DNA of 64,000 nucleotides, taken from assembly GCA_018062765.1 (NCBI GenBank), contig JAGORR010000001.1:78638-142637 (forward strand), written 5' to 3'. Shown here piece by piece: positions 1-64,000 of the stretch. Made by a program: the position numbers and the translations under genes. Below the pieces are notes generated by a model. It worked only from the letters and a program-made list of their open reading frames with translations. It was not told the origin of the DNA and made no database searches. This DNA is from Minisyncoccota bacterium (GTDB taxonomy: Bacteria; Patescibacteriota; Minisyncoccia; Phycocordibacterales; Phycocordibacteraceae). Positions within the stretch are counted from its first letter, which is position 1; each line of letters starts with the position of its first letter.

Positions 1-424
1 TTTCTGCAGCAAGGTACGTGAATAGATTCCCGCTCGCACGCATCGCATATCGCACCTCGAGGTTCGAAAGCTGATCAGATGTCTCGAGGCTCGTCGTTGC
101 TGTGTCTGTCCGGCGCAATGCAACCGCTCCTTCGGCAACTGGCCCAGGAGTGATTTTCACGAGGCGGGGAGCAACATCCGTAGCGGTACCTCCCTCTCCA
201 GCGTCTTCGCCCCATCCGATTGTCCCCTCTTCAGGGTCGTCCCCTCCCCAGTCATCAACACCGCCACCGCCACCGGTTTCACCATCCCCTACTGGCTCGA
301 ACGGATTCGTGACGCCAGGTTCTGCAACGAGGCCGTCGTCGCCAGGTACTAGGTAGAAATAGAGCGCGACAGCGATCCCAACGAGGACGATGACGACGGC
401 GAGTATGGGAAGAAATTTACGCAT
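1..424 (-). CDS. Partial CDS whose 3' part lies beyond the left edge. N-terminal TM anchor followed by a Gly/Asp/Glu-rich low-complexity region. Most distal gene seen of the minus-strand T4SS-like operon.
   Basis: ATG at 424-422 on the minus strand, 4 nt after the stop of the upstream ORF. The frame stays open to position 1 and is absent from the ORF track because there is no stop in the window. Plus-strand ORF 102-356 is its antisense shadow. Confidence 0.45.
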   Translation of the reverse strand, partial: MRKFLPILAVVIVLVGIAVALYFYLVPGDDGLVAEPGVTNPFEPVGDGETGGGGGVDDWGGDDPEEGTIGWGEDAGEGGTATDVAPRLVKITPGPVAEGAVALRRTDTATTSLETSDQLSNLEVRYAMRASGNLFTYLAAE

Positions 425-427
425 AGG

Positions 428-1447
428 CTATTGGTCTCGGGACGAACGGCACCACTTATCGTCTTCGAAGTAGTTGCAGATCCGTGTGCGCTCTGGAGGA
501 AGAGGATTGAGGTCCATGTCGAGCGCTGAGTCGTGTCCTCCGCCTTGGCAGGAATCGTCTATCCCGTAAGCAAAAAGCGTACTCGGGCAAAGGCCGAATT
601 CGGCAAAGCCGCCGCAGAAGTCTTGCTGCTTTTCCTCGCTCAAGCCGACTTTCGCGTATCCGTACGAGGAGAGCTTACTGCACTCGGAAATGAGCGTCGC
701 ATTCTTTTGGCTATCAGTAACGTTGGATACTCGTATCGTCGGATTATTGTCCTGATAGAAGAATCCGTCGAAATCCATGTAGAGGCCGAAACCGGTCTCG
801 AGCCTGCACACGGCGAGTACCCCGTTTGCAACTACGTGGTGGTCGAACTCGTAATCGCCTTCGGAACATCGCTGGCTCCGGAACTCCTCGAGTTTCGCCG
901 AGAGGCTCGCATCGTCGGATGCAGGGAAGAGTTTCGCTCGTACGTAAACGCCATTAGGAATCAAATCTATCCCCTCAGGAGGAACGGGCGGGCCTTCATC
1001 TGTGCGATCGGAAAAATCAGGCTGCAGCTCCTCAAGACTCCCTTCGCATTCCGCGTTTCCAGTAAGACTCAGCGAGAGAATGCACGGGTTGATGATATTG
1101 AAGACGATGACTGGGGACAGGACCAATACGAGTCCCATGATGGCTACCGTAATGAGGTGGCGCGCCTGGCTCTTTTCCGTGAAGCTGTCCGTAAGCATCC
1201 ACAGAATGCCGCCGCGTACTATCTGCAGCACCGCAAGCACCACCGCAATGCCTATGACGAGCGTGTAGACCGTATTAAGGAACATTGGCAGATTGTCCTG
1301 CTCTTCGGCAAGCGCGCCGAACGGCCCGTCCTTCTCGGTAAGTAGAACGAAATCACCAGCTGCATCCTGTGCGGACGCCGCAAGAGGCAGCATGAAGGCG
1401 CCAAGGGCGAGGAGTGCGCGCGAAAGCATCTTCATAAGGTATCTCAT
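428..1447 (-). CDS. Exported membrane protein with T4SS-pilin-like (VirB2/TrbC-like) topology plus a Cys-rich C-terminal domain of about 220 aa.
   Basis: Signal peptide (MLSRALLALGAFMLPLAASAQDA), then two hydrophobic helices within the first ~120 aa, then about ten Cys. ATGA overlap with the upstream gene. Confidence 0.4.
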   Translation of the reverse strand: MRYLMKMLSRALLALGAFMLPLAASAQDAAGDFVLLTEKDGPFGALAEEQDNLPMFLNTVYTLVIGIAVVLAVLQIVRGGILWMLTDSFTEKSQARHLITVAIMGLVLVLSPVIVFNIINPCILSLSLTGNAECEGSLEELQPDFSDRTDEGPPVPPEGIDLIPNGVYVRAKLFPASDDASLSAKLEEFRSQRCSEGDYEFDHHVVANGVLAVCRLETGFGLYMDFDGFFYQDNNPTIRVSNVTDSQKNATLISECSKLSSYGYAKVGLSEEKQQDFCGGFAEFGLCPSTLFAYGIDDSCQGGGHDSALDMDLNPLPPERTRICNYFEDDKWCRSSRDQ

Positions 1448-2469
1448 AGGCCGAAGAATCCTGAATCAGGACTTGAGCCGTACCGGATACTCGCCTTCGC
1501 GTCGGCACTGTAGTATTCTCCCGCCTGCCGCGCATTTACCGAAAGTGCAGCTACGCCAGCCTCGCTCCCCGTCGTGCGCACGGTAATAGAGTCCTCCTGA
1601 CCGACTTCACTCGACCCCAACTTCCAGGTAAGCGTTGGACGACTCGAAAAAAAGTATGGAACGACCCGGAATGCTTCTTCGGTCTCTTTTAGGTCGTATG
1701 TGCCAGTAACTGCGCGCAAGAAACGAGGGCCTTCAAGTGGTCCGTCCTTATAGATGCGCACCAAGGGCTCGGTTGGCGCGATGCGCACGCTCGCTTCCCC
1801 GACGATAGCGCCGTCCCGACTCGAAACGGTCAGTGATACGCTCGCGTCACGGAACAGGACGGGAGCTGTTGCGGTGAGTACCGATTTCCCGAGCCCTGAA
1901 TCCGCGGTGAGGATGCGCCCGCCGGACTTCCAGGTATAGATAAGATCAGAGGATGCGATACGGGACCCGGGTGACGTCCGCAAGTCCGCAAGTGCAACGA
2001 CGCGCACCCGGCCCTCAGGAGCGACGAGCGCTCCACCCTGATAGAACGCGTGGGACGTGGAGATTGCGTCTATAACTAAAGAAACATCGGCGGGTCGTAT
2101 GGTGAGTTCCTCCGTGTAGACGCCGTCGGGCGCCGTCACCGTTACCTTCACTGGTACGCTCGTACCTATTGCGCCGATAGGAATCTGGTAGCTTTCCCGA
2201 CCGGAACCGCGACCGACCTCCTTCCCCGCCGCGACAACTACCACCGTGCTGCCCGAAAGATCGACTAACGTACTTTGTGGTGTGAGCGTAACGGTCTCGT
2301 ATGGGCGCGGGTAGCGCGGCGAGAGGGTTACGGTAAGCGGATCGACGCCGCTCATCGATTGCGAGGCAGCGAAAACCGGCACGAGCAGGATGAGGAGTGT
2401 GAGAAACCCTCGTATCATCGAGATAAGTATACCGTAGGCGTCAGTAGTTACGCTGCTTGCTGCGCCCAT
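1444..2469 (-). CDS. Secreted hypothetical protein of the T4SS-like cluster.
   Basis: Long ORF with an N-terminal hydrophobic signal (FLTLLILLVPVFAASQS). Translationally coupled to its neighbours. Confidence 0.5.
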   Translation of the reverse strand: MGAASSVTTDAYGILISMIRGFLTLLILLVPVFAASQSMSGVDPLTVTLSPRYPRPYETVTLTPQSTLVDLSGSTVVVVAAGKEVGRGSGRESYQIPIGAIGTSVPVKVTVTAPDGVYTEELTIRPADVSLVIDAISTSHAFYQGGALVAPEGRVRVVALADLRTSPGSRIASSDLIYTWKSGGRILTADSGLGKSVLTATAPVLFRDASVSLTVSSRDGAIVGEASVRIAPTEPLVRIYKDGPLEGPRFLRAVTGTYDLKETEEAFRVVPYFFSSRPTLTWKLGSSEVGQEDSITVRTTGSEAGVAALSVNARQAGEYYSADAKASIRYGSSPDSGFFGL

Positions 2470-3023
2470 TCCTCGTTATCGTTTGCCGCCGCATCCCTCG
2501 CTATGCTCGCCTCTTCGGCAGCAAGCCACCTGTCATATTTCTTACGGGCTTCCCTGTCGTCGCTACGGACGGTCTGTGTTATCGCCCAAATGCTCATTGT
2601 CGACCATGGTAATACGTTCACATACGGAAGGAATTCGAGAATGCTATTGCCAGCCATGATGAATATGCGTGCCCCCATCTTATCGAGGAAGCCGACACCT
2701 ATAAGACGGAACCATGCGATAAAGACCAGTATCGATATAGCGCTTAGAGCCGCACCGATAATCCAGCCAAGCATTGCGATGCCCACTCCCACTCCCACCG
2801 AGTAGGACGCCACTAACGAGAGACTTGAGACGTAGCAGGCGACGTCTCCAGCCCACACACTCCCTGCCCAACCCTCGACCCAATATTTCGCAAAATAACA
2901 GATCAGTAGGGGCGCAAACACTACCATCAGGGCCCCTATAGTCTGAAGCATTTCAAACGTTAAAGCTACCGCGATCATCCGTATCTGACGGCCGCGCGGC
3001 ATCTTTGGTTCTGGTTTATTCAT
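2448..3023 (-). CDS. Polytopic membrane protein (about 4 TM) of the T4SS-like cluster.
   Basis: ORF with four hydrophobic segments. Its ATG overlaps the stop of the VirB4-like gene (ATGA). Confidence 0.5.
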   Translation of the reverse strand: MNKPEPKMPRGRQIRMIAVALTFEMLQTIGALMVVFAPLLICYFAKYWVEGWAGSVWAGDVACYVSSLSLVASYSVGVGVGIAMLGWIIGAALSAISILVFIAWFRLIGVGFLDKMGARIFIMAGNSILEFLPYVNVLPWSTMSIWAITQTVRSDDREARKKYDRWLAAEEASIARDAAANDNEEWAQQAA

Positions 3024-4852
3024 GGACGGCGGTCCTGGTCCGCTTCAGCAGCGAGCCGTTGTTTTTCCCGTTTGATTGAAAGAATCTGAGAAGGGTCCGA
3101 GGTGATTATCTGGTCCTCCGTGTATGAGGCGACAACCTTGATGGCAACATGCTTGAGGCCAGCAAAGAATAGCCCGTCCCCCACCCCAGCCTCTAGTAGG
3201 AGGAATTTTTCCTGGTCAGTAAGGTTGAATGTTTGCTTCAGGAGATCAATCGTCGTTGGCGACTGCTTCAAAAGAAGCTGCATGGAAGAGTTTGTGAGTA
3301 TCGGGCGCCCATATGGTGAGCGGAGGAAGTCCTCGACGTCCTGGGTAACGGTTGCGAGCCCTAAATAGTATTTACGACCGCGCTTGGCGAGACTGTAGAG
3401 GAATGACGCGGTGTCATCCGATTTCATCATCCACCAAGCCTCGTCGATGACGAGAAGACGCTTTCTCAGCTCGCGCCGTACGGCGTTCCAGATGTAGTGC
3501 GTAATGATATACATCGCAACCGGTTTCAGTTCATCCTCCATATCACGCACCGAGAAGACGATGAACTGCTTATTGATATCGATATTCGTCGGCTGATTCA
3601 GGAAGCCGGCCCAAGTACCCTTTGTGTATTTCGACAGACGCGTCACGAGGGATTCGCTTCCCTCCATCCCGGAGAGTACTGATTCGAAATCCGATAGGAG
3701 CGGTGCGTCCATCCCAGTGAAGTCGCGATTCCCGGTGATGTCCTTAAGGGCATAGGTTTCCGTAATAGCGCGATCGATGATGGCGTCCTCCTCCGGCGTG
3801 AGTCCCCCGAGCATGATGCGGAAGAGACCGACGAGGTTGATGATGACCGAACGCAATATGTCGTTTGGCTCCTCCCCTTCCCGCACGGGCGGAAGATCGA
3901 AAGGATTGATGTGATGCTCCGAGGAAAGCGAGATGTTGAAAAGGCGGCCGCCTGTTGCCTCCGCAAGGTATTCGTACTCGCGCTCAGGGTCGATGACGAT
4001 GACTTCTGTATCGAACATAAGCGAACGGAGAATTTCGAGCTTCACTGCGTAGGATTTTCCGGAGCCCGACTTCGCGAATACGACCGAGTTGTAGTTCTCT
4101 AGAGAGAATCGGTCGAAGAGGACGAGGGATGAGTTGTGGCGGTTGATGCCGTAGAGGATGCCCTTATCGGAGGTGAGGTCGTAGGAGACGAACGGGAATA
4201 GAGAAGAGAGAGGTGAGGTATTGAGTTTCGAATGGACGCCTAGCTCGTCGAGCTCCAGGGGAAGCGTTGAGCGGAAGCCCTGCTCCTGCTGGAATATCGC
4301 AGGCTTTGTGTATACGAGTTTAGCGTCGAGGATACCTCGTAATTTTCCTTCAAGATTATCGAGCTCGTCCTTACTGTCTGCGTAAATGGTTAGGTACAGT
4401 CCGACCTCAAACAAGCGCTCCTGTGCCTGCTGCAGCTGGTCCCGTAGACGCTCCAGGTCCTGGTATGAGGTATCGAGCATTGGGTCGCGCACAAGACCTT
4501 TTTGCGCGCGGTCGGCCTGCTGGCTCTCCACTTCCGCGACTTTCTTCTGGAACTGGCGAAGGATCTGGCCCGTCTCTATGGGGTGGATGAAGATGCCGAC
4601 ATCGAATACTTGGTCCAAATTAATAACCGGGGAAAACCAGTCGTCGGACAAAAACCGCGGATACGAGATGGTGTAAAAGGAGCGCGCAAACTTGGCGCCA
4701 AGCTCCAATTCCCTGCCGGTGACCTTGAGTGCTGCTGGCGCGATAGTGTCCGCCAGGTCTAAGGCTCCCTCTGCATAGATATCCTTAGGAAGCACAGACG
4801 CGATGTCTGGCGCCTCTTCTTTCTTACGGTTAAGGAAATCGAGGAGTGCCAT
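3020..4852 (-). CDS. virB4: VirB4/TrbE/PrgJ-family T4SS ATPase, C-terminal ATPase portion.
   Basis: Walker A (VVFAKSGSGKSYAV), VirB4-type Walker B (LVIDEAWWMM) and a DPEREY motif. The ORF-track start at 4894 (TTG) would translate the upstream heptamer repeat (LYAARCHLYA). Start is placed at the ATG at 4852 (MALLDFL...). Confidence 0.8.
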   Translation of the reverse strand: MALLDFLNRKKEEAPDIASVLPKDIYAEGALDLADTIAPAALKVTGRELELGAKFARSFYTISYPRFLSDDWFSPVINLDQVFDVGIFIHPIETGQILRQFQKKVAEVESQQADRAQKGLVRDPMLDTSYQDLERLRDQLQQAQERLFEVGLYLTIYADSKDELDNLEGKLRGILDAKLVYTKPAIFQQEQGFRSTLPLELDELGVHSKLNTSPLSSLFPFVSYDLTSDKGILYGINRHNSSLVLFDRFSLENYNSVVFAKSGSGKSYAVKLEILRSLMFDTEVIVIDPEREYEYLAEATGGRLFNISLSSEHHINPFDLPPVREGEEPNDILRSVIINLVGLFRIMLGGLTPEEDAIIDRAITETYALKDITGNRDFTGMDAPLLSDFESVLSGMEGSESLVTRLSKYTKGTWAGFLNQPTNIDINKQFIVFSVRDMEDELKPVAMYIITHYIWNAVRRELRKRLLVIDEAWWMMKSDDTASFLYSLAKRGRKYYLGLATVTQDVEDFLRSPYGRPILTNSSMQLLLKQSPTTIDLLKQTFNLTDQEKFLLLEAGVGDGLFFAGLKHVAIKVVASYTEDQIITSDPSQILSIKREKQRLAAEADQDRRP

Positions 4853-4858
4853 ACTAGA

Positions 4859-4893
4859 AGTAGCGTACAGGTGACAGCGTGCAGCGTACAGCA
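4859..4893. repeat. Tandem heptamer array, 5 units: AGTAGCG TACAGGT GACAGCG TGCAGCG TACAGCA. On the gene's sense strand this reads CTGTACG CTGCACG CTGTCAC CTGTACG.
   Basis: Read directly from the sequence. It ends 7 nt upstream of the virB4 C-part ATG. Confidence 0.7.
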
Positions 4894-4920
4894 AAAGCGG
4901 TGCAGGAGTGTTCAGTCTGG

Positions 4921-4941
4921 ACGCTAGCCGCTAGACGCTTC
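4921..4941. repeat. Tandem heptamer array, 3 units: ACGCTAG CCGCTAG ACGCTTC. It is in inverted orientation relative to the 4859-4893 array.
   Basis: Read directly from the sequence. It lies immediately after the stop of the VirB4 N-part ORF. Confidence 0.6.
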
Positions 4942-4944
4942 ATA

Positions 4945-5577
4945 TCATTTTGTAAGCCTTATCGGGCTATCGAGCTCGCCGATGTTGAATGAGCGGTAGA
5001 GAAGCTCGATGATTTCCTCAGTGCCTAGGGGTACTGCGCGAATACCGGCCGAGTTTATGGCGCCTGCAGCCAGGGACATGCGCTGCTCGAGCTGGATGCG
5101 ATGCTCAGCGAATGCGTCGTTCCCTTCCCCGCCAGACCCGGATGACGGAGTGCGCTGGAGGAACGCGAGCGCACTCTTCACTTCCGAACCCGAGCCAGGT
5201 GCCAAAGGAACGACGATGTAGAATGTCTTCGTCATGATGTTTGCTTGATCAGCGAACGCGCGGACGAATTCCATGTATTCGCGTACCTGTATCTTCATGA
5301 GCTCGGTTTCCTGCTTATCTGTGCGCTCCTGAAGGAGTGCTAGGTACGGCCGGATATCCATGCGGCGGGAGTGCACAACAAGCTCCACGGAAAAATCGAG
5401 CGAATTGAGGAAGGTCTGGAATCCGCCGATGACCGCCCGCTGCTCGTCGTCGGATTTCAAGGAGAAGTTCACTGATGAGCACATGAGTATGCCCCGATAC
5501 GTGCCGTCCTTAAGGATGATGACCCCATTACGGACCTCCTTTACTGGAACAAACGACTGAGATGCTTTAGGCGCCAT
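4945..5577 (-). CDS. virB4: VirB4/TrbE N-terminal domain (CagE_TrbE_VirB-like), encoded as a separate ORF.
   Basis: The motif run VPVKEVRNGVIILKDGTYRGILMCSSVNFSLKSDDEQRAV...LNSLDFSVELVV matches the conserved N-terminal region of VirB4/TrbE proteins. It lies directly upstream of the ATPase part, in a different frame. Confidence 0.6.
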   Translation of the reverse strand: MAPKASQSFVPVKEVRNGVIILKDGTYRGILMCSSVNFSLKSDDEQRAVIGGFQTFLNSLDFSVELVVHSRRMDIRPYLALLQERTDKQETELMKIQVREYMEFVRAFADQANIMTKTFYIVVPLAPGSGSEVKSALAFLQRTPSSGSGGEGNDAFAEHRIQLEQRMSLAAGAINSAGIRAVPLGTEEIIELLYRSFNIGELDSPIRLTK

Positions 5578-5986
5578 GGTTTTCTTCCTGCGTGCGGTCC
5601 TTTATATCGAGGGACCATGCTAGGTCCCGAATCTTCGAGGACGACAGCCCGAGCTTCTGGCGGGCTTCTTCTGGGGCGACGACAGCTTTGGGTGCTTCTT
5701 GCGCCTTATCCTCCTTACGCCATACGTAGAGTTTCCCGCCAAACAGGTACGACACCTGTGCCTCGACAATCTCAACGAACGGCTTGTTGTTGACGCGATA
5801 GAACGCGAGGGCGCCAGAGAGTGCGCCGACGGGAAGTGCCACGATGAGGAACCCAATCATGGGAAGGTAGGCAAACGCGATGACGCAGATACCGATGCCT
5901 CCGGCAAGGTATATGAACTGCTTCAGCGTGAATGGTCCAAATATCTTCCCTTCCACTTCGAGAAACTGCGGTACTTGGTACTCCAT
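5567..5986 (-). CDS. PrgI/VirB3-like small T4SS membrane protein.
   Basis: N-terminus MEYQVPQFLEVEGKIFGPFTLKQFIYLAGGIG fits the PrgI-family pattern (VP..L....K.FG.T.KQ), followed by a TM hairpin. It sits in the canonical position upstream of virB4. Confidence 0.55.
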   Translation of the reverse strand: MEYQVPQFLEVEGKIFGPFTLKQFIYLAGGIGICVIAFAYLPMIGFLIVALPVGALSGALAFYRVNNKPFVEIVEAQVSYLFGGKLYVWRKEDKAQEAPKAVVAPEEARQKLGLSSSKIRDLAWSLDIKDRTQEENHGA

Positions 5987-6026
5987 CGCTCTATAGTATA
6001 CCGCCCGAGCGCCGAGTTTTGCGTGG

Positions 6027-6635
6027 TTATTGTGACGTACCCTCGTCTATGGGTTCACGATACGGGTCGCGAGCATAATTTTTTGGTACAGGAGCCGGAA
6101 GTGGCGCGATAGACGCAGGTGTTGTGACTTCACGCTCTGTTCGAGGGAGGCGGGGCTCGAAGACTGCTGGAGGTGTCACCGGCTCAGGGCGCGGCGCGGG
6201 AGGAGCAACAGGAGCAGAAGTTATCACAGGTGCAAGCGGCGCGGCTGGAGCGATTGGAGCAGTGGGTGGAGGAGTGGTGCCAAGAGGTGCAGGCACGTCG
6301 GTGAGTGGCGCGCGCGCAGGCTTCCCGGCCTCGCTCCGCATCTTCTCGTGGAGGGGCTTGAATATCGCGTCATTAAGTTCCTTGGCGATGAGAGAGGCTT
6401 TCAGATTAGATATGCCCATCTGCTCCATCTCCTGTATGAGCTGTGCAGGATTGATGAATCCGGACAACATAAGTCCAATGGACTCATCCAAGTCGCCTAC
6501 GACGTCTATGTGTAACTGGTACTTTGCACCTATGCGGCGCACTGCTGGCCCTAATTCACCGCTCGCGAGGTACTCACGAACAGAAAGAGGAAGACCGCGA
6601 TATGCCCGCAAAAGTTCTTCGTGTGGAATCTTCAT
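6027..6635 (-). CDS. Hypothetical protein with a Pro-rich C-terminal half (T4SS-like cluster).
   Basis: ORF with no TM segment. The C-terminal 90 aa are PAPxP-rich. Confidence 0.45.
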   Translation of the reverse strand: MKIPHEELLRAYRGLPLSVREYLASGELGPAVRRIGAKYQLHIDVVGDLDESIGLMLSGFINPAQLIQEMEQMGISNLKASLIAKELNDAIFKPLHEKMRSEAGKPARAPLTDVPAPLGTTPPPTAPIAPAAPLAPVITSAPVAPPAPRPEPVTPPAVFEPRLPRTEREVTTPASIAPLPAPVPKNYARDPYREPIDEGTSQ

Positions 6636-6641
6636 AGAGAG

Positions 6642-8933
6642 CTATAGTCCTGCAAAATCTTTCGGAAGCCCGAACAGACCGCGATCGAAATCATTACTCG
6701 TAAGATAATTATTGATACCTTCTATTTGCTTGGCGGAAAGTACGCCCGCAGCCTTACCTCGTCGAAGTTCAGCGATAACTTCCGCAGGGTCTGAGAACTT
6801 ACCCTCCGCCATACCTCGTTGCAAGTCGACTTGCGTGAAAGAATGCACGACAGCAGGTCGGGTATAGTCTTTAGCGCTTAGTTTGACCTTTGCCTTAGGC
6901 CCAAGACCGCTCGCCTGAGTCCTGATATTCACCTGTGATGCGGCTGATCCGTCGTCTTTCTCTATTAAGACGCGTAATTTACCAAAGTCCGATGAGTCCT
7001 TAACTGCGCGGCGTTGGTCATTGGTCAAGGCCTCACTCTTTTCAAGTGCCTCCAACTGTTCGTCGGAGAATTGGCCAGCAGCAAGCGCGTCTTCGAATGT
7101 CGCCGCGTTAAGCTTCGCAAACTCTGCCATATCCTTTGATGACCAGCGTTGTACCTCCTTCTTATCGTTTGTACCAATGGCCGCCACGAGTTTTTGGAAT
7201 CGCCCGCCTGCAACTTCGTCCTTAACGCTCTGATCGACCTTGTCGGTCTTCTGAATGTCGATGAACCGTTCAGTGCTGAGGTATTTCGCCGCCTCCTGTT
7301 TATCTGCATTTTTGAGTCTTTTGACGTACTCGAACGTGTCTCCCTGGTTCAGGCTCTGCAGGGTCTTCGAATACTCTTTCTCGGCTAGCATCCGCTTTGC
7401 ATCATCAGGCGCATCTTTTATGCTCTTAAGCTGCGTGCCAAGAGTGCTGAACGTGTGATCGCGATGAACTTCATGCGCGCGATGGTCACGCGCATGTTTC
7501 TCGTCATCCAGAGAAACACCAGCTACTTTTATTTTCTCGCGCTTATCGAGCGCGGATTGGATATTGGCGTCCGTCGTCGCAAGTATCTTGCTTCCTCTAA
7601 ACGCGGCGCCTATGCCAAGGCCATTATATGCCTTATCTGCCGCCCACATTCCAGCCTTCGCGCCATACCTAAGCCCCGTATTCCCTATCGCACGAGAAGG
7701 TTTTGATATTGGAGAGAGCGCTGCGCCGGTAAGACGTCGGCTCATGCCGATGGAGAAGCTCGCGCCGACCGCACCCATCTGTTTGGCGACAATGATGGAC
7801 GCCATAAGCATTCCCATGGAGATAACGAAGCCGAGTATCATTCGGGTCGTATTGGCCCAACCGGTGCCGCTGACGAGCGCGCTGAAATCGCGACTCTGTC
7901 CGATGATGAGCTGCGGCGAGGTCATCAGCGTCACACTGATGAGGAGGAACAGGAGGACAATAGGAGCAGTCGCGCTTTGGGCGATGAGCATGTGCCACCA
8001 CTGCTTCGCGCGCCCCTCTAGGGATGGTATGACCAGTCCAACGAAGCCGAGAGGGGACAGGATCATGAGGAATATGAGTACGAGGAAGCGCGCGATGAGC
8101 ATAAACGCGAGCGCAAGCATTACGAACGTAGCGACGATGAACAGGAGCGAGCCTAGTATGAGCGCAGCGAACCAGTTGTTCTCCAGCACCGTATTCTTAA
8201 GCTGCCCCGTCTGAAGCGTAGTTGCATCATAGAAATTCTGAAGTCCGACCATCTCCATAATGGCGTTCGAGACGCCCTCATTAGATGGCGACCAGCTTTC
8301 CCCCGGATCCGCGCCGAGCGCTTGCCTGCCCTCTCCGGGCTTCACCATGACGGAGTAGAACTGATAGGCGAACACGTTGCCAACGTCGATGATGGCGCGT
8401 GCAGCGAAGAGGCTGAAATTCACGGTAACGGCGACCAGGATGAGCTTCACGAGCATCTTCTTCGCGTTGTAACTCTGTACGTCGAGTATCGTCGCGACGC
8501 CGATAGCGACGAATCCGAATATGAGCGCAATGTTACCAAGATCGCGTAGCACCCTCCATGCATCGAGTATGCCGGGCATGCTATTCACGAAATCCCCCAT
8601 CTTAACGACTGTGTAGTAGACGGACGCGTTAAGCATCACGCCGGCGACTCCGGCGAGGTACGCGAACAGGGATAGCATCTTATACCCTATGGGTCCGTAG
8701 ATATCGTCTCCGGTCGTATGACTTCCAAAATTAGCGTTCGCGTCAGGGGTCCCTGCTTGCGGGGCAGCAGGAGGAGGACGATCCGGAAGCGTCAGATCAG
8801 GGGGCGAGTCCGGGGTCACTTCAGGAGGTGGAGGTGTCTGGGCAAATGCGAGACTAGGAAGCAGGAGCGAAAGCGAAAGCAGCAGGATGATACCTGCAGC
8901 CAGCCATGTCCTACCTGATACTCGGGAAGCCAT
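6642..8933 (-). CDS. Polytopic membrane protein, VirB6/TrbL/PrgH-like by topology and position.
   Basis: Signal peptide, at least 6 TM helices in the N-terminal 400 aa, and a large hydrophilic C-terminal domain. It lies upstream of the PrgI-like and VirB4 genes. Confidence 0.45.
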   Translation of the reverse strand: MASRVSGRTWLAAGIILLLSLSLLLPSLAFAQTPPPPEVTPDSPPDLTLPDRPPPAAPQAGTPDANANFGSHTTGDDIYGPIGYKMLSLFAYLAGVAGVMLNASVYYTVVKMGDFVNSMPGILDAWRVLRDLGNIALIFGFVAIGVATILDVQSYNAKKMLVKLILVAVTVNFSLFAARAIIDVGNVFAYQFYSVMVKPGEGRQALGADPGESWSPSNEGVSNAIMEMVGLQNFYDATTLQTGQLKNTVLENNWFAALILGSLLFIVATFVMLALAFMLIARFLVLIFLMILSPLGFVGLVIPSLEGRAKQWWHMLIAQSATAPIVLLFLLISVTLMTSPQLIIGQSRDFSALVSGTGWANTTRMILGFVISMGMLMASIIVAKQMGAVGASFSIGMSRRLTGAALSPISKPSRAIGNTGLRYGAKAGMWAADKAYNGLGIGAAFRGSKILATTDANIQSALDKREKIKVAGVSLDDEKHARDHRAHEVHRDHTFSTLGTQLKSIKDAPDDAKRMLAEKEYSKTLQSLNQGDTFEYVKRLKNADKQEAAKYLSTERFIDIQKTDKVDQSVKDEVAGGRFQKLVAAIGTNDKKEVQRWSSKDMAEFAKLNAATFEDALAAGQFSDEQLEALEKSEALTNDQRRAVKDSSDFGKLRVLIEKDDGSAASQVNIRTQASGLGPKAKVKLSAKDYTRPAVVHSFTQVDLQRGMAEGKFSDPAEVIAELRRGKAAGVLSAKQIEGINNYLTSNDFDRGLFGLPKDFAGL

Positions 8934-8938
8934 ATCGG

Positions 8939-10390
8939 TTAGCTTGTCGGGGTGCAGCGCAGGGAGGAGGTGCGCAGTTCCATATATAAGGAGGCTGGCG
9001 TGCCCTCTTCAGCTGCAAGTACCCCTGCTTCAGCAACCTCTGTGACAGAAGGGGTCGCAGGATTTGTCATGAGTGCTTGGAAGTCCTGGGCGACCGTTGC
9101 GACAGCGGTGGGATTCGCGCTCGTACGTGCCTCTAGGATTTCTGTGGTGATTGCCTGTAGCGCAGCGAGCGAGACGCCGACGCGCGCGAGTGCTGCATCC
9201 GCACGTGCTTTTGCGTCCGTTGCGCGCGCCTTCTCCTCATCCGTAGATTCATCGCAAGTAAGCGTTGACGATGCTACCGCCTCTATTTTCTGCCAATCCG
9301 TCTGATACGAAGCAAGGAGGGTTACTTGTCCCTGGATACCGCTTACAAGAAGCTCGTCGACAGATCCCCCGATAGGCGTTGTGGGAGGGGTGACCGGTGT
9401 CGGCGTCCCCGGTCTGTCTATATATCCTGAGCCGCCAGAGGATCGTGAGCCAATAGAAGAAAGTCCCTGAAGCGCCTGGCTTACAAGTTGGCTAACGAGC
9501 GCGTTCACGATCTCGTTTATCTCGTCAGCGACCTGGAGGCGCTGCTGCCCACCTGCCAAGGTCTCATTGAGCTGTTTTTCGATGACGGAACCTGGCGTCT
9601 CGATGGGGGCGTCGGCGCAGAATTCTTCCCCACCCAGATTGACCGCCGGCACAGGCGCGTTAATGCGGCCATCAGCGCCTGTTGTTGTCTGTCGGTCCCT
9701 GCACTCGCCGCGCCAAGACAGAAATCCGTTACCCCATCCGAGCTCCGTTATCCGCTTGTTAAGAGACGCTTCGATGCGGCGATTGAGCTCTTCTTTGGCA
9801 TTTAGATATGCGCCATGTGGGTTGTTTGCGCGATCTCCCGTGAGTGCGAACCACCCGTCCCAGCCGCCTTCGCTAAACCGACCGCGAGTGAACTCAAGAT
9901 CGTTCTCCACAGTGTCGCGAAGGGTGTACAGCTGCTCACGAAGGAACGCGTCGCCATTAGTCGAAAGGTAGTATCCGTACGCAACCGCCTCGACGGTACC
10001 CGAGAGCGGCGTGTCCATCATCTGATCGGCGAGCTGCCCGATGAATTCTGCGGCTACCGCGTCAGCGACCCCGCGCAGGTTCTGATTAAGGTCCTGGACG
10101 AAAGCCGGAGAGCCCTCGAAACCAGAGTTTATCCAATTGACGACGCTCCGCGACATCGACTCAAGGACGGTGTTCGCAAGCTGCCAAGCGACGCCGTCGA
10201 GGACCTGGTCGATATTGAGTTCTGCAGCATTTGTACCGAGAATGGCGTTTGTCGTTGCAAGGACTGCTTTATCGAGAACGAGCTGAACACCAAATTGTGC
10301 TTCAGCGCGTTGCGGTATTGCAAAGAGCGGCAGGATGAGCGCCAGCGTGAGCGCGGATGCGGTAGAACGATACAGGAGTGTACGCATCAT
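8939..10390 (-). CDS. Secreted hypothetical protein (T4SS-like cluster).
   Basis: Signal peptide ending in the AEAQF motif. A 483-aa ORF that overlaps its upstream neighbour by 4 nt. Confidence 0.5.
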   Translation of the reverse strand: MMRTLLYRSTASALTLALILPLFAIPQRAEAQFGVQLVLDKAVLATTNAILGTNAAELNIDQVLDGVAWQLANTVLESMSRSVVNWINSGFEGSPAFVQDLNQNLRGVADAVAAEFIGQLADQMMDTPLSGTVEAVAYGYYLSTNGDAFLREQLYTLRDTVENDLEFTRGRFSEGGWDGWFALTGDRANNPHGAYLNAKEELNRRIEASLNKRITELGWGNGFLSWRGECRDRQTTTGADGRINAPVPAVNLGGEEFCADAPIETPGSVIEKQLNETLAGGQQRLQVADEINEIVNALVSQLVSQALQGLSSIGSRSSGGSGYIDRPGTPTPVTPPTTPIGGSVDELLVSGIQGQVTLLASYQTDWQKIEAVASSTLTCDESTDEEKARATDAKARADAALARVGVSLAALQAITTEILEARTSANPTAVATVAQDFQALMTNPATPSVTEVAEAGVLAAEEGTPASLYMELRTSSLRCTPTS

Positions 10391-11364
10391 AGGCTGGTTG
10401 CAGAAAGGAGTGCGTAGAACCCGGCGCCGGCACCCGTTCGCGCAGCACCCGTTGCGTCGTACGCTTTCTTCACGGCTTTGAAGCCATCGATCATGCTGCG
10501 CGCATCCTTCTCATAATTTCCAAACCCAATCATCGCGCGCACAGGATCATCAGTGAGTGAAGCCATGTCCCCAATCGTCGCTCCGAGCCGTGCGATTGCG
10601 TTCGTAAGTGACTGATGTGCGCTCGTAAGTGCTATTGGCGCAGCGACCCCTCGGAGGCCTTCTGCTATCGCAACGTAATGGTCTCCTATCCGCTTTACCT
10701 GTGCGAGCGCATTCGTATCGCTCTTGAGCACTGCGTCGCTGAAATACGTAAGCTCGCTTTCCGGGAGCGAGAGCGCGTTCTTGGCAAATGCCTGCTCAGC
10801 CCCTGCAAGGTATGAGCTAGGGGTCGCTCCCTCGCTCGCTACGAAGTCGGCAACGACGTATGCGTCATCACGCGTCGCTTCGCGGCGGATTTCGTCAACC
10901 GCGCTTACGACGAACGAGCGCAGTGCCTCAGCGGTGAGTTTCTCCCCTCCCCCGGTAGTGACGTACGTCTCGAAGAACGTGAGCGCGAATTTCTCGGTGA
11001 GGGAACCTGGTGCCGGAGTTACCCCTGGCATGCTTGCGATGATGTCGCTTCCTATAGTGCCTTCGGGCGCCTCAATCGTGGGGCGCACGAGGCCCTGGGC
11101 AAGCGCCTCGCTATCCTTGATGTCGCTCCGTACCGAAGTAGCGTCCTCCGGGTCCATCCCATACAGGAGCTCCTGCCAGTCTGGAACGCCATCGGCATCC
11201 GTATCCTTCGCGGCGTATTCTTTAAGCACCTCCTCGGTCTCCTCTGCAGATAGCGTTGGCGTTGGTGGAGCGCCGTTTTGTATGTAGTAGGCGCCTCCGA
11301 TGAGCACAATCGCGATGAGCGATGCTCCTCCTACTATCCAGTGCGTTCGTGTGACAGCAATCAC
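10387..11364 (-). CDS. Membrane-anchored protein with an EF-hand-like Ca-binding loop. First gene of the T4SS-like operon.
   Basis: N-terminal TM segment (IVGGASLIAIVLIGGAYYI) and a DTDADGVPDWQE loop. Confidence 0.5.
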   Translation of the reverse strand: MIAVTRTHWIVGGASLIAIVLIGGAYYIQNGAPPTPTLSAEETEEVLKEYAAKDTDADGVPDWQELLYGMDPEDATSVRSDIKDSEALAQGLVRPTIEAPEGTIGSDIIASMPGVTPAPGSLTEKFALTFFETYVTTGGGEKLTAEALRSFVVSAVDEIRREATRDDAYVVADFVASEGATPSSYLAGAEQAFAKNALSLPESELTYFSDAVLKSDTNALAQVKRIGDHYVAIAEGLRGVAAPIALTSAHQSLTNAIARLGATIGDMASLTDDPVRAMIGFGNYEKDARSMIDGFKAVKKAYDATGAARTGAGAGFYALLSATSL

Positions 11365-11420
11365 GGCAGTTTCGCATTAATAGTATCACCGAAATCTCAC
11401 CATCCCCCCGAGAGCGGTGG

Positions 11421-12218
11421 CTACCGTTGTGAACTGCTTGCCGAATCGGTGAGCGCGCGAGCAAGATTCTTCCACGTATCGATGGAAAGCTCCTCGGCGC
11501 GGGCGTTTGGAGATATGGAAAGTGCAGTAAATGCTTGTAAGACGCTATCGGGTGGCAGGAGATCCTCGAGATTCTTTGCAAGCCTTTTGCGTTTATGTGC
11601 GAACCCGGTCCGCAAGACTTCAAAGAACGCCTTTTCTTCCTGAAGCGAGGCAAAGGGGCTCCTGATGTCCTTGATGTGGAGTACTGCGGAGTCAATGTTC
11701 GGTGCCGGAAGAAACGCGCCGCGCGGTACGGTGAAAAGATAGGAGGGCTCTCCGAAGGCGCGCACGGCGATTGAGAGAATGCTTCCCTTTTTGTCTCGGG
11801 CGACGCGCTCTGCGACCTCTTTCTGTACCAGGATGGTTACCGAAGCTGGCTTCGCTTGGGCTGAGAGGAATGTGCGGATAATCTCACCGGTGAGGTAGTA
11901 CGGAATATTGGCGACCAGGTGGTAGCGGTCATGGAGCGCGCTTGGTCCGAATTCTCGGATATCCGCATTGATGAGCTCGAGCCGTCGACCTTTGATTTCC
12001 CCGGCAAAACGCTCCGCGAGCGCCGGGATGAGCTCGCGATCTGCCTCGACCGCGATAACCTTCTTGGCGCGCGCCAAAAGCGGCGCGGTCAGCATGCCGG
12101 TCCCGGGACCTATCTCAAGTACGACATCATCCGCTCCTACGCCGGACTCGATAGCGATATGCTCCGCTATCTTCGCGTGCATGAGAAAGTTCTGCCCGAG
12201 TGATTTCTTAGCTTGCAT
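11421..12218 (-). CDS. rsmA: 16S rRNA (adenine1518/1519-N6) dimethyltransferase RsmA/KsgA.
   Basis: KKSLGQNFL N-terminus and LEIGPGTGMLT SAM motif. The start is trimmed from the ORF-track 12344 to the ATG at 12218. Confidence 0.85.
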   Translation of the reverse strand: MQAKKSLGQNFLMHAKIAEHIAIESGVGADDVVLEIGPGTGMLTAPLLARAKKVIAVEADRELIPALAERFAGEIKGRRLELINADIREFGPSALHDRYHLVANIPYYLTGEIIRTFLSAQAKPASVTILVQKEVAERVARDKKGSILSIAVRAFGEPSYLFTVPRGAFLPAPNIDSAVLHIKDIRSPFASLQEEKAFFEVLRTGFAHKRKRLAKNLEDLLPPDSVLQAFTALSISPNARAEELSIDTWKNLARALTDSASSSQR

Positions 12219-12222
12219 ACGG

Positions 12223-14157
12223 TTAGTGTATCTGCGGCAGACCATCATGTTCGCCAATCTCCGCGACAGTGAGCGAAGGATCGATTTCCGATAGGAATTG
12301 CGACGGCTCCGAAAGGAAGTCCGTTCCATAGATACGGCGTACATGTGCGAGCGTGAGGATCAGGGTCTTTCGTGCGCGCGTCATGGCAACGTAGAAGAGG
12401 CGGCGCTCCTCCTCCTCATCGCGATCGTTATCATCGCCACCCTCATGCGGAAACAATCCCTGCTCGAGCCCTGAGACGTAGACGGTATCGAATTCGAGTC
12501 CCTTAGCCGCGTGCACCGTCATCAGAGTGACGCCGTTCTTCTTTACTTCCTCGCGCGGCCTATCGATCTCGTCCTGGTCGCCTGAGAGCGCCGCGTCTGC
12601 GAGGAATGCGCATATCCCTTCTTCGCCTGGGGTTGCGTCGAACCGGCTTGCGAAGGTCGCAAGCTCCTTCGCGTTCTCAATGCGCTCTTCGCCTTCCTCC
12701 CCGCCTTTCTCTAAGGAACTCATGAGACCGCTTTTCTCGATGACGAGCTTTACGAAAGCAGAGGGAGCAAGTTCTTTTGACGCCCTGTGGAGCGTTTCGA
12801 TGAGGGCATCAAACGCAGCGATTTTCGTGCGATCCGCGGCACGTAACTCCGCAGTTTTTCCGGCCATGATCTTCCCTACCGTAGTCTTTCCGATGCCGCG
12901 TGCAGGCGCCTGCATAGCGCGGAGCCGGTCAGACTCGCGTGTGGGGTCAAGCGCGGCGCGCATCCACGCGACCGCGTCTTTAATCTCCTTGCGGTCGAAG
13001 AAGCGGATGCCCAATAGTCGGTACGGTACGCCGTAGCGCAGGAACGCTTCCTCTAGGGCACGTGACTGGAAATTCGTCCGATATAGAACGGCGATGCTTT
13101 CCGGCTCATCCCCGCGTAGGACGCGTTTCTTCGTGTCGGATGCTATCCACGCAGCCTCGCCCTCAGCGTTCGCGGCGAGGTGTATGTGTATCGGCTCTCC
13201 GTCGTCGTTCGTCGTAACCGAACGCTTCTCCTTGCGATTCCGGTTCTTCTCGATGACCTGGTTTGCAGCTGCAACGATGGTTCCCGTCGAGCGGTAGTTT
13301 TCTTCAAGGATGACGGTTTTCGCGTCGGGATACGTGCGATCAAATTCAAGGAGGTTCTCGATAGTAGCGCCACGCCAGGTGTAGATGGTCTGATCGATAT
13401 CGCCGACCACAAACAGGTTGCGGTGCTTGCCCGAAAGCAGGTTCGCGAGCCTTCCCTGGAGTTCGTTGGTGTCCTGGTACTCGTCGATATGCACGTGCGA
13501 GAAGCGCGACTGCATCGCGTCGAGCGCTTCAGGGTGTTCTTCTAGGAGGCGAAGTGGAAGCAGAATCAGGTCATCGAAATCGAGCGCCTTTGCTTCCTTC
13601 AAGGAGCGCTCGTACTTAAGCCATGCTTCCGCGACGATGCGCGTCCGGAAGCTTTCGCGTGCATGGCGCGCATGGAACTCATCCGAACGCATTCCTGCCC
13701 CCTTTGCTTTACTGATACGCCCGAGAACGGTGCGCGGCGGCACCTCCTTGGGGTCAACATCAAGCGCCTTCAAGGCCTCCTTTATCGCACGTTCGGAATC
13801 ATCGCGATCGAATATAGAAAAGTAGCGGGGAACGCCGATAAAGCGCCCATGGGTCTCAAGTATCTCGCGTCCGAGTCCGTGGAAAGTCGCAATGAATGGA
13901 AGGTCTCGTCTGCGGCGGGTGTCGCCGGTCTCTCCGAGAAGCGTGGCGAGCCGTTCACGCATCTCACGGGCTGCCTTATTGGTGAATGTTACGGCGAGGA
14001 TTTTCTCAGGAGGCGTCCCTTCGCGGATGAGGTGGTAGATGCGACTCGTGAGTACCCGGGTTTTCCCTGAGCCTGCCCCTGCGAGTACCGAGATAGGGCC
14101 TTGGGTCGTAAGCACAGCCTCCTTTTGTCTTTCATTGAGGCCGTGGAGGTACTCCAT
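12223..14157 (-). CDS. uvrD: UvrD/PcrA-family DNA helicase.
   Basis: N-terminal LNERQKEAV...AGAGSGKTRVLT Walker A and the full helicase motifs. Confidence 0.9.
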   Translation of the reverse strand: MEYLHGLNERQKEAVLTTQGPISVLAGAGSGKTRVLTSRIYHLIREGTPPEKILAVTFTNKAAREMRERLATLLGETGDTRRRRDLPFIATFHGLGREILETHGRFIGVPRYFSIFDRDDSERAIKEALKALDVDPKEVPPRTVLGRISKAKGAGMRSDEFHARHARESFRTRIVAEAWLKYERSLKEAKALDFDDLILLPLRLLEEHPEALDAMQSRFSHVHIDEYQDTNELQGRLANLLSGKHRNLFVVGDIDQTIYTWRGATIENLLEFDRTYPDAKTVILEENYRSTGTIVAAANQVIEKNRNRKEKRSVTTNDDGEPIHIHLAANAEGEAAWIASDTKKRVLRGDEPESIAVLYRTNFQSRALEEAFLRYGVPYRLLGIRFFDRKEIKDAVAWMRAALDPTRESDRLRAMQAPARGIGKTTVGKIMAGKTAELRAADRTKIAAFDALIETLHRASKELAPSAFVKLVIEKSGLMSSLEKGGEEGEERIENAKELATFASRFDATPGEEGICAFLADAALSGDQDEIDRPREEVKKNGVTLMTVHAAKGLEFDTVYVSGLEQGLFPHEGGDDNDRDEEEERRLFYVAMTRARKTLILTLAHVRRIYGTDFLSEPSQFLSEIDPSLTVAEIGEHDGLPQIH

Positions 14158-14475
14158 ATAAGGAGTATAGCCAAAAACGGCCTTATTACTACGTTTTTTC
14201 GCTTTCTTGCCTGTAATACCCTGCAGATATGCGGTTTCTCTAGCTTTTCAACAGGGCTCCTTTCACTACATTGACCTCATATTCTCTTCACGGTACCCTA
14301 GTCAGGTTGGTTGCTACGGATGCACGAAAAGATACGGCTTAGGTAAGCCATATCCTGAACACGGAAGGTACGGAAGACATTCCCGAAACACCCTATCGCC
14401 TTTGATTTACAGACCTCCGAGTCTACCGCTTCGGCGGAGAATCGGAATACATACCTTGTTCTGGGTGCTATCCCT

Positions 14476-15522
14476 GTGGCCGCGGTTGCCCTTAGCATCG
14501 TGGCTTTTGCCATACCTCGTGAAGTAGTCGCTTTTTGGCCGTTCGCGCCGTTCACCCGTTCTGCCGAGGCCCAAGTCCCTTTGGTCGCGCCCGATCCATC
14601 CCTCCGCCTTCTTGCGGCAGCGACGAACACTGACCCTAACCCTGAAAAGGGTGGCTGCGCGCTCCCAACCACCGAGGGTTCTGCGCTTACTGGAGCGTCA
14701 TGCCCTGATACCGCTTATATCGAGGCTGCAAACTCGGGTGGCAGTATCTCTTTGTACGAAGTCCACGAGGGCGATACGCTTTCTGATATTGCGGAGATGT
14801 TCGATGTTTCGGGGAACACCATACTTTGGGCGAATGATCTCAAGAGCTCGAAGGACATCCATCCGGGTCAGACACTGGTCATCCTTCCTGTGACCGGGAT
14901 TCGCCACAAGGTGCTTGCGGGCGAGACACTCGCGTCCCTCGCAAAAACCTACGGTGGCGACGCGGATGAGATCGCTTCGTATAATGGCCTCCACAGTGCA
15001 GAAGCCCTCATCAAGGGTTCCGTAGTCATCATTCCCGGTGGCGAAATCAAGGTCGCGGCGAAGCCAGTAGCTAAGTCCGGCGTGAAGCAGGGCGGCAGCA
15101 TCGCGTCGATAAGCGGCAAGGGTGGAGGCGCGGCGATACCTGGGTACTACGGGAATCCGGTTCCGGGCGCCATTGTCACGCAGGGCGTTCACGGATGGAA
15201 TGGCGTCGACCTCGGTGCCCCTGCGGGTACCTCCGTTTATGCGGCTGCCGGCGGTACCGTCATCATTTCGAAAGCGAATGGCGCGTGGAATGGAGGCTAC
15301 GGGAATTACGTGGTTATCGATCACGGCAACGGGACGCAGACGCTCTACTCCCACCTCTCGTCGGTTGCGCTCTCGGTTGGAAGCTCGGTCGCCAAGGGAG
15401 CTCTGGTTGGTGGCGTGGGACGCACAGGAGAAGCGACTGGCAACCATCTTCACTTTGAAGTTCGCGGCGCAAAGAATCCTCTTTCAGGCTGCGTTACCGG
15501 AAAGACCTGCTCCGCGCAGTAA
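14476..15522 (+). CDS. Secreted M23 peptidase with two LysM domains.
   Basis: Signal peptide, LysM repeats (YEVHEGDTLSDIA, HKVLAGETLASLA) and an M23 catalytic region (HGNGTQTLYSHLS...GNHLHFEV). Confidence 0.85.
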   Translation: MAAVALSIVAFAIPREVVAFWPFAPFTRSAEAQVPLVAPDPSLRLLAAATNTDPNPEKGGCALPTTEGSALTGASCPDTAYIEAANSGGSISLYEVHEGDTLSDIAEMFDVSGNTILWANDLKSSKDIHPGQTLVILPVTGIRHKVLAGETLASLAKTYGGDADEIASYNGLHSAEALIKGSVVIIPGGEIKVAAKPVAKSGVKQGGSIASISGKGGGAAIPGYYGNPVPGAIVTQGVHGWNGVDLGAPAGTSVYAAAGGTVIISKANGAWNGGYGNYVVIDHGNGTQTLYSHLSSVALSVGSSVAKGALVGGVGRTGEATGNHLHFEVRGAKNPLSGCVTGKTCSAQ

Positions 15523-15537
15523 CCGTTGCTTACGGGA

Positions 15538-15566
15538 AAAAGCCCCGGGCTGCGGGGCTTTTTTAT
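15538..15566. terminator. Bidirectional rho-independent terminator (AGCCCCGGGCTGCGGGGCT followed by a T-run).
   Basis: GC-rich hairpin flanked by an A-run and a T-run, between the convergent peptidase and comM genes. Confidence 0.6.
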
Positions 15567-17173
15567 TCAAATCCAAAAAGTCCGCGTGGTCGGTATTGCA
15601 ACGCTTCGTGGACGTGTTGGGGTAAGACTTCATCGCAGTCCTCTAGGTCTGCGATGGTGCGGGCCACACGCATGACGCGGTGATAGGCACGTGGTGAAAG
15701 GTCGAGCCGTGTGGCGGCGGTAAGAAGAGTTTCTCTCGCCTCAGTCGTGAAATGCGCGGCTTCAATCTCCTTGCCGGAGAGGCGTCCGTTTGCTACCTCC
15801 TTCCCACTCCTCTCTTTTGCGCGCGTTCTGGCACTAATGACACGCTTGCGCACTGCTTCCGAAGACTCCCCTTCTGAAAGCTGCGCGAGCTTCTCGTGGG
15901 CGATGTGCGGTACTTCAACCCAGAGGTCAAGACGGTCGACGATAGGCCGCGAAACCTTCCGTGCTTGCTTGCGGGCCTGCCGCACCGCTTCCTCGGCGTG
16001 CGCGGATAGCGTATCTGCGGGATTCATAGCGGCAACGAGCATGCAGTCGGCAGGAAATGTGACAGTAGCGCGAGCGCGCGAAACGGTGATTACTCGATCT
16101 TCGAGTGGCTGACGCAAAGACTCGAGGACACGTGACTCGAACTCGACGAACTCATCGAGGAAGAGAACGCCCTTATGTGCAAGCGTGATTTCTCCGGGGC
16201 GTGGGATTACTCCTCCTCCAACGACTGCCGCATGCGACGTCGTATGATGCGGCGAGCGAAACGGCGGCCAATCGACGGCGTAGTCATCATGCATGACGCC
16301 TGCTGACGAATGTATTGCAGTGACTTCGAGCACCTCATCAGGAGAAAGGGGCGGCAGGATGCCAGAGAGTGCGCGTGCGAGCATTGTCTTTCCCGTTCCT
16401 GGCGGGCCGTATAGGACGAGATTATGACGTCCAGCTGCCGCTATTTCCAAGGCGCGCTTCGCGCTCTCTTGACCCCGTACATCCGTAAGATCGACTGCAG
16501 GTGGTGCGATTTTTCTACGCACTTCCCGCGGCTTGGCTGCGAGTTTCTCTGTACCGGAAAGATGCGCGACGAGCGCCTTAAGAGACTCTGGTGCGTACAC
16601 TTTGATACCTTCGGCGAGTAAGGCCTCCTTCGCGTTACCCGGTGGAACATACGCGCAAGTAAATCCCGCGCGTTTGGCAGCCATCACTTGGGAGAGGATA
16701 CCGCGCACAGGTTTCAAGGTGCCGTCGAGTGCAAGTTCACCCGAGAATAAGCACCGTGTGTCAGTCGAGGGAAGTGCATTTGTTGCGACCAGGTAGCAGA
16801 CCGCGAGCGCAAGATCGTAGTGCGAGCCCTCCTTCTTGAGGTCTGCAGGGGAGAGTGAGAGAACGATTTTCTTATTCTCTGCCTTCGGGGATTTGATACC
16901 AGCGTGTCGTATCGCCGCGGCGATACGATCGCGTGACTCCTCGACCGCTTTATCGGGTAGGCCGACTATCGTAAACGCATGGAGTCCGCGCGTTACATCA
17001 GCCTCGACCGCGACGACTTCCCCACCGCCTGCGATAGGTTGGGAAGCGTGTACGCGAGCGTACCCGCTTCCCGTCTCGTCCCTCTTTTTCGGCGCGGCGC
17101 CGAGCGTGAGCGCGTCCTTTGCCACTTCCGCTATTGTACGACCGCGCGTACGCGCGGCGATGAGAATCCACAC
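15563..17173 (-). CDS. comM: Mg-chelatase-like AAA ATPase ComM/YifB.
   Basis: [16 protein letters not shown] Walker A. The C-terminal MCM/chelatase-like region is present. The true start may be internal. Confidence 0.8.
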
Positions 17174-17236
17174 GACCCGCTCGATACGGCTCGAGCTGGT
17201 GCTATAGTGCGGTCACGTGCGAATTAACTCATCCTT

Positions 17237-17755
17237 ATGAAAGCCATACAGAATATCGCCGCTTACCTCTTTATCGCCGCCGTTGCGGTCCTATCTATCG
17301 TCTCCATACTTGGTGTATGGGAAGTGGTTGAGGACGACATGATCGAGAAGTCGTTCCTTACGATTGGGCTCCTCGGTGTTGTCGCCATCGTGGTCATTGC
17401 TGCAGGCCGCTTTATCGATACAACGCCTATGGACGACATGAACAGTCTCGCGTGGGTTGCCGCGTTCAAATCGATACGGCACGTAACCCTAGGCTCTCTT
17501 ATCGTCTCGGCCGTTCTTCTCGCCTTCCTTGGCGTGCTTGCGATATGGGAAGTCATCGCTGACATGGAGGTCCTTATGCGCTCCATGGGAACGCTCGCCG
17601 TCATCGGCTTCGCGTCCCTCATCATCGTCATGGTCTGTCTTGAGCGTGAGAATCGCTCGGCAAAGCCTGGAGAAGCGGTGCGTATGTCCGCCGGTACCAT
17701 CGTGCTTGGCATCATCGGCGCATTTATTCTGTTCGCATTCCTCTCCGCGCTCTAA
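17237..17755 (+). CDS. Integral membrane protein (4-5 TM), hypothetical.
   Basis: ORF dominated by hydrophobic helices. Confidence 0.45.
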   Translation: MKAIQNIAAYLFIAAVAVLSIVSILGVWEVVEDDMIEKSFLTIGLLGVVAIVVIAAGRFIDTTPMDDMNSLAWVAAFKSIRHVTLGSLIVSAVLLAFLGVLAIWEVIADMEVLMRSMGTLAVIGFASLIIVMVCLERENRSAKPGEAVRMSAGTIVLGIIGAFILFAFLSAL

Positions 17756-17770
17756 TTGAGGCACAAAAGA

Positions 17771-17808
17771 AAAACCCGGAGCCAAAGGCTCCGGGTTTTT
17801 CTTTTTTC
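17771..17808. terminator. Bidirectional rho-independent terminator (CCCGGAGCC aaa GGCTCCGGG flanked by A-run and T-run).
   Basis: Perfect 9-bp stem with U tracts on both strands. Confidence 0.6.
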
Positions 17809-17810
17809 GC

Positions 17811-18161
17811 TTACGAAAGGTGCGCGGTACAAGTCGTTGCTGCGGGGTCTGCTTCAAGCCGTTCCGGCTCTATCGCCTCTCCCCCGATCGCGCAGGTGCC
17901 ATAGGTACCAGCCTCGATGCGCGTGAGTGCTGCATTTACCGCCCGGTAGCGTATCTCAAGGTCCTCGAGTATCGCTGCGTTCTCGCTATACCCTTCCATC
18001 TGGTCCGCAGTGATATTAGGGTCCGCTTCAAGTCCCGTATCCTGCGGCTTTGGCTCCCAATCAACATTAGAGTTCGGGTTCCTGTTCCCTATTGAGGCCA
18101 GTTCAGTCTCGAGCTTCGCTGCCTCTTCCGTAAGTCGTGCCTTGTATGCTTCAGTTTCCAT
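17811..18161 (-). CDS. DksA/TraR-family C4 zinc-finger protein.
   Basis: C-terminal GTYGTCAIGGEAIEPERLEADPAATTCTAH carries the CxxC-17-CxxC spacing typical of the DksA/TraR/YteA family. Confidence 0.6.
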   Translation of the reverse strand: METEAYKARLTEEAAKLETELASIGNRNPNSNVDWEPKPQDTGLEADPNITADQMEGYSENAAILEDLEIRYRAVNAALTRIEAGTYGTCAIGGEAIEPERLEADPAATTCTAHLS

Positions 18162-18182
18162 GCAGCGATACTAGCACACGCG

Positions 18183-19901
18183 CTATTGGCGAGATGTTCC
18201 GGTAAACCGGGTCAGCACGGCGCTGAATGCTGCCTCGTCGCGGACAATAATGAGCGTTTCTGAGTCCCGATATCCGTAGAGCATGAGTGAGCGTCCTTCG
18301 GTGTCCCGGAGGATGCGAATGTCGTAGCTCTCGACTACTTCATCGGCGAAGCTGCCACTCCGAGGAGATGATGCGGAAACTTCCGGCGTCGTGGTGCCCT
18401 CCGTAAATGCTGTAGGGTAATCCGGATATAGGAGCGCAAGGTCCTGCGCCATAGTCGCCTCCCAAGCGAGCATGCCGGCGAACGATCGTTCGTAGGACGT
18501 TGCAGCGAGAACGAAGAATGGATGAGCTTCTCCATTTGTGCCAACTGAGCCGAGCGTGCTCTCAGGTCCTAGGTTGCGTCGCAAGAGGTCAGGAGCGCGC
18601 AGGCGCATCGCACCAAGGAACGTCGTACCGTTCTGCGGAACGTCGACCAGTCCGCCGGGTGTTGAGGTTGCGATTGTGTAGTAGATGACTCGGATGCTTC
18701 CGTTTGGAAGCGGTGCCTCTGCTGCGTCGCGGAAGAGACGGAACGCATCACCCGCTTCTTTCCTAACCGCAACCTCCTCATCGGCGGCGAGCAAGGATAC
18801 GATGTCAGGACCTGCGGGCGCTACCGGCTGGCGGCTCTCGAAATAGGTATAGGCGAGGTAAAGCGAGGTAGATCCGCCGACGATAAGGATTGTCGAAAGT
18901 ACGATGTATACGAGACTGTAGTCGTTCGGGCGTCGCCGAGGAGGAGGCGCCGAGCGTCTCTGGTCTGCGTCAGCCGCGATGACTGCGAACGCACTTGCCT
19001 GTTGTGTGTCAATTCGCTTCGCGAAGTCGCTGGTGTAGGTCTGGAGCGGTTCGGGACGGATGTCCTCGAGAGGTACGCCAGGCAGGTTTGGTGGAGGCGC
19101 AGCGCGCATCGGCTCAGGTGCTTTCGTCGCCTCTGGGCGCGGTGTGGGAAACACCGGCGGCGGTGCCTCTTGGTCGCGGGAGGCGACTCGCGCACGCAGC
19201 CTTGCAAGTACCGCTTCTCGCTCATCCTCAGCAGATGTAGGCACAGGCGCGAGAGGTGCAGGTGGCGGAGGCGGTGGTATGGGAAGTGGTGCAGGCGCAG
19301 GAGGAGGTGGTGGCGGAACGGGAAGCGGCGCGGGTGGCGGTGGTGCAGGAGGAGTCGCCTCGCGCACGATGGTCGAAGTAAGTATGCGTCCTTCCTCAGG
19401 TACCTGTTTGCGGGAACCAAAAAGCGACATCAAGATTCGGATAAAGAAGCCTGGTTCCTTCGGCATACGTGCAGGCTCCATGCGATTCGGTTCGGGAGCC
19501 CAGTTAGACGGTGCCGCAAGATCTGCGTCTATTGAATGGATGGCGCGCGGACGTTCCGGTGGGGATGCAGGAATGACCGGTGCCGGAGGTGTGTATGCGC
19601 GTATAGGTTCCGGGGTCGGAAGGACGACAGGTTCTGGAGGTGGCGCAGGTGGAGGTGGTACTGGGCGAGGTGCAGGAGGAGCGGGCGGTGGCGCAGATTC
19701 CACGCGTGCGGGTTTAGGTGCTTCTACGGGCGCGGATTCTCGAGGTGTCGGCGTCGAAGTTGCTTGCGGCTGTTTTCCGGAGAGTGCTGCAAGGTCTGAT
19801 GCGTACGTGCGCATAACGCGCAGTGGAGGTGCGCCTGCCGGTTCGGCGATAAGGCCGTCAGCGCCGAGCGTCATCATCTTTGGTTTCTGGTCATCCGCCA
19901 T
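18183..19901 (-). CDS. Proline-rich membrane-anchored protein, hypothetical.
   Basis: Long PPAPP tracts, one TM segment (YIVLSTILIVGGSTSLYLAY) and a globular C-terminal domain. The plus-strand Gly-rich ORFs are its mirror image. Confidence 0.5.
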   Translation of the reverse strand: MADDQKPKMMTLGADGLIAEPAGAPPLRVMRTYASDLAALSGKQPQATSTPTPRESAPVEAPKPARVESAPPPAPPAPRPVPPPPAPPPEPVVLPTPEPIRAYTPPAPVIPASPPERPRAIHSIDADLAAPSNWAPEPNRMEPARMPKEPGFFIRILMSLFGSRKQVPEEGRILTSTIVREATPPAPPPPAPLPVPPPPPPAPAPLPIPPPPPPAPLAPVPTSAEDEREAVLARLRARVASRDQEAPPPVFPTPRPEATKAPEPMRAAPPPNLPGVPLEDIRPEPLQTYTSDFAKRIDTQQASAFAVIAADADQRRSAPPPRRRPNDYSLVYIVLSTILIVGGSTSLYLAYTYFESRQPVAPAGPDIVSLLAADEEVAVRKEAGDAFRLFRDAAEAPLPNGSIRVIYYTIATSTPGGLVDVPQNGTTFLGAMRLRAPDLLRRNLGPESTLGSVGTNGEAHPFFVLAATSYERSFAGMLAWEATMAQDLALLYPDYPTAFTEGTTTPEVSASSPRSGSFADEVVESYDIRILRDTEGRSLMLYGYRDSETLIIVRDEAAFSAVLTRFTGTSRQ

Positions 19902-19944
19902 GGTGCAAGTTCAGGATTCATTTTACCCCACTGCACGCGTATTA

Positions 19945-19987
19945 CTCATAAAAACGAACACGCCGCCTCCACGGAGGCGGCGTGTTC
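19945..19987 (-). terminator. Rho-independent terminator downstream of the NYN gene.
   Basis: 13-bp stem GAACACGCCGCCTCC/GGAGGCGGCGTGTTC followed by a U-run on the minus strand. Confidence 0.5.
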
Positions 19988-20001
19988 GACATGCGCGGCT
20001 A

Positions 20002-20511
20002 TTAGCGCGCGCCGATGAGGAAGCGCTTCGGATCCTCGCACATGTCGGTAAACGCGTGCGCGGCTTCTTTCAGTTTCCCCGACGACGACTTCCCGAACGA
20101 GATCACCTCGGTCTGTACGCCGTTCATATCAAGGAATTCGATAAGTGGTACGAAGTCACCATCGCCAGTCGCGAGGATTATCGTATCGAGCTTGTCTGAG
20201 AGTTTCACCGCGTCTATTGCGATACCCACATCCCAGTCCGCCTTCTTCGCGCCATCGGAGAAGACCTGCAGGTCCTTGACCTTGGTCTCGATGCCGATTT
20301 TGGTGAGCGCGTCGAAGAAGTTTTTCTCGTCCCCTGCCTCGGTCGAGATGACGTATGCGATAGCGCGCACCAAGGTGCGGCCTCCCACGGCCTCTTCGAG
20401 GACCTTGGCGAAGTTGACTCGCGCTTTATAAAGGTTCTTCGCGCTGTGGTACAGGTTCTGCGTATCGATGAAAACGCCGACGCGCTGAGCCGTATGTTTA
20501 ATGACTGCCAT
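20002..20511 (-). CDS. NYN-domain (LabA-like) predicted ribonuclease.
   Basis: VGVFIDTQNLY N-terminus and the TGDGDF motif. Confidence 0.7.
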   Translation of the reverse strand: MAVIKHTAQRVGVFIDTQNLYHSAKNLYKARVNFAKVLEEAVGGRTLVRAIAYVISTEAGDEKNFFDALTKIGIETKVKDLQVFSDGAKKADWDVGIAIDAVKLSDKLDTIILATGDGDFVPLIEFLDMNGVQTEVISFGKSSSGKLKEAAHAFTDMCEDPKRFLIGAR

Positions 20512-20517
20512 ATAAAT

Positions 20518-20545
20518 AGCTATTAGCTTCTAGCTTTGAGCTTCC
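20518..20545. repeat. (AGCTANN)x4 tandem heptamer array: AGCTATT AGCTTCT AGCTTTG AGCTTCC.
   Basis: Four AGCT cores exactly 7 bp apart, 7 nt upstream of the NYN start codon. Confidence 0.7.
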
Positions 20546-20652
20546 AGATATGAAAAAGGAAAACCCAAAAAGTTTGTAAATCGGGAACAGGCCGAGCGGC
20601 CTCCCTCTCCCATGCTACCACTGAAGCACAAAGCCCCGTTTGGGGCCTGTGA

Positions 20653-20919
20653 TTACTTCTTCAACCCGAGCTTTTTGACAATCGCGTTGTAGCGACGCTT
20701 GTCGTTTGCCTCAAGGTAGCGAAGATGCGAGCGACGATCAGCAACCATCTGAAGAAGTCCGCGACGCGAGTGTACGTCCTTATTGTTCTTCTTCAAGTGC
20801 TTCGTGAGGTCCTCGATACGACGCGTCAAAATAGCTACCTGTACGTCAGGTGAGCCTGTATCGCCTTCGTGCCGGGCGGCATTCTTCATGACTGCCGCCT
20901 TTTTCTTCGTAGTAAGCAT
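20653..20919 (-). CDS. rpsO: 30S ribosomal protein S15.
   Basis: GDTGSPDVQVAILTRRIEDLTKHLK...HSRRGLLQMV. Start trimmed to MLTTKKK. Confidence 0.9.
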   Translation of the reverse strand: MLTTKKKAAVMKNAARHEGDTGSPDVQVAILTRRIEDLTKHLKKNNKDVHSRRGLLQMVADRRSHLRYLEANDKRRYNAIVKKLGLKK

Positions 20920-21138
20920 GTGAACGTACCCTACCACATATTGACTATTCGCGCAAGGGTTATCTGGTGCGGAGTCGAGTCAAAACCGCGAACTGCTTTG
21001 TTGGGGAGGCCTCCCTGTTTTCTCCATCGTATGTATATACGACTACGAAAACCTCAGCTTCCCGCCGTGCATTTCATCGATGCTGAGCTCGCTCCGGTAA
21101 TTACAATATTTTCCGACGCTTGGTGGTACAATTTTTTT

Positions 21139-22035
21139 ATGGACGCACAGACGATGAAGCGGCAATTCCTCGAATATATCGAAATCGAGCGCGGCCGTTC
21201 GGTGAAGACGGTTGAGAACTACGACCGCTACCTCACTCGGTACCTGACGCAGATGAAGGTAGGCCAGGTAGGAGAGATTACGGAGGAAAGTATTCGCGAG
21301 TTCCGTATGTGGCTTAACCGCCAGCCCGGGACCGGCAAGGATTCGATGAAACGCCGCACGCAGAACTACTACCTTATTGCGCTCCGCGCCTTCCTGAAGT
21401 TCCTCCGCAAGCGCGGGGTCGAAAGCTCTTCCCCGGAACGTATCGAGCTTGCAAAGCTCCCCGAACGTCATCTGGACCTCATTACCTCAGCCGAGCTCGA
21501 TAGGCTCATGAAGGCAGCCGATGGCGACTCGGAGCGCTCGCTTCGTGATAAGGCCATCCTCGAGATGCTTTTCTCTACGGGTCTTCGCGTTTCAGAGCTG
21601 TGCGCACTCGATTCCGACCTCGACCTTACCCGGGACGAGCTCTCCGTGCGCGGCAAGGGAGACAAGGTACGCGTGGTATTCCTCTCCGAAGCTGCTAAAG
21701 ACGCCGTGAAGGCGTATCTAAAGGCTCGCAAGGACATGGGCGAGGCGCTTTTCGTGAATATCGCGAAGGGTCGTGAGCGGGGCGAGCGTCTCACTCCCCG
21801 TTCTATAGAGCGCACTATGAAAACGTATGCCGCGAAGGCGGGCATCACCAAGAAGGTCACTCCCCACGTGCTCCGACACTCGTTCGCGACCGATTTACTC
21901 TCGAATGGCGCTGATATTCGTTCTGTGCAGCAGCTTTTGGGGCATGCCTCTATCAATACGACGCAGATCTATACCCACGTCACCGACTCTCATCTGCGTG
22001 AGGTCCACAAAAAGTTCCACGGGCGTACGCGCTAG
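21139..22035 (+). CDS. xerC: Tyrosine recombinase XerC/XerD-like.
   Basis: Catalytic motifs R...HVLRHSFAT...LLGH...Y (IYTHV). The ORF-track start at 20869 is an upstream extension. Confidence 0.85.
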   Translation: MDAQTMKRQFLEYIEIERGRSVKTVENYDRYLTRYLTQMKVGQVGEITEESIREFRMWLNRQPGTGKDSMKRRTQNYYLIALRAFLKFLRKRGVESSSPERIELAKLPERHLDLITSAELDRLMKAADGDSERSLRDKAILEMLFSTGLRVSELCALDSDLDLTRDELSVRGKGDKVRVVFLSEAAKDAVKAYLKARKDMGEALFVNIAKGRERGERLTPRSIERTMKTYAAKAGITKKVTPHVLRHSFATDLLSNGADIRSVQQLLGHASINTTQIYTHVTDSHLREVHKKFHGRTR

Positions 22036-22057
22036 CGGAGTGCGCTAGAATGCGCGC

Positions 22058-22852
22058 ATGCGCATCATGAGCTGGAACGTGAACGGCATCCGTGCCGTTC
22101 ATAAGAAAGGCGTCTTCCTCCCCTTCCTTAAAAAGTACAAGCCGGACATCCTCTGTCTCCAGGAGACTAAGGCGGAACAAGAGCAGTCCCCTCTTGACCT
22201 CCCTGACTATGAGGAGTATTGGAGCTCAGCAAAGAAGAAGGGCTACAGTGGAACGGCTATTTTCACCAAGGTTACCCCGGATGACGTAGTTTTTGGCATG
22301 CCGGAGGACATTGCTAAAAAGTGGGGGCTTGCGGGCGATAGCTACGGAGACCCAAACCAGGAGGGGCGTATCGTCGCCTGCGATATGCATGATTTCTGGG
22401 TGGTATCGGTCTACACTCCGAACGCTAAGGACGATCTCTCCCGTCTTCCGCTGCGTCATAAGCACTGGGACCCTGCGTTCCTCGAATATATGAAGCGACT
22501 TGAGGAGGATAAACCCGTCATATTCTGCGGGGACTTAAACGTTGCTCACACTCCGGAAGACCTCGCCCGTCCCAAGGAGAACGACGGTAAGAAAGGATTT
22601 ACTAATGAGGAGCGCGAAGGGATTGATAACATCATCTCCGCTGGCTTCTTCGACACCTTTCGTGCCTTCAAGCAGGGCGGCGGTTTCTATACATGGTGGA
22701 CCGCATGGGGCGGGGCGCGTGAGCGCAATGTGGGATGGCGTATCGACTACATTTTTGCCTCAAGTTCTTTTAAGAAGCATGTTAAAGGCGCCGACATACA
22801 TCCTGATGTCATGGGCTCCGATCACTGCCCCGCTTCCCTTACTCTGGGATAA
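22058..22852 (+). CDS. xth: Exodeoxyribonuclease III (Xth).
   Basis: MRIMSWNVNGIR...LQETK and C-terminal DHCP motifs. Confidence 0.85.
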   Translation: MRIMSWNVNGIRAVHKKGVFLPFLKKYKPDILCLQETKAEQEQSPLDLPDYEEYWSSAKKKGYSGTAIFTKVTPDDVVFGMPEDIAKKWGLAGDSYGDPNQEGRIVACDMHDFWVVSVYTPNAKDDLSRLPLRHKHWDPAFLEYMKRLEEDKPVIFCGDLNVAHTPEDLARPKENDGKKGFTNEEREGIDNIISAGFFDTFRAFKQGGGFYTWWTAWGGARERNVGWRIDYIFASSSFKKHVKGADIHPDVMGSDHCPASLTLG

Positions 22853-22872
22853 AGGACAAATGTCCTTTATCC
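22847..22872. repeat. Perfect palindrome GGATAAAGGACA AA TGTCCTTTATCC overlapping the xth stop. Further copies are TGTCCTTTAC at 22880-22889 and GATAAAGGACAG at 22910-22921.
   Basis: Read directly. The same 12-13-mer recurs at 26553-26578 and 28497-28509. Confidence 0.7.
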
Positions 22873-23223
22873 CCACTAATGTCCTTTACACTAAGTAACT
22901 ACGCCGTAAGATAAAGGACAGAGCGAGACGGCGCACCGAGATTTGGTAGGCGCATTTGACCCGGGCTTCGAGATTTCTGTACGCCGTCTGGCACTAACCC
23001 AGATGTTCTTTACGGCTCTTTCCAAAACCTAGTGAAGCGCGAAGTTAGCGAGATCGGCTACGAACTTCGGGGCGTATCCCCGCATACTAAAGAGGCCCGT
23101 TTCCCGTGAAAAGCGCTGTAGTCGTACCTTCGAGACGAAGTCCAAAAATAAAGACCGCCACAGAGAGGCGCATCTATTGGGGTCCTATCACATGCCCCCT
23201 GCTCCTTTCCGGGACCCCGCCAA

Positions 23224-23253
23224 ACCGCCTTACCTAAGGCGGTCTTTTATTTC
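23224..23253 (+). terminator. Plus-strand rho-independent terminator (ACCGCCT tacctaa AGGCGGT followed by CTTTTATTT).
   Basis: Stem-loop plus a T-run on the plus strand, 370 nt after the xth stop with no intervening ORF. Confidence 0.45.
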
Positions 23254-23269
23254 ACGCGAAACAGCTCCC

Positions 23270-24733
23270 CTAGCAAACGTTGTGCTTCTCGAGGATGCGC
23301 CGTACTTCCAACTCCTCCTCAATCTCGCGACGTTTTTTGCCGGACTCCCCCATGTCCTTTAGCTCACTGTCCTTTAGAGCAAGTAATTCCCCTGCCCTAC
23401 TATCCATATACTCCTCCGTATTCTTCTCAGGATCGATAAGTACCTCCTCCAAGAGTGCATTTAAAGTCCACCCAATGCGCGGACCAGGTTCCACGTGAAA
23501 GCGGCTCATAAGACGTCTACCGTCAGTCTTAAGCATTGCTACGGATATCGGGTCGCGAAGCGCCTGTTCAACCATGGCCTTGTACTTACGGAAACGAAAA
23601 GGCTGCTCTTTAGGGCGGCCAGTACCTATGCGGTCACATATCCTAAGGTTCAACAGATCCCAAATATTCTCCTCCCCTACGTTCACAATCATCCGGCGGA
23701 CAGCGGACAGCGATATTTGGTCAGGGTCGGAGAAGAACATGTGCCAGCGTACTAGTTTCACAACTTTTGAGATAGTTTCCCGTGAAAACCGGAGGTCCTC
23801 TAGAGCTTTGCGTGTTACACGTGAACCAACTACCTCGTGTCCGTGGAAAGTCCAGTCCTGTTTCTCTTCGGACCAACGCCTAGTGTCTGGCTTAGCGATA
23901 TCGTGGAATAGGGCAGAAAGGCGTATATCGAAGCCCCATCCCTTGTCTGCGGCGTGCTGCATGCTTCGCATAAGATGCTCGAACACGTCGTAGCTGTGTG
24001 CCTGATTTTGCGCCACGCCGACGGACTGCGGCAAATCAGGAACTATATGTGGCAACAAACCGAGCTGCAGAGCCAAGGTGAATGCCATCATTGGCTGGTC
24101 AGACATGAGGATTCGGGTAAGTTCATCCCGAACCCTTTCACGTGAAATAGCCCCTAGATTGCTAGCTTTTTCGCTTATTGCAGCCGCAGTTTCGCCATCT
24201 AGGACAAATCCAAGCTCTGCGACGAGGCGTATAGCCCGCATAAGGCGCAGTCCGTCTTCCTCAAATCGGATGCTAGGTACTCCTACGGCCCGGAGAACCT
24301 TGGCTTTCAGGTCTACTTGTCCTTTATAGGGGTCTACGATGTGTCCTTTAGAGTCGTCCAGGGCTATGGCGTTCACGGTGAAGTCCCGGCGAGCGAGGTC
24401 ATCCTCGAGGCTCTCGCCGAATATGACTTCGTCCGGCCGGCGCTTATCGGAGTACCCGGTCTCGGTTCGATATGGGGTCACCTCGACAACTGCCGTTGTC
24501 TCGTCCTCAGACCCGGTCTTTACCCCGACTGTCCCGAACTCGTTTTCGTAAAAGGAGTCGGGGAAGACTCTTTGGATGTCTCCTGGCTTTGCGTTGGTGG
24601 TGACATCCCAATCCTTGGGCTTTCGATTGAGCAATAGATCACGTACACAGCCGCCCACCAGGTAGGCCTCGAAGCCTGCATTGCGCAAGTCCCCGGCGAC
24701 CTTCTCTACTACGTTTGGAATAGGGAAGTGCAT
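23270..24733 (-). CDS. cca: CCA-adding enzyme / poly(A) polymerase-family nucleotidyltransferase with an HD domain.
   Basis: GGCVRDLLLNRKPKDWDVTT nucleotidyltransferase motif, plus HD-domain residues downstream. Confidence 0.8.
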   Translation of the reverse strand: MHFPIPNVVEKVAGDLRNAGFEAYLVGGCVRDLLLNRKPKDWDVTTNAKPGDIQRVFPDSFYENEFGTVGVKTGSEDETTAVVEVTPYRTETGYSDKRRPDEVIFGESLEDDLARRDFTVNAIALDDSKGHIVDPYKGQVDLKAKVLRAVGVPSIRFEEDGLRLMRAIRLVAELGFVLDGETAAAISEKASNLGAISRERVRDELTRILMSDQPMMAFTLALQLGLLPHIVPDLPQSVGVAQNQAHSYDVFEHLMRSMQHAADKGWGFDIRLSALFHDIAKPDTRRWSEEKQDWTFHGHEVVGSRVTRKALEDLRFSRETISKVVKLVRWHMFFSDPDQISLSAVRRMIVNVGEENIWDLLNLRICDRIGTGRPKEQPFRFRKYKAMVEQALRDPISVAMLKTDGRRLMSRFHVEPGPRIGWTLNALLEEVLIDPEKNTEEYMDSRAGELLALKDSELKDMGESGKKRREIEEELEVRRILEKHNVC

Positions 24734-25462
24734 AACAATATTCTACGGCATGACCTAGCGCGCTTCCTAAATGAATTATATGATTGTGTGTATAGAACTA
24801 TGAAAGAGAAAGTTCAGCATAAGAAATACGCGACTGATTTGCGACTAGCAGGGAGCACCTATTCGGAGATACTCGCGCAAGTCCCTGTTTCGCGTGGCAC
24901 ATTATCAGCGTGGCTTAGTGATGTTCCTCTACCGGAGAACGTGGTAAAGCACCTCTCCGCCAATCGGCGAGCGAGGGTCAGTCAGGCAAGAAGAAGGGAA
25001 GCGACGGTCCGGAAAGCGGCAGCGATAGTTCGCCGCGGATTCGCTGAAAAAGGTGCAAAAAAGGAATTCGAAAGACACTCGAAGGAACCCTTTTTCCTGG
25101 CCGGTCTCGGTCTTTATCTTGGTGGCGGGACCTTTGGGAAGGCATCCTTCTCGTACATGTCCGGGGAGGAGCGCCAGATAGCGCTAATGGTCCGCTGGGC
25201 TAAGGAATACCTTGCCCACGAGAGTCGTATAGCGCTCCGACTCTATCTGCCGCCCTCCATGGACCTCGGATCTGCCCGTGTGCACTGGTCCAAGGCCACC
25301 GGGCTCCCTGCAGCAGCCTTCAAGAAGGCGGTGATGACGAAGGAAAGGGCCAGAAAACCTAGTAATTACGCGGGTATTGCCCGATTGGAGCTTACGGGTG
25401 GCAGGGCAGCGCTTCGTGTGCGCGTGTGGCTGGATATGCTTGTTGTGCGCTATGCGGAATAA
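24728..25462 (+). CDS. Hypothetical protein with an N-terminal HTH-like motif.
   Basis: STYSEILAQVPVSRGTLSAWL resembles a sigma-70-region-4/terminase-type HTH. It ends 18 nt before tRNA-Arg. The true start may be an internal ATG. Confidence 0.4.
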   Translation: MHNNILRHDLARFLNELYDCVYRTMKEKVQHKKYATDLRLAGSTYSEILAQVPVSRGTLSAWLSDVPLPENVVKHLSANRRARVSQARRREATVRKAAAIVRRGFAEKGAKKEFERHSKEPFFLAGLGLYLGGGTFGKASFSYMSGEERQIALMVRWAKEYLAHESRIALRLYLPPSMDLGSARVHWSKATGLPAAAFKKAVMTKERARKPSNYAGIARLELTGGRAALRVRVWLDMLVVRYAE

Positions 25463-25480
25463 AGCTAGTGTTTACCTCAG

Positions 25481-25552
25481 GCTCCGATAGTGAAATGGAT
25501 ATCACATCAGTCTTCGGAACTGACGTTCCAGGTTCGAATCCTGGTCGGAGCA
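25481..25552 (+). tRNA. tRNA-Arg (anticodon TCG), no encoded CCA.
   Basis: Cloverleaf read manually: acceptor GCTCCGA/TCGGAGC, anticodon stem TCAGT/ACTGA, loop CTTCGGA, T-arm CCAGG TTCGAAT CCTGG. Confidence 0.85.
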
Positions 25553-25726
25553 CAGAAAGCAGCAAACCCGAGCTTACGCTTGGGTTTGCTGCTTTCTGGC
25601 TCAAGGCCAGGATTCGAAAGACGGAGTCGGTATACAAGCGAGCGAAGCGAGGCTTGAGACGATGAAAGCTGCCGGGGGTCGCTTTCATGGGTCGCGGAAA
25701 TCCCGCGTAGAGGGATTATCCGTGAC

Positions 25727-25746
25727 CGAATCCTGGTCGGAGCACA
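25727..25746 (+). repeat. 20-nt direct repeat of the tRNA-Arg 3' end (CGAATCCTGGTCGGAGCACA). The first copy is 25535-25554.
   Basis: Exact 20/20 match. It is preceded by GTGAC and is not part of a foldable tRNA. Confidence 0.75.
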
Positions 25747-25792
25747 CTAAGAATTGAAGAAAAGGCATAGCTATGGGAATATAGAGCCCGTA

Positions 25793-25863
25793 GCGGCTAT
25801 GGTTTAGTGGTAGAACGCGTCCTTGCCAAGGACGAGTCGGGAGTTCGATTCTCCCTAGCCGCA
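25793..25863 (+). tRNA. tRNA-Gly (anticodon GCC), no encoded CCA.
   Basis: Acceptor GCGGCTA/TAGCCGC, anticodon stem CGTCC/GGACG, loop TTGCCAA, T-arm GGGAG TTCGATT CTCCC. Confidence 0.85.
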
Positions 25864-25970
25864 CTAAGAAAAGCGAAGCTTTGCGTGTACAGACGAGGGA
25901 GGATCGAAGGCCGGAGCGCGGCGGCGCGAGGCGAGGTCGCGGCCATTTTCAGAAGAAAATGAGCTGTGAC

Positions 25971-25989
25971 CGATTCTCCCTAGCCGCAC
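25971..25989 (+). repeat. 19-nt direct repeat of the tRNA-Gly 3' end (CGATTCTCCCTAGCCGCAC). The first copy is 25846-25864.
   Basis: Exact match, again preceded by GTGAC. Confidence 0.75.
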
Positions 25990-25996
25990 CAGAGCG

Positions 25997-26025
25997 AAAA
26001 GCGCCCGGAAGGGCGCTTTTCGTTT
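25997..26025 (+). terminator. Rho-independent terminator (GCGCCC ggaa GGGCGC followed by a T-run) closing the tRNA locus.
   Basis: Hairpin plus TTTTCGTTT. Confidence 0.55.
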
Positions 26026-26085
26026 ATAGACAATAGGGGATAACTACCTACCTCTCCCTTGAACGCATAATTTCTAGGCCATTTC

Positions 26086-26114
26086 TTGGTGTTGACTTCA
26101 TGAAATGGTATAAT
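26086..26114 (+). promoter_or_regulatory. Sigma-70-like promoter with an extended -10 (TTGGTG-17-TGgTATAAT). An alternative -35 TTGACT sits 11 nt upstream.
   Basis: TGGTATAAT at 26106-26114. There is no ORF with a plausible start downstream for about 600 nt. Confidence 0.45.
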
Positions 26115-26552
26115 CCTAGAGCCTCGCAAGGGGTGGCAGGTATGGTCAGGTATCGGGACGAAAGTCGTTGCGTAAGCACAGCTCTAGTGGTCGGTACTTG
26201 TAAGGTCGAAAGACCTCGAGTACCTGCCAGTGGAGCTGTTTTCGTGGGCCCGCGGAACCAGTTTGAGCCCTCCACGGGTTAGCGATGAACCTGCACCTCG
26301 AATTTCGCGGTGTCGCTGGTCGACAAGATACCAGCATCGTAATCTTGGTCAAAACATGACTAAGACGATTACGAGGAGCGCGAAGACAGGTCGCTTCGTA
26401 CCGGCAAGGCAGGCGATCACTCGCCCCGCTACGACGGTACGGGAGACAATCTTCGTCCCTCGCAAAAAGAAGTAAGCCCCCTAGCTAAACGCTAGAGAGC
26501 TTGCTTCGTAAGGAAGCAAAAGCGCTCACAGCAGGTGTGGGTGCTTTTGCTT

Positions 26553-26578
26553 AAGGACATGGTACCACAGGTGTCCTT
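26553..26578. repeat. Inverted repeat AAGGACA-N12-TGTCCTT (a TAAAGGACA-family motif).
   Basis: Read directly. Same core as the 22847-22921 and 28497-28509 copies. Confidence 0.55.
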
Positions 26579-26759
26579 TAGACCACCAACCACACCGATA
26601 GGCAGGGGATAATCATGTAATTTATCCCTAGAAAGCATAATCGATTGAATAAAATCAAAGGATCTCAGGAATATTATCGGCTTATGCAAGGCACATTTTA
26701 TCGCTGTCCACACCTGCATTGTACGTTCACGGAATAAGGTGTAGCGTTGAAGTAAAGAT

Positions 26760-27371
26760 ATGAAGCGGTACGCATTTATAGATGTCGAAAATACGGCCAC
26801 GACAGCCGAAGATATGCTTGGCTTTGTCGTTGATTGGTCAAAAGTGGCTGATTTCCTCAAGAATGTGAAAAGTTGTACAGAAGTGTTCTACTACACGGCT
26901 ATAGAGACTGGTGATGCCCAGAAGGCGGCAGAGTTCGAGGCGATCGATAAAACTGCCTGCTGCGTTGTTAGGGCGAAACAAAAGATGCTCTATAAGCGTA
27001 AGGACAAGTATCTTTCTTTCACGTGCTCAAAGTGCGGGGAACCCGGCAATAAAAGCATTGACATGGGGTACAACGTCAAAGGTAACTGCGATGTTGAATT
27101 AACGGTGGATGCTCTCGAGCATGGAGAGAAAGATAACGAATTTTACATATTCACGGGCGACGGTGATTTCGAGTACCTAGCTATAAAGCTTATGGAGCGG
27201 GGCGTTAAGGTCGTGTTTGTTTCTCACGCAAAAGTGATTCAGAGGGCTGGTCAGCCCTATGGACGGTATTCAAAAAAGCTTAGAGATCTTGTTGCTGCCA
27301 ACCCGACCCACCTCTCTTTCCAAGAACTAGATAATTGGAAGAAGAAATTTGAGCGCGTAATTGTGCCGTAA
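26760..27371 (+). CDS. NYN-domain protein with an inserted Cys4 zinc ribbon, in a lower-GC context.
   Basis: MKRYAFIDVEN N-terminus, TGDGDFEYLAIKL motif and CSKCG...C insert. AT-richer codon usage than the surrounding genes. Confidence 0.65.
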   Translation: MKRYAFIDVENTATTAEDMLGFVVDWSKVADFLKNVKSCTEVFYYTAIETGDAQKAAEFEAIDKTACCVVRAKQKMLYKRKDKYLSFTCSKCGEPGNKSIDMGYNVKGNCDVELTVDALEHGEKDNEFYIFTGDGDFEYLAIKLMERGVKVVFVSHAKVIQRAGQPYGRYSKKLRDLVAANPTHLSFQELDNWKKKFERVIVP

Positions 27372-27562
27372 ATACGCCGTATAAATACGAAAACGCCGCG
27401 AAGCGCGGCGCCTTCTAAGGACTCCCTCAGTATACTCAGGACCCATGAGGTGTCAATTAAGGGTCAAGGGGTCTTTCTAATAACCTGTTGATAGCTGATT
27501 TAAGAAGAATTTAAGATAGTTTCAAGTATAATTTTCACAAATGGATCAACCCGAGTTTCTTT

Positions 27563-28450
27563 CTATACTTTCGAGAGCAATACGGTTCCGAGGAGCGCAG
27601 AAAACCGCTGACTGTCGCTGTGTCGGTTGTTCCAATGGAACGAATACGCATCTAGATACCCCTGAAGGTGTCGCTTCGACACCACCTTATACGTCCCCCG
27701 AAGAGAGCGCTTCACGTGCGCCCAATACGCCTCAATAGTGTTTATGTAGATTGGGCCTCGCGCCCATTCTTTCTTTGAGTGATTCACCATGTATCGCTCG
27801 TAGCCTATAGCTACATTGTCTAGGGTCTTAGTAGCGTCAGTCATGAGCGCGGTGCCTTCCTCCTCAACGTTTTCCCGAAGAAACCGGCCGTGGGTATCTG
27901 CGCCTATGTCGGGTACGACCTTGGTGCGTACCTCGCCGTTTCGCTGTACCGCGCCTATAACCGGGGACTTAGCCCTAATGTTCCTGCTCTGGTGCATATT
28001 GTCCTTCCCGCCGTCACCCTTGCCGCCCATATAGGTGCTATCCACCTCGACAACCCCCGACAGCTTCTTGGGAGTCTGTTTCCCGAGGGATTCGCGGATC
28101 AGTTTCAGCATTCGCCACGCCGTCTTATAGGTCACTTCAAGCTGTCGCTCCATCTCCTTAGCTGAAATGCCGCTCTTGGCGTTAGAAAAGACCCACAGGG
28201 CATGGAACCAGAGGGAAAGGGGAGTATCTGACTTATGGAAGATCGTGCCTGCTGTAGGGGCTATCTGGAACCTACACTTGGAGCATTGATACTGTTTCCG
28301 GCCTGAAATGCGCCTGTAGGTACCACCACAGGAGCACTCCCGGCTGTGGAGGGAATCGAAAATGAAGTCCAGACAGACCGCGTCGGTCGGGAAATCACGT
28401 TTTAGGGAAGATAGGCCGTATTTACTCATTATTCTCACTCTATCGGACAT
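27563..28450 (-). mobile_element. IS1595-family (ISXO2-like) DDE transposase gene.
   Basis: N-terminal zinc ribbon (CSCGG...CSKC), HTH and a DDE domain with the typical IS1595 C-terminus. Lower GC. No convincing terminal inverted repeats were located. Confidence 0.75.
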
Positions 28451-28496
28451 GGATTATGTTGTCAAGGGATATCGGGGGATAACTAAGGGGACATGT

Positions 28497-28509
28497 GGAT
28501 AAAGGACAG
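28497..28509. repeat. GGATAAAGGACAG copy of the TAAAGGACA motif.
   Basis: Identical 13-mer to 22909-22921. It lies just outside the transposase start. Confidence 0.55.
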
Positions 28510-28577
28510 CGTCCAAGATGAACGGATTATGATGAGTCTTAAGAAAAGCTAGTAAATAAGCCGTTTTTCTAAACTCC

Positions 28578-28973
28578 ATGAATCTCGAGAAGGCCACAAA
28601 GAAGGAAATCGGTGATTATGGTGAAAGGGCCGTCGTCCGAGAGCTCGAGAGGAATGGCTACAGGCTAGTTGGTAGGAATATCGCACGAAAGACAGGAGAA
28701 ATAGACGTGCTAATGCGAAAGAGCGATACCCTCCACTTTATCGAAGTTAAGGCGCTCTCATGTGAGGAGTTGCCGGATCTTGAAGCGGTAAACGATCGCT
28801 ATGACCCCTCTGCAAACCTTCATGAGGCGAAGGTACGAAAAGTCGCCCGGACAGCTGAGTGGATAGTCGCAGAAAAGGAGTGGGAAGGGGATTGGCAGGT
28901 TGATGGCGCCCTAGTATGGCTCCGGCTGCGCGATGGAGTCGCCAAGGTCCTCCATCTGCCGCAAATCGTCTAG
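28578..28973 (+). CDS. yraN: YraN/UPF0102-family predicted endonuclease.
   Basis: GDYGERAVVRELERNGYRLVGRN...GEIDVLMRK...FIEVKA. Confidence 0.7.
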   Translation: MNLEKATKKEIGDYGERAVVRELERNGYRLVGRNIARKTGEIDVLMRKSDTLHFIEVKALSCEELPDLEAVNDRYDPSANLHEAKVRKVARTAEWIVAEKEWEGDWQVDGALVWLRLRDGVAKVLHLPQIV

Positions 28974-29074
28974 CAATGCTAGGATGGCCCATATAGGACG
29001 TTGGCCTATGTGTATGGGCGGTGAGCTAGGGTCATTATGTGCCGGAGTAGCTTGGGTGGGTTAAATCATTTGGT

Positions 29075-29148
29075 CGGGCCGTCGTATACCGGTAGTACGC
29101 TTGGTTTGGGACCAAGATGACCGGGTTCGATTCCCGGCGGCCCGACCA
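29075..29148 (+). tRNA. tRNA-Pro (anticodon TGG) with encoded CCA.
   Basis: Acceptor CGGGCCG/CGGCCCG, D-arm GTAT/GTAC, anticodon stem CTTGG/CCAAG, loop TTTGGGA, T-arm CCGGG TTCGATT CCCGG, then ACCA. Flanked by the inverted repeat 29061-29081 / 29138-29158. Confidence 0.85.
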
Positions 29149-29305
29149 AATGATTTAACGGCTCTCTGGGAGAGAGCCAAGGTCCGGAGGAAAGATGACC
29201 GGGACGACCCCTTACAGGGGCGGTATACCTTTCGGATATTTTGCATCGCAAGCTCGCAAATTATCTCGAAAGGTCTTGCGAACGCTCCAAGCATTCGCGT
29301 TCTCA

Positions 29306-29324
29306 CCCGGCGGCCCGACCAAAT
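29306..29324 (+). repeat. 19-nt direct repeat of the tRNA-Pro 3' end (CCCGGCGGCCCGACCAAAT). The first copy is 29133-29151.
   Basis: Exact match 173 nt downstream, followed by a T-run. Confidence 0.75.
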
Positions 29325-29383
29325 TTTTCGTGATGCGCACTGAATCGATTCTCCGGGGGAGAACCGTATGACTGGGTTAATGC

Positions 29384-29411
29384 AAAAAAGATCCGCGAAC
29401 GGATCTTTTTT
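29384..29411. terminator. Bidirectional terminator (A-run, GATCCG cgaa CGGATC, T-run).
   Basis: Perfect hairpin with symmetrical A and T tracts. Confidence 0.6.
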
Positions 29412-29434
29412 GCAATTGTAATTCCAGCGGTCCC

Positions 29435-30484
29435 CTAATCACTCGTCGCTTCAATAAGTATCTCCCGCAACGCTTTCGCCCTCGCCGCAAACGCATCTGC
29501 AAGATTCGGAAGTGGCGCGCTTAGGAGGTATTGCGAAAGACTCATGCCAGCGTCGAGCTCGAAGTTCTTCCTGATATGACGAGGTGTGATGGCGCGCACT
29601 TGGCGAGATGAGAGATCTGCTTCCGCCGAGCTTGTGGTGATGAGTCCGACCATTTCCCCGGAAAGCGAAGCGACAGCACCCCCCGAAGAACCTTCCTGCG
29701 CCGTATCGCTTCCAGACACTGACAGCAAATCGATAGTATTCTCGCCAAACGTATAAACCTTCTCAATCTCTCCGCCATCAACAATGAGTGGTAATGCATT
29801 CTGGATGAGTTCGCTCCCAGCAAACTCAGCGCCGTACGCTGCGAGTACTACGGTGTCGCCTGTGCGTGCATCCGTATCAGCAAGTGGAAGTGAAGGAAAT
29901 GAGGAGGGAAGTGGTGTGCCAGAAATTGTTCCGGTGATGTACAGGAGCGCAAAATCACTCTCACCGGTCCCAGTTGGTGCTGCGTCTGAAAGAGTCGCTT
30001 GATTAGCGGTTATCCAGTGCGTCGATACGTACAGGGGATCTGCCGTGTATGTCGCAACAGCAGGACTTCCAACTCGTACAGAACAACGAATGCTATTTGG
30101 TTTCGGATAATCGCGCAGGATAAAGTACTGTCCGATGTGAGCGGCGGTAAGGATGACACCGCGCGAATCGATGAAGACGCCGCTTCCAGAAATTGATTTG
30201 AATGGACTACCGTCCGTCGTGCAGAGAATATTCACCGCAGCATTTCCGGCAAGTCGAACCGCAGCGTCCAATTTTCGCGTATCCAGAGGTGCGCCCGCGT
30301 CTGCGACTGCTGCGGGCTGCGGAGGAGCTTCGATCAGTGTTGCGCCAGGAAGTGTCGTAGTCGCGAGTGGCGTCGCTTCCTCTATGACGATAGTCGTTGG
30401 AGAGCGAAAACCTGTGGTTGCTATGGCGATAACAGCAAACGCAAGGAGGCCTGCGCCCGCGTAGGAGATCCAGTCACGCTTCAT
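29435..30484 (-). CDS. Trypsin-like (S1) serine protease, membrane anchored.
   Basis: N-terminal TM segment. TAAHI (His), GDTVVLAAYG and a GSSGGAV-type Ser motif. Confidence 0.65.
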   Translation of the reverse strand: MKRDWISYAGAGLLAFAVIAIATTGFRSPTTIVIEEATPLATTTLPGATLIEAPPQPAAVADAGAPLDTRKLDAAVRLAGNAAVNILCTTDGSPFKSISGSGVFIDSRGVILTAAHIGQYFILRDYPKPNSIRCSVRVGSPAVATYTADPLYVSTHWITANQATLSDAAPTGTGESDFALLYITGTISGTPLPSSFPSLPLADTDARTGDTVVLAAYGAEFAGSELIQNALPLIVDGGEIEKVYTFGENTIDLLSVSGSDTAQEGSSGGAVASLSGEMVGLITTSSAEADLSSRQVRAITPRHIRKNFELDAGMSLSQYLLSAPLPNLADAFAARAKALREILIEATSD

Positions 30485-30485
30485 G

Positions 30486-30556
30486 TGCGGGATAGGAGAA
30501 TCGAACTCCTGCTAGCAGTTTGGAAAACTGCAGTTCTACCATTAAACTAATCCCGC
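30486..30556 (-). tRNA. tRNA-Gly (anticodon TCC), no encoded CCA.
   Basis: The reverse complement folds with acceptor GCGGGAT/ATCCCGC, anticodon stem GCAGT/ACTGC, loop TTTCCAA and T-arm AGGAG TTCGATT CTCCT. Confidence 0.8.
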
Positions 30557-30642
30557 GTTCTTCGCCGCTACGATACCATTTTGACGGCAACCGCGCATCG
30601 GTCCCGGTATCGAGCTGGTCCCCCGTGCGTTATGCTTTCATC

Positions 30643-30915
30643 ATGATTCCTGATCCCCTCCACCACCTAGAGCGCACCACCGAGCGTATGAATGAGTTCA
30701 TGCACGCAAGGCATCATACGGCCTTCAGCAAATACCCACTCCTGTTTGCCTTGCTAGGCGCTTTTGGCGTTGTTGCCGTCATGTATGGGCTCGAGAACAT
30801 GCTCGGCCAGATACGGGTTGTTAAAGAGTATCCGGTACTTTCGTTCCTCGCGGGCGTAGCAATCCTCCTTTTCACTGGGTCGTTGTATAAGCGTATCGAT
30901 AAGAAGCTCGATTAA
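30643..30915 (+). CDS. Small membrane protein (2 TM), hypothetical.
   Basis: The ORF-track start at 30520 (TTG) lies inside the minus-strand tRNA. Start is trimmed to the internal ATG (MIPDPLHH...). Confidence 0.35.
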   Translation: MIPDPLHHLERTTERMNEFMHARHHTAFSKYPLLFALLGAFGVVAVMYGLENMLGQIRVVKEYPVLSFLAGVAILLFTGSLYKRIDKKLD

Positions 30916-30984
30916 CCCCGATTCACTCTTTCTCCATATCTGTGCTATAGAATGCGGTTAGGTATTACCGGCTAGTTTTCTCAT

Positions 30985-32391
30985 ATGACCATCACTTCCA
31001 ACCTCAAAAGGGCGGCAGGCTTTGCGCTCGTCCTCGGGCTCGTGCTCTCCTCTGGTGCCGTCATAGGCGCCAAGGGCGTAGAAGCTGCTTCCTGCTCCTT
31101 TTCCCGAGACCTCTACATAGGCGTCTCGTGGGGAGAGGATGTGCGTTGTCTCCAGGGCACGCTCTCCTCTATGGGCTACTACGTACCCCAGACGGGGACC
31201 TATGGCAATGAGACGGCCATCGCCGTCGCTCGCTGGCAGGCCACCAAGGGTATTAGCCTCGCAAATGGGGTATTTGGCCCTGTCTCCCGTTCCGCTATGG
31301 GTGGCTACTCGGGCACCCCGACCTACCCAGGTACCTCATGGCAGGACAACGACTCAGACGAGGCATACCGAGCCATTTTGGACGCGGTCGCGGCTTACGT
31401 GGACGCCCTGGACGAGTTCCGGGACGCTGAGGACGATAACGACCGCACGGGGGACGCTGAGGACCTTCTTGAGGACGCCCTCGATGAGATACGCGACGCA
31501 CTCCAGTCCTTCATCCGTCATGACTTCGATGACGCGATAGATGCCGCCGAGGAAGCAGAGGACCTCGCAGACGAGGCGATGGACGAAATAGATGGAGATC
31601 GCGATGACGATAACGACAACGACCGCGAAGACGCCGAGGATGCCATCGATGAGGCGTGGGACGCTATCGATGAGGCCGAGGATGAGATAGAGAACGCAGA
31701 CGACCGCGGCGACGATGTCGATGAGGCCGAAGAGCTTCTTGATGACGCCTGGGATGCCATCAATGATGCTGAAGAGGCATACGATGACCGCGATTACGAT
31801 GACGCAGTCGACTACGCGCGGGACGCGGAGGACCTCGCCAAGGACGCAATCGATGCTATCGACGAGGATCGTAACGATTACGACGACGACGATGCAGCCG
31901 ACGCACTCGATGACGCGAACGACGCTATCAATGACGCATGGGACGAAGTTGATGATGCGCGCCGCGATGGCGACGATGTCGACCGCGCCGAGGACCTCCT
32001 TGATGACGCAGAGAACCGTTACGATGATGCGATCGAAGCGTTCGATGATGAGGATTGGGATGATGCGGTCGAGTTTGCGCATGACGCTGAGGACCTCGCG
32101 CATGACGCAGTTGATGCCATCGACGAAGACGACAACGATGGTGATCGGCAAGACGCGATCGACGAAATAAATGATGCGTACGACATAATCCGTGATGCGC
32201 AGGATGAGATTGAGGATGCGGACGACGATGGCGCGGATGTCGACGAGGCGGAGGATCTCTTGCAGGATGCGGTAGACGCATACAACGATGCCGTCGAAGC
32301 GTTTGAAGATCACGACTACGACGATGCTATCGATCTTGCTGAGGAAGCTCAGGATCTTGCCGACGACGCGGTAGACGCAATTGGCTACTAA
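30985..32391 (+). CDS. Exported protein with a PG_binding_1-like domain followed by about 330 aa of hyper-acidic degenerate repeats (D/E/A plus periodic I/L/Y/W).
   Basis: Signal peptide. DLYIGVSWGEDVRCLQGTL...WQATKGISLANGVFGP matches the peptidoglycan-binding fold consensus. The rest is about 45% Asp+Glu in about 50-aa repeat units. Confidence 0.7.
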   Translation: MTITSNLKRAAGFALVLGLVLSSGAVIGAKGVEAASCSFSRDLYIGVSWGEDVRCLQGTLSSMGYYVPQTGTYGNETAIAVARWQATKGISLANGVFGPVSRSAMGGYSGTPTYPGTSWQDNDSDEAYRAILDAVAAYVDALDEFRDAEDDNDRTGDAEDLLEDALDEIRDALQSFIRHDFDDAIDAAEEAEDLADEAMDEIDGDRDDDNDNDREDAEDAIDEAWDAIDEAEDEIENADDRGDDVDEAEELLDDAWDAINDAEEAYDDRDYDDAVDYARDAEDLAKDAIDAIDEDRNDYDDDDAADALDDANDAINDAWDEVDDARRDGDDVDRAEDLLDDAENRYDDAIEAFDDEDWDDAVEFAHDAEDLAHDAVDAIDEDDNDGDRQDAIDEINDAYDIIRDAQDEIEDADDDGADVDEAEDLLQDAVDAYNDAVEAFEDHDYDDAIDLAEEAQDLADDAVDAIGY

Positions 32392-32404
32392 TTAGTTTCT
32401 TCTA

Positions 32405-32447
32405 GAGAAAATCCGCAGCCGTCGAGGCTGCGGATTTTCTCTTTATG
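32405..32447 (+). terminator. Rho-independent terminator between the two acidic-repeat genes.
   Basis: 16-bp stem GAGAAAATCCGCAGCC/GGCTGCGGATTTTCTC followed by a T-run. Confidence 0.6.
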
Positions 32448-32512
32448 CGCACATCATTAGCTCATAAGGTGCGTGCTATCGTTTACGCATTACTCAAAAA
32501 GCATCGTTTCGT

Positions 32513-33679
32513 ATGAAAACGTCACGCCTGTCACGCTTATCCGCCGCTGCACTTCTCGCACTCTCGCTTGCCGTCGCGAGTTTCGCACCGCTCGCTGCAT
32601 CCGCAGCAGCGTGCTCACTTACTCGCGACCTGTATCTCGGTGATACTGGCGAGGATGTGCGCTGCTTGCAGCGGTACTTGAACGGCGCGGGCTTTACCGT
32701 ATCGTCGAGCGGTGTTGGTTCTCCCGGGTCGGAGACGAATCAGTACCAGTTGAAGACAGTCGATGCGGTGAAGAAGTGGCAGACGGCGAACGGAATTAGT
32801 CCAGCGACCGGAGGATTCGGTCCGTTGTCGCGCGCGAAGTATGCGGCGCTTGCGGGCGGCAGCGTGACTATGCCGACACCTTCGACACCTTCCACTGGCG
32901 CCGTGACCGCAGCAAGCGTATCCGCTTTGACTGCGATAAACGAGGCGCGTGAAGCGTACGAAGATGCGCGGGATGCCGTAGCGGATGATGGAAGCGATGA
33001 CGCCGATGACTATCTCGATACCGCGCGAGAGAATTTACTCAACGCGCTCTACGCATACATCGCGGGAAACTATCCATCAGCTGAGTCGCGTGCTGATACT
33101 TCGACCAGTGCTTCCAAAAACGCGCTCGATGAAGTTGGTGGCGACGAAGATGAAGATGAGGACGAAGATCATGACACCGATGAGGAGGGGGCAGACGACG
33201 CGATAGAGGAAGCTAAGCAGGCGATACGTGACGCCGATGACGCGATTGAAGAGGCGCAGGATGAGGGTGACGACACTGAGGACGCAGAAGATTTGATTGA
33301 GGATGCACGAGAGAAACTCGACGAAGCAGAGGAAGCATTCGACGATGAGGAGTGGGATGACGCGATAGAAGCTGCGGAAGAAGCGAAAGACCTTGCGGAT
33401 GAATCCTATGAGGAGGCAGGAGGAGAGGATGCTGACGCGGAGGAAGCGGCGGACGATGCAATCGATGCTGCAGTGCACGCTATTAACGTCGCGTGGAACG
33501 CTATAGAGGAAGCGGATGACGACGGTGATGATACGGAAGAGGCAGAGGACATCGTAAACGAAGCGGAGGCACGGCTCGATGACGCCCGGGATGAGTTCGA
33601 GGACGAGGATTGGGATGAAGCAATCGAGTCCGCAGAGGAGGCCGAGGAGCTTGCAGAAGAGGCTGAAAACGCGCTCTAG
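32513..33679 (+). CDS. Paralogous exported PG_binding_1-like protein with a Glu/Asp-rich acidic repeat region.
   Basis: Signal peptide. DLYLGDTGEDVRCLQRYL...WQTANGISPATGGFGP, then DDAIEEA.../WDDAIEAAEEA repeats. Confidence 0.7.
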   Translation: MKTSRLSRLSAAALLALSLAVASFAPLAASAAACSLTRDLYLGDTGEDVRCLQRYLNGAGFTVSSSGVGSPGSETNQYQLKTVDAVKKWQTANGISPATGGFGPLSRAKYAALAGGSVTMPTPSTPSTGAVTAASVSALTAINEAREAYEDARDAVADDGSDDADDYLDTARENLLNALYAYIAGNYPSAESRADTSTSASKNALDEVGGDEDEDEDEDHDTDEEGADDAIEEAKQAIRDADDAIEEAQDEGDDTEDAEDLIEDAREKLDEAEEAFDDEEWDDAIEAAEEAKDLADESYEEAGGEDADAEEAADDAIDAAVHAINVAWNAIEEADDDGDDTEEAEDIVNEAEARLDDARDEFEDEDWDEAIESAEEAEELAEEAENAL

Positions 33680-33696
33680 CCCTCAGGTTCCACGCT

Positions 33697-33734
33697 AACA
33701 AGCCGCGACTCAAAGAGAGTCGCGGCTTGTTTCG
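33697..33734 (+). terminator. Rho-independent terminator (13-bp stem CAAGCCGCGACTC/GAGTCGCGGCTTG).
   Basis: Hairpin plus TTTCGC. Confidence 0.55.
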
Positions 33735-33818
33735 CAACTAGGCAATGAATAGTTGCGGGGCACGCACGTTTTGATAGGGTCAGGATAGAAACCAACGTAC
33801 CTGCAAAAGGAGGCAACA

Positions 33819-34937
33819 ATGCCAAGAACACGTACGAAACGTCTCGCGGCGCACCAGCGGCTCCGGTACGGGGAGAACCCGCACACCAAGAACGCGGAGC
33901 ACCTCGTCATCCTTCCTGAGAAGAAGGATCTCTTTGCGGCACATCGCTTCGAGCAGATTCTCGGTCGGATTCCAAGTTATGGGAATGTCGCTGGTCTCGA
34001 TGAGGTGGTGCGGACGATGACTCGCATCGCCGCTTGCTACGCAGTGAACTTTGGCAGAAGCAAACGCCGGCGCATTACCGTGGTTCAGAAGCACGGCATC
34101 ACGTGTGGTGCGGCCGTTCGCACGATTCCGCTTCGTGCGCCGCCGCGTAAGCGAGCCGAGGTCACGCTCGAGTCGGCGCGGATGGCAATCGCGGGTGATC
34201 CGGAGAGTGCGCACGGCGGCGTCGTCGGAGCGAATTACGTCATCGACGGTGTTGTCGCAAGTGCGCTCCGAAGTCACCTCAATGATTCCAACATGCCTCT
34301 GCGTCCCTTCGACGTCGTCGTTGCCGCAGGGTTTACCAAGGAAGCGGTTCGTATCCTCAATCGAGCGAAAGAGGCGCGTTGCATACTGCTCGTGAATCCT
34401 GCACTCGAACGCATGGGCAAGGGGTCGATGGAGCGCGGGGTACGTTATCGTTTTGTGCGCGGTGGTCTTCTCACTGAAAATGTTGAGACGCCGATACCGG
34501 TCATCGAGGAGGATGGTGGCGCGGTTTACCGTATCTGGGGAAACAAGGATCCTAAGAAGCAGGGAACCGATTACGTGAAGCTCCATCAGGCGAACCTCGC
34601 CCTCGCGTGGGCCGTAGGCGCGGCTCCCGCGAATGCGATTGCGATAACCGGTGACGAAATGCTTCTTGCACTTGCGGCTGGTGATCAGAATCGCAAACGT
34701 GCGGCCTTGCGCGCCAAGCAGATGATCTTTTCGGTGACCGAATTCCTCGCTCCAAAAGCTGCGTACAGCAACGGATTCTTTGGATTTGTGGACGCGCCGC
34801 GTGTCCTCGCGTACGGCATCGACGTCATCATGGTTCCCGCGGGATCCATGCGCGACCAAGAAATCGGGATGGAGCTCGCCGACAGAACGGTGCTCATGCA
34901 GATTCCGCGTGAGTGGCGAAGCTTCGCGAAAGAGTGA
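33819..34937 (+). CDS. Stand-alone AICAR transformylase (PurH C-terminal, AICARFT) domain protein with no IMP cyclohydrolase/MGS domain.
   Basis: LRYGENPH, VVQKHGITCGAA, DPESAHGGVV, NAIAITGDEM and VPAGSMRDQEI align with the conserved blocks of the PurH formyltransferase domain. AAGGAGG Shine-Dalgarno 7 nt upstream. Confidence 0.6.
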   Translation: MPRTRTKRLAAHQRLRYGENPHTKNAEHLVILPEKKDLFAAHRFEQILGRIPSYGNVAGLDEVVRTMTRIAACYAVNFGRSKRRRITVVQKHGITCGAAVRTIPLRAPPRKRAEVTLESARMAIAGDPESAHGGVVGANYVIDGVVASALRSHLNDSNMPLRPFDVVVAAGFTKEAVRILNRAKEARCILLVNPALERMGKGSMERGVRYRFVRGGLLTENVETPIPVIEEDGGAVYRIWGNKDPKKQGTDYVKLHQANLALAWAVGAAPANAIAITGDEMLLALAAGDQNRKRAALRAKQMIFSVTEFLAPKAAYSNGFFGFVDAPRVLAYGIDVIMVPAGSMRDQEIGMELADRTVLMQIPREWRSFAKE

Positions 34938-34940
34938 CGA

Positions 34941-34976
34941 AAACGGCCGCCCCTCGGGCGGCCGTTTCTTTTTTGT
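34941..34976. terminator. Bidirectional terminator (GGCCGCCC ctc GGGCGGCC followed by a T-run).
   Basis: Hairpin with a U-run on the plus strand and a shorter one on the minus strand. Confidence 0.55.
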
Positions 34977-34984
34977 TATGCGCG

Positions 34985-35863
34985 CTAAAGTCTAAATATG
35001 AGTTTCGCTTGATATGCAATTTCCTCGACCGTGGGATCAGACCGAAGCTCTGCGTCCGCGATGTGTCGCTTGGCAACGCGCAGGGGTCGAAGAGTATCGA
35101 GCGCCTCTTCTATCGACGCCGCTGCTTCGTGCCTCATCCAGTTTCGCGCGTATTTAAGCTGCAGCTCGAGCTGCGTATACATCTGTTCGATAGCTATTTT
35201 TTGTACGCCATGCTCGGCAAGTGCCTTGTGCTTCCCGTTCACCCAGAGCCCTGCAATTTGTTTGACCGCACCCTCGGATACGCCGACTATCGTTCTCGGC
35301 ACGTCCTTTCTAGCAGGGAGCGCGTCTCCTTGCCGGTCCTTGAGATAGCGTATTTCCGAAAGCTTTCCTTGCTGCAGGGAATCACGTATAGCTTTAAGCT
35401 TCTTTGAAATTGCTTCTTTGCTTGATGTCAGGTCAACGCCAAGTGCAAGAAGATTTGAGCCGCCGCGCGGTCGTCGGAATTCCGCGACCATATCGACGCC
35501 GTGTTTAATGTCGTCCAATTCCGATGTCTTAAGTACGTGCGCATCCCCAAGCCAGCCGTTCTCGCGAGTCTGCGTTATGTAGGCGGCCTCGAATATGTCA
35601 GCGGTCTTCTTCATGTTCGCTTCTTCGCGCGAGTCATGGAACGAAGACTTGATGCGGCGCACGTACTCAAGGTCCTGGCGGACGATATGAGGACCGCCGT
35701 CCATCGTGTGTGTAAAATCCTGCTCTCGAATCGCATACGCCGGGTCCTTGAAGACATCCATCGCCTTCCTATAAGCTGTTTCCATTACCGGCGAAGTGGT
35801 CTCGTGGCGTTCGCGCTGCCTGTCTATGCGCGCCTCCATGCCGCTCATGCTTCCGAATCCCAT
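34985..35863 (-). CDS. Hypothetical protein of 292 aa.
   Basis: Clean ORF bounded by terminators. No recognisable motifs. Confidence 0.45.
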   Translation of the reverse strand: MGFGSMSGMEARIDRQRERHETTSPVMETAYRKAMDVFKDPAYAIREQDFTHTMDGGPHIVRQDLEYVRRIKSSFHDSREEANMKKTADIFEAAYITQTRENGWLGDAHVLKTSELDDIKHGVDMVAEFRRPRGGSNLLALGVDLTSSKEAISKKLKAIRDSLQQGKLSEIRYLKDRQGDALPARKDVPRTIVGVSEGAVKQIAGLWVNGKHKALAEHGVQKIAIEQMYTQLELQLKYARNWMRHEAAASIEEALDTLRPLRVAKRHIADAELRSDPTVEEIAYQAKLIFRL

Positions 35864-35946
35864 ACCTCAAGTATAGCTGCATACCCTAAAGCAGAGCGGC
35901 CGCCCTGTGGGCGGCCGCTCTGGAACGACACACTACACTCGACTCG

Positions 35947-36219
35947 CTACTTCACTGCATCCTTAAGGCCCTTTGCGGGGCGGAACTTCGGCGTGCGGGT
36001 AGCGGCGATGCGGATAGTCTCTCCAGTGCGCGGATTGCGACCCTCGCGCGCGGGGCGCGCCTTCGTGACGAAGATGCCGAGCCCTGCGATAGAAACCTCG
36101 TCGCCCTTTGCAAGCGAGCTCGTGATGGAGTCGATGATGGTTTCCATCGCGCGCTCCGCATCGGCCTTGGTGGAGCCCAAGACCTCCTGCACCTTCCCGA
36201 CGATGTCTGCTTTGTTCAT
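35947..36219 (-). CDS. hup: HU-family DNA-binding protein.
   Basis: MNKADIVGKV...GLGIFVTKARPAREGRNPRTGETI. Start trimmed to the MNKAD ATG. Confidence 0.85.
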   Translation of the reverse strand: MNKADIVGKVQEVLGSTKADAERAMETIIDSITSSLAKGDEVSIAGLGIFVTKARPAREGRNPRTGETIRIAATRTPKFRPAKGLKDAVK

Positions 36220-36396
36220 GGTGGTGGATCTTATGGGTAACACCGGGCTCGGCCGGTTACGGGAGAAAGTATAGGAAATAGGCCGTTTAGCGCAATACTT
36301 GCCAGAAAGACGCGTGGATAGCGTAGCGAGCGCGACGTTTCTCAAAGAAAGTCAAAGGGGTGGGTGTTTCTGGGGCGTAAATGCTAGGATTCGGGG

Positions 36397-36957
36397 ATGA
36401 AAATCGGTGTTTCGGGCGCGAAAGGGAGCTTTACGGAGCAGGCTGCAAACCAATATTGCAGAGAGAATGGGGTCGAAGGAGCCGAGATCGTCTACCTTAC
36501 CTTCGTCGAGCAGGTTCTGGAGGCTCTTGAGAGCGGCCAGATAGATACGGGGATATTTGCTATCGAAAATAGCAACGGCGGCGTAGTTACTGAGTATCTT
36601 CCGGCTATCGCGGCCCACCGCTTCCGTATCGAGCGCATCTTCGAGATGAACGTCGAGCACATGCTCATGGTATTGCCGGGCACCAGAAGGGAAGAGGTGA
36701 AGCAAATCGTCTCCCAGAATCAGGCTCTACGGCAGTGCCGCCTCTATATAAAGCGCGTTTGGCCGGACGCCGACGTTAAGGAGTACGTAGACACCGCTAC
36801 CGCCGCTAAGGACCTTCATGAGGGAACCTTGGACAAGGATTCGGCTGTTGTGGCACCCAAGAGCGCGGCAGAACTCTACGGCTTGGAGATCCTTGAGGCA
36901 AGCATTCAGGACCTGAAGTTCAACTTCACCACCTTCATCGTCGCTAAACAGGCGTAA
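36397..36957 (+). CDS. pheA: Prephenate dehydratase catalytic (PDT) domain protein with no ACT regulatory domain.
   Basis: IENSNGGVV, SQNQALRQC and AAELYGLEIL blocks typical of the PDT domain. Only 186 aa. Confidence 0.65.
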   Translation: MKIGVSGAKGSFTEQAANQYCRENGVEGAEIVYLTFVEQVLEALESGQIDTGIFAIENSNGGVVTEYLPAIAAHRFRIERIFEMNVEHMLMVLPGTRREEVKQIVSQNQALRQCRLYIKRVWPDADVKEYVDTATAAKDLHEGTLDKDSAVVAPKSAAELYGLEILEASIQDLKFNFTTFIVAKQA

Positions 36958-36983
36958 GAAAGGCCCCGCAGGGGGCCTTTCTG

Positions 36984-38513
36984 CTAGCGAGCGAACTCCA
37001 CGACGCGGTTTTCGCGGATGACGTTTACCTTTATCTCGCCCGGATACTTCAATTCCTCCTGGATGCGCTCGGCTATCGCGCGTGCGAGCTTGTGGGTGTC
37101 GATATCAGAAATCTTTCCTGGATTCACGAAGACGCGTATCTCGCGGCCCGCCTGTATCGCATATACCTTCTCGACGCCAGGGAAGGAAAGGGCGATACGC
37201 TCGAGGTCGCCGAGACGCTCGAGATAGCGCTCTACGGTGTCGCGACGCGCACCGGGGCGTCCGCCTGAAACGGCGTCCGCAACCTGCACAATCATCGACT
37301 CAGGAGTCTCGTACGGATATTCCTCGTGATGGGACTGCATCGCCTGGATGACGCGCTTATCGATACCGAATTTCTCGAGGATGCGGCGGCCTATCTCCAC
37401 ATGCGTGCCCTGCACCTCATGGTCTACGGCTTTTCCGATGTCGTGAAGCAAAGCGCCTGTCTTCGCGATAGTGACGTCAGCACCGAGCTCCTCTGCGAGC
37501 ATGCCCGCGATATGCGCCATCTCTATAGAGTGCTGCAGAACGTTCTGTCCGTAGCTCGTACGGAAGTGGAGCCGGCCGAGGAGTGCGGTGACTTTTGGAT
37601 CGAGTCCCACAACGCCCGCCTCGTACGCAGCTTCCTCGCCCTTCTGCTTTACGATGTCGTTCACTTCCTGCTTGGTCTTCTCGACCGCCTCCTCGATCTT
37701 CGCGGGCTGTATGCGGCCGTCGAGGATAAGCTTTTCGAGTGCAATTTTTGCAATGTGGCGGCGAAGCGGGTCAAAGGACGAGAGCGTAATCTTGTCCGGT
37801 TGGTCATCGATAAGCACATCAACGCCAGTCGCACGCTCGAACGCCTTGATGTTGCGTCCTTCCTTGCCGATGATCTTCCCCTTCACTTCTTCCGAAGGGA
37901 TTTGGACGGAAAGCGTCGTTACGTCAGCGTTCACGGCGCTTCCGAGACGGTGGATGACGGAGGTTAGGATGGTGCGGGCCTTATCCTCGAGGCGCTCGCG
38001 TCCGCCAGCCTCCAGTTTCTGGATGCGCGCGAGGATAGAGTCCTCGTATGCGCGTTCGATGTCTTTCATCAAGAGCTCCTTGGCTGCTGTTTCCGAGAGA
38101 CGTGCGAACTTCGTGAGTTCCGAGACGCGCTCAGCGATGAGTTCCTCTGCCTCGCGACGCTTCCTGGCAGCCTCGTTCTCGCGGCTCTTAAGCTCGTCCA
38201 TGGACTCTGCTAAGGAACGCTCCCGATCGTCGAGGAATTCCTCTTTCTTCGTAAGGCGGTCCTCAATCTTCTCCAGTTTCTGCTTCTCCTCTTCAAGTGG
38301 TGCTAGGCGCTCGTCAGCGAGCTTTTCGGCGCGCTCCTCAGCTTCCTTCAAAAGGCGCTGTGCTTTCTCGCGAGCTTCGAGCATCTTCTGTTTAATCTCC
38401 AATTCCAAAGAGCCCCGCTGTCCGAGCGCGATGAGGAGGCGAAGCACGTAACCGAGCGCGATTCCGGCAAGGCCGGAGAACGCGAGGAGGATGAACACGA
38501 GTTTTATAGACAT
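36984..38513 (-). CDS. rny: Ribonuclease Y.
   Basis: N-terminal TM segment, coiled coil, KH domain and an HD domain (LLHDIGKAVDHE). Confidence 0.9.
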   Translation of the reverse strand: MSIKLVFILLAFSGLAGIALGYVLRLLIALGQRGSLELEIKQKMLEAREKAQRLLKEAEERAEKLADERLAPLEEEKQKLEKIEDRLTKKEEFLDDRERSLAESMDELKSRENEAARKRREAEELIAERVSELTKFARLSETAAKELLMKDIERAYEDSILARIQKLEAGGRERLEDKARTILTSVIHRLGSAVNADVTTLSVQIPSEEVKGKIIGKEGRNIKAFERATGVDVLIDDQPDKITLSSFDPLRRHIAKIALEKLILDGRIQPAKIEEAVEKTKQEVNDIVKQKGEEAAYEAGVVGLDPKVTALLGRLHFRTSYGQNVLQHSIEMAHIAGMLAEELGADVTIAKTGALLHDIGKAVDHEVQGTHVEIGRRILEKFGIDKRVIQAMQSHHEEYPYETPESMIVQVADAVSGGRPGARRDTVERYLERLGDLERIALSFPGVEKVYAIQAGREIRVFVNPGKISDIDTHKLARAIAERIQEELKYPGEIKVNVIRENRVVEFAR

Positions 38514-38659
38514 AGCCCTTTAGAAGCTCCTTCCGCAGCGATAGAGCATCCGAGTCATCCGTACGGCCTAGGAAGGAGGAAATCGATCAAATAAAGCACC
38601 CGAACCTACCCTTTGTACCGGGTTACATTGCCACAAAATGCGGCTTGCGGCGAGCATAA

Positions 38660-38691
38660 TTGACTTACTGTACTTTATATGCTATTATAAT
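38660..38691 (+). promoter_or_regulatory. Sigma-70-like promoter (TTGACT-17-TATTATAAT) upstream of the lipoprotein gene.
   Basis: Near-consensus -35 and -10 hexamers at canonical spacing, about 55 nt before the ATG. Confidence 0.5.
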
Positions 38692-38748
38692 CTCAGGAAC
38701 AAGCGACTCATCGGGAGTTGTCAGCGTCCTTACGAGAAGGATTTATAG

Positions 38749-39033
38749 ATGAAGAAGATTCTGTATGCGGCGGCGCTCCTCGCGACGTTCGCTGCGGCTG
38801 GCTGCACCGAACAGGAGCGCGTCAAGGCGTTTGGCGGCACGATGACGCTCGAGATCCCGGCCTGCGTCAAACTCGTCAACATGACGTGGAAGGAGACGAA
38901 TCTCTGGTACCTCACGCGGCCGCTGAAGGCCGGCGAGGTGACCGAGACGCACAGCTTCAATGAGTCGAGCAGTTTCGGCACCTTCGAGGGCACGATCCAC
39001 GTGGTCGAGCGCCGCGACAAGACCTGCCCGTAA
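38749..39033 (+). CDS. Small lipoprotein, hypothetical.
   Basis: Lipobox LATFAAAGC. An AAGGA Shine-Dalgarno lies upstream. Confidence 0.55.
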   Translation: MKKILYAAALLATFAAAGCTEQERVKAFGGTMTLEIPACVKLVNMTWKETNLWYLTRPLKAGEVTETHSFNESSSFGTFEGTIHVVERRDKTCP

Positions 39034-39097
39034 GCCAGCTCATAGACGCCAAACGGCCCGCACATATGTGCGGGCCGTTATCTTTTTGAGTCTTGGC

Positions 39098-39697
39098 TTA
39101 AGAGAAAACCTTGTCGACGATGCCGTACTTCTTCGACTCGTCCGCCGTCATGAAGAAGTCGCGCTCGACATCCTTCTCAATCTTCGCAAGAGGTTGCCCG
39201 GTGGCTTTAGAGAGAATCTTATTAAGGCGGTCACGGGTCGCAAGGATGTGACGCGCCGTAAGCTCGATGTCGGTCGCCTGACCCTCTGCGCCGCCTGAAG
39301 GCTGGTGAATCATCACCTCTGCGTTTGGGAGCGCGAAGCGTTTACCCTTCTCGCCGCCGGCGAGGAGCACTGCGGCGCCTGAAGCTGCGAGTCCGACCGC
39401 CACCGTCGAAACCTGCGGCTTCACATGGTTCATGGTGTCGAGCATCGCCAAGGTTGCCGTTACCGAGCCACCTGGAGAATTGATGTAAAGCGAAATATCC
39501 TTCTTCGGGTCTTCAGCCTCAAGGAATAGGAGCTGCGCAATGACGAGGTTCGCGACGTCGTCATGTATGGGGCCGCCGAGGAATACGATGCGCTCCCGGA
39601 GGAGGCGCGAGTAGATGTCGTAGGCGCGCTCGCCGAACTGCGACTTCTCGATAACCATCGGGACGAGCATGGATGCCTGCGGGGTTATGTGCTTCAT
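39098..39697 (-). CDS. clpP: ATP-dependent Clp protease proteolytic subunit.
   Basis: [18 protein letters not shown] with the catalytic Ser, His and Asp residues. 199 aa. Confidence 0.9.
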
Positions 39698-39895
39698 AGT
39701 GAACGCAGCCTATCAAAAAAGGGCGCTCGCATCAATTCTTGCGGGAGCACGCGTTCCGTCATTCCAGCGATGACGGCCGCTCTCTCTCATCGGCGTGACT
39801 CGCAAAACGGCCTCCAAACTGTTTTGCTCGTGCCAAGCCACGCCTCTTCCGAGAGTCTCCCTCAGAATCGATGCTCGCTAAGAAGCAGAGTCGCG

Positions 39896-40051
39896 CTAGA
39901 AAGTCTGGCTTTCTGCTGCAGGGGTCGGAAGAGGAGCCTTACGCTTTTCGATTCGTTCGCCCCAGACGTAGAAGGCACCGATGACGACGATGGCGAGGAT
40001 GAGAAAGATGGAGATGAGTGCACCGTACGACGCGTTCTTCTTTGGGGGCAT
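39896..40051 (-). CDS. Small single-TM membrane protein of 51 aa, hypothetical.
   Basis: MPPKKNASYGALISIFLILAIVVIGAFYVW... The upstream part of the ORF-track frame translates the heptamer repeat and was trimmed. Confidence 0.35.
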   Translation of the reverse strand: MPPKKNASYGALISIFLILAIVVIGAFYVWGERIEKRKAPLPTPAAESQTF

Positions 40052-40056
40052 ATGAA

Positions 40057-40091
40057 TACAGGGTACAGCGTACAGGTTACAGCGTACAGTG
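40057..40091. repeat. Five perfect-phase tandem heptamers: TACAGGG TACAGCG TACAGGT TACAGCG TACAGTG.
   Basis: Read directly. On the sense strand it ends 5 nt before the ATG of the small membrane protein. Confidence 0.75.
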
Positions 40092-40126
40092 GAAAACGAA
40101 CAAACGCCGCGATGCGACGTTTGTTC
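40091..40126 (-). terminator. Rho-independent terminator for ppa (GAACAAACG / CGTTTGTTC followed by GTTTTCC on the minus strand).
   Basis: 9-bp stem with an 11-nt loop and a U-run. Confidence 0.5.
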
Positions 40127-40131
40127 CTGAC

Positions 40132-40159
40132 AGCTAAAAGCTAGAAGCTGTAAGCTATT
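40132..40159. repeat. (AGCTANN)x4 tandem heptamer array: AGCTAAA AGCTAGA AGCTGTA AGCTATT.
   Basis: AGCT cores at 40132, 40139, 40146 and 40153. The last core overlaps the ppa stop codon. Confidence 0.7.
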
Positions 40160-40673
40160 TTGACGTGTCGTACATCTCGCGCGAGCGCAGGAATGCGGCT
40201 TCTGCGTCACTCTTGCCGCCGAACCCGTTTACCTCAACCACTTTGTTCTGAAGTTTCTTATAGGTGGAGTAGAAGTGCTCGATTTCCTTAAGCGTGTGCT
40301 TATTGATGTCGCCAAGGTCTTTCATTTCCGCAAAGCGCGGATCGCCCACAGGAACCGCAATGACCTTATCGTCTTTATCACCACTGTCGACCATATTGAG
40401 GAGCGCGATAGGTCGCGCACGTACCATGATGCCAGGGAGAAGGGGATGGGTCGTAAGTAGGATGACGTCGAGGGCGTCACCATCGTCCCAGAGGGTCTGC
40501 GGCACGAAGCCGTAGTCAAACGGGAAGTCCTGCGCCGTGTGCGCAACGCGATCGAGCGCGATGATGCCCGTCTCTTTGTCTATCTCATACTTATTCTTCG
40601 AGCCCTTGTTAATCTCGACGATGACGGTCATCTCGTCTTTGGTTCCCGGGTCAATGTCGTGAAGCAGGTTCAT
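40155..40673 (-). CDS. ppa: Inorganic pyrophosphatase (family I).
   Basis: HDIDPGTKDEMTVIVEINKGSKNKYEIDKETG. Start trimmed to MNLLHDID. The ORF-track extension translates the upstream repeat. Confidence 0.85.
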   Translation of the reverse strand: MNLLHDIDPGTKDEMTVIVEINKGSKNKYEIDKETGIIALDRVAHTAQDFPFDYGFVPQTLWDDGDALDVILLTTHPLLPGIMVRARPIALLNMVDSGDKDDKVIAVPVGDPRFAEMKDLGDINKHTLKEIEHFYSTYKKLQNKVVEVNGFGGKSDAEAAFLRSREMYDTSK

Positions 40674-40679
40674 ATAAGA

Positions 40680-40714
40680 GATAGCGTATAGCTGACAGCG
40701 TGCGGCGTACAGGG
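40680..40714. repeat. Five tandem heptamers: GATAGCG TATAGCT GACAGCG TGCGGCG TACAGGG. On the sense strand these read CCCTGTA CGCCGCA CGCTGTC AGCTATA CGCTATC.
   Basis: This fills almost the whole 43-nt nusA-ppa spacer. It is 33/36 identical to the 4859-4893 array. Confidence 0.75.
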
Positions 40715-40716
40715 GA

Positions 40717-42141
40717 TTACTCGTCGCGGCTTTCTGCGACGTCAGAGGCCGACTCGTTTCCTTCGTCTGCGACGGTGGTCTCCTCCTCAGCAGCAAGAGT
40801 GGTGTGCTCCTTAGGTGCCTCGAGTGACTCCTCTGCGTCCGCGCTTTCAGCGCCGATGTCGGTCGCGTCTACAGGAGTTGCGGTCTCAACCATCGCTTCC
40901 GTCATCTCCTCTTTTCCGGCGTCGGCTGCCTCGTCGATAGAAGGCGCAGGAGCCGCTTCGGGTGCTACATTGGCTGCCTCAGCGCCGGCATCTGCGACTT
41001 CCGTACCGCCCGACGAGATGATGTCGATGTTCCACCCAGTGAGCTTTGCGGCAAGGCGTACGTTCTGCCCGCCGCGACCGATGGCAAGGGACTGCTGATC
41101 GTCGGAAACCGATACCTTCGCGCGCTTCTCTTCCTCGTTAAGCTCGATTTCAAGGACGGATGCGGGAGAGAGTGCTTCTTTGATGAACGCGGACTGGTCC
41201 TCGCTCCACTCGATGATGTCGATGCGCTCGCCGCCGAGTGCCGCCATGACGGTTGAAACGCGCACGCCGCGCTGACCGACGAGGGATCCGACAGGGTCGA
41301 CATGAGGGTCGACAGATGCGACTGCAATCTTCGTGCGGCTTCCAGGCTCGCGTGCGATGCTCTTCACTTCGATGGCGCCCGAAGCGAGTTCTGGTACTTC
41401 CATTTCAAACAACTGCACCAAAAAGCGTGGGTGGCTGCGCGAGAGGCGGAGGAATACGCCGCGGAAGCCCTCATCTACCGCGTAAAGATACGCGCGGATG
41501 CGCTCCCCGGGACGATACCGCTCACCAGGAATCTGCTCCTCATACGGGATGATGCCGGTTGCACGGCCGAGGTCGACGAATATCGCGCCGCGCTCCATGC
41601 GCTGCACGATTCCGGAAATTATCTCGCCCTTCTTGTGGCCGAACTCCTCAAGTATGGACATCTTCTCCGCTTCGCGGATTTTCTGGATAACGACCTGCTT
41701 TGCAGTTTGTGCGGCGATGCGGCCGAAATCGTCCTGGGGCTCAAGAGGGAAGATAATCTCCTCGCCCAAGGTTGCGGTGCGGCGGATACGCTTCGCGTCA
41801 TCAAGAAGCATGTGCTTCTCGGCGTTGTAGCGGGGGAGCTCGCCCTCAGGGACGACCTCCTCGCGCTCACGACCAAAATGGTGCTCAGGCTCGGGAGTAA
41901 ACTCCTCGCCTTCCTCGGGGAAACGCACCATCGTCTCATCGACGACAGACTTCACCTGCTCGAAGGAGACGGTGCCGGTGTCCATATCAACCTTGGCACG
42001 CACGACCTGGTCGCGCTTTCCGTACTCTTTCTTATATGCGGTGGCCATCGCGGTTTCGATAGCCTCAATCATCGTTTCCTTCGTGATACCGCGGTCTTCG
42101 AACTCTCCGAGCACTGAGTGAATAGTTTTGAGATCCAACAT
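40717..42141 (-). CDS. nusA: Transcription termination/antitermination factor NusA with an acidic C-terminal tail.
   Basis: NusA N-terminal, S1 and two KH domains. No rimP upstream. Confidence 0.9.
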   Translation of the reverse strand: MLDLKTIHSVLGEFEDRGITKETMIEAIETAMATAYKKEYGKRDQVVRAKVDMDTGTVSFEQVKSVVDETMVRFPEEGEEFTPEPEHHFGREREEVVPEGELPRYNAEKHMLLDDAKRIRRTATLGEEIIFPLEPQDDFGRIAAQTAKQVVIQKIREAEKMSILEEFGHKKGEIISGIVQRMERGAIFVDLGRATGIIPYEEQIPGERYRPGERIRAYLYAVDEGFRGVFLRLSRSHPRFLVQLFEMEVPELASGAIEVKSIAREPGSRTKIAVASVDPHVDPVGSLVGQRGVRVSTVMAALGGERIDIIEWSEDQSAFIKEALSPASVLEIELNEEEKRAKVSVSDDQQSLAIGRGGQNVRLAAKLTGWNIDIISSGGTEVADAGAEAANVAPEAAPAPSIDEAADAGKEEMTEAMVETATPVDATDIGAESADAEESLEAPKEHTTLAAEEETTVADEGNESASDVAESRDE

Positions 42142-42285
42142 AGTCCTATATTTAGTTGTAGTCGCACATATTAAGTTTTCGCTTCTTCAGTATGTCCTAC
42201 CTGCGTGATTCCTAAAAAGAAAATCCGCCAAGCGGACATTCAGTACCCGTAACGTACCACGCTGAGCCTGTTGCGTCAATGAAGC

Positions 42286-42323
42286 TATATAAAGAAAGCG
42301 CCCCGGCATAGTGCCGAGGCGCG
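42286..42323 (-). terminator. Rho-independent terminator after the RTX-repeat gene.
   Basis: Stem GCGCCTCGGC / GCCGGGGCGC followed by TTTCTTTATATA on the minus strand. Confidence 0.5.
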
Positions 42324-42353
42324 AAGTTGGGTAAAGAACTCAGTCGTGAGGGG

Positions 42354-43331
42354 TTAGGCGAATGCCCAGTCACCATTGATCGTGGTCGCTTCTGCAGCGA
42401 ACACCAAAGGCGGGGGCGGAACCCACTCGACGCCAGGAGCCAGATAGATGTGGCCGACGTTCGCCCCGTTCTCGATCGTCAACGACTTGGACGAGATTAC
42501 GAGGTCGTGTCCGACCATCGTGATTTCGCTGTTGTCGAGGCCGAGCGAGGTCAGGACAAGCGAGTCGTGGACGTTCGCATCGGAGAGCACGGTAGTGCCG
42601 TTGCCGAACCGGGCGTCGAAGACGTCCGAGCCCGAGCCGCCGTGCATGGTGTCGTTGCCGCCACCGCGCAGGACGTCGCGTCCGTCGCCGCCAACGAGGA
42701 AGTCGCCCACCCCGTCTTCGACACCGTTCGACTGGAAACCACGGACGTCGTCGTTGCCGTCGCCGCCGTGGACCGTGTCGGCTCCGTTGCCGCCGAACAG
42801 TGTGTCGTTGCCGTCCTCGCCGTAGAGCGAGTCGTCACCGTTGTTGCCGTTCAGCGTGTCGCTGTCAGCACCGCCCCAGGCGCGATCGCGCGCCGACGAA
42901 CCGCTGACCCAGTCGTTGCCGGCGCCGCCGAAAAACTGGTCGAGGCCGGTACCGCCGAACATCTTGTCGTGGCCGTCGCCGCCGATGAACATGTTGTCCC
43001 CGGTCGAGCCGCGAGCGTAGAGGTAGTCGTCGCCTTGTACGCCGAGCAGCCAGTTGTCGCCGCTCCCGTTGACCCTGACCTCGTCGTTGCCTTCGCCGCC
43101 GACCAGCTGGTCGTTCCCGGAGGCAGAGATCAGCTGGTCGTTCCCGGAGTGGCCCTCTAGGTGGTCGTCGCCCTGGGTGCCGATGAGGGTGTCGTTGCCG
43201 GCACCTGCAAGGATGGCGAGGCCGTGATCCGTAAACGCGCGGAAGTCCATGCGATTCGGGTCGTGGTCGCCCCACCTGGTGGTGGCGTCAGTGGCGAAGT
43301 AGGTCGGCATCACGGGTTCTGCACGGTTCAT
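42354..43331 (-). CDS. RTX-type (hemolysin-type Ca-binding GGxGxD nonapeptide repeat) protein.
   Basis: More than 15 tandem GxxGxDxL/F-type nonapeptides (GGEGNDEV, GGDGHDKMFGG, GGAGNDWVSG...). No N-terminal signal peptide. Non-repeat C-terminal region of about 90 aa. Confidence 0.7.
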   Translation of the reverse strand: MNRAEPVMPTYFATDATTRWGDHDPNRMDFRAFTDHGLAILAGAGNDTLIGTQGDDHLEGHSGNDQLISASGNDQLVGGEGNDEVRVNGSGDNWLLGVQGDDYLYARGSTGDNMFIGGDGHDKMFGGTGLDQFFGGAGNDWVSGSSARDRAWGGADSDTLNGNNGDDSLYGEDGNDTLFGGNGADTVHGGDGNDDVRGFQSNGVEDGVGDFLVGGDGRDVLRGGGNDTMHGGSGSDVFDARFGNGTTVLSDANVHDSLVLTSLGLDNSEITMVGHDLVISSKSLTIENGANVGHIYLAPGVEWVPPPPLVFAAEATTINGDWAFA

Positions 43332-43379
43332 CTTAGTCTCCTGTTTAGGACATCTGCGAGAAGTCGCAGGTCTGGTATT

Positions 43380-43408
43380 ATAGTATCATACATAGTCACC
43401 TGTGTCAA
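43380..43408 (-). promoter_or_regulatory. Candidate sigma-70 promoter for the RTX gene (TTGACA-17-TACTAATAAT).
   Basis: Perfect -35 hexamer on the minus strand and an AT-rich -10 window, about 70 nt upstream of the ATG. Confidence 0.35.
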
Positions 43409-43477
43409 TAGGCATCGGCAGCACTTCATATCGCTCGCGCGTGACGCACAAACTCGAACTTTTTCTTTTCCCCGCGT

Positions 43478-45283
43478 TTGTTTTTATGTTCTCTGTTCTC
43501 TCTACTCGGTCAGCTATACTTATATATAGTCATGCAGGTCTCGGAGAGCGAACTTAAGGAATTCATCACGGATTCGGGACTGGTGTCCCGGAAGGATGTC
43601 GACGCTGCAGAAGTAACTGCCAAAGAGCGTAAGCAGTCGGTGGGCGACATCCTGGTGGGTTCAGGCGCGCTTACCTCGGATGCGCTCCGTCGCATCAAGG
43701 CATACGTGCTTGGTATACCGTTTGTGAACCTCAAGGATAAGAAGATAGACGTTGCCGTGCTCTCTCTTATCCCGGAGCCAATCGCACGTACGCACTCCAT
43801 CATTGCGTACCAGAAAAAAGGGACTGAACTTGAGGTCGCGATGCTCGATACGGAAGACCTGCCCGCAATAGACTCGGTCAGGAAGAAGACAGGCCTCAAG
43901 ATACAGGCGCGTCTTACTGATGACGAGTCCGTAAAGCATGCCTTGCTGCAGTACCAGAAGTCCTTGAAGGAGGAGTTTGGTGACTTGATTGCAACTGAAG
44001 CAGGGAAGCTCACGGTCGTTAAGGAATCGTCTGATAAAGAGGCGTCGGGAGAGGAGCTTAAGAAGTTGGCGGAGGATCTGCCTATCGTGCGCATCGTCGA
44101 CACCTTGTTGCGGCACGCCATCATCCAGAAAGCATCTGACATACATATAGAGCCAGGAGAACAGGAAGTCATGGTGCGCTACCGCATCGACGGCTCACTC
44201 CATGACGCGATGACGCTGCCGCGCCAGGCTGCGGCCGGCATTACTGCCCGCATCAAGGTTCTCGCTAACCTGAAGCTCGATGAGAAACGTCTGCCGCAGG
44301 ACGGACGTTTCAAGATGGAGACGGAGAGCGACAAGGTTTCGTTCCGTGTTTCTTTGCTCCCTACCTACTTCGGCGAGAAGGTCGTGATGCGACTTTTGCG
44401 CGAGAGCGGCGACGGATTCACGCTAGAAGGACTTGGCTTTCATGGCGACTCCCTGGAGCGCATTCATAAAGCAACGAAGCAAGCGAACGGACTCATTTTG
44501 ATTTCTGGACCTACGGGCTCAGGTAAAACGACAACGCTTTATACGGTGCTCGATATTCTGAATACGCCGGACGTGAACATCAGTACGATAGAAGACCCCA
44601 TCGAGTACCAGATGAAGCGCGTAAATCAGACACAGGTGAATCCGGCGATAGGATTCTCATTCGCAAACGGACTACGCGCACTCGTTCGACAGGACCCAGA
44701 TGTCATCATGGTCGGAGAAATTCGAGACGGCGAGACAGCCGCGCTTGCGGTGAATGCTGCGCTTACCGGACACTTAGTGCTTTCAACCATCCACACGAAC
44801 AGCGCCGCGGGAGCGATACCGAGGCTTGTCGACATGGGCGTCGAGCCATTTCTTCTCGTCTCGACGTTGAAGGTTATCGTCGGTCAGCGCCTCGTACGTC
44901 GCCTGTGCGACGACAAGGAGGAATACAAATCTACCCAGGCTGAGCGCGATAAGGTTGCGGGCGTCGATAAGTTTGATGCGGCTCTCAAGGCGCTTTTGGA
45001 CGAGAAGCTCGTTAAGCCAAAGACGGATATCGACGACGTTCCGTTTTATCACCCGAAGGCGGGCGGGGAGTGCGAGGAGGGGTACGCAGGCCGCATGGGC
45101 ATACACGAAGTCCTTTCTATGAGTTCTACGATAAAGGATCTCATCATAAAGGGTGCGACCTCCGACGCTATAGAGGCGCAAGCCAGGAAGGAAGGCATGC
45201 TCACCATGCTTGAGGACGGTATTTATAAGGCATCGCGCGGGATTACGAGCCTTGAGGAAGTGCTTGGCGCGGTGACGGAATAA
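43478..45283 (+). CDS. pilB: Type IV pilus / type II secretion assembly ATPase (PilB/GspE family).
   Basis: GspE N-terminal domain, Walker A GPTGSGKTTTL, Asp and His boxes and the C-terminal tetracysteine. Confidence 0.85.
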   Translation: MFLCSLFSLLGQLYLYIVMQVSESELKEFITDSGLVSRKDVDAAEVTAKERKQSVGDILVGSGALTSDALRRIKAYVLGIPFVNLKDKKIDVAVLSLIPEPIARTHSIIAYQKKGTELEVAMLDTEDLPAIDSVRKKTGLKIQARLTDDESVKHALLQYQKSLKEEFGDLIATEAGKLTVVKESSDKEASGEELKKLAEDLPIVRIVDTLLRHAIIQKASDIHIEPGEQEVMVRYRIDGSLHDAMTLPRQAAAGITARIKVLANLKLDEKRLPQDGRFKMETESDKVSFRVSLLPTYFGEKVVMRLLRESGDGFTLEGLGFHGDSLERIHKATKQANGLILISGPTGSGKTTTLYTVLDILNTPDVNISTIEDPIEYQMKRVNQTQVNPAIGFSFANGLRALVRQDPDVIMVGEIRDGETAALAVNAALTGHLVLSTIHTNSAAGAIPRLVDMGVEPFLLVSTLKVIVGQRLVRRLCDDKEEYKSTQAERDKVAGVDKFDAALKALLDEKLVKPKTDIDDVPFYHPKAGGECEEGYAGRMGIHEVLSMSSTIKDLIIKGATSDAIEAQARKEGMLTMLEDGIYKASRGITSLEEVLGAVTE

Positions 45284-45284
45284 T

Positions 45285-46502
45285 ATGAGATTCAAAGCGA
45301 CTTTTAAAAAGGAAGACGGGAGTGAAGAAACGCGCGTCGTCGAAGCCGAGAACCGGTTCTCGGTCTATCAGGAGGCCGAGAAGACAGGAGAGACCGTGAC
45401 TGCGATAGAGGAAGCAGGGCGCGGATGGAACTTCAAGGCACTTGCGAGCCTCACTATCGGCAAGGGAATCAAAGTCGAGGAGCATATTACCTTCGTCAAA
45501 AACCTTGCGGCCATGCTCTCAGCAGGGCTTAACCTCAACCGTGCGCTCTCTGTTATTGAGCGACAGACTTCCAATAAGGTGCTGAAGCGCATCGTCACCG
45601 AGCTCCAGACCGCAGTGAAGGGCGGTATGTCATTTCACGAAGCGCTTGCGCAGCATCCGAAGATATTCTCGAAGCTTGAAATCGCGATGTCGAAGGCAGG
45701 AGAGGAGTCTGGAACGCTCGCCGAGTCTCTGCGCGTGGTCGCAAAGCAGATGGACCGCGCGCACACCCTTATGAAGAAGGTGAAGGGTGCGATGATTTAC
45801 CCGGGCATCATCCTGTTTGCCATCATCGTTATCGGTATTCTTATGATGGTGTACGTGGTGCCTACTCTCGCGTCGACCTTCACGGAGCTCGGTGTTGAAC
45901 TCCCGACATCGACCAAGATTATCCTCGCGGTCTCGGATTTCATGGTTAACAACATCGTACTTGTCATTGCGTCGGTACTGCTTCTTATGGGTCTCATCGT
46001 TTACGCCCTACGCTCTCCCGCTGGAGCCGCGGTCGCGCTTCGCGGCTCGTTATATATCCCGGTCGTATCGACCATCGTAAAGGAGACATTCAGTGCGCGC
46101 GCGGCGCGCACCCTCTCCTCGCTCCTCTCTTCCGGAGTCGAGATGCTAACCGCCATCTCCATCACGCGTGAAGTCGTCGGAAATCGCATTTTCGGCAAGC
46201 CTATAGAAGAGGCAGAGGAGCTCGTCCGGAAAGGTGAGCCGCTCTCTGCTTCATTTGCTAAGTACCCAAAGCTCTATCCAGTCCTGTTCACCGATATGAT
46301 CGCGGTGGGGGAGGAGACGGGTAAGGTCGCCGATATGCTCGGACAGGTCGCGGAATACTACGAAACAGACGTTGAGGATAAGACGAAGGACCTCTCGACT
46401 GTCATAGAGCCGGTGTTGATGCTTATTATTGGCGCGGCAGTGGGCGTGTTTGCCTTTTCAATGATTGGACCGATATATTCCCTCACCTCCCAAATCGGTT
46501 AA
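45285..46502 (+). CDS. pilC: Type IV pilus platform protein (PilC/GspF family).
   Basis: Duplicated GspF domain with 3 TM. Start 2 nt after the pilB stop. Confidence 0.8.
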   Translation: MRFKATFKKEDGSEETRVVEAENRFSVYQEAEKTGETVTAIEEAGRGWNFKALASLTIGKGIKVEEHITFVKNLAAMLSAGLNLNRALSVIERQTSNKVLKRIVTELQTAVKGGMSFHEALAQHPKIFSKLEIAMSKAGEESGTLAESLRVVAKQMDRAHTLMKKVKGAMIYPGIILFAIIVIGILMMVYVVPTLASTFTELGVELPTSTKIILAVSDFMVNNIVLVIASVLLLMGLIVYALRSPAGAAVALRGSLYIPVVSTIVKETFSARAARTLSSLLSSGVEMLTAISITREVVGNRIFGKPIEEAEELVRKGEPLSASFAKYPKLYPVLFTDMIAVGEETGKVADMLGQVAEYYETDVEDKTKDLSTVIEPVLMLIIGAAVGVFAFSMIGPIYSLTSQIG

Positions 46503-46660
46503 TGGTGCGCTTAAAAAACGGGAACCTGCTTCGTTGCAGGCGCCCGTCGATGTTCTCCACCGTATAGTCCATACGTTTCCGAACATCGCCTGCCCGCGCC
46601 TCGCATCTTCCTCGTTTTTTAAACGCACCGGAAGGCGCAACAGGTATTCATGGTTAAGGG

Positions 46661-48391
46661 GTGCGTTATCATTTCATTATGCCGTTTGAAAATCGGGGGA
46701 TGACTTTAATCGACGTTCTCGTCGGTACTTCCGTCGCGGTCATCATTTTCCTCGGCATCTTCGTTATCCTTCAGGCATCCGCATCCATTACGGGCGCGTC
46801 TGCATCGAAGGCGACCGCATTGGCGCTCGCCAACGGGCGTATTGAGATGTTGCGCTCCTTACCATACGCATCCATAGGAACGGTGGGCGGCATTCCGTCA
46901 GGTGCCATCGCGCAGGAAGAGACCATTTATTCCGATCTGGTGCCGTACGAGGTCCGTACCTTCATCTCTTACTACGACGATGCGAAGGACGGCTCGGGCG
47001 CTGCAGACTCTAATGGCATCCAGGCGGACTACAAGCGGGCGAAGGTGACAGTTACCTACGAGACACAGAACGGGGAGCGGGAAGTAGCCGTCGTTTCGAC
47101 CTTTGCGCCGATTGGAATCGAGACGACTGCGGGTGGCGGCACGCTACGCGTCGTCGTTGTGGACGCTGACGGCGTAGCGGTTCCAGGAGCAGAAGTTGTT
47201 GTCGAAAATCCAAATACAACTCCCACAATCGACGTAACGACGTACACAGACTTCGCGGGGTACGCCTTATTCCCGGGTGCCGCGACCTCAACGGGGTACG
47301 AGGTGTCAGTCACAAAGGGCGGGTGGTCTACGGCGCGCACCTATAGTCAGGACGCAACCAACCAGAACCCGACACCGGGACATCTCACCATCGCTGGGGG
47401 GCAGACGACGACCGGCACGTTTGCGATAGATGAGCTTGCGGCCGTCCTCGTGCGTTCCTTTACACCGGTTGTGCCTGGCACATGGTCCGATGCATTTATA
47501 GATGCGTCGAATCTCGTGACGATGGTGGGTGTATCGGTAGGTGGAGGCGAGCTCACGCTCGCAACTGGCGCGGACGGGTATGAGGCGTCAGGTGCTGCCG
47601 TCGCGTCATCGGTAGCACCCACCTATCTTGTTGCGTGGCACGAAGCGTCATTTACTCCCGCAACTCCTGGCGGGACGACGCTTCTGGTGAAAGTTACCGA
47701 CGCTGCCGGTACCTTGGTGCCGGACGCCGCGCTCCCCGGGAACAGCAGTGGTTTCGCGGCATCACCAATAGACCTCTCCGCGCTCGCAACATCGACCTAT
47801 CCATCTCTTTCGCTACGTGCTGAGCTTTCAACCGCTGCCACTACGACAACGCCGACGCTTGCGGATTGGGGGCTGGCCTATAGTCGTGGTCCGATACCGT
47901 ATCCGTCTCTGGCGTTCTCGCTTACAGGCGCGAAAGCCATAGGTTCTACCGTAGGCGGCGCACCTATATATAAGACCGAACTCGATGAGACGACCGATTC
48001 TTCCGGAAGCATCGGCCTCGATCTTGAGTGGGACAGCTACACACTCTCGCTCTCAGGCCCCGTGATTATCGATACCTGTGCCGCGTTCCCACTTGAAGTG
48101 GCGCCTGGCGCGGGTATGACGGCGGACATTATCGTTGCGACTTCGACTGGGAATGCGCTCAAGGCGTATGCGAAATTTCTGTCGGGGAGCGCTGTGGCGA
48201 GTCCTACGTTCACTCTCTCGAGGAGCGGCTTTTCGCGCACGTTGCCTGGGAACGTGTGCGGATTTGCTTACTTTGGAGACCTCACGCCAGCTGCCGATTA
48301 CGCGCTTTCTGTGACTTCGACCTCTACGACCGAGTCGTTCACTGACATTTCTATTTCCGGTCTTTCAAGCTATGACGCGATTCTCGATTGA
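46661..48391 (+). CDS. Large type IV pilin-like protein (class III signal peptide) with a Thr/Ser/Gly-rich extracellular region.
   Basis: FENRG|MTLIDVLVGTSVAVIIFLGIFVIL prepilin-type N-terminus. 576 aa. The true start may be the ATG at 46679. Confidence 0.55.
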   Translation: MRYHFIMPFENRGMTLIDVLVGTSVAVIIFLGIFVILQASASITGASASKATALALANGRIEMLRSLPYASIGTVGGIPSGAIAQEETIYSDLVPYEVRTFISYYDDAKDGSGAADSNGIQADYKRAKVTVTYETQNGEREVAVVSTFAPIGIETTAGGGTLRVVVVDADGVAVPGAEVVVENPNTTPTIDVTTYTDFAGYALFPGAATSTGYEVSVTKGGWSTARTYSQDATNQNPTPGHLTIAGGQTTTGTFAIDELAAVLVRSFTPVVPGTWSDAFIDASNLVTMVGVSVGGGELTLATGADGYEASGAAVASSVAPTYLVAWHEASFTPATPGGTTLLVKVTDAAGTLVPDAALPGNSSGFAASPIDLSALATSTYPSLSLRAELSTAATTTTPTLADWGLAYSRGPIPYPSLAFSLTGAKAIGSTVGGAPIYKTELDETTDSSGSIGLDLEWDSYTLSLSGPVIIDTCAAFPLEVAPGAGMTADIIVATSTGNALKAYAKFLSGSAVASPTFTLSRSGFSRTLPGNVCGFAYFGDLTPAADYALSVTSTSTTESFTDISISGLSSYDAILD

Positions 48392-49058
48392 TATGGAAAG
48401 AGCAGCGAGCAGCGAAAAGTGTACAGCGACTAGGAATATGACCACCGCTTCTTCCGCGGCTATACGCTTTCGGGCCGGCTTTACGCTTATCGAGACGTTG
48501 ATGGTGATTGGTCTTACCGCCGTCGTGGGACTCGCGATTTCGAACATGATTTTGTTCACCTATCGCACGAACACCTACCTCTACCAGCAGAGCGCAGCGA
48601 CTGATAACGCGCGACGCGGCCTCGACCCGGCGCTGCAGAACCTACGCGAGGCGACCTACGCTGCTGATGGCTCGTATCCGCTGTCGACGGCAGCTACTTC
48701 GTCCGTAACTTTCTTCAGCGACGTCGATGTCGACGGATCGGTTGAGAAAATTCGTTACTATCTCTCAGGGACGACGTTCTATCGCACGATTACGAATCCG
48801 GCAGGTTCGCCCCCGTCATACGTGGGGCAGGCAGCCGCGACGTCGACTATCGCTTCCTACGTGAAGAATTTCTCCGCAAACGCGAGCGTGTTCCGCTATT
48901 ACGACAGCACCGGAACGGAGCTTGCAGCGCCCATTGATGTTGCTGAGGTGAGGAGTATCAGTATCTCGGTAATGGTCGACGTGGACCCAAACCGCACACC
49001 AACGACCTATTCGCTCACGGGCTCGGCGACATTCCGCAACCTGCGCGATACTGATTGA
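48372..49058 (+). CDS. Type IV prepilin (canonical G|FTLIE).
   Basis: RFRAG|FTLIETLMVIGLTAVVGLAIS. The heptamer array at 48401-48428 lies inside the annotated 5' end. The real start is probably the ATG at 48438. Confidence 0.6.
   Translation: MTRFSIDMERAASSEKCTATRNMTTASSAAIRFRAGFTLIETLMVIGLTAVVGLAISNMILFTYRTNTYLYQQSAATDNARRGLDPALQNLREATYAADGSYPLSTAATSSVTFFSDVDVDGSVEKIRYYLSGTTFYRTITNPAGSPPSYVGQAAATSTIASYVKNFSANASVFRYYDSTGTELAAPIDVAEVRSISISVMVDVDPNRTPTTYSLTGSATFRNLRDTD
48401..48428. repeat. Tandem heptamers AGCAGCG AGCAGCG AAAAGTG TACAGCG.
   Basis: Same TACAGCG-family unit as the 4859 and 40057 arrays. It ends 9 nt before the ATG at 48438. Confidence 0.6.
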
Positions 49059-49059
49059 T

Positions 49060-50589
49060 ATGGAAAGGAAAGCGTTTAGCGTAGAGCGTAGAGCATGTAG
49101 GAAAGACGGACCGGCTTCTTCTATACGCTATACGCTATCAGCTAGACACTCTCTGCAAGGCGGGTATCTCATGCTCCTGTCGCTCGTCTTTGGCGGGATA
49201 TTCCTAGGACTCCTCGGAGCGCTAACGAGCTACGTTCTTCTTGAGAATCGGCTTCAGGACCAGAAGGACGCGCAAGGTCGTGCATTTGCGATAGCTGAAG
49301 CAGGGCTCGAGTACTATCGATGGTTCTTGGCGCACTATCCGGGAAACGTCACGAATGGAGTTTCAGGCGGCCCCACAACGTTTACGCTTCCGTACTATGA
49401 CCCGGAGGGCGAGCAGCTCGGAAACTACACGCTGACGCTGAATCAGAATTCCGCCTGTGGCGCCGTCTCCTCCGTAGATATCGAATCGGAGGGCGCTACG
49501 CTCGATATGCCACAGGTGACACAGACGGTATCGGCGCGCTACGCGCAGCCTTCGGTTGGGCGTTATTCCTACGTATTGAATGACAGCGTATGGGCCGGCG
49601 CGGACCGCATCATCCTGGGGCCCTATCACTCCAATGGTGGTATCCGTATGGACGGGACCGCAAACTCATCTGTGTCGAGCTCGGTTTCGACTTGGAACTG
49701 CACGAGTAGCTACGGCTGTAGCCCAACGCAGTCGGCTGCGCCAGGCGTTGTTGGCACAGGCCCCAATCAGAGTCTTTGGACGTATCCGGTGCCGCAGGTG
49801 GACTTTGCGGCCATAGCTGCGGATTTTGCCTCGCTCAAATCGACCGCGCAGGCGCAGGGTCTCTACTATCCTCGCTACAGTAATACGAACAATCCGAATT
49901 CCTCTGCGTACTGGCACGGATACCACCTCACATTTAACGCAAACGACACCGTTACGGTTCGGCGCGTGACCTCAACAACGGAACTCGAGGTCGAGCCAGT
50001 GAATCCGGCGGAGACCCTCGATACAGACCGCGCGCTGATAGCGAACGAAACCATGTATGAAACGAGGACGATACCCGCTTCATGCGGACTCATCTACGTG
50101 GAGGATCACGTATGGATAGATGGCACCATCCCGTCTGAAGTGACGGTCGTTGCCGCTAATACAGCGTCGGGGCTCTCACCAAACGCATACCTGCGCAACA
50201 ACATCGTGTATGAAAATACAGACGGTAGTTCTGGCCTCACACTTATTGCGGAGAACAACGTGCTGATTGCACCTAACGCGCCTGCTGCAATGACCCTGAA
50301 CGGCATCTTCATCGCACAGAACGGTGCGTTTGGTCGGAACCTCTACTACAACAATTCCCGGACAGCATGCCACTCAACCTATGAACCGAAAACATCTCTC
50401 ACCATCCTTGGCACCACGGTCTCGAACAAGCGCACCGGAACCAAGTGGACCGGCGTTTCCTGCTCGGGCGGATACGCGGGCTTCGGTACCCGTATCGACT
50501 CCTACGACGAGCAGATGGCCATAGATCCACCACCCTTCACTCCTATCGTTTCGACCGATTACGAGATTATGGATTGGCGTGAACGGTAG
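49060..50589 (+). CDS. Pseudopilin/minor-pilin-like protein (N-terminal hydrophobic helix, no Glu5).
   Basis: SLQGGYLMLLSLVFGGIFLGLLGALTSYVLLE. 509 aa. Two heptamer arrays (49075-49102 and 49121-49148) lie in its annotated 5' region. The ATG at 49171 is an alternative start. Confidence 0.45.
   Translation: MERKAFSVERRACRKDGPASSIRYTLSARHSLQGGYLMLLSLVFGGIFLGLLGALTSYVLLENRLQDQKDAQGRAFAIAEAGLEYYRWFLAHYPGNVTNGVSGGPTTFTLPYYDPEGEQLGNYTLTLNQNSACGAVSSVDIESEGATLDMPQVTQTVSARYAQPSVGRYSYVLNDSVWAGADRIILGPYHSNGGIRMDGTANSSVSSSVSTWNCTSSYGCSPTQSAAPGVVGTGPNQSLWTYPVPQVDFAAIAADFASLKSTAQAQGLYYPRYSNTNNPNSSAYWHGYHLTFNANDTVTVRRVTSTTELEVEPVNPAETLDTDRALIANETMYETRTIPASCGLIYVEDHVWIDGTIPSEVTVVAANTASGLSPNAYLRNNIVYENTDGSSGLTLIAENNVLIAPNAPAAMTLNGIFIAQNGAFGRNLYYNNSRTACHSTYEPKTSLTILGTTVSNKRTGTKWTGVSCSGGYAGFGTRIDSYDEQMAIDPPPFTPIVSTDYEIMDWRER
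49075..49102. repeat. Tandem heptamers TTTAGCG TAGAGCG TAGAGCA TGTAGGA.
   Basis: Read directly. TANAGCG-type units. Confidence 0.6.
49121..49148. repeat. Tandem heptamers CTATACG CTATACG CTATCAG CTAGACA. Inverted relative to the 49075-49102 array.
   Basis: Same units as the sense strand of the 40680-40714 array. Confidence 0.65.
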
Positions 50590-50630
50590 TCACACGGTAC
50601 CCTGCTGCCAGAAGAATCGAGGAGGCTTCG

Positions 50631-51098
50631 ATGAAGAGGGCAACACTGGTGTTCGTTGTTAAAGACGGGCACGTACTGCTTGGTATGAAGAAGTCCGGTG
50701 AAATCGGTACCGGAACCTGGAACGGTCCCGGAGGAAAGATTGAACCCGGAGAGACGGCGATCGCCTGCTTGTTGCGTGAGGTCGAGGAGGAGCTCGACAT
50801 TCGGCTGATTCCGGACGCGCTTGAGGAAATCGCCACTATCCTTTTCCGTAACAACGAGTCCGATGACTTCTATGTCCACGTGTATCGGACGGCCCGGTTT
50901 GAGGGAACGCCTCGCGAGACCCGGTACATGCTCCCTCGCGCCTTTCCGATTGATGAACTACCGTACGAGCACATGCTCCCAGGAGATTCTCTCTGGATTC
51001 CACGCGTTCTATCGGGCTCACGCTTTTCCGCTCTTGTTGAGCGGCGCAGCGCAGACCTCTCGATTGAATTTCTGCCCTTCGGGGCGATTCTTGCCTGA
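50631..51098 (+). CDS. NUDIX hydrolase.
   Basis: Nudix box GGKIEPGETAIACLLREVEEELDI. A GAGGAGG Shine-Dalgarno lies upstream. Confidence 0.7.
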   Translation: MKRATLVFVVKDGHVLLGMKKSGEIGTGTWNGPGGKIEPGETAIACLLREVEEELDIRLIPDALEEIATILFRNNESDDFYVHVYRTARFEGTPRETRYMLPRAFPIDELPYEHMLPGDSLWIPRVLSGSRFSALVERRSADLSIEFLPFGAILA

Positions 51099-51148
51099 CC
51101 GAGGCCTCTTAAAACGAGGCCTCTTTCACTGTCTGCTACAATTGGCCC

Positions 51149-51892
51149 ATGCTCATCGTTGCTAACTGGAAGGCGTACGTAGAGGAGGGGAAGCGAGCAA
51201 AGGCATTGTTCGCTCTTGCGAAGCGTCTTTCGGGAAAGTACAAGCACGAGATAGTGCTCGCGCCTTCCTTTCCACAGCTCGGACTCCTTGCTCCAGGGAA
51301 CCGCACCAAAGTCCGCTTCGCGTCTCAGGACGTGTCGGTTGTTACCGGTGGTGCGCAGACTGGCGAGACGACCGCGCAGGTCGTGAAAGATACCGGCGCC
51401 ACATACGCCATCATTGGGCACTCCGAACGCCGTGGCTCGGGCGAGGACGACGCAATAGTGGCGCTCAAGGTGCAGCACGCTCTCGCGCAAGGGCTTATAC
51501 CTATTCTTTGTGTCGGAGAACGCGAGCGCGATCAGAGTGCTGAGTATCTTGGCTTCGTTCGCGCGCAACTCGCGGCGGTGATGGCGCCCTTGTCGCAGAA
51601 GGAGCGTATGCAGGTTGTCGTCGCGTATGAGCCCATTTGGGCCATAGGGAAGTCTGCGGCCGAGGCCATACTGCCCGCAGATCTTGCGGAGATGTCCTTA
51701 TATATACGCAAAGTGCTCGGCGACTATCTCCCCGGGAAGGCCCCCGCAAAGACTCGGGTCATTTACGGTGGATCGGTTGAGCCCGGCAACATCCGCGACC
51801 TCGCGGCCGCTGGTGGCATCGACGGATTCCTTATCGGCCACGCTTCGGTCGAAGTGCCGTCCTTCGCATCGCTCGTCGCAGCCATTTCCTAA
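51149..51892 (+). CDS. tpiA: Triosephosphate isomerase.
   Basis: MLIVANWK..., IIGHSERR and AYEPIWAIG motifs. Confidence 0.9.
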   Translation: MLIVANWKAYVEEGKRAKALFALAKRLSGKYKHEIVLAPSFPQLGLLAPGNRTKVRFASQDVSVVTGGAQTGETTAQVVKDTGATYAIIGHSERRGSGEDDAIVALKVQHALAQGLIPILCVGERERDQSAEYLGFVRAQLAAVMAPLSQKERMQVVVAYEPIWAIGKSAAEAILPADLAEMSLYIRKVLGDYLPGKAPAKTRVIYGGSVEPGNIRDLAAAGGIDGFLIGHASVEVPSFASLVAAIS

Positions 51893-51893
51893 T

Positions 51894-52172
51894 ATGAAGG
51901 GTCTCGAGAGCGCGGGTTCAGGAGGGGGGCGTACAGGCACTGACGAGGCATTTCTCCAGCGCAATGCCCTGCAGATAGCGCTAGCAAAAAAAGCTTTTCC
52001 GGGCGTAGAGGGCGGCGACGCAATGATGGAATGGGCTACGGGTCCGCTTTCAAGTCGCTTTGCTCGCTATGAAAAGATGCACCCAGAACTTGATCTGCGT
52101 GACAGTAGTAGCCAGGCTCTCGACGCGATTATTACGGAACTTCGTGCGATGACGGACGATACCGTCCACTAA
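51894..52172 (+). CDS. Hypothetical 92-aa protein between tpiA and pgk.
   Basis: ATG 2 nt after the tpiA stop. The ORF-track start at 51684 is an overlapping upstream extension. Confidence 0.3.
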   Translation: MKGLESAGSGGGRTGTDEAFLQRNALQIALAKKAFPGVEGGDAMMEWATGPLSSRFARYEKMHPELDLRDSSSQALDAIITELRAMTDDTVH

Positions 52173-52177
52173 GTGGT

Positions 52178-53311
52178 ATGCGGAGCGTCCGCGATATACC
52201 GGTCCTCGAGAACATTCCTGTTCTTGTTCGTGCAGCACTGAACGCTGAGGTGGAAAAGGGAAAGGTAACCGAAGACTATCGGCTCCGCGCGGCGCTCCCG
52301 ACGATTGAGTATCTCGCAAAGCGTCATGCGCGCGTGGTTTTGCTGGGGCACATATCAGGGAAGGGAACAGAATCGCTCCGTCCCATGCAGGAAGCGATGA
52401 AGAAATGGATTCCGAGTATCGCGTTCTGTCCGACAACTTCCGGAGAAGAGGCAAGAGCGGCAATACGCGCGCTTTCCCCAGGGGGCGTCCTTATGCTTGA
52501 GAACCTGCGACGCGATGTTCGAGAAGAGAAGAATGACCCTGCTTTCGCGCGTGAGCTCGCAGAGCTTGGCGACATATTCATTGAGGATGCGTTTGATGTC
52601 TGTCACCGCGCGCACGCGTCTGTCGTTGGTATACCGAAGTTCCTACCGTCCTACGCAGGACTACTCGTAGAGAAGGAAGTCAACGCGCTTACTAAGGCGC
52701 TTGCGCCGGCAACGCCCTCGCTCGCCATAATCGGTGGTGCGAAGTTCTCGACTAAGGAGCCGGTCTTAGCAAAGCTCATAAACACATACGATCAGGTGTT
52801 TATAGGAGGGGCGCTCGCGAATGATTTTATACAAGCATCTGGAAAGCCTGTAGGAACTTCGCTCGTATCTGGGGCGGATCAGGATAAGTTAAAAATGCTG
52901 CTCGCAACCGGAAAGATTCTTTTGCCAATCGATTACGTCGTCGCCCCTAAAGGGAAGACTCGAAACGAAGGGCGTGTGTGCGAGCCGGACGAGGTGCTCC
53001 CGGAGGAAGCGATTCTCGATAACGGACCAGCCTCCATAGCGCTCCTCAATGAACGGATACAAAACGCGAAGACCGTTCTTTGGAACGGTCCCTTGGGGAA
53101 TTATGAGAACGGATTCGTTGAGGGCACGGAGGCACTTGCGGTTATCGTCGCGCGCGCAAAAGCGTATTCAATACTCGGTGGAGGAGACACGGTGGCTGCG
53201 ATAGAGAAAACCGGCGTTGAGAAACACATTGATTTCGTCTCGACTGGCGGCGGCGCGATGCTCGAGTTTCTCGCAAGCGGAACACTCCCTGGCCTTAAGG
53301 CGCTTTCCTAG
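52178..53311 (+). CDS. pgk: Phosphoglycerate kinase.
   Basis: N-terminal RxDxNVP-type motif (VLVRAALNAEV), hinge and C-terminal GGGAMLEFL motifs. Confidence 0.9.
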   Translation: MRSVRDIPVLENIPVLVRAALNAEVEKGKVTEDYRLRAALPTIEYLAKRHARVVLLGHISGKGTESLRPMQEAMKKWIPSIAFCPTTSGEEARAAIRALSPGGVLMLENLRRDVREEKNDPAFARELAELGDIFIEDAFDVCHRAHASVVGIPKFLPSYAGLLVEKEVNALTKALAPATPSLAIIGGAKFSTKEPVLAKLINTYDQVFIGGALANDFIQASGKPVGTSLVSGADQDKLKMLLATGKILLPIDYVVAPKGKTRNEGRVCEPDEVLPEEAILDNGPASIALLNERIQNAKTVLWNGPLGNYENGFVEGTEALAVIVARAKAYSILGGGDTVAAIEKTGVEKHIDFVSTGGGAMLEFLASGTLPGLKALS

Positions 53312-53712
53312 CCGAGAGCGAGCTTCACACGGACCTTCTCGAGTTCCTCTGCGTCCGGGCTCCCGCGCTTTCCCGTAAGGATGAGGTTCGAGGTGAGGTC
53401 GAGGGAGTCTTCCATCGGTACCACATGCACATGGGCGTGCGGTACATCCCATCCAGCGACCTGAAATCCGACCCGTTTTGGGGAAAGGGTTCGCTCAATC
53501 ATGCCCGCTACCCTTTTGGATGCGCGCGTAACAGCGTCAAAGGTCCCATCGTCGAGGTGGTGCAGGTCCGGGTCGTGAACTTTGGGTATCACAAGGGTGT
53601 GGCCAGGCCGGAGCGGATGGATATCAAGGAATGCGACCACCTGATTATCCTCGTACACCACGGAGGCAGGCAGTTCGCCAGCTGCGATCTTGCAGAATAT
53701 GCAGTCTTTCAT
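53308..53712 (-). CDS. HIT-family hydrolase.
   Basis: MKDCIFCKIA..., HTLVIPKVH and the histidine triad HAHVHVVP. Start trimmed from the ORF-track 53853. Confidence 0.7.
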   Translation of the reverse strand: MKDCIFCKIAAGELPASVVYEDNQVVAFLDIHPLRPGHTLVIPKVHDPDLHHLDDGTFDAVTRASKRVAGMIERTLSPKRVGFQVAGWDVPHAHVHVVPMEDSLDLTSNLILTGKRGSPDAEELEKVRVKLALG

Positions 53713-53755
53713 GCGGCAAGCATACTCCCGAAGGCGATTTTGATACAATCCACGA

Positions 53756-55465
53756 ATGTCGCCCTTGCACGCTCCTATCGATGACGCCATTCGCGAGGAG
53801 CTCAAGGAATTTGATGACCTCACTGCAGCGCTTCTTGCGCGTCGCGGCGTCACGACGCGCGCGGAGGCCGAGACGTTTCTTAATCCTTCGTATGAAGACC
53901 ATATTCACGACCCGCTCCTCCTCAAGAATATGCACGCCGCAGCAAAGCGCGTTGCGCGTGCGATACATGCAGGCGAGCGCATCACGATATGGAGCGATTA
54001 TGACTGCGACGGCATACCTGGCGCCGTCATCCTCCATGATTTTCTGAAGAAGGCAGGAGCTAATTTCGATAATTACATTCCGCATAGGCACTTGGAGGGG
54101 TATGGCGTGAACTCGGAGGGAATCGAGAAGCTCGCCAAAGCAGGGACCTCGCTCGTCATCACGGTCGACTCAGGTATCACTGATAACGAGGCAGTGGCGC
54201 ATGCGCGGGAACTTGGCATGGACGTTATCGTGACTGATCACCATCTGCCGCAGCCACCTATGCCGGACGCCATCATCCTCGACCATAAACAGGAAGGAGA
54301 GACATATCCCTTTAAAGAGCTTTGCGGCGCTGTGATGGCGTGGAAGCTTGTGTGCGGGGTCTTAGCAGTAGATGCCCCGTTGCGCGAGAAGATACCCGTT
54401 GGATGGGAAAAGTGGCTTCTTGATATGGCCGCCTTGGCGACCATCGCCGACATGATGCCGCTTACAGGAGAGAATCGCGTCATTGTGCGTTACGGACTTC
54501 TCGTCCTTCGGAAATCCCCACGCGTGGGACTCCAGAAGCTCTGTAAGGCGATGCGTGTGAACCAGTCGCGCATCACCGAGGACGATGTCGCGTTCATGCT
54601 CGCCCCTCGCGTGAACGCCGCAAGTCGCATGGGAGACCCGCGGTACGCGTTTACGCTTTTCACAACGAGTGACGAAGCCGAGGCCGAGACGCTCGCAAAG
54701 AAACTCGAGAGCCTTAACCGGAGTCGGAGAGCAAGCGCAGGCGCCATCACAAAAGCGGTTCACGCGAAACTCGAGGAGCTCAAGGCATCGGGTACCATCC
54801 CCTCGGTCATCGTGCTCGGAGACCCAGAGTGGCGACCGGCACTGCTCGGGCTCGTTGCAAGCGGTATCGCAAGCGAGTACGAGCGCCCCGTATTCCTCTG
54901 GGGACGAGAAGGGAACGACACCCTTAAGGGCTCGTGCCGTAGCTGGGGAAACGTGCATCTGGTCGAACTCATGAAGGCAGCTAAGGACGCATTCGCGGAA
55001 TTTGGCGGTCACGCATACTCGGCGGGGTTTAGTGTCGCGGGTGACCAGATATTTAAGCTGTCGGAGAGACTTGTTGCTGCGCGAGAAATGCTTGCTGAAT
55101 CTTCGGAAGAGGATGCTGTACGGGCGGACGCGCCGCTCGCGCTTTCTGCCGCGACGTTCAGATTGTTGTCGACTCTTGAGAAGCTTGCGCCGTACGGGCA
55201 ATCGAATCCGAAGCCCGTATTCGGTTTCGAGAATGCCACAGTAGATGCGGTCGCATGGTTTGGGAAAACCGGAGAGCATCTGCGACTCTCCATCAGCGAC
55301 GGGTTCGTAGAGCTCGAAGCGATATCCTTCTTCGCGAGGCGCGAGCTTGGAAAGAAGGCAGACAGGCTTGAAAAGGGTAGTACGGTGACAGTCCTCGGTA
55401 ATCTTGAGCGCGACCAATTCTCTCGGAGCCGCGTACCGCGAGTACGTATCGTCTCCTTGGTATAG
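53756..55465 (+). CDS. recJ: Single-stranded-DNA-specific exonuclease RecJ.
   Basis: DHH motifs (SDYDCDGI, VTDHH) and a DHHA1 domain. Confidence 0.85.
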   Translation: MSPLHAPIDDAIREELKEFDDLTAALLARRGVTTRAEAETFLNPSYEDHIHDPLLLKNMHAAAKRVARAIHAGERITIWSDYDCDGIPGAVILHDFLKKAGANFDNYIPHRHLEGYGVNSEGIEKLAKAGTSLVITVDSGITDNEAVAHARELGMDVIVTDHHLPQPPMPDAIILDHKQEGETYPFKELCGAVMAWKLVCGVLAVDAPLREKIPVGWEKWLLDMAALATIADMMPLTGENRVIVRYGLLVLRKSPRVGLQKLCKAMRVNQSRITEDDVAFMLAPRVNAASRMGDPRYAFTLFTTSDEAEAETLAKKLESLNRSRRASAGAITKAVHAKLEELKASGTIPSVIVLGDPEWRPALLGLVASGIASEYERPVFLWGREGNDTLKGSCRSWGNVHLVELMKAAKDAFAEFGGHAYSAGFSVAGDQIFKLSERLVAAREMLAESSEEDAVRADAPLALSAATFRLLSTLEKLAPYGQSNPKPVFGFENATVDAVAWFGKTGEHLRLSISDGFVELEAISFFARRELGKKADRLEKGSTVTVLGNLERDQFSRSRVPRVRIVSLV

Positions 55466-55473
55466 TCAATTCT

Positions 55474-55890
55474 ATGCGTTTTTACATACAGGCGGATGGC
55501 GGAGCCCGCGGGAACCCCGGGCCCGCAGGGTCAGGTGCTGTCGTCCGTGACGCCGAGGGCAACACCATTCTAGAAGTCTCCGAGTTTATCGGGCACGCAA
55601 CCAACAATGTTGCTGAGTACACCGCGATTATCCGGGCTCTGGAAGGACTCAAGGAGCGGCTTGGCGCTGATGCATCGCAGGCGACGGTGACCATTGAGAT
55701 GGACAGCAAGCTCGTCGTCGAGCAGATGGAGGGTCGTTGGAAGGTGAAGCATCCAAACATGCGCCCTTTAGCCGCAAGGGCTGCCGTGCTCGCCTTATCG
55801 TTCGGACACGTTTCTTATGCGCACATTCCGCGCGAGAAGAATGGCGCGGCTGACGCCCTGGCGAACGCGGCGATGGATAGAGGACAGTAG
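55474..55890 (+). CDS. rnhA: RNase HI-like ribonuclease.
   Basis: YIQADGGARGNPGPAG, EYTAIIRALE and IEMDSKLVV motifs with the RNase H catalytic residues. Confidence 0.7.
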   Translation: MRFYIQADGGARGNPGPAGSGAVVRDAEGNTILEVSEFIGHATNNVAEYTAIIRALEGLKERLGADASQATVTIEMDSKLVVEQMEGRWKVKHPNMRPLAARAAVLALSFGHVSYAHIPREKNGAADALANAAMDRGQ

Positions 55891-55892
55891 CT

Positions 55893-57371
55893 ATGATTGC
55901 GCGATACGCGCTCTTCCTGGTCGCCATAGGGTTCTCGCTCGGAGCGCTGTCGCGCTCCTTGTTCGTGTATGACGTTGTCGCGCTCGGCTTCGTCGCGATA
56001 CTCGTCACAATATTCATCATCGCGTGGGCGATAACCCGGTTTAACGCGTACGCGTTTGCAACCATACTCCTAATAAGCGCTCTCGCAGGCTCTGGACGTG
56101 CGGTGCTCGCGATTGAATCACTCCCGAGCACATTCGCTCCGCTTGTTGGAAGCGAAGTGTCTTTTGAGGGAAGGGTAGCGACCGAGCCTGATATACGCGA
56201 AACGAGCCAGCGCATCACGGTTCGCGTCGAAAATACAGGAGAGGTGACGCGGCTGCTTGCGGTAGTACCCTCGTACCCACAGGTCGCATACGGCGAGTAT
56301 GTCAGGGTTTCGGGAAGGCTCGAGCTGCCTGAGCCCTTCGATACGGAGAATGGACGTGAGTTTCGTTATGATCGGCACCTTGCGAAGGACGGCGTGTTAC
56401 TCATCATGCCGCGGGCAAGTATAGAATCGTTCGCGCCACCGAGCGCTTGGGATGCCTACACGTTCGGTCTCTTGTACCAACTGAAAGCAGTATTCATGGA
56501 TGGCGTCGAGGCGGCGCTTCCGGAGCCATCTGCAGCGCTTGCCGAGGGGATCCTCGTGGGTGGTAAGCAAGGCCTCGGCAAGGAATTGCTCGATGTGTTC
56601 ACGATAGCTGGGCTCGTCCATGTCGTGGTGTTATCCGGCTACAACATCATGCTGGTTGCGCGCGGATTCCTTACTGTATTCGGGAAAGGTAGGAGGACGG
56701 GTCAAGTAGCGGCAGGCGTCGCGATACTTCTGTTCGTTCTTATGGCTGGTGCTGGGAGCGCTTCGATACGCGCAGGACTTATGGCGGGTCTCGCGCTTTT
56801 CGCGCGGGCTACAGGGCGCACCTATGATGCACTGCGTGCACTTGCCGCGGTCACGCTCCTCATGCTTCTTCACAACCCGCTTCTTCTTGCGTATGACATC
56901 GGCTTTCAATTCACGCTTGCCGCAACCATCGGCGTCATCTGGCTCACACCCCTTATAGAGCGAAGACTTGCGAAGCTTAAGCCCGGATTCATTCGAGAGA
57001 TTGCGGCGACGACCCTTGCCGCGCAGATAGGAATTCTTCCGATACTCCTCTACCAAACGGGAATCCTATCTCCGTATGCGCTTCCGGCTAACCTCATCGT
57101 GCTCTCCCTCATACCGCCCGCGATGCTGTTCTCGTTTGTCGCTGGTATCGCGGGAATGCTCGTGCCCGCCGTTGCTCCTATCATTGCGTTTCCCGCGAAC
57201 GTGCTCCTCATGGTCGTCGTTTCAATTGCCGAAGGCGTCTCCAAGCTTCCTGGTGCGACCGCGACCGTTCCTGAGTTTGGTATCTGGGTCGTCGTCTTCG
57301 CCTACGCGGTGCTCATTGCGCTCTCTATAAGCTTGCAGCGCGGAGAGAGAAGGGGTAGTTTCAAAAACTAG
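55893..57371 (+). CDS. comEC: ComEC/Rec2 competence protein, N-terminal DUF4131 plus Competence membrane domains only.
   Basis: Polytopic membrane ORF ending before any metallo-beta-lactamase domain. Confidence 0.65.
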   Translation: MIARYALFLVAIGFSLGALSRSLFVYDVVALGFVAILVTIFIIAWAITRFNAYAFATILLISALAGSGRAVLAIESLPSTFAPLVGSEVSFEGRVATEPDIRETSQRITVRVENTGEVTRLLAVVPSYPQVAYGEYVRVSGRLELPEPFDTENGREFRYDRHLAKDGVLLIMPRASIESFAPPSAWDAYTFGLLYQLKAVFMDGVEAALPEPSAALAEGILVGGKQGLGKELLDVFTIAGLVHVVVLSGYNIMLVARGFLTVFGKGRRTGQVAAGVAILLFVLMAGAGSASIRAGLMAGLALFARATGRTYDALRALAAVTLLMLLHNPLLLAYDIGFQFTLAATIGVIWLTPLIERRLAKLKPGFIREIAATTLAAQIGILPILLYQTGILSPYALPANLIVLSLIPPAMLFSFVAGIAGMLVPAVAPIIAFPANVLLMVVVSIAEGVSKLPGATATVPEFGIWVVVFAYAVLIALSISLQRGERRGSFKN

Positions 57372-57393
57372 GAGCAGGGAAGGAGATACGGTA

Positions 57394-57573
57394 ATGAAGA
57401 CGTACCCAGGACACCAGGACTTTGAGGATTACACGCGACAGGAGTATCCGCTTTCTCCGCTTGGCTACGGCCTTGTGGGCGCCCTAGCGGGGGTGGTGAT
57501 TATCTCGCTCATCGGCGCCGTGAGCTACGGTATCGGAAGCGCCGTCGACGCAGTCGCCTCATTCCTCACGTAG
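57394..57573 (+). CDS. Small 59-aa TM protein, hypothetical.
   Basis: AAGGAG Shine-Dalgarno 8 nt upstream. Below the 60-aa ORF-track cut-off. Confidence 0.3.
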   Translation: MKTYPGHQDFEDYTRQEYPLSPLGYGLVGALAGVVIISLIGAVSYGIGSAVDAVASFLT

Positions 57574-57630
57574 CGAAGCTACGAAAAAGGCCCGCGCACT
57601 AAGGTGCGCGGGCCTTCACTTGTATCGGTG

Positions 57631-58227
57631 CTACGCAACGGCGTTCACGAATCGTTCCTCGACCGTCTTCCAATTAAGGTTATCGAAAAACGCGCTCACA
57701 TAGTCTTTCTTTTCTGCCGGAAGATAATCGACCATGTAGGCATGCTCCCAAAGATCGAGCGCAAGAATGATGGGAAGCCCCGCAAGCTGGCCAAGCTCAT
57801 GATCGGCGACGAAGACAGTATGGAGGGTGCGCGCGACAGGGTCCGCATACACGACTACCCAGCCGATGCCACGCGTACCGGCGACTTCTTTTATATGTGC
57901 GACGAGTCCACCACGGTCGCCATAACGCTCCTCGGAGAGCTTCGCGAGTGCGCTCCCCACATCGATACCGCACGCTCCGCCCTCAAACTGTTCGAAGTAG
58001 TACTCGTGCATGCGCATACCGTCGAACTCAAATGCGAAGCGCCGTCGCAACTCCGCCATGGGGTACATATTCCCCTCGGCGTCCGATTCGCGCATTTTCT
58101 TGAGCATGTCAGCGATGAGGTTCGTATGCTTCACGTACCCCTCGTAAAGCGCGAGATGGGCATCTATCTGCGCCTTGGAGAGCCCCTTCAACTCCGGTAG
58201 TGAGAATTTCCGTGCTTCGTATGTCAT
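57631..58227 (-). CDS. sodA: Fe/Mn superoxide dismutase.
   Basis: HH...YV and DLWEHAYMVDY signature blocks. Confidence 0.9.
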   Translation of the reverse strand: MTYEARKFSLPELKGLSKAQIDAHLALYEGYVKHTNLIADMLKKMRESDAEGNMYPMAELRRRFAFEFDGMRMHEYYFEQFEGGACGIDVGSALAKLSEERYGDRGGLVAHIKEVAGTRGIGWVVVYADPVARTLHTVFVADHELGQLAGLPIILALDLWEHAYMVDYLPAEKKDYVSAFFDNLNWKTVEERFVNAVA

Positions 58228-58281
58228 GACTCTAAGCTAGCGCGCGACGCGTGAGCGTCTAATGACGGTAGTATAGCAATA

Positions 58282-59133
58282 ATGAGACTCCGTCCGGCAC
58301 TCTGGCTCCTCATATGCGCGCTTATTCTCGGAAACGGTGCGCTCTGGTACGTTGCTGTCGCCCGGGAGACGGGGAAGCTCCACGTATCCGTGCTTGATGT
58401 AGGGCAGGGCGACGCGATCCTCATCGAAGGGCCAACGGGCACCCAGGTGCTTATCGACGGGGGACGGGATCGGTCCGTGCTGCGGCGGCTCGGGACTCTG
58501 ATGCCGCTTTTCGACCGCAGTATCGACCTTGTTATCGCTACGCACCCGGATGCCGACCATATCGGCGGGCTTCCCGGCGTTTTCTCTCGCTACCGGGTTT
58601 CGTATTACATGGATGGAGCCGCCGCGGGAGACACTGCGCAGGCCGCGGCTCTTGATAAGACGGTCGAGGATGAGGATGGGATGGAGGTAATCGAGACTGA
58701 GCGCGGCACCCGCATCGATCTCGGGGGCGGAGCATACCTCGACGTCCTCTACCCGGATCGCGAAGCTCCCTCAATAGAAAACAATACCGGTTCCGTCGTC
58801 GCGCGGCTCGTCTACGGCGAGACATCATTCATGTTCACCGGTGACGCGCCGAGCGCGGTCGAGGATTGGCTCGTGCGCCTTGATGGCGAAGCGCTTAAAA
58901 GCGACATGCTTAAGGCCGGACACCACGGTTCGAAAACATCGACGGGTGAGGCCTGGCTCACTGCCGTCGCTCCCGACTATGTCGCCATATCGGCAGGAAA
59001 GGATAATTCCTACGGCCACCCATCTCCGGAGGTGGTCGCGCGGGCCGTTGCGACTGGTGCGCGAATCGTCTCTACGATGGAGGAGGGCACGCTTACATTC
59101 CTCTCTGACGGCGCCGCAGTAACCTATAAATGA
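58282..59133 (+). CDS. comEC: ComEC C-terminal metallo-beta-lactamase domain protein with its own N-terminal TM.
   Basis: VLDVGQGDAILIE...ATHPDADHIGG...GHHGS MBL motifs. Confidence 0.65.
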   Translation: MRLRPALWLLICALILGNGALWYVAVARETGKLHVSVLDVGQGDAILIEGPTGTQVLIDGGRDRSVLRRLGTLMPLFDRSIDLVIATHPDADHIGGLPGVFSRYRVSYYMDGAAAGDTAQAAALDKTVEDEDGMEVIETERGTRIDLGGGAYLDVLYPDREAPSIENNTGSVVARLVYGETSFMFTGDAPSAVEDWLVRLDGEALKSDMLKAGHHGSKTSTGEAWLTAVAPDYVAISAGKDNSYGHPSPEVVARAVATGARIVSTMEEGTLTFLSDGAAVTYK

Positions 59134-59184
59134 AAAAACTCCGTAAGGAGCCGTTCTCGAAGCTTCTCGCTAGCAGTTGATAGC

Positions 59185-59427
59185 TTAAATGACGCCGGCC
59201 TTCTTAAGGGTTGCGTGCGCGCCGTTCTTCTTGATGTGGCGCATACCCTTTACCGATACCTCGAGGATAATCGTCTTATTGAGCTCGGGCACAAAGATGC
59301 GACGCTTCTGGATGTTCGCCTTGCGACGAACTTTCCCCGTAGGGTTGAACTGGGTCGCGCGCGTACGGTTAGAGTACCGTCCGCCTATCTGCGTCGACTT
59401 CCCGGTGACTGCGCATTCCCTTGCCAT
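59185..59427 (-). CDS. rpmB: 50S ribosomal protein L28.
   Basis: MARECAVTGKSTQIGG...RRIFVPELNKTI...KGMRHIKK. Trimmed from the 167-aa ORF-track frame. Confidence 0.85.
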   Translation of the reverse strand: MARECAVTGKSTQIGGRYSNRTRATQFNPTGKVRRKANIQKRRIFVPELNKTIILEVSVKGMRHIKKNGAHATLKKAGVI

Positions 59428-59458
59428 AATTCCCGCATGGTAGCATGGTTTTGCCTCC

Positions 59459-60100
59459 ATGCAACCGGAACTCATAGAAATCATTTTCACGCTCGCGATC
59501 CTCGTCCTTTCCATCATCGTCCACGAGGTGGCGCACGGATATGCAGCCAATTCCCTAGGGGATCCGACCGCGAAGCTCCAGGGACGCTTGACCCTTAACC
59601 CCATACCGCACATAGACCCTATCGGCTCGATACTCATTCCCGGAGCACTCATTCTCTCGTCGGCGGGGGTATTTTTCGGATGGGCCAAGCCGGTTCCCTA
59701 TAATCCCTATAACCTGAGGAGTCAGCGCTGGGGCGAGGCCATTGTTGCTTCTGCTGGAGCGGTTACCAATCTCACACTCGCCCTCATCTTCGGGCTCATT
59801 GTGCGGTTCGGGGTTGGAACGTTGCCGCTCCCGTTCTTGGAACTTTCCGCAACGATATGTGCCATGAACCTCTTCCTCGGCATTTTTAACCTTATTCCGA
59901 TTCCACCCCTCGACGGCTTCACAGTGCTGCGGGGACTCCTTCCATATCGACTCGGCTCCCGGCTCCAGGAATTTGAGGAGCGCATGCGCGCGGGAGGCAT
60001 CCTGACCCTCATCCTCATTCTGTTTGCGTTTTCCTACCTCTTTGCGGGCTATTTCGTTGCATTCATAGGAACAATCTTCAGTCTCATCACCGGAGTGTAG
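59459..60100 (+). CDS. Site-2-protease-like M50 zinc metalloprotease (membrane).
   Basis: HEVAHG HExxH motif inside a TM helix. 5-6 TM segments. Confidence 0.65.
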   Translation: MQPELIEIIFTLAILVLSIIVHEVAHGYAANSLGDPTAKLQGRLTLNPIPHIDPIGSILIPGALILSSAGVFFGWAKPVPYNPYNLRSQRWGEAIVASAGAVTNLTLALIFGLIVRFGVGTLPLPFLELSATICAMNLFLGIFNLIPIPPLDGFTVLRGLLPYRLGSRLQEFEERMRAGGILTLILILFAFSYLFAGYFVAFIGTIFSLITGV

Positions 60101-60335
60101 GTCTTGCGTTTTATCTCATATACGGCATACTCCCAGCAGTCAGTTTTGTCTGGAACGACCCTAAAGCCCCCAGCCCCCCGCGGTTGTTCCAGACTAGGGG
60201 GCGGCAGGAAGTCCTCCAAACACGCTTGCCGCCCCCGACTTCTACCGACCCTTCCGCTTGGAGGGTCGTTTGCTTTTACGGCCTATCTTTTATATAGTCA
60301 TCGTGACTCGGGACGCGAGTCTTCTTTATTGCCAC

Positions 60336-60743
60336 ATGGCGACCATCAATCAGCTTTCGAAGAAGCACCGCAAGGACAAGACTCGTAAGTCTAAGGTCCT
60401 TGCTCTTGGGCGTGGTTTCAATCACCTCGAGAACCGTCCCACCTACTACTCGGCCCCCTTCAAGCGCGGTGTCTGCACGAAGGTAACGACGAAGACTCCT
60501 CGCAAGCCTAACTCGGCTATTCGTAAGATTGCCCGTGTCCGTCTCTCTAACGGTATGGAGGTTACGGCGTATATCCCAGGCGAGGGACACAACCTCCAGG
60601 AGCACTCCGTCGTCCTGCTTCGTGGTGGTCGCGTGAAGGACATCGGTGTCCAGTACACTATCGTTCGCGGCAAGCTCGACACTGCAGGCCTTGAGAAGCG
60701 ACGCCGTGGACGATCGCGCTACGGAGCGAAGAAACCAAAATAG
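60336..60743 (+). CDS. rpsL: 30S ribosomal protein S12.
   Basis: [10 protein letters not shown]...[16 protein letters not shown]...[10 protein letters not shown]. Start trimmed to the ATG at 60336. Confidence 0.95.
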
Positions 60744-60769
60744 CTATCAGCTACTAGCTACGAGCTTTA
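60742..60769. repeat. (AGCTANN)x4 tandem heptamer array: AGCTATC AGCTACT AGCTACG AGCTTTA.
   Basis: AGCT cores at 60742, 60749, 60756 and 60763. The first core overlaps the rpsL TAG stop. It ends 12 nt before the rpsG ATG. Confidence 0.7.
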
Positions 60770-60781
60770 AATACAAGAAAT

Positions 60782-61246
60782 ATGCGACGTCCTCTCAAAC
60801 ACAAGCGAACCTGGCGCCCCGACCTTAAGTACGGGAGCGAAACCCTCACCCGTTTCATCAATGCGGTGATGTGGGACGGAAAGAAAGACACTGCCCGCAA
60901 GGTCGTTTACGAGGCACTTGAGATAGTGAAGAAGGAGGGCATGGACCCACTTGAGACCTTTGATACCGCTATCCGTAACGTGTCTCCTCTCATGGAGGTC
61001 CGCTCGCGCCGCGTGGGAGGTGCAAACTACCAGGTTCCACGCGAAGTTCCTCAGGCGCGCCGTCTCGCGCTCGCATTCCGTTGGCTCATCAACGGCGCTC
61101 GCGCCAAGAAGGGGAAACCTATGGCCGAGAAGCTCGCCGGGGAGCTCCTCCTTGCGGTTAAGAACGAGGGAGATGCAATCAAGAAGAAGGACGAGATGCA
61201 CCGCATGGCCGATGCGAACAAGGCGTTTGCCCACTTCGCCTGGTAG
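60782..61246 (+). CDS. rpsG: 30S ribosomal protein S7.
   Basis: Full-length S7 (RFINAVMWDGKK...YQVPREV...). Confidence 0.95.
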   Translation: MRRPLKHKRTWRPDLKYGSETLTRFINAVMWDGKKDTARKVVYEALEIVKKEGMDPLETFDTAIRNVSPLMEVRSRRVGGANYQVPREVPQARRLALAFRWLINGARAKKGKPMAEKLAGELLLAVKNEGDAIKKKDEMHRMADANKAFAHFAW

Positions 61247-61265
61247 TTCATCTAGTTCGATAGAA

Positions 61266-61296
61266 GTGAAAAGCGCCTCAGGGCGCTTTTCACTTT
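61266..61296 (+). terminator. Rho-independent terminator after rpsG.
   Basis: GAAAAGCGCC tcag GGCGCTTTTC. Confidence 0.6.
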
Positions 61297-61357
61297 GCTC
61301 ACTCGGTATTCATGCATCCCGTGGCTTAGTGGGGTGATATCCGCTAAACCGTCCCTC

Positions 61358-61432
61358 ATGAAAGGCATCATCCTCTGGCTCGCAGGAGTCCCGGTAATCG
61401 TCATCATCCTGCTCTATATCTTCATATTTTAG
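61358..61432 (+). CDS. Possible 24-aa hydrophobic peptide (MKGIILWLAGVPVIVIILLYIFIF).
   Basis: Short ORF enclosed by two terminators inside the str operon. Speculative. Confidence 0.2.
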   Translation: MKGIILWLAGVPVIVIILLYIFIF

Positions 61433-61462
61433 GAAAAGCCCGGCGTACGCCGGGCTTTTCCT
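61433..61462 (+). terminator. Rho-independent terminator (GCCCGG cgtacg CCGGGC followed by a T-run).
   Basis: Read directly. Confidence 0.55.
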
Positions 61463-61505
61463 ATCACTCCCTTTTTGAACGATGTCTAGCTGATATGCTT
61501 AGTTT

Positions 61506-61895
61506 ATGGAAGGAATGCCAAAATCGCTAAAGCGGCTTGATGTAGAAACACTACTGCCGCGAGCTGAGGGGGAGCCAATTGCACACGGAGAGAATCTCGA
61601 AAGACTTCGCTACACCGAAGAGGATCTCCAGGTGATTGACGCAATTCTTAACGCTGCGGGTATACCACCGCTACTTATTGGAGACGGAACCGTGGTGGAT
61701 CAAGAAATGGTGAAATTTCTCAATACGGTCTCCGGGAGCGACTTGCTCGAGCTAGACAGATATCTCCATGAGATGGATGGGAATGCGATGAATACCCCAG
61801 AAGGTCGAGAGCTGAAGAAATACCTCAGAGACACCATTTTCACTCTTTGGAAGAATTACGAGCCGGTTGGAGAGGGGTTTCGCAAGGCTGCCTAG
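61506..61895 (+). CDS. Hypothetical 129-aa protein, lower GC, inserted between rpsG and fusA.
   Basis: ORF with AT-richer composition than its neighbours. Confidence 0.4.
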   Translation: MEGMPKSLKRLDVETLLPRAEGEPIAHGENLERLRYTEEDLQVIDAILNAAGIPPLLIGDGTVVDQEMVKFLNTVSGSDLLELDRYLHEMDGNAMNTPEGRELKKYLRDTIFTLWKNYEPVGEGFRKAA

Positions 61896-62035
61896 AAAAG
61901 ACCCAAGAGTTTTCTTTACGAGAACCGCCTCTTTTGCTTTATAGCCGTGTTTTCGCTACTATCAGGGGTAACGCGCAGGCGGTTTTTCTTTATTATCAGG
62001 CCGCCTACTGCTAACTGCATTCCGCTCACCATTCT

Positions 62036-64000
62036 ATGAACCGTGATTACCCGCTTGAGAGAGTGCGCAACTTCGGCATCATCGCCCACATCGACGCGGG
62101 CAAGACCACCACGTCCGAGCGCGTGCTCTTCTACACGGGCTCCCAGCACAAGATCGGCGAGGTCCATGAGGGCGAGACTACGACCGACTGGATGGAACAG
62201 GAGCGCGAGCGCGGCATCACCATCACCGCAGCCGCCATCACCTGCTTCTGGAACAAGACGGATGCTACGTCGGAGGATACCAAGGTTCGCTTCAACGTCA
62301 TCGACACCCCAGGACACATCGACTTCACCGTGGAGGTGAAGCGCTCTATGCGCGTGCTGGACGGCGCGGTCGTCGTGTTCGACGGCGTTGCGGGCGTCGA
62401 GCCACAGTCTGAAACGAACTGGCGTTACGCGGACGAGGCGAATGTGCCGCGTCTCTGCTTCATCAACAAGCTCGATCGTACGGGTGCGTCATTCGAGCGC
62501 TCCTACGCATCTATCCTCGACAGACTTTCTAAGAAAGCCGTGCGCGTGCAGATACCTATCGGCGAGGAAGGGGAGCATGAGGGTGTCGTCGACCTCCTCA
62601 AGATGAAGGCGTTCCGTTTCGAGGGCGAGATGGGCTCGAAAGTCATCGAGGGAGAGATTCCCGAGAATCTGCTTGCGGACGCGAAGAAGTACCGTGCAGA
62701 GCTCATCGAGCGCATCGTCGAGCACGATGATGCGGCTATGAGCGCGTATCTAGAAGGCACCGAGCCGTCGTTTGAGGACCTGAAGAAGATTCTCCGTAAG
62801 GCGGTTATCGCAAACGCGATATTCCCGGTCTACACTGGTTCTGCCCTCAAGAACAAAGGTGTGCAGCTTGTTCTCGACGGCGTCGTCGACTACCTGCCTT
62901 CTCCTCTCGATATGCCGGAGATTAAGGGCATCAATCCAAAGACGGGTGAGGAGATTACCCGCAAGGCCTCAGACGAGGAGCCGTTTACCGCGCTCGCTTT
63001 CAAGCTCCAGGCCGACCCATTCGTGGGAGCGCTTACGTTCTTCCGCGTGTACGCAGGCTCTCTGGAGTCCGGTTCGTACGTCTACAACTCTTCTACGGGT
63101 ACGAAGGAGCGCGTCGGCCGTATCGTGCGCCTCCAGGCTGACAAGCGCGAGGAAGTGAAGAAGGTGTTCGCAGGAGAGATTGCTGCAGCCGTCGGGCTTA
63201 AGGACACCAAGACGTCGCACACCCTGTGCGACGAGGCAAATCCGATAATCCTCGAGACCATCAAGTTCCCAGAGCCAGTGGTGTCGCTTCGCATTGAGCC
63301 TGCGACGAAGGTTGACCAGGAGAAGATGGGTATGGCGCTCAAGAAGCTCGCGGACGAGGACCCTACCTTCCGCATCACCTCGGACGATGAGACGGGAGAG
63401 ACGATTATCGCCGGCATGGGTGAGCTCCACCTTGAGATTCTCGTCGACCGTATGAAGCGCGAATTCAACGTGAGCGCGAACGTCGGCAAGCCACAGGTCG
63501 CCTACCGCGAGACCATACAGGCGGCTGCGGACGCAGATCACAAGTACATCAAGCAGACCGGCGGTAAGGGTCAGTACGGTCACGTGAAGATCAAGATGAA
63601 GCACCTCGAGCCGCTTGAGGAGGGCGCGAAGATTGCGAAGAACGTCACCCGCGAGGACCACTTCGAGTTCATTAACTCGATCAAGGGAGGTGTCATCCCC
63701 CAGGAATACATTCCAGCGGTGGAAAAGGGTATTCGCGAAGCAATGGACCGAGGTATTCTCGCCGGCTTCCCGGTCGTAGATATCTCAATAGACCTCTACG
63801 ACGGCTCCTTCCACGAGGTGGACTCCTCGGAAATCGCCTTCAAGATTGCTGCATCTATGGCCTTCAAGGAGGCGGCGCAGAAAGCTCGCCCCGTTATCCT
63901 CGAGCCAATCATGAAGGTCGAGGTCGTCGTCCCAGAGCAGTTCATGGGCGATATCACAGGCTCTCTTTCAGGGAAGCGTGGCGCTATCGAAGGTATGGAG
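62036..64000 (+). CDS. fusA: Elongation factor G, 5' portion only (runs off the right edge).
   Basis: [35 protein letters not shown]... The frame is open to position 64000, with no stop in the window. Confidence 0.9.

What the first reader, a model, noticed from the sequence alone, without database searches (positions are those of the whole stretch)
30985..33679. Tandem paralogous exported proteins: peptidoglycan-binding domain fused to a hyper-acidic repeat region
Both proteins have a signal peptide and a PG_binding_1-like domain. They then carry 250-330 aa that are about 45% Asp+Glu, arranged in repeats of about 50 aa with hydrophobic residues (I/L/Y/W/A) at helical periodicity. One paralog is Asp-dominated, the other Glu-dominated. 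This would place a poly-anionic, probably helical, cation-binding domain in the cell wall. Possible roles are a teichoic-acid-like charge layer, metal or Ca storage, or host-surface interaction. No obvious characterised family.
Basis: partly seen in the sequence, partly recalled or inferred. Interest (0 to 1): 0.6.

Follow-up and report, generated by a model that had tools for sequence, protein, structure and literature searches.

The report
Wall-anchored, extremely acidic helical rod proteins
Two neighbouring genes of an ultra-small (Patescibacteria) bacterium encode secreted proteins that most likely dock onto the cell wall and carry three or four extremely negatively charged three-helix bundles, a widespread family that has no described function and may give these cells a protein-based charged wall layer.

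Summary
The core observation is real. ORF A (30985..32391, 468 aa) and ORF B (32513..33679, 388 aa) each have a signal-peptide-like N-terminus, a PG_binding_1 domain and a C-terminal region of 42-46% Asp+Glu (net charge -141 and -95).

Two details are wrong. The repeat is 86-87 aa, not about 50 aa. B has equal Asp and Glu and is not Glu-dominated.

This is a family, not a curiosity. It gave 347 sequence hits and 198 loci in species-representative genomes, all labelled Patescibacteria. Members have 2-4 modules and no conserved gene neighbour. B is the canonical member and A is a divergent four-module paralogue. Tandem copies are rare (1 of 80 other loci).

No paper describing the family was found. 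My best reading is inferred, not shown: a rod non-covalently anchored to peptidoglycan that acts as a fixed polyanion, probably folding only with counter-ions, in a role like that of teichoic acids.

Novelty: new variant of a known kind. Interest is moderate.

The parts
30942..30953 (+). Possible extended -10-like element (GTGCTATAGAAT) 36 nt upstream of the ATG of gene A
   Evidence: Read from the sequence. The same heptamer GTGCTAT sits 33 nt upstream of gene B's ATG. The consensus promoter scan found nothing, and the heptamer count in the window equals the chance expectation (6 found, 4.8 expected). This is a lead only.
30985..32391 (+). Gene A: 468-aa secreted protein with a PG-binding domain and four supercharged three-helix modules. 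It is the divergent, Asp-rich paralogue.
   Evidence: ORF. Identical in three assemblies. 347 homologues, best E 1e-65. AF2 with MSA gives mean pLDDT 85.5. Its PG-binding domain is at most 51% identical to any homologue.
30985..31086 (+). Gene A signal peptide, residues 1-34 (K8, R9, hydrophobic run 10-29, V-E-A site). Cleavage by signal peptidase I is predicted.
   Evidence: Rough proxies only, with no SignalP. The Kyte-Doolittle maximum is 2.44, K/R precede the hydrophobic run, and there is no Leu at -3 of the Cys, so it is not a lipobox. 97% of 122 family members share the pattern.
31093..31305 (+). Gene A PG_binding_1 domain (residues 37-107), including the invariant C37 and C55
31345..31605 (+). 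Gene A module 1 (residues 121-207), net charge -30
   Evidence: Period-87 self-similarity. Module alignment. AF2 helices 122-150, 158-177 and 181-202.
31606..31866 (+). Gene A module 2 (residues 208-294), net charge -39
   Evidence: helices 209-240, 246-267, 271-294.
31867..32127 (+). Gene A module 3 (residues 295-381), net charge -36
   Evidence: helices 301-327, 333-354, and 358 onward, which runs continuously into module 4.
32128..32388 (+). Gene A module 4 (residues 382-468), net charge -36. Its H1-H2 loop is DADDDG. It holds the best DUF4398 match.
   Evidence: Pfam DUF4398 at residues 402-460, 27.9 bits, equal to the gathering score..
32404..32442 (+). Intrinsic-terminator-like hairpin after gene A (17-bp stem, U-rich 3' side)
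   Evidence: RNA fold -31.8 kcal/mol, z = -6.9 against shuffles. Sequence. It was missed by the simple scan.
32473..32479 (+). GTGCTAT, a possible extended -10-like element 33 nt upstream of the ATG of gene B
   Evidence: Not statistically enriched. A lead only.
32513..33679 (+). Gene B: 388-aa secreted protein with a PG-binding domain and three three-helix modules. It is the canonical family member.
   Evidence: ORF. Its PG-binding domain is 70-76% identical to homologues in other genomes, and the full length is 45-50% identical.
32513..32605 (+). Gene B signal peptide, residues 1-31 (K2, R5, R8, hydrophobic run, A-S-A site)
   Evidence: proxies only.
32612..32848 (+). Gene B PG_binding_1 domain (residues 34-112), carrying the family-typical SG-x-GSPG-x-ET insertion. 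It is followed by a Pro/Thr/Ser linker (113-130).
   Evidence: Pfam PF01471 E 5.4e-9, 36.6 bits. Family consensus.
32903..33160 (+). Gene B module 1 (residues 131-216), the least acidic module, net charge -18
   Evidence: First modules are less acidic across the family, with median net charge -18 against -36 for later modules.
33161..33418 (+). Gene B module 2 (residues 217-302), net charge -40
   Evidence: DUF4398 at residues 237-315, 20.9 bits.
33419..33676 (+). Gene B module 3 (residues 303-388), net charge -37
33697..33731 (+). Intrinsic-terminator-like hairpin after gene B (15-bp stem)
   Evidence: RNA fold -32.7 kcal/mol, z = -7.1.

Best explanation
SHOWN OR STRONGLY SUPPORTED
- A and B are two separately terminated genes.
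- Each encodes a Sec-type exported protein: a signal peptide, then a PG_binding_1 domain with two invariant cysteines, a short flexible linker, and a C-terminal chain of four (A) or three (B) 86-87-residue three-helix bundles of the DUF4398 fold.
- The buried a/d heptad positions of the bundles are Ala, Ile or Leu. Almost every exposed position is Asp or Glu.
- Lys and Arg are nearly absent. Each module carries a net charge of -30 to -40.

INFERRED MECHANISM
- After export, the N-terminal domain docks non-covalently on peptidoglycan.
- The modules project as a roughly 11-15 nm semi-rigid rod carrying a very high fixed negative charge.
- The surface appears to be selected for charge and not for shape. 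I therefore think the protein acts as a non-specific wall polyanion. It would concentrate Mg2+/Ca2+ and protons, set wall charge and spacing, and repel anionic surfaces and molecules. This makes it a protein analogue of wall teichoic acids.
- The charge density is that of an intrinsically disordered protein. The bundles probably fold or stiffen only when counter-ions (divalent cations, high ionic strength or low pH) neutralise them, which would make the layer ion-responsive.
For: ARCHITECTURE
- Pfam PG_binding_1 lies above the cut-off in both proteins.
- Signal-peptide proxies hold in 97% of 122 family members, and there is no lipobox.
- C37 and C55 are invariant.

MODULES
- The period is 87/86 aa plus a heptad signal.
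- AF2 gives pLDDT above 90 over most of the helical region and three helices per module. This holds both with a single sequence and with a 64-sequence alignment.
- DUF4398 is hit by 30 of 59 modules.

CHARGE IS THE SELECTED TRAIT
- In 304 family modules the core columns are Ala/Ile/Leu. The other columns are 50-90% D/E, and K/R are close to zero.
- The D/E ratio ranges from 0.83 to 3.6 between homologues while total acidity stays at 26-48%.
- Related modules in Bathyarchaeota surface-like proteins are not acidic.

COUNTER-ION DEPENDENCE
- 97% of modules lie about 0.17 below the Uversky folded/unfolded boundary.

STAND-ALONE STRUCTURAL GENE
- No neighbour is conserved across 80 loci.
- In two lineages the gene sits between rplB and rpsS in the ribosomal-protein cluster, which suggests strong constitutive expression.
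- The only fusion seen is to an SGNH/GDSL hydrolase, a domain type I recall from wall-modifying enzymes (my own knowledge).
- The same window encodes an RTX Ca2+-dependent repeat protein, so extracellular Ca2+ is relevant to this organism.
Against: - Nothing here measures binding to peptidoglycan or to cations, and nothing shows abundance at the surface.
- A canonical Ca2+ site is not conserved. The strict DxDxDG motif occurs in 35 of 304 modules against 15 expected by shuffling, and in only 1 of 7 modules in the window. The loop is one residue longer than an EF-hand loop.
- I could not check whether this genome lacks teichoic-acid synthesis. One paper suggests rhamnose wall polysaccharides in some Patescibacteria (PMC11809585).
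- AF2 does not model electrostatics. The inter-module geometry is uncertain (pTM 0.35), and only one of three junctions is predicted as a continuous helix.
- The family was found in about 200 species-representative genomes using one strict motif, so it is not shown to be universal in the phylum.
Confidence: 0.45

Rival explanations
1. Electrostatic adhesin or docking scaffold. The acidic rods bind a basic partner, such as a host-cell surface (these bacteria are thought to be episymbionts), the organism's own S-layer, or a secreted enzyme. They would hold that partner at a set distance from the wall.
For: - One relative is fused to an SGNH hydrolase.
- Paralogue A has a fast-diverged N-domain and an extra module, as might be expected for diversification.
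Against: - No exposed position is conserved apart from generic D/E, and D and E interchange freely. A shape-specific binding site is therefore not visible.
- No partner gene is conserved nearby.
- The architecture is very uniform across distant lineages that presumably have different hosts.
Confidence: 0.25
2. Passive spacer or anti-fouling brush. The modules are only a structural ruler. Acidity serves to keep the rods soluble, extended and unstuck from the anionic wall and from each other, and has no role in ion handling.
For: The structural evidence is the same as for the main explanation. The variable module number of 2-4 looks like length tuning.
Against: A charge of -0.4 per residue is far beyond what solubility requires and should destabilise the fold. 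Such an extreme is more easily explained if the charge itself is the function. This reading overlaps largely with the main explanation.
Confidence: 0.15
3. Specific, high-affinity Ca2+ sensor or store that uses EF-hand-like DxDxDG loops between helices 1 and 2.
For: The family consensus for the loop is I-[ED]-[DE]-A-D-D-D-G-x-D-[VTI]-D-x-A-E, which contains DxDxDG. Module A4 reads DADDDG.
Against: - The strict motif is present in only 35 of 304 modules (15 expected by chance) and in 1 of 7 modules in the window.
- The hydrophobic residue and the final Glu are displaced by one position relative to the EF-hand loop.
- No EF-hand family is among the Pfam families matched at E<=0.01.
Confidence: 0.08
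4. Not a folded domain at all. The region is a low-complexity, intrinsically disordered acidic tail, or a nucleic-acid mimic, whose apparent repeats are compositional.
For: The charge-hydropathy plot predicts disorder. The best PDB sequence matches are designed helical repeats, which is a composition-driven result.
Against: - Exact 86-87-aa register is kept across hundreds of homologues, with a conserved Gly in loop 1, a conserved aromatic in loop 2 and a conserved Ala/Ile/Leu core.
- AF2 pLDDT is above 90.
- The protein has a signal peptide and a wall-binding domain, which argues against the cytoplasmic location that I recall for known DNA mimics (my own knowledge).
Confidence: 0.05

Closest known systems
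DUF4398 (Pfam PF14346), e.g. P. aeruginosa PA2901 (PDB 4fm3) and Leptospira LipL71/LruA (DUF4398 + LysM)
   Different: - Here there are tandem arrays of 2-4 modules, against a single small 13-kDa protein for PA2901.
- Here the surfaces are 40-55% Asp/Glu.
- The partner is PG_binding_1, not LysM.
- The family is restricted to Patescibacteria-labelled genomes.
- DUF4398 itself has no known function, so membership explains little.
PG_binding_1 (PF01471) wall-targeting domains of SleB, SleC, CtpB, phage endolysins and L,D-transpeptidases
   Same: Same fold and sequence family. It is the N-terminal targeting module of an exported protein.
   Different: In those proteins the domain targets an enzyme. 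Here no catalytic domain is attached, except in one distant relative that carries an SGNH hydrolase. The cargo is a charged helical rod.
Rod-like tandem three-helix-bundle wall proteins of Gram-positives (S. aureus Ebh FIVAR-GA repeats; spectrin-like repeats of SbsC and EzrA)
   Same: All are chains of three-helix bundles in or at the cell envelope. One junction here is predicted as a continuous helix, as in spectrin-type rods. There are weak profile matches to Ebh (6gv8, E 1.4e-4), SbsC_spectrin-like and FIVAR.
   Different: There is no convincing sequence homology. These proteins are much shorter than Ebh, are not membrane-anchored, and are supercharged. My statements about Ebh and SbsC function come from my own knowledge and were not tested here.
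Wall teichoic acids (functional analogue, not a protein family)
   Same: Both are a wall-attached, extended polyanion that would bind Mg2+/Ca2+ and protons and set surface charge.
   Different: Teichoic acids are phosphodiester polymers covalently linked to peptidoglycan. This is a gene-encoded carboxylate polyanion attached non-covalently. The equivalence is an inference only.
High-capacity acidic cation-binding or cation-folded proteins (calsequestrin, RTX repeats, halophilic proteins)
   Same: Both have very high Asp/Glu content and expected counter-ion-dependent compaction or folding.
   Different: The fold is different and there is no homology. The comparison rests on my own knowledge. 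No EF-hand match was found, and no RTX match in A or B.
Trypanosome GARP (glutamic acid/alanine-rich surface protein)
   Different: GARP is eukaryotic and has a different anchor (from my own knowledge). It is a single elongated bundle, not tandem modules, and there is no credible homology.

Membership tests
PG_binding_1 (PF01471) | Sequence match above Pfam's gathering score | tested here: met
   A scores 34.9 bits and B 36.6 bits against a cut-off of 23.
PG_binding_1 (PF01471) | Small helical PG-binding fold as in solved members | tested here: met
PG_binding_1 (PF01471) | Actual binding to peptidoglycan | not testable with these tools
   This needs a pull-down with purified sacculi.
DUF4398 (PF14346) | Sequence match at or above the gathering score (27.9 bits) | tested here: inconclusive
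   A scores 27.9 bits, exactly at the cut-off. B scores 20.9 bits, below it. 30 of 59 family modules hit at E<=0.01, best 1.5e-7. Most homologues carry a precomputed PF14346 hit.
DUF4398 (PF14346) | Fold of the solved member (PA2901, PDB 4fm3) | tested here: met
EF-hand / DxDxDG calcium-binding loop | Conserved D-x-[DNS]-x-[DNS]-G-x-[ILV]-x-x-x-E loop | tested here: not met
   Strict DxDxDG occurs in 35 of 304 modules (15 expected by shuffle) and in 1 of 7 modules in the window. The hydrophobic residue and the Glu are displaced by one position. No EF-hand family is among the Pfam families matched at E<=0.01.
HEPN (PF05168) | Match above the gathering score and the R-x(4-6)-H motif | tested here: not met
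   Scores are 17.2 and 17.7 bits against a cut-off of 22. No R-x4-6-H motif occurs in A or B. The protein is exported.
S-layer homology (SLH) or other known wall-binding repeats in the acidic region | Pfam match in the acidic region | tested here: not met
   No such family is among those matched at E<=0.01 for A, B or the family modules. No NCBIfam model reaches its cut-off.
Spectrin-like / FIVAR-GA rod proteins (e.g. Ebh) | Tandem three-helix bundles joined by continuous helices, plus sequence homology | tested here: inconclusive
   AF2 predicts one of three junctions as a continuous helix (358-414), with pTM 0.35. Only weak matches were found: 6gv8 at E 1.4e-4 over 45 residues, and FIVAR in 1 of 59 modules.
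DNA-mimic proteins (Ocr/ArdA-like) | Cytoplasmic acidic protein that imitates DNA | tested here: not met
   The signal peptide and wall-binding domain argue for export. No sequence or fold match was found.
Bacterial lipoproteins | Lipobox L-[AS]-[GA]-C at the end of the signal peptide | tested here: not met
   The residue at -3 of the conserved Cys is Ala in 67 of 111 members and never predominantly Leu. The Cys lies 1-4 residues after an A-x-A site.

The most novel reading that the evidence does not exclude
Some Patescibacteria may have replaced, or supplemented, anionic wall glycopolymers with a gene-encoded polyanion. This would be peptidoglycan-docked rods of supercharged three-helix bundles that fold and stiffen only when loaded with divalent cations. 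Wall charge, thickness and cation supply would then be set by a single, highly expressed protein. This would be a new solution to the 'charged wall' problem in bacteria with minimal biosynthetic capacity. It would also be a natural example of a folded domain at about -0.4 charges per residue.
Probability: 0.3. Interest if true: 0.75.

Novelty: new variant of a known kind. Interest (0 to 1): 0.5.

Why it matters
Patescibacteria are a very large part of bacterial diversity, yet almost nothing is known about their envelope beyond the presence of peptidoglycan and, in some species, S-layers.

This family has several notable properties:
- It is widespread in the Paceibacteria/Parcubacteria-type lineages.
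- It has no described function.
- It is probably highly expressed in some lineages, where it is embedded among ribosomal protein genes.
- It has one of the highest charge densities I know of for a domain predicted to be folded.

If it acts as a protein polyanion in the wall, it would explain how cells with minimal biosynthesis obtain the cation-buffering and surface-charge functions that teichoic acids give to Gram-positives. It would also offer a simple recombinant system (about 87-aa modules) for studying ion-dependent folding of supercharged helical bundles.

If it is only a spacer, it is still a useful marker protein for the envelope of these uncultured organisms.

Tried and rejected
- **Profile search with a 59-module alignment against the 5.8-billion-protein set.** It returned nothing at E<=1e-3. 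The module is too short and biased for that database size, and one capped search was wasted.
- **AFDB50 fold library.** It was unavailable.
- **PDB sequence searches with the protein, one module and the module profile.** They found only designed proteins and consensus TPRs, which are composition-driven matches.
- **Gene-neighbourhood analysis of 80 loci.** It found no conserved partner. The most frequent 'neighbours' were spurious antisense ORFs inside the acidic genes.
- **Viral contig scan.** No relatives were found.
- **NCBIfam.** No model reached its cut-off.
- **Literature searches** (DUF4398; Patescibacteria with peptidoglycan-binding and acidic; teichoic acid; Minisyncoccus). No description of this family turned up.
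- **Tandem-repeat finder.** It saw no 261-nt array, so recent slippage is rejected.
- **Readings rejected:** frameshift or assembly artefact, lipoprotein, HEPN nuclease, canonical EF-hand, SLH, and cytoplasmic DNA mimic.
Full report
**1. What is in the sequence**

The window has two same-strand ORFs at exactly the reported coordinates: A = 30985..32391 (468 aa) and B = 32513..33679 (388 aa). Each is followed by a strong hairpin. After A the stem has 17 bp (32404..32442, -31.8 kcal/mol, z -6.9). After B the stem has 15 bp (33697..33731, -32.7 kcal/mol, z -7.1). They therefore look like two separate transcription units.

The consensus promoter scan found nothing. By eye, GTGCTAT lies 36 nt upstream of A's start codon and 33 nt upstream of B's. 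That heptamer is no more frequent in the window than chance predicts, so it is only a lead.

The locus is 100% identical at DNA level in three independent assemblies: NCBI MAG GCA_017991435.1 and two Logan assemblies, over 9-18.6 kb. A frameshift or assembly artefact is therefore excluded.

**2. Check of the observation**

- Both proteins hit Pfam PG_binding_1 above the gathering score (34.9 and 36.6 bits against 23).
- Both begin with K/R, a hydrophobic run and an A-x-A-like site.
- The C-terminal regions are 45.7% (A, 348 aa) and 42% (B, 253 aa) Asp+Glu, with about 5% Lys+Arg. Net charge is -141 and -95.
- The median ORF in the window has 12% D+E and pI 6.0, so these two proteins are extreme outliers and not a proteome-wide trait.

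- The repeat period is 87 aa in A (48% self-identity at that shift) and 86 aa in B, with a superimposed heptad signal. It is not about 50 aa.
- A is Asp-dominated (D:E 2.8), but B has equal Asp and Glu (0.98).

A has four modules (121-207, 208-294, 295-381, 382-468). B has three (131-216, 217-302, 303-388). Each carries a net charge of -30 to -40, except B's first module at -18.

Modules A2-A4 are 59-64% identical in protein and 64-67% in DNA, with synonymous codons randomised. Tandem Repeats Finder sees no 261-nt array. The duplications are therefore old and maintained by selection.

**3. Structure**

AlphaFold2 predicts three helices per module, even from a single sequence (pLDDT above 90 for 178 residues). 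With a 64-sequence alignment it gives a mean pLDDT of 85.5, and the PG-binding domain also becomes confident. One inter-module junction (358-414) is predicted as a continuous helix. The other two are short, lower-confidence breaks, and pTM is 0.35. The overall rod geometry is therefore plausible but uncertain.

Foldseek confirms the N-domain (TM 0.85 to 6tci) but finds only designed helical repeats for the rest.

At sequence level, DUF4398 is hit at 27.9 bits in A, exactly the gathering score, and at 20.9 bits in B. It is hit by 30 of 59 family modules, best E 1.5e-7. HEPN hits are sub-threshold and the R-x4-6-H motif is absent.

**4. The family**

- A search of 5.8 billion proteins returned 347 hits, best E 1e-65 at 33-49% identity. 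Nearly all carry PF01471 plus PF14346. Where named, they are called 'peptidoglycan-binding protein' from Patescibacteria, Paceibacterota, Kaiserbacteria or Minisyncoccia.
- An exhaustive HMMER scan of 1.84 billion cluster representatives gave 332 hits at E<=1e-10.
- A scan of GTDB species representatives using one strict motif found 198 loci. All 80 listed are labelled as Patescibacteria lineages.
- No relatives were found in viral contigs.

Among 122 members, the module number is 2 (66 proteins), 3 (52) or 4 (4). D+E in the post-domain region is 26-48% (median 38%). The D/E ratio is 0.83-3.6.

The family module consensus is .DEddAedAIdDA.DAIdDAeDeIdDAdDDG.DvddAEDLLdDAeD.LdDAedAFDDeDYDeA.DLAedAeDLAeDA.DeI. 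The core positions are Ala/Ile/Leu. There is a conserved Gly in loop 1 and a conserved aromatic in loop 2. Asp/Glu occupy essentially every other position, and K/R are nearly absent. First modules are less acidic than later ones (median net charge -18 against -36).

Two cysteines (C37 and C55 in A) are invariant, and 101 of 122 proteins have exactly two Cys. This suggests a disulfide, in keeping with an extracytoplasmic location. The disulfide is inferred.

B is the canonical member, with an N-domain 70-76% identical to homologues elsewhere. A is a diverged paralogue, with an N-domain at most 51% identical to anything. The positional orthologue in the closest syntenic genome (P0003, L004) is a single gene. 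Only 1 of 80 other loci has tandem copies (L073, three in a row). The tandem pair is therefore a lineage-specific duplication.

**5. Context**

All-against-all clustering of ORFs from 80 loci shows no conserved neighbour. In close relatives the flanking genes are housekeeping genes: a trypsin-like protease, HU, RNase Y and the CCA-adding enzyme.

In a Kaiserbacteria genome and in another lineage, the gene sits between rplB and rpsS in the ribosomal-protein cluster, in the same orientation. This hints at strong constitutive expression.

The only domain fusion seen is P0121 (977 aa). It carries a GDSL/SGNH hydrolase between acidic modules.

More distant relatives, one of them labelled Bathyarchaeota, have 5-6 copies of the same module with ordinary, non-acidic surfaces. 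They also have many N-x-S/T sequons and a C-terminal transmembrane anchor. The module is therefore a generic extracellular helical repeat, and hyper-acidity is the derived, Patescibacteria-specific trait.

**6. Mechanism**

Shown: export signals, a wall-binding fold, tandem DUF4398-like three-helix bundles, and surfaces selected for negative charge but not for a particular shape.

Inferred: the N-domain docks on peptidoglycan. The modules form a rod of about 11-15 nm, taking about 22-29-residue helices at 1.5 A per residue and three or four modules (one search gives the helix lengths). That rod acts as a fixed polyanion.

The preference for Asp, a poor helix former, in many members fits selection for carboxylate density over helix stability. 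This argument rests on my own knowledge.

A specific EF-hand-like site is not supported. The loop consensus contains DxDxDG, but the strict motif occurs in only 35 of 304 modules (15 expected by chance) and in 1 of 7 modules in the window. Its register also differs from the EF-hand loop.

The window also encodes an RTX Ca2+-binding repeat protein next to type IV pilus genes. Extracellular Ca2+ therefore matters to this organism, but this is only circumstantial.

I commit to 'wall-anchored, ion-responsive polyanionic rod, functionally analogous to teichoic acids' at about 0.45. The rivals are:

- electrostatic adhesin or docking scaffold (0.25);
- passive spacer or brush (0.15);
- specific Ca2+ sensor (0.08);
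- disordered tail or DNA mimic (0.05).

**7. Comparison with known systems, and novelty**

Membership of PG_binding_1 is met by both sequence and fold. Membership of DUF4398 is met by fold and is borderline by sequence. DUF4398 has no known function. The three papers that mention it only list it as an annotation. One of them shows Leptospira LipL71 as DUF4398 + LysM, so pairing this module with a peptidoglycan-binding domain recurs in another phylum.

The protein works like the tandem three-helix-bundle rods of Gram-positive envelopes and, in charge terms, like teichoic acids. It is not a member of those families.

No paper describing this Patescibacteria family or its extreme acidity was found. 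One paper speculates that some Patescibacteria use rhamnose polysaccharides in place of teichoic acids (PMC11809585). I could not test whether this genome lacks teichoic-acid genes.

**Verdict.** The feature is real. It is a new variant of a known kind: a PG-anchored DUF4398-type repeat protein in tandem, supercharged form. Interest is moderate, at 0.5. It would be higher if the protein-polyanion reading were confirmed.

Noticed in passing
window 42354..43331 (-), with 43478..45283 (+) and 45285..46502 (+): A 325-aa acidic protein (pI 4.06) made of RTX calcium-binding nonapeptide repeats (HemolysinCabind, E 6e-37). It lies next to type IV pilus genes: a PilB-like T2SSE ATPase and a PilC-like T2SSF. 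This is an extracellular Ca2+-dependent protein in the same organism.
   Followed up: partly
L005 6001..7518 and L006 6001..7188: In a Kaiserbacteria genome and in another Patescibacteria lineage, the family gene lies between rplB (L2) and rpsS (S19) in the ribosomal-protein cluster, in the same orientation. A few opposite-strand genes lie between it and rpsS.
   Followed up: partly
L073 3125..8829 (JAKLEX010000001.1): Three family genes lie in tandem. The third (P0121, 977 aa) inserts a GDSL/SGNH hydrolase domain and a beta-rich region between acidic modules. It is the only enzymatic fusion seen.
   Followed up: partly
proteins P0133, P0166, P0213: These are relatives with 5-6 copies of the same three-helix module but ordinary, non-acidic surfaces. 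They have many N-x-S/T sequons, a beta-rich C-terminal domain and a C-terminal transmembrane helix. P0166 is labelled Candidatus Bathyarchaeota. They look like archaeal surface proteins.
   Followed up: partly
window 30485..30556 (-) and 30520..30915 (+): A tRNA-Gly(tcc) overlaps the mechanically listed TTG start of the upstream small ORF. Public gene calls start that ORF later, giving a 90-96-aa protein that has no Pfam match on record and no NCBIfam match.
   Followed up: partly
window 27563..28450 (-), 28578..28973 (+), 29075..29148 (+): An IS1595-family transposase (DDE_Tnp_IS1595, E 2.4e-29) lies beside a UPF0102/YraN-like nuclease gene and a tRNA-Pro, about 2.5 kb upstream of the finding. 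No IS1595-family gene is called in the part of the syntenic region of the closest relative that was retrieved (L004).
   Followed up: no
window 33819..34937 (+): A 372-aa PurH-like protein matches only positions 70-308 of the AICARFT_IMPCHas profile. It may be a shortened or single-activity form.
   Followed up: no
window 31354..32313 (-) and other long ORFs overlapping genes A and B: A 319-aa Ile/Val-rich antisense ORF and several +1/+2-frame ORFs are by-products of the GAY/GAR-rich coding strand. The same spurious antisense ORFs recur in up to 29 of 80 related loci and could be mis-called as genes.
   Followed up: yes
window 30942..30948, 32473..32479, 17199..17205: GTGCTAT occurs 31-36 nt upstream of the start codons of gene A, gene B and the ORF at 17237. 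It may be an extended -10-like promoter element in this organism. The overall count in the window equals the chance expectation.
   Followed up: partly
window 428..1447 (-): A 339-aa acidic protein has a weak type IV secretion pilin match (T4SS_pilin, 25.2 bits, just below the cut-off of 26.6).
   Followed up: no

Follow-up and report, generated by a model that had tools for sequence, protein, structure and literature searches.

Over-representation of tandem heptamer repeats in bacterial intergenic regions has been on record for nearly two decades, and these repeats form a recognised, unexplained class. TAACTGA repeats have been described in marine Beggiatoaceae, with 169 sets of two to six copies, and in some Cyanobacteria and Bacteroidetes (MacGregor 2015, PMC4679880). 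The sets mostly point to a start codon and end approximately 1 nt before it, they replace the ribosome-binding site (RBS) and they are present in ribosomal-protein operons; S1, Csp or CsrA was proposed as the reader, and CspB binds heptamer repeats with one protein per heptamer (PMC4679880). The (GGGANTN)n repeats of Xanthomonas and the GGGGAYT repeats of Nostoc are heterogeneous, G-rich intergenic heptamers, mostly of about four units (Rehm et al. 2015, PMC4692102), and the same paper reports heptameric repeats as over-represented in many bacteria, with polymerase slippage as a proposed origin. In Geobacter metallireducens, GGGACCG occurs four times in tandem at 49 loci, and sets of five MTYCTGA units are predicted as 'class 3 global regulator sites' (Aklujkar et al. 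2009, PMC2700814). The arrays reported here, from a Patescibacterium of the Paceibacteria/Kaiserbacteria type, are a lineage-specific addition to this known class of heptamer arrays, and their interest lies mainly in a polarity rule and in their recurrence across phyla.

Short repeated sites are also known from regulators and repeats of other kinds. The omega repressor of pSM19035 binds contiguous 7-bp heptads and ParG binds 4-bp boxes with fixed spacers, with one ribbon-helix-helix (RHH) dimer on each. HutP sites, in the Bacillus subtilis hut leader, require NAG triplets with 4-nt spacers; they lie on the RNA directly 5′ of a terminator stem, which they overlap, and comprise two sets of three at one locus. 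REP, BIME and REPIN elements are dispersed and extragenic, often lying just past stop codons and commonly in inverted pairs that can fold into long hairpins, and the REP unit, which has a GTAG end, is imperfectly palindromic.

The window, that is, the whole 64-kb stretch of DNA that was analysed, contains on its minus strand the genes nusA (40717-42141), ppa (40155-40673; Pfam Pyrophosphatase), an open reading frame (ORF) for a 51-aa membrane protein (39896-40051, ATG at 40049-40051), clpP (39098-39697) and the RNase Y gene, in that order. The 51-aa ORF is a real gene, because it is aligned, from the first residues and with ten invariant columns, by small membrane proteins encoded 3′ of ppa in four relatives. 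In the spacer between ppa and this gene, read along the minus strand, the ppa stop codon TAG (40155-40157) doubles as the first three bases of a stop-side forward array, TAGCTTA CAGCTTC TAGCTTT TAGCTGT CAGGAAC (40123-40157), and the earlier observation that the stop is embedded in an AGCT array was correct. On the plus strand this array appears as four AGCT at period 7 (40132-40156), as had been described, but a fifth unit, CAGGAAC, which overlaps the foot of the hairpin stem, had been overlooked; the best four units reach a heptad score of 20/20. The terminator hairpin, GAACAAACGUCGC-AUC-GCGGCGUUUGUUC (40098-40126, minus strand), sits 29 nt past the ppa stop, and no other element of the spacer persists in the centroid structure. 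Its G+C-rich stem comprises 13 bp including one G-U pair (approximately -20 kcal/mol), rather than the 9 bp counted previously. The U-tract GUUUUCC (40091-40097) lies 3′ of the hairpin; because this tail carries only four U, the hairpin was not called by our fixed-rule terminator scan, which requires five T in eight.

A single A separates the U-tract from the start-side reverse array, CTGTACG CTGTAAC CTGTACG CTGTACC CTGTATT (40055-40089, minus strand), which is the reverse complement of CAGNNTA units and belongs to a dispersed family, D7. On the plus strand (40057-40089) it reads TACAGGG TACAGCG TACAGGT TACAGCG TACAG(TG), in which the TACAG core recurs five times without a mismatch and with a period of exactly 7 nt. 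TTCAT separates the last CTGTA from the ATG of the 51-aa gene, with CAT as the three bases between the last heptad and the start codon. The elements listed by the sequence-only reading, namely the AGCT array, the terminator hairpin, the five TACAGNN heptamers and the 51-aa gene, were each found where that reading had placed them. Rfam covariance models recovered only four tRNAs in the window, with nothing meaningful at 39850-40750 even at E values up to 10, and a promoter scan of the spacer found no canonical sigma-70 promoter. The spacer is very probably an intrinsic terminator flanked by two arrays of a lineage-specific repeat of the heptamer class.

The 'AGCT' and 'TACAG' arrays had been taken as distinct. 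Both are present, but when all arrays of the window were set in one frame, the two proved to be one heptad, YAGCKNN, on opposite strands. The ten arrays comprise 48 units, all 48 with G at position 3 and 47 with A at position 2, and the flanking positions are looser (Y at position 1 in 40/48, C at position 4 in 35/48 and K at position 5 in 41/48). Units within an array differ at two or three positions, and of the 73 deviations from the local majority just 1 is in the AG columns (P = 6 × 10⁻¹⁰), indicating that the arrays are not neutral microsatellites decaying at random. The chance expectation in 64 kb is 6 × 10⁻⁸ for an array of five 5-mers at period 7 and 0.004 for an array of four 4-mers. 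Compared with periods 5, 8, 10 and 11, the window is enriched in period 7; Tandem Repeats Finder returned eleven period-7 rows, and YAGCK heptad scoring gave 14 clusters in the window versus 0.37 in shuffled sequences. There are approximately ten heptad arrays per 64 kb, each with four or five contiguous units, and all ten lie in the non-coding DNA that makes up approximately 15% of the window (P = 5 × 10⁻⁹); the 10 kb outside the window, adjoining its start, contained no additional arrays. Given that the genome of this Patescibacterium is reduced and its non-coding DNA scarce, approximately ten arrays in 64 kb are hard to dismiss.

Two other spacers of the window carry a pair of arrays. In the minus-strand spacer between a TraC-like gene and the virB4/TraG-like gene, the forward array AAGCGTC TAGCGGC TAGCGTC CAGACTG (4913-4940) lies 3′ of the TraC-like stop and the reverse array CTGTACG CTGCACG CTGTCAC CTGTACG CTACTTC (4857-4891) lies 5′ of the virB4 ATG (4852), in agreement with the stop-side and start-side layout that had been reported for virB4. 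On the plus strand, the spacer between the 206-aa and 472-aa genes of a pilin cluster (49064-49151) contains the forward array AAGCGTT TAGCGTA GAGCGTA GAGCATG TAGGAAA (49070-49104) and then, 5′ of the 472-aa gene, the reverse array CTATACG CTATACG CTATCAG CTAGACA (49121-49148). Four spacers carry single arrays. The 43-nt nusA-ppa spacer is filled by a reverse array on the minus strand, CTGTACG CCGCACG CTGTCAG CTATACG CTATCTC (40678-40712), followed by TTAT and the ppa ATG. A second reverse-oriented array, of the AGCT type (20515-20545, minus strand), precedes an NYN-domain gene, with its last AGCT core ending 8 nt 5′ of the ATG (20511). The other two are forward arrays on the plus strand: CAGCGAG CAGCGAA AAGTGTA CAGCGAC TAGGAAT (48403-48437, in the spacer 48392-48437; D16), followed by an ATG, between two pilin-like genes, and TAGCTAT CAGCTAC TAGCTAC GAGCTTT (60741-60768), which opens with the TAG stop of the S12 gene and ends 13 nt 5′ of the S7 ATG.

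These arrays follow a polarity rule: where it follows a stop codon, YAGCKNN reads forward on the sense strand, and where it precedes a start codon it is reverse-complemented, with CUR-N4 on the sense strand. All three two-array spacers (3/3) run forward and then reverse, and the reverse arrays of the 51-aa gene, ppa, virB4 and the NYN gene end 3-5 nt 5′ of the ATG. The arrays are also related in sequence. Over 42 nt, the virB4 and ppa start-side arrays agree at 83% of positions, down to the order of their variant units and the ATG, and in the same stretch the start-side array of the 51-aa gene shows 69% identity to the virB4 copy (all D7). Three AGCT-type arrays (ppa stop-side, S12-S7 and NYN) are 81-87% identical and all open with AAATAGCT, which supplies Lys-stop in both ppa and S12; the copies of the ppa stop-side array lie at 20514-20547 and 60736-60767 (I4, 82%; I6, 81%), and the D18 pair is 87% identical. 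The arrays represent short dispersed copies rather than a hypervariable microsatellite. The proposal of a composite, modular and reusable element was borne out in that the layout recurs at virB4 and 49064-49151, with single arrays in four spacers and dispersed copies.

Compared with the described systems, the window arrays are closest in kind to TAACTGA repeats, with which they have in common an exact 7-nt period, two to six copies, an almost entirely intergenic location, a fixed orientation to the start codon, occupation of the RBS position, presence in ribosomal-protein operons and a patchy phylogenetic distribution. On the sense strand TAACTGA reads CUGAUAA, with CUR-N4 common to it and to CUGUACG and CUAUACG of the window. 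However, the TAACTGA heptamer is a different sequence and perfect, whereas the window heptads have two or three free positions, and the TAACTGA paper contains one inverted pair only, whereas a forward and reverse pair around a terminator is the typical module here. Because the units CTGTANN, CTATACG and AGCTNNN share only CTR with TAACTGA, we consider them the same kind of element but not the same family. The Xanthomonas and Nostoc heptads, like those of the window, combine fixed and free positions, include some convergent inverted pairs that could make stem-loops and differ between close relatives, but they form G-quadruplexes, which YAGCKNN cannot, and they vary in length between strains. 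The Geobacter sets are likewise scattered and composed of four or five tandem heptads, and class 3 contains CTGA and opposite-strand pairs; unlike the window arrays, some of them fall within genes, no link with stop or start codons is described, and the sites are predictions only. Finally, the window arrays resemble REP elements in being dispersed extragenic copies that form inverted pairs (D7, D16, D18, I4 and I6) but differ in being direct heptad arrays without an internal palindrome.

Similar arrays occur in other phyla and in phages. When viral contigs and representative genomes were scanned with the pattern TAGCT-N3-AGCT-N3-AGCT-N3-AGCT, each gave at least 120 matches. Among the matches listed from representative genomes, approximately one-third were from Acidobacteriota and others from Cyanobacteria, Omnitrophota, Planctomycetota and one Patescibacterium, frequencies that are indicative only. 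In the genomes listed, AGCT arrays lie after stop codons and directly 5′ of ATGs, including those of rplF and infA, and in spacers of ribosomal-protein operons; start-side arrays among these matches end mostly 0-7 nt 5′ of the ATG. The variable triplets among the Acidobacteriota and phage matches listed are purine-rich before starts (55 arrays versus 9) and pyrimidine-rich after stops (105 versus 39). One viral contig (L064) is a siphovirus-like late operon in which nearly every spacer consists of (TAGCTNT)n, a GC hairpin and (AGCTAAN)n, and none of its cultured-phage relatives carried the module. The CAGCGTA-type heptads of the window were also found in six JGI contigs; one of these, Planctomycetota-like, has the full module, TAGCGTA GAGCGTT TAGCGTT CAGCGTT, then CTGTACG CTGCACG CTGTCAC, then ATG.

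We also assessed the initiation signals of the genes in the window. Many genes start without a leader, with a TAnnnT that ends exactly 6 nt 5′ of the ATG in 11 of the 44 starts and 7 nt 5′ of it in a further 2, and others have GGAG-type motifs. A GGAG-type motif or a TAnnnT at 6-7 nt was present at none of the seven array-preceded genes versus 22 of the 37 others (P = 0.004), and the start-side array lies where a Shine-Dalgarno sequence or leaderless -10 box is found in other genes. The two arms of the paired arrays are complementary: arm duplexes in the three two-array spacers were predicted at -20.5, -24.7 and -34.3 kcal/mol (z of -3.2, -2.4 and -4.7 versus shuffled sequences), and the predicted pairing leaves the last two heptads and the AUG unpaired. 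Whole-spacer folds in the window barely beat shuffles when the terminator hairpin was not counted, and single arrays were unstructured as RNA and no better than shuffles (nusA-ppa, -3.4 kcal/mol, z of +1.4).

Starting from the observed anatomy, recurrence, polarity, absence of other initiation signals and arm complementarity, we tentatively propose that the start-side array may be an mRNA platform, read in 7-nt steps, that governs initiation at the small gene, and that the stop-side array may be its complement; we regard this as a genuine possibility that falls short of being probable. The heptad element would act in the mRNA, and the start-side array would stand in for a Shine-Dalgarno sequence or a leaderless -10 box. 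It would form an unstructured single-stranded platform whose 7-nt register could be read by an OB-fold protein or by the 30S subunit, the candidate OB-fold readers being ribosomal protein S1 or a cold-shock-domain protein, with one fold per heptad. Reading of the platform would set the initiation efficiency of the 51-aa gene on those transcripts that pass the terminator. The stop-side array might pair with the start-side array, lengthening the terminator stem and masking the platform, and a terminating ribosome would open the stop-side array because the array begins at the ppa stop codon. A role at the mRNA level is favoured by the polarity, by array positions next to start codons even within operons, by the missing alternative initiation signals and by precedent in the literature. 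We infer action at the RNA level, a reader protein and coupling from the sequence, and the regulatory function of the module likewise. Among the window proteins scanned (64 kb of a genome of approximately 0.64 Mb), no cold-shock, S1, RHH or HutP-like candidate reader was found. Half of the arrays show YAG, not CUR, on the sense strand, so one RNA reader cannot explain both orientations, and the start-side heptad of the window, CUGUACG, is not Shine-Dalgarno-like, whereas many Acidobacterial start-side heptads are, so one mechanism may not cover all cases.

The conservation of the locus bears on whether the arrays have any function. The ppa/51-aa spacer was identical base for base in five assemblies from at least four samples, which differ by no more than one SNP per 15 kb and represent one strain; the variation in unit number envisaged by the sequence-only reading was thus not seen within this strain. 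We compared the orthologous loci of six relatives in which ppa is 78-85% identical. Their ppa spacers contained no heptads and kept the terminator hairpin alone, and the 6-20 kb available for each showed almost no period-7 signal elsewhere. Five relatives (L006, L008, L304, L305 and L306) have unrelated hairpins and T-runs directly 3′ of ppa, and the relatives often have a -10 box 5′ of the small gene (TATAAT-N9-ATG) and have TACACT-N9-ATG 5′ of ppa. The relatives express these genes with no more than a terminator and a -10 box, so the locus can do without the arrays. The invariant unit count and the absence of the module from orthologous spacers, the two outcomes that the sequence-only reading had named as refuting it, argue against both a variable and a conserved regulatory locus.

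The arrays might instead be function-free repeats that arose by 7-bp replication slippage and/or by copy-paste of short dispersed elements, an explanation that we consider rather unlikely, yet ahead of the other alternatives. They would persist only where harmless, in a compact genome the short spacers, and would there inevitably abut stop and start codons. Their absence from the six relatives, with the terminator alone kept, fits this explanation, and the nusA-ppa spacer is longer here (43 nt) than in four of five relatives (15-31 nt; 79 nt in L007), as an insertion predicts. The order of variant units is common to copies (D7, D18 and I4), indicating copying rather than convergent selection, and slippage has been proposed to explain the over-representation of heptamers in many bacteria (PMC4692102). 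Inert repeats do not readily account, however, for substitutions that are limited to the same columns in all arrays (the P value of 6 × 10⁻¹⁰ given above), for the fixed polarity relative to genes, for near-identical heptads in unrelated phyla, for array-preceded genes without another initiation signal or for a unit number that is constant in five assemblies.

The folding results leave room for action on DNA. Arm pairing was slightly better on the sense strand in 3/3 modules of the window, but in 12 paired AGCT modules of other genomes for which the gene direction is known, the sense strand folded better in 4 and the antisense strand in 8 (P = 0.38). RNA-specific pairing through a sense-strand G-U advantage, small in the window modules and absent in those elsewhere, was therefore rejected, and symmetry at the DNA level fits as well as RNA pairing. 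Such strand-symmetric modules would be expected of double-stranded DNA operator arrays, on which a small oligomerising protein of the ribbon-helix-helix type, one dimer per heptad, would repress or insulate an adjacent promoter or terminator. We judge this explanation unlikely. The period of exactly 7, the conserved 4-5-bp core (often the palindrome AGCT) and the combination of direct and inverted arrays within one spacer suit it; contiguous short units in both orientations are also what omega and ParG operators have in common with the window arrays. The Geobacter heptanucleotide sets annotated as predicted global-regulator sites (PMC2700814) point the same way. However, omega and ParG sites lie at two or three promoters of one plasmid beside the regulator gene, whereas there are approximately ten sites per 64 kb here, many of them inside operons such as S12-S7; arrays also lie inside phage late operons, a promoter being unexpected in either case, and no RHH or small DNA-binding gene was found beside the arrays or among the window proteins scanned. 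Furthermore, single arrays are strongly polar toward translation starts, and similar heptads across phyla would be unusual for a private regulator.

The start-side heptads can also be read as TANNCTG, that is, as a TAnnnT hexamer, and the last hexamer lies 8-9 nt 5′ of the ATG of virB4, ppa and the 51-aa gene. On this basis, the last TAnnnT would be a near-leaderless promoter of these three genes, and its upstream duplicates, generated by slippage, would trap RNA polymerase or set its phase. In CTGTANN the variable positions coincide with positions 3-4 of TAnnnT, the hexamers in question are TACGCT or TACCCT, and the TACACT-N9-ATG (ppa) and TATAAT-N9-ATG (small gene) of the relatives lie at the same place. 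Nevertheless, such tandem -10-like elements are distinctly improbable: the leaderless promoters of the organism are concentrated at 6 nt, with 11 genes, and another 2 genes have theirs at 7 nt, and because a TAnnnT at 8-9 nt misses this sharp 6-nt peak, we treat the tandem -10 reading only as a rival to the mRNA platform. The promoter scan of the region was empty, the stop-side, AGCT, Acidobacterial and phage arrays do not fit TAnnnT, and the S12-S7 and pilin spacers are internal to operons.

Antitermination of the HutP kind was suggested by the ppa stop-side array itself, which presents UAG/CAG five times at period 7 on the mRNA (UAG-N4-CAG-N4-UAG-N4-UAG-N4-CAG), directly 5′ of the hairpin and running into it, with the last triplet overlapping the foot of the stem. 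An RNA-binding oligomer on the five YAG triplets, in which AG is invariant and the first base is Y, would block the hairpin and allow transcription into the 51-aa gene and clpP. Unlike HutP sites, most of the window arrays are away from terminators (among the forward arrays, S12-S7, 48403 and 49070) or oppositely oriented; half are oriented without AG on the mRNA, and arrays elsewhere adjoin start codons. The scan of window proteins revealed no HutP-like candidate, and to our knowledge the HutP family is confined to Bacillota. We therefore regard HutP-like antitermination as very unlikely. A phase-variable contingency locus, in which gain or loss of heptads would switch expression of the small membrane protein, has in its favour a tandem short repeat directly 5′ of a start codon and the 7-bp repeats reported to drive phase variation of the Haemophilus hmw genes (PMC8262952), but it was rejected as extremely improbable, since non-identical units suppress slippage, the five assemblies, which come from at least four samples and represent one strain, have an identical spacer, and the same arrays precede the housekeeping genes ppa and S7.

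Three further ideas, each suggested by the composition of the heptads, were tried and rejected. Restriction sites are not indicated, since the palindromes AGCT (observed/expected 1.04) and GTAC (0.98) are not avoided in the window and only GATC is (0.47). Primase sites were considered on account of CTG and CTA, the DnaG start trinucleotides, but 4/5 reverse arrays are on head-on genes, and the GC skew, together with dnaA/dnaN immediately to the left of the window, places CTR on the leading-strand template. A stop-codon cassette for all frames suits many of the Acidobacterial and phage arrays, but the CTGTA arrays of the window do not fit it.

The mRNA platform proposed for the ppa/51-aa spacer might extend beyond this lineage. 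YAGC/CUR heptads (TAGCTNN, CAGCGTA and TAACTGA) could form a cross-phylum class of cis-elements with fixed polarity at gene boundaries, which would replace the Shine-Dalgarno sequence and present a 7-nt register to a universal factor such as S1, a cold-shock-domain protein or the 30S subunit. The range claimed for this class would include Patescibacteria, Acidobacteriota, Planctomycetota, Beggiatoaceae and phages; we offer both the class and its range as speculation that is quite unlikely to hold in full.

To the recognised class of intergenic heptamers, the locus adds a clear polarity rule, forward after stops and reverse before starts, and it ties the arrays to genes without both of the usual initiation signals. 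Because the rule is also seen in AGCT-type arrays of Acidobacteriota and of phage late operons, and because of the match to TAACTGA, a reader of the 7-nt register is experimentally approachable. If the arrays are inert, they are a warning that conserved columns and fixed polarity alone do not prove regulation. If the cross-phylum reading is true, the arrays would represent a third mode of initiation control, beside Shine-Dalgarno-led and leaderless initiation, with the stop-side array as its built-in antagonist.

Arrays of tandem AGCT-core heptads recur in contigs of phages and of other bacteria. In viral contigs retrieved by AGCT-pattern scans, of which L064 (IMGVR_UViG_3300021255_003533, 3950-10515) is an example, together with L013, L024, L028, L032, L083 and L109, we observed a module of ~100 nt consisting of (TAGCTNT)n, then a GC hairpin, then (AGCTAAN)n. 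The G+C content of these contigs is 58-61%, and the module occupies almost every spacer of their tail-gene operon. In the predicted fold, its two arms form a ~35-bp stem (-60 kcal/mol, z -6.9). When the cultured-phage relatives of L064 were checked, the module was found in no cultured phage.

Among the matches listed for genome contigs (L185-L263), AGCT-core arrays were common in Acidobacteriota genomes, where they lie directly 3' of stops and directly 5' of ATGs, including those of rplF and infA (examples: L187, 6314-6410; L241, 3233-3345; L263, 2213 and 7723). Many of the start-side units in this phylum resemble a Shine-Dalgarno sequence, having the form AGGAGCT or GAGAGCT. A Planctomycetota-like JGI contig (L309, Ga0315312_1002190) carries at 4779-4842 the same CAGCGTA/CTGTACG heptads as the window, likewise in forward-then-reverse order, directly 5' of an alpha-glucan phosphorylase gene.

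Within the window, both paralogous spacers of the pilin cluster (48393-48437 and 49060-49170) contain an ATG within TGATATGGAAAG, directly 3' of the upstream stop. This ATG shares the frame of the annotated downstream start, and that frame stays open across the heptad arrays, so that in principle their translation could add N-terminal extensions. In the ppa spacer, the terminator stem (40126-40098, minus strand) contains GGAAC-N16-CGTT, which has the shape of an ECF-sigma promoter, probably by coincidence.

Several other features of the window were recorded. Two neighbouring genes at 31450-33660 (468 and 388 aa) are made of acidic repeats of 21 nt (7 aa) that are degenerate, DDAxDAID being an example; one repeat family has 25 copies. 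The gene at 42354-43331 (minus strand) encodes a protein of 325 aa whose RTX calcium-binding nonapeptide repeats appear in the DNA as 27/54-nt tandem repeats at 42750-42985. NYN-domain (PIN-like RNase) genes lie at 20002-20511 (minus strand, with an AGCT heptad array upstream) and 26760-27371 (plus strand), and a UPF0102/NERD nuclease-like gene at 28578-28973. Two long inverted repeats adjoin tRNA genes: 25533-25618 (41-nt arms, 80% complementarity, 4-nt gap) and 29060-29159 (25-nt arms, 96% complementarity, 50-nt gap around the tRNA at 29075-29145). GATC is strongly under-represented across the whole window (observed/expected 0.47) whereas other 4-bp palindromes are near 1, which suggests a restriction system specific for GATC. 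Because rnpA, yidC, dnaA and dnaN lie 2-5 kb to the left (L315, the record extending leftwards, 11021-21020), the window start adjoins the replication origin; by GC skew, replication meets the T4SS-like operon (428-11364) and the nusA-ppa-clpP genes head-on.

GGAGG is present at a minority of the window genes. At many genes a -10-like box, often gcTAnnnT, ends at a sharply fixed distance 5' of the ATG, which is exactly 6 nt in 11 genes and 7 nt in 2 (for example, at the starts 5986, 14157, 18161, 22058, 24733, 35863, 51149, 53756, 55474 and 58282), and these genes are without a Shine-Dalgarno sequence. Together, this spacing and this absence indicate that leaderless mRNAs are widespread in this Patescibacterium.

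Follow-up and report, generated by a model that had tools for sequence, protein, structure and literature searches.

Type IVb pilins carry a class III signal peptide, whose basic leader of some 15–30 residues is cleaved after a glycine. Heptamer direct repeats comparable to those described below occur between cyanobacterial genes (STRR). The TAACTGA sets of Beggiatoaceae, Cyanobacteria and Bacteroidetes consist of 2–6 tandem 7-nt units that are overwhelmingly intergenic and typically lie a few nucleotides 5' of SD-less start codons, ribosomal-protein operons included, with occasional copies at the extreme start or end of an ORF (PMC4679880). Rickettsia palindromic elements (RPEs) are small, dispersed palindromic repeats found between and within genes; the intragenic copies are in frame, stop-free and translated as an extra peptide (PMC10969869).

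We analysed a 64,000-nt stretch of DNA from a Minisyncoccota bacterium (hereafter the window), in which repeat inserts lie at the 5' ends of two consecutive minor-pilin genes. Like RPEs and other intragenic MITE-like repeats (ERIC, BOX), these inserts are palindromic, dispersed and fused in frame. Unlike RPEs, to which they have no sequence relationship and which belong to another phylum, they have arms of tandem 7-nt units, are not conserved in sequence between genomes and encode no conserved peptide; they are restricted to a leader segment that can be cleaved, whereas RPEs sit in surface loops of enzymes. With TAACTGA sets they share tandem 7-nt units that are mostly intergenic and close to SD-less starts. 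The unit sequences here are different and variable, however, the host belongs to the Patescibacteria (Paceibacteria), and the arrays are usually inverted pairs forming a hairpin, while direct repeats make up nearly all TAACTGA sets, a single inverted one being reported (PMC4679880).

Organization of the pilus operon

The operon begins with a gene for a pilB-like assembly ATPase (T2SSE; 43532–45283, + strand; Pfam PF00437, E = 8e-127; start according to GCA_017991435.1), followed across a TAA-T-ATG junction by one for a pilC-like platform protein (T2SSF; 45285–46502, +; Pfam PF00482, E = 1e-56). Downstream of these, stop-N-ATG junctions link three minor-pilin genes. Pilin-1, a large minor pilin (46679–48391, +), has the leader MPFENRG followed by MTLIDVLV, as read from the ORF translation, the gene call and an alignment of family N-termini. 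Pilin-2 is PilV/GspH-like and spans 48393–49058 (+) in its longest plausible form; several of its 159 homologues have a prepilin-type annotation or PF07963. Pilin-3, a PilX-like large minor pilin identified by its N-terminal motif and more than 1,400 homologues, occupies 49060–50589 (+) in its full form. No prepilin peptidase gene was found within the window.

The preliminary description had noted a 15-mer shared by both pilin junctions, yielding a stop, TATG and an ORF that starts MER, and this is borne out. Exact matches to GATTGATATGGAAAG occur twice in the window, at 48386–48400 and 49053–49067 (both +), with no further site at up to two mismatches, and none of 100 shuffles reached two matches. 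Both copies parse as GAT (Asp), a TGA stop, T, ATG and GAAAG; in the first, GAT is the last pilin-1 codon and is followed by TGA at 48389–48391 and ATG at 48393–48395, and in the second TGA lies at 49056–49058 and ATG at 49060–49062. The base 5' of the second copy is t (actGATTGA) rather than the c given earlier. The exact 15-mer is strain-specific: the second junction reads GATTGATATGGATAAG in L090, a 94%-identical strain, and in the closest relatives only TGA-T-ATG is conserved. More distant relatives retain an in-frame ATG near the stop, with different stop codons and spacers of 1–5 nt. The sequence itself is identical across three independent assemblies. The earlier observation is real and partly confirmed.

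A dispersed family of palindromic repeats

The inserts at the pilin-1/pilin-2 junction (J12) and the pilin-2/pilin-3 junction (J23) and a segment at 4853–4944 (−; nhmmer E = 1.4e-18) are homologous elements of ~95 nt that align over their full length. A profile built from these three (nhmmer) also matches 40683–40713 (−) and 40068–40159 (−). Both inserts are thus copies of a repeat found elsewhere in the window, members of a dispersed family with at least five related copies there, which had previously been missed. The element is palindromic and ~75–100 nt long; each arm is a short array of 7-nt units, AGCGTAn or its complement, and the two arrays are inverted relative to each other. Units on the left have their reverse complements on the right and so form the arms of a hairpin, a relationship that had likewise been overlooked. 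Conserved coding sequence covers all but 11.6% of the window, yet ten of the 11 period-7 arrays lie outside it (p = 4e-9).

J23 has a left array at 49071–49094 (+; AGCGTTT AGCGTAG AGCGTAG AGC) and its complement at 49121–49144 (+; CTATACG CTATACG CTATCAG CTA), within which Tandem Repeats Finder reports AGCGTAG ×2.4 at 49078–49094 and CTATACG ×2.6 at 49121–49138. Heptamer arrays had been described at both junctions; they are present at J23, but J12 contains TACAGCG and CTATACG once each, and its sole true array is a GAGCAGC doublet (×2.3; 48400–48415, +; Tandem Repeats Finder), the rest being single units. The third full-length copy is a 29-codon mini-ORF flanked by TGA-T-ATG and TAG-T-ATG, with a hypothetical gene on one side and the gene for a VirB4-like ATPase on the other (Pfam). 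In a related element at 40053–40165 (−; nhmmer E = 0.022; z = −4.03), TACAGCG and AGCTnnn arrays in inverted arrangement enclose an inner GC hairpin; the element ends 4 nt ahead of a start codon. A related single array lies between nusA and ppa (40673–40716, −; nhmmer E = 0.0085); the relative L005 lacks it and has a gap of 12 nt.

In being short hairpin repeats at gene ends, with genome-specific sequence, presence/absence polymorphism among relatives and possible effects on mRNA stability, the elements resemble REP/BIME, REPIN and MITE-type palindromes. Heptamer periodicity, by contrast, is not a REP feature, and unlike REP/MITE-type repeats the window copies have no definable TIR or target-site duplication. 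No RAYT or parent IS was found in the window, its IS1595 copy at 27563–28450 having unrelated ends. Since neither a transposase nor a target-site duplication was found for the window copies, the case for mobility comes only from dispersal and empty sites.

Empty sites and open frames in relatives

Comparison with relatives establishes that the orthologous sites are empty in several of them. In L005 and L007 the junctions are compact, the leaders being MRA↓F, MRATPRALSRG↓Y and MLRTSFSRARLRERG↓Y (↓, cleavage site), and L004 combines a compact J12 with a filled J23. Over ~80 genomes, the mature N-terminus lies a median of 16 nt (J12) or 30 nt (J23) beyond the upstream stop, compared with 88 and 106 nt here. 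Leaders at the relatives' compact junctions are 3–15 aa long, those of pilin-2 in relatives 3–12 aa. A length of 29–35 aa is long for pilin leaders.

Comparison of long junctions (55 nt or more; n = 28) further establishes that the reading frame is preserved through the inserts: 25 of 28 have no stop in the pilin frame, whereas the other two frames are open in 10 and 5 (Fisher p = 4e-8). Within J23 and the 4853–4944 mini-ORF, precisely those units that would place a TAG in frame read TTT, TAT, TGT or CAG. An in-frame ATG lies within −25 to +12 nt of the upstream stop in 129 of 134 short junctions and in 19 of the 28 long ones. The other nine long junctions, in relatives, have no in-frame ATG within 12 nt of that stop and apparently start further downstream, so the gap there would be partly or wholly untranslated.

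Phase variation was one of the roles earlier proposed for the arrays. They would then be simple-sequence contingency loci, in which gain or loss of one unit shifts the frame (7 mod 3 = 1) and switches the minor pilins on or off; comparable repeats are known from the promoters or signal-peptide-coding parts of surface-protein genes. The units do lie in the translated 5' part of surface-structure genes, where ±7 nt is a frameshift, and heptanucleotide repeats have precedent as phase-variation substrates (PMC12721329, PMC4692102). However, the arrays comprise merely two or three imperfect units, and their length is identical in the three assemblies. Comparing array length between strains, as had been suggested, revealed no indels in 19.6 kb against the 94% strain (5.6% nucleotide divergence). 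Insert length in an 88% relative equals that in the window (111 nt); at J23 it is 111 nt in the window and L004 and 108 nt in L009, in frame throughout. Phase variation is not supported by these comparisons and appears highly improbable.

Translation starts and leader peptides

The pilin-3 leader-coding segment (49060–49164, +) contains the J23 element and comprises 35 codons (MERKAFSVERRACRKDGPASSIRYTLSARHSLQGG), followed by Tyr(+1) at 49165. ATG 49060 is its only in-frame canonical start, with no further ATG, GTG or TTG. Among 79 pilin-3 loci, Gly(−1) is present in 77, with all four Gly codons used, and Arg(−2) in 60, encoded by CGC, CGA or CGT; Tyr(+1) is encoded by TAC and TAT at 25:25. 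Judged by this codon usage, the R-G-Y codons are translated. Because RG↓Y is conserved with synonymous variation and lies upstream of 49171, pilin-3 must start upstream of 49165, and there is strong reason to assign it a 35-aa leader from ATG 49060, the only canonical option.

It had been left open whether the arrays are translated within long leaders or precede starts at the in-frame ATGs 48438 and 49171, both of which are correctly placed. On the latter reading, the elements would be untranslated intercistronic or 5'-UTR modules acting in translation initiation or stability in an SD-poor genome. Two gene callers indeed pick 48438 for pilin-2 and 49171 for pilin-3, and the J12 fold has ATG 48438 in its apical loop, adjoining AGGA. 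The other window arrays end 4–20 nt before annotated start codons without an SD, which fits the published TAACTGA repeats directly 5' of start codons (PMC4679880). For pilin-3, however, a start at 49171 would forfeit the conserved cleavage motif: R/G(−2), G(−1) and Y(+1) all lie upstream, conserved as amino acids while their synonymous sites are free. ATG 49171 does not directly precede the hydrophobic segment, as had been thought, but encodes residue +3 of RG↓YLMLLxLVFG, inside that segment and downstream of the cleavage Gly. Met is found at +3 in just 56 of the 79 loci (missing in 23), with an SD-like motif ahead of it in 17 of the 56. The frame from 49060, moreover, is open in all four orthologues at ~55% sequence divergence, and the excess of open pilin frames in long junctions points the same way. 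We therefore consider untranslated modules unlikely. Of the two earlier interpretations, translation within long leaders is favoured by the comparison and downstream starts are unsupported for pilin-3, so that the overall proposal is sustained in part.

For pilin-2, the leader-coding segment (48393–48479, +) contains the J12 element and comprises 29 codons if counted from the stop-proximal ATG and 14 if counted from ATG 48438. The full leader, MERAASSEKCTATRNMTTASSAAIRFRAG, runs into FTLIE, with Gly(−1) at 48477–48479 and a mature Phe from 48480 (predicted cleavage); the N_methyl motif covers residues 27–49. Since both ATGs yield a leader cleavable at G↓FTLIE (29 or 14 aa), translation of this array in a long leader is only probable. 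ATG 48438 lies ~10 nt 3' of the left units, the usual spacing of start codons from arrays elsewhere in the genome. Net charges of the two leaders are +3 and +5. Five of the six substitutions in J23 between the window and L090 are non-synonymous, and the leader peptide appears to be without sequence constraint.

A hairpin maintained by compensatory change

The main J23 hairpin (49074–49147, +) has 22 pairs in three helices (MFE −34.8 kcal/mol, z = −2.15). A small downstream stem (helix 4, 6 pairs; 49148–49165, +) covers the LQGG↓Y codons and has one-sided changes only. Across four sequences from three lineages, 90% of cells are paired, against 30–42% in slid controls, and compensatory (double) changes affect 13 of 28 predicted pairs, the downstream 6-pair stem counted in. 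No shuffle out of 500 reached the observed pairing and compensation, and every orthologue folds better than its own shuffles (z −2.2 to −3.2). Identity among the J23 inserts is 43–48%, equal to that of fourfold-degenerate sites (42–47%). This covariation demonstrates that the hairpin is maintained by compensatory evolution while its sequence drifts; independent re-insertion at one hotspot may be an alternative source of the pattern. The weak J12 hairpin (48413–48472, +; left arm AAAAGTGTACAGC, right arm GCTATACGCTTT) is no more stable than shuffles (MFE −23 kcal/mol, z = +0.48), and a T48420C change in L090 improves its pairing.

Retention of a hairpin at neutral sequence divergence would also be expected of dedicated cis-regulatory RNA (or DNA) sites for a lineage-specific factor reading 7-nt-periodic motifs, such as a ring-shaped or cold-shock/S1-type RNA-binding protein. 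Many operon junctions would have their translational coupling governed by such a factor, and the position in the pilin leader would be functional, beyond being tolerated. Consistent with this, all units of the two arms differ between genomes in a concerted way (window, AGCGTAG; L004, AGGTTAC; L009, CCGGnnA), genome-specific units recur elsewhere (AGCTTGG in L021; AATTTCT in L080; AGGGAAC and AATGAAA in L082; CCTGTCG in L083), and inserts occupy four of the five pilus-operon junctions, from the pilB 5' end through pilin-3, versus ~5 of ~55 elsewhere. Concerted unit change can, however, also be explained by slippage with template switching between arms, or by conversion among dispersed copies. 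Units differ among genomes and even inside the window (AGCGTAn versus TAGCTAn), Rfam gave no match, and the factor itself is hypothetical. Because close relatives with the same operon have no inserts, the inserts are dispensable. Dedicated sites consequently seem to us a doubtful explanation.

Discussion

The explanation we prefer, and regard as reasonably likely, is that J12 and J23 are hairpin-forming repeats tolerated in frame in the leader-coding DNA of neighbouring minor-pilin genes. A palindromic element would have lodged, in this lineage, just after the pilin-2 and pilin-3 start codons, in the DNA for the N-terminal leader of a class III (prepilin) signal peptide. Ribosomes would stop at TGA, re-initiate at the ATG one base on and read through the element. 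Their product would be a basic leader free of sequence constraint, 35 aa long in pilin-3 and 29 (or 14) aa in pilin-2, which prepilin peptidase is expected to cut off at G↓Y and G↓F, respectively. As the leader would be discarded, an insertion could be tolerated provided that it is in frame and stop-free. Within the operon transcript, the hairpin would most likely be an RNA structure that tunes coupling, processing or stability; another possibility is that the element needs it for its own propagation.

Like those of type IVb pilins, the class III signal peptides of pilin-2 and pilin-3 would thus include a long basic leader and a predicted cleavage site. Unlike in type IVb pilins, a long leader does not characterize the family here, since relatives have short ones, and the extra leader length is a recent repeat insertion without sequence conservation.

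The pilin genes and their junctions

Pilin-1 (46679-48391), pilin-2 (ending at 49058) and pilin-3 (ending at 50589) were delimited from open reading frames and translation, for pilin-2 also from profile matches. Immediately upstream, on the same strand, lie genes for a pilB-like assembly ATPase (43532-45283; Pfam T2SSE, E=8e-127) and a pilC-like platform protein (45285-46502; Pfam T2SSF, E=1e-56), a gene order kept in relatives. All three pilin genes encode prepilin-type N-termini. Pilin-2 carries the class III signal peptide motif RAG↓FTLIETLMVIGLTAVVGLAI with a G↓FTLIE site (the arrow marks predicted prepilin-peptidase cleavage), in agreement with the G↓(F/M)xxxE signature and its following stretch of about 20 hydrophobic residues; its matches to PF07963 (E=8e-4, 19.3 bits; cutoff 21.2) and TIGR02532 (15.8 bits; cutoff 16.3) fall just under the cutoffs, and many of its homologues, which are annotated as prepilin-type proteins, carry PF07963. 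Pilin-3 matches no Pfam model and has a conserved RG↓YLMLLxLVFG motif without Glu5. The GxGDxK motif of the prepilin peptidase (PilD/A24) occurs in no ORF of the 64-kb window. The window stems from a Patescibacteria (Paceibacteria/Parcubacteria) genome; contig JAGOQO010000009 (GCA_017991435.1) and two independent Logan assemblies match it at 100% identity, and the exact pilin-3 protein is also found on a 638-kb NCBI contig labelled Candidatus Pacebacteria.

The pilin-1/pilin-2 junction (J12) and the pilin-2/pilin-3 junction (J23) share the 15-mer GATTGATATGGAAAG, as the preliminary description had reported: it is exact at 48386 and 49053 and absent elsewhere, and two matches arose in none of 100 shuffles. 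It runs from the final (Asp) codon of the upstream gene through TGA, a single T and ATG to GAAAG, and the base preceding the second copy is a t. The second junction of L090, a 94.4%-identical strain, reads GATTGATATGGATAAG, so the identity of the 15-mer is strain-specific. The closest relatives share the core TGA-T-ATG; in more distant ones the stop codon and spacer differ and an in-frame ATG close to the stop is retained. That the exact 15-mer arose by gene conversion between J12 and J23 could not be demonstrated, because J12 matches only two of the four window-specific changes.

The 7-nt repeats described behind each junction are real, with the restriction that J12 has only a GAGCAGC doublet, apart from which TACAGCG and CTATACG occur once each. 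Units on the left are reverse-complementary to those on the right and thus form the arms of a hairpin. We also considered a DNA-uptake-sequence-like motif and rejected it: neither AGCGTA (27 copies) nor TACGCT (20 copies) ranks with the top over-represented hexamers of the window, and most copies are scattered coding singletons.

Empty sites and dispersed copies

Relatives were collected by exact-protein look-up and genome scan, and several of them lack the inserts. Both junctions are compact in L005 (pilin-2 75% identical), whose leaders are MRA↓FTLVE and MRATPRALSRG↓YLMLL, and also in L007. In L004 (88%), J12 is compact and J23 holds a 111-nt insert; L009 (92%) has inserts at both. Over about 80 genomes, the upstream stop and the mature N-terminus are a median of 16 nt apart at J12 and 30 nt at J23, compared with 88 and 106 nt in the window. 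Outside the pilus operon, the nusA-ppa gap is 12 nt in L005 and 44 nt in the window.

The inserts at J12 and J23 align with a third segment, 4853-4944 (-), along some 95 nt that begin with TGATATG and take in both arms. A nhmmer profile of these three copies finds two more, at 40683-40713 (-) (E=0.0085) and 40068-40159 (-) (E=0.022), which were left out of model building. The window, within its 64 kb, thus contains three full-length homologous copies and two further matches. Period-7 arrays also occur upstream of pilB, at 20512-20553 upstream of a NYN-domain gene and at 60741-60766 between rpsL and rpsG. Ten of the 11 arrays avoid conserved coding sequence and fall in the remaining 11.6% of the window (p=4e-9); a lag-7 autocorrelation scan was too strict to be useful. 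The density of the arrays per kb is about five times that in 945 kb of relatives, several of which have inverted heptamer arrays of their own, built from other units. Arrays terminate 4-20 nt ahead of five annotated starts that lack a Shine-Dalgarno (SD) motif. No target-site duplication is recognisable at the window copies, no cognate transposase was identified for them in the window, and derivation as a MITE from the window's IS1595 copy was rejected, the ends of that IS being unrelated.

The 4853-4944 (-) copy is itself a 29-codon mini-ORF (MKRLAASVQTEHSCTAFAVRCTLSPVRYF), bracketed by TGA-T-ATG and TAG-T-ATG. Its neighbours, in a type IV secretion-like operon that includes PrgI, are a hypothetical gene on one side and a gene for a VirB4/TraG-like ATPase on the other. 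The mini-ORF resembles a bridging ORF, with which translation would remain coupled despite the insert, and would then represent a second way of keeping coupling across such an insertion.

The pilC/pilin-1 spacer (46503-46678) measures 176 nt here and 28 nt in L005; its 17-nt inverted repeat (46504-46520/46613-46629, 94% complementary) encloses a second hairpin, and the spacer represents a further palindromic insertion, heptamer-free and of another type. At 46661-46678 it holds the nucleotide motif GTGCGTTATCAT (VRYH in translation). In many Paceibacteria (for example loci L018, L023, L032 and L071) a conserved motif occupies this position, 6-12 nt upstream of the pilin-1 start codon, where it may act as an initiation signal or a -10-like promoter element. 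A divergent gene upstream of pilB, 42354-43331 (-), encodes an RTX/HemolysinCabind repeat protein and contains 27/54-nt tandem DNA repeats at 42750-42985. The stretch 25481-30556, with a four-tRNA gene cluster, an IS1595-family transposase gene (27563-28450, -) and a UPF0102/NERD nuclease gene, may represent a small region that is mobile or variable; NYN-domain genes at 20002-20511 and 26760-27371 were listed with it.

In L009, J12 (89-160) holds an unrelated MITE-like insert of 60 nt, in frame. Its terminal inverted repeats of 12-13 bp (CCCGTTAGAGGC) are perfect, and only at this insert is there a 6-bp duplication, GTTCAC. The insert creates a second G↓FT cleavage motif anew (MKGFTPLE...LTG↓FTLIE). 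Strong palindromes, down to -71 kcal/mol, occur in pilin leader-coding or junction regions of distant Paceibacteria (L021, 5885-6003; L029, 5870-6003; L066, 6589-6680; L082, 4104-4208 and 6577-6671; L083, 4045-4177; L080, 9478-9581). Several are made of genome-specific heptamers (AGCTTGG, AGGGAAC, AATGAAA, CCTGTCG and AATTTCT), and the unit of the L021 palindrome recurs 5 kb away in opposite orientation. A degenerate 25-mer across J23 found no match in JGI metagenomes.

The inserts are probably read in the pilin frame

The preliminary description left two alternatives: that the arrays are translated within long leader peptides, or that they are untranslated 5' elements ahead of downstream starts. 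Among short junctions, 129 of 134 have an in-frame ATG within -25 to +12 nt of the upstream stop, which makes stop-proximal initiation the rule in this family. In the long junctions (gap of at least 55 nt), the pilin frame is free of stops across the whole gap in 25 of 28 cases, compared with 10 and 5 of 28 for the other frames (Fisher p=4e-8). The stop-proximal in-frame ATG is kept in 19 of these 28, including every strong-hairpin case, and the frame is open from it in the window (J12 and J23), L090, L004 and L009. The unit AGCGTAG contains TAG; where a J23 unit would place this triplet in frame 0, it reads TTT or TGT in the window and TAT or TGT in L090. The equivalent unit of the 4853-4944 mini-ORF has CAG, avoiding the in-frame TAG.

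For pilin-3, the residues flanking the predicted cleavage site are informative as well. Position -2 is Arg in 60 of 79 loci (codons CGC, CGA and CGT), -1 is Gly in 77 (all four codons), +1 is Tyr in 50 (25 TAC, 25 TAT; also Ser or Phe) and +3 is Met in 56 (ATG). An explanation of the conserved R-G codons as an SD motif for Met 49171 fails on this synonymous variation and on the presence of an SD-like motif ahead of the +3 Met in only 17 of 56 loci. The pattern shows conservation of amino acids rather than of a ribosome-binding site, and the pilin-3 start must therefore lie upstream of 49165, where the ATG at 49060 is the only in-frame ATG, GTG or TTG available. The proposal that a second in-frame ATG directly precedes the hydrophobic segment thus does not hold for 49171, which is residue +3 of the conserved motif.

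Two other criteria were set aside. The frame-0 leaders have an average net charge of +4.3, which is weak evidence of translation because the other frames are positive too. The presence of an SD motif is uninformative in choosing between starts, since it is unrecognisable in most genes of the window (for example those starting at 40052, 40673, 43532, 45285 and 51894). The many stop-N-ATG junctions (TAA-T-ATG, TGA-T-ATG) suggest that re-initiation coupling is common in this genome.

The correct starts are probably 48393 and 49060; for pilin-2, both 48438 (14-residue leader) and 48393 (29-residue leader) are possible. About one-third of the database homologues of pilin-3 (proteins P0121-P0240) are called at an internal Met (MLLALVFG...), without leader and RG↓Y motif. 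This is a systematic start-codon annotation error: gene callers truncate these minor pilins, and the pilin-3 homologues called in this way lose the conserved cleavage motif.

Five of the six J23 substitutions between the window and L090 are non-synonymous, revealing no constraint on the peptide sequence, as expected of a discarded leader.

Evidence for a maintained J23 hairpin and no support for phase variation

The alternative of a phase-variation element is not supported. The 19,582-nt alignment of the window with L090 contains no gap despite 5.6% divergence, array length does not differ between strains and is the same in three identical assemblies, the J23 insert measures 111, 111 and 108 nt in three lineages, and the arrays have only two to three imperfect units. 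Along the aligned segment (39477-59058), divergence from L090 is mosaic, with blocks of 0-1% beside blocks of 10-20% and no indel; one switch from about 1% to about 9% exactly at J23 (first mismatch at 49065) suggests a recombination breakpoint.

The J23 insert folds at -34.8 kcal/mol (z=-2.15), and its orthologues in L004 (z=-3.15) and L009 (z=-2.74) are likewise stable; neither J12 (z=+0.48) nor the 4853-4944 copy (z=+0.30) folds better than shuffles. The J23 inserts of L004 and L009 are 43-48% identical to that of the window, equal to fourfold-degenerate sites of the flanking genes (42-47%). Nevertheless, 90% of cells in the common structure are paired, versus 30-42% in slid controls, and no shuffle reaches the observed values. 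Changes on both sides affect 13 of 28 pairs, a covariation drawn from only three lineages. All units of both arms have changed together, reading AGCGTAG/CTAtACG in the window, AGGTTAC/CTGTAAC in L004 and a CCGG-based form in L009. These comparisons are evidence that the J23 hairpin is maintained, for which the candidate causes are selection at the RNA level, a need of the element's own, and slippage with template switching between the arms. An excess of G-U over A-C pairs (18 to 3) is weak evidence for a sense-strand RNA, because RNA-based structure prediction biases the count. Only tRNAs in the window reach the gathering threshold of Rfam 15, and the idea of a riboswitch or other known RNA family ahead of the pilin genes was rejected, with nothing meaningful at E<=10 in 48200-49400.

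Relation to known repeats and interpretation

In-frame palindromic repeats are already known as RPEs and as intragenic ERIC and BOX elements (PMC10969869). Like RPEs, the pilin-leader inserts are in frame and stop-free within an ORF; unlike RPEs as described there, they have no conserved element peptide, given the mostly non-synonymous changes relative to L090 and the low insert identity to L004 and L009. In Beggiatoaceae, Cyanobacteria and Bacteroidetes, directly repeated heptamers of unknown function have been reported a short way ahead of start codons that lack an SD motif (PMC4679880). The tandem 7-nt units found here resemble this TAACTGA type in being mostly intergenic and near SD-less starts, but read AGCGTAn, CTATACG or TAGCTAn and usually form inverted pairs. 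The elements share with MITE and REP elements several related dispersed copies and empty orthologous sites in relatives, but differ in the missing target-site duplication at the window copies and the unrelated IS1595 ends. They combine RPE-like and heptamer-repeat features and are set apart from both by the inverted orientation of their arrays, by units that vary and by their placement within a cleavable leader. The literature searched contained no description of such elements in Patescibacteria.

The observed feature is real, and it is most likely a dispersed hairpin repeat tolerated, in frame, within the codons of pilin leader peptides that are predicted to be cleaved off. This reading favours the first of the two original alternatives, translation of the arrays within leaders. 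A bolder and rather improbable proposal is that the inverted heptamer arrays are functional intercistronic RNA modules throughout Paceibacteria, read by a co-evolving factor that recognises the 7-nt periodicity. In SD-poor operons such arrays would determine how translation is coupled or mRNA is processed; those of the pilus operon, built into leader-peptide codons, would control the stoichiometry of minor pilins. The concerted change of every unit in both arms would then reflect co-evolution with the factor instead of slippage and conversion.

Compensatory upkeep of a hairpin at neutral divergence, with all its 7-nt units changing together, ties these arrays to the intergenic heptamer repeats of other phyla, themselves a puzzle of long standing. 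For the tightly coupled operons of a reduced Patescibacteria genome, the tolerated in-frame repeat suggests that class III signal peptides, whose leader is discarded, can offer palindromic repeats a safe harbour in that leader.
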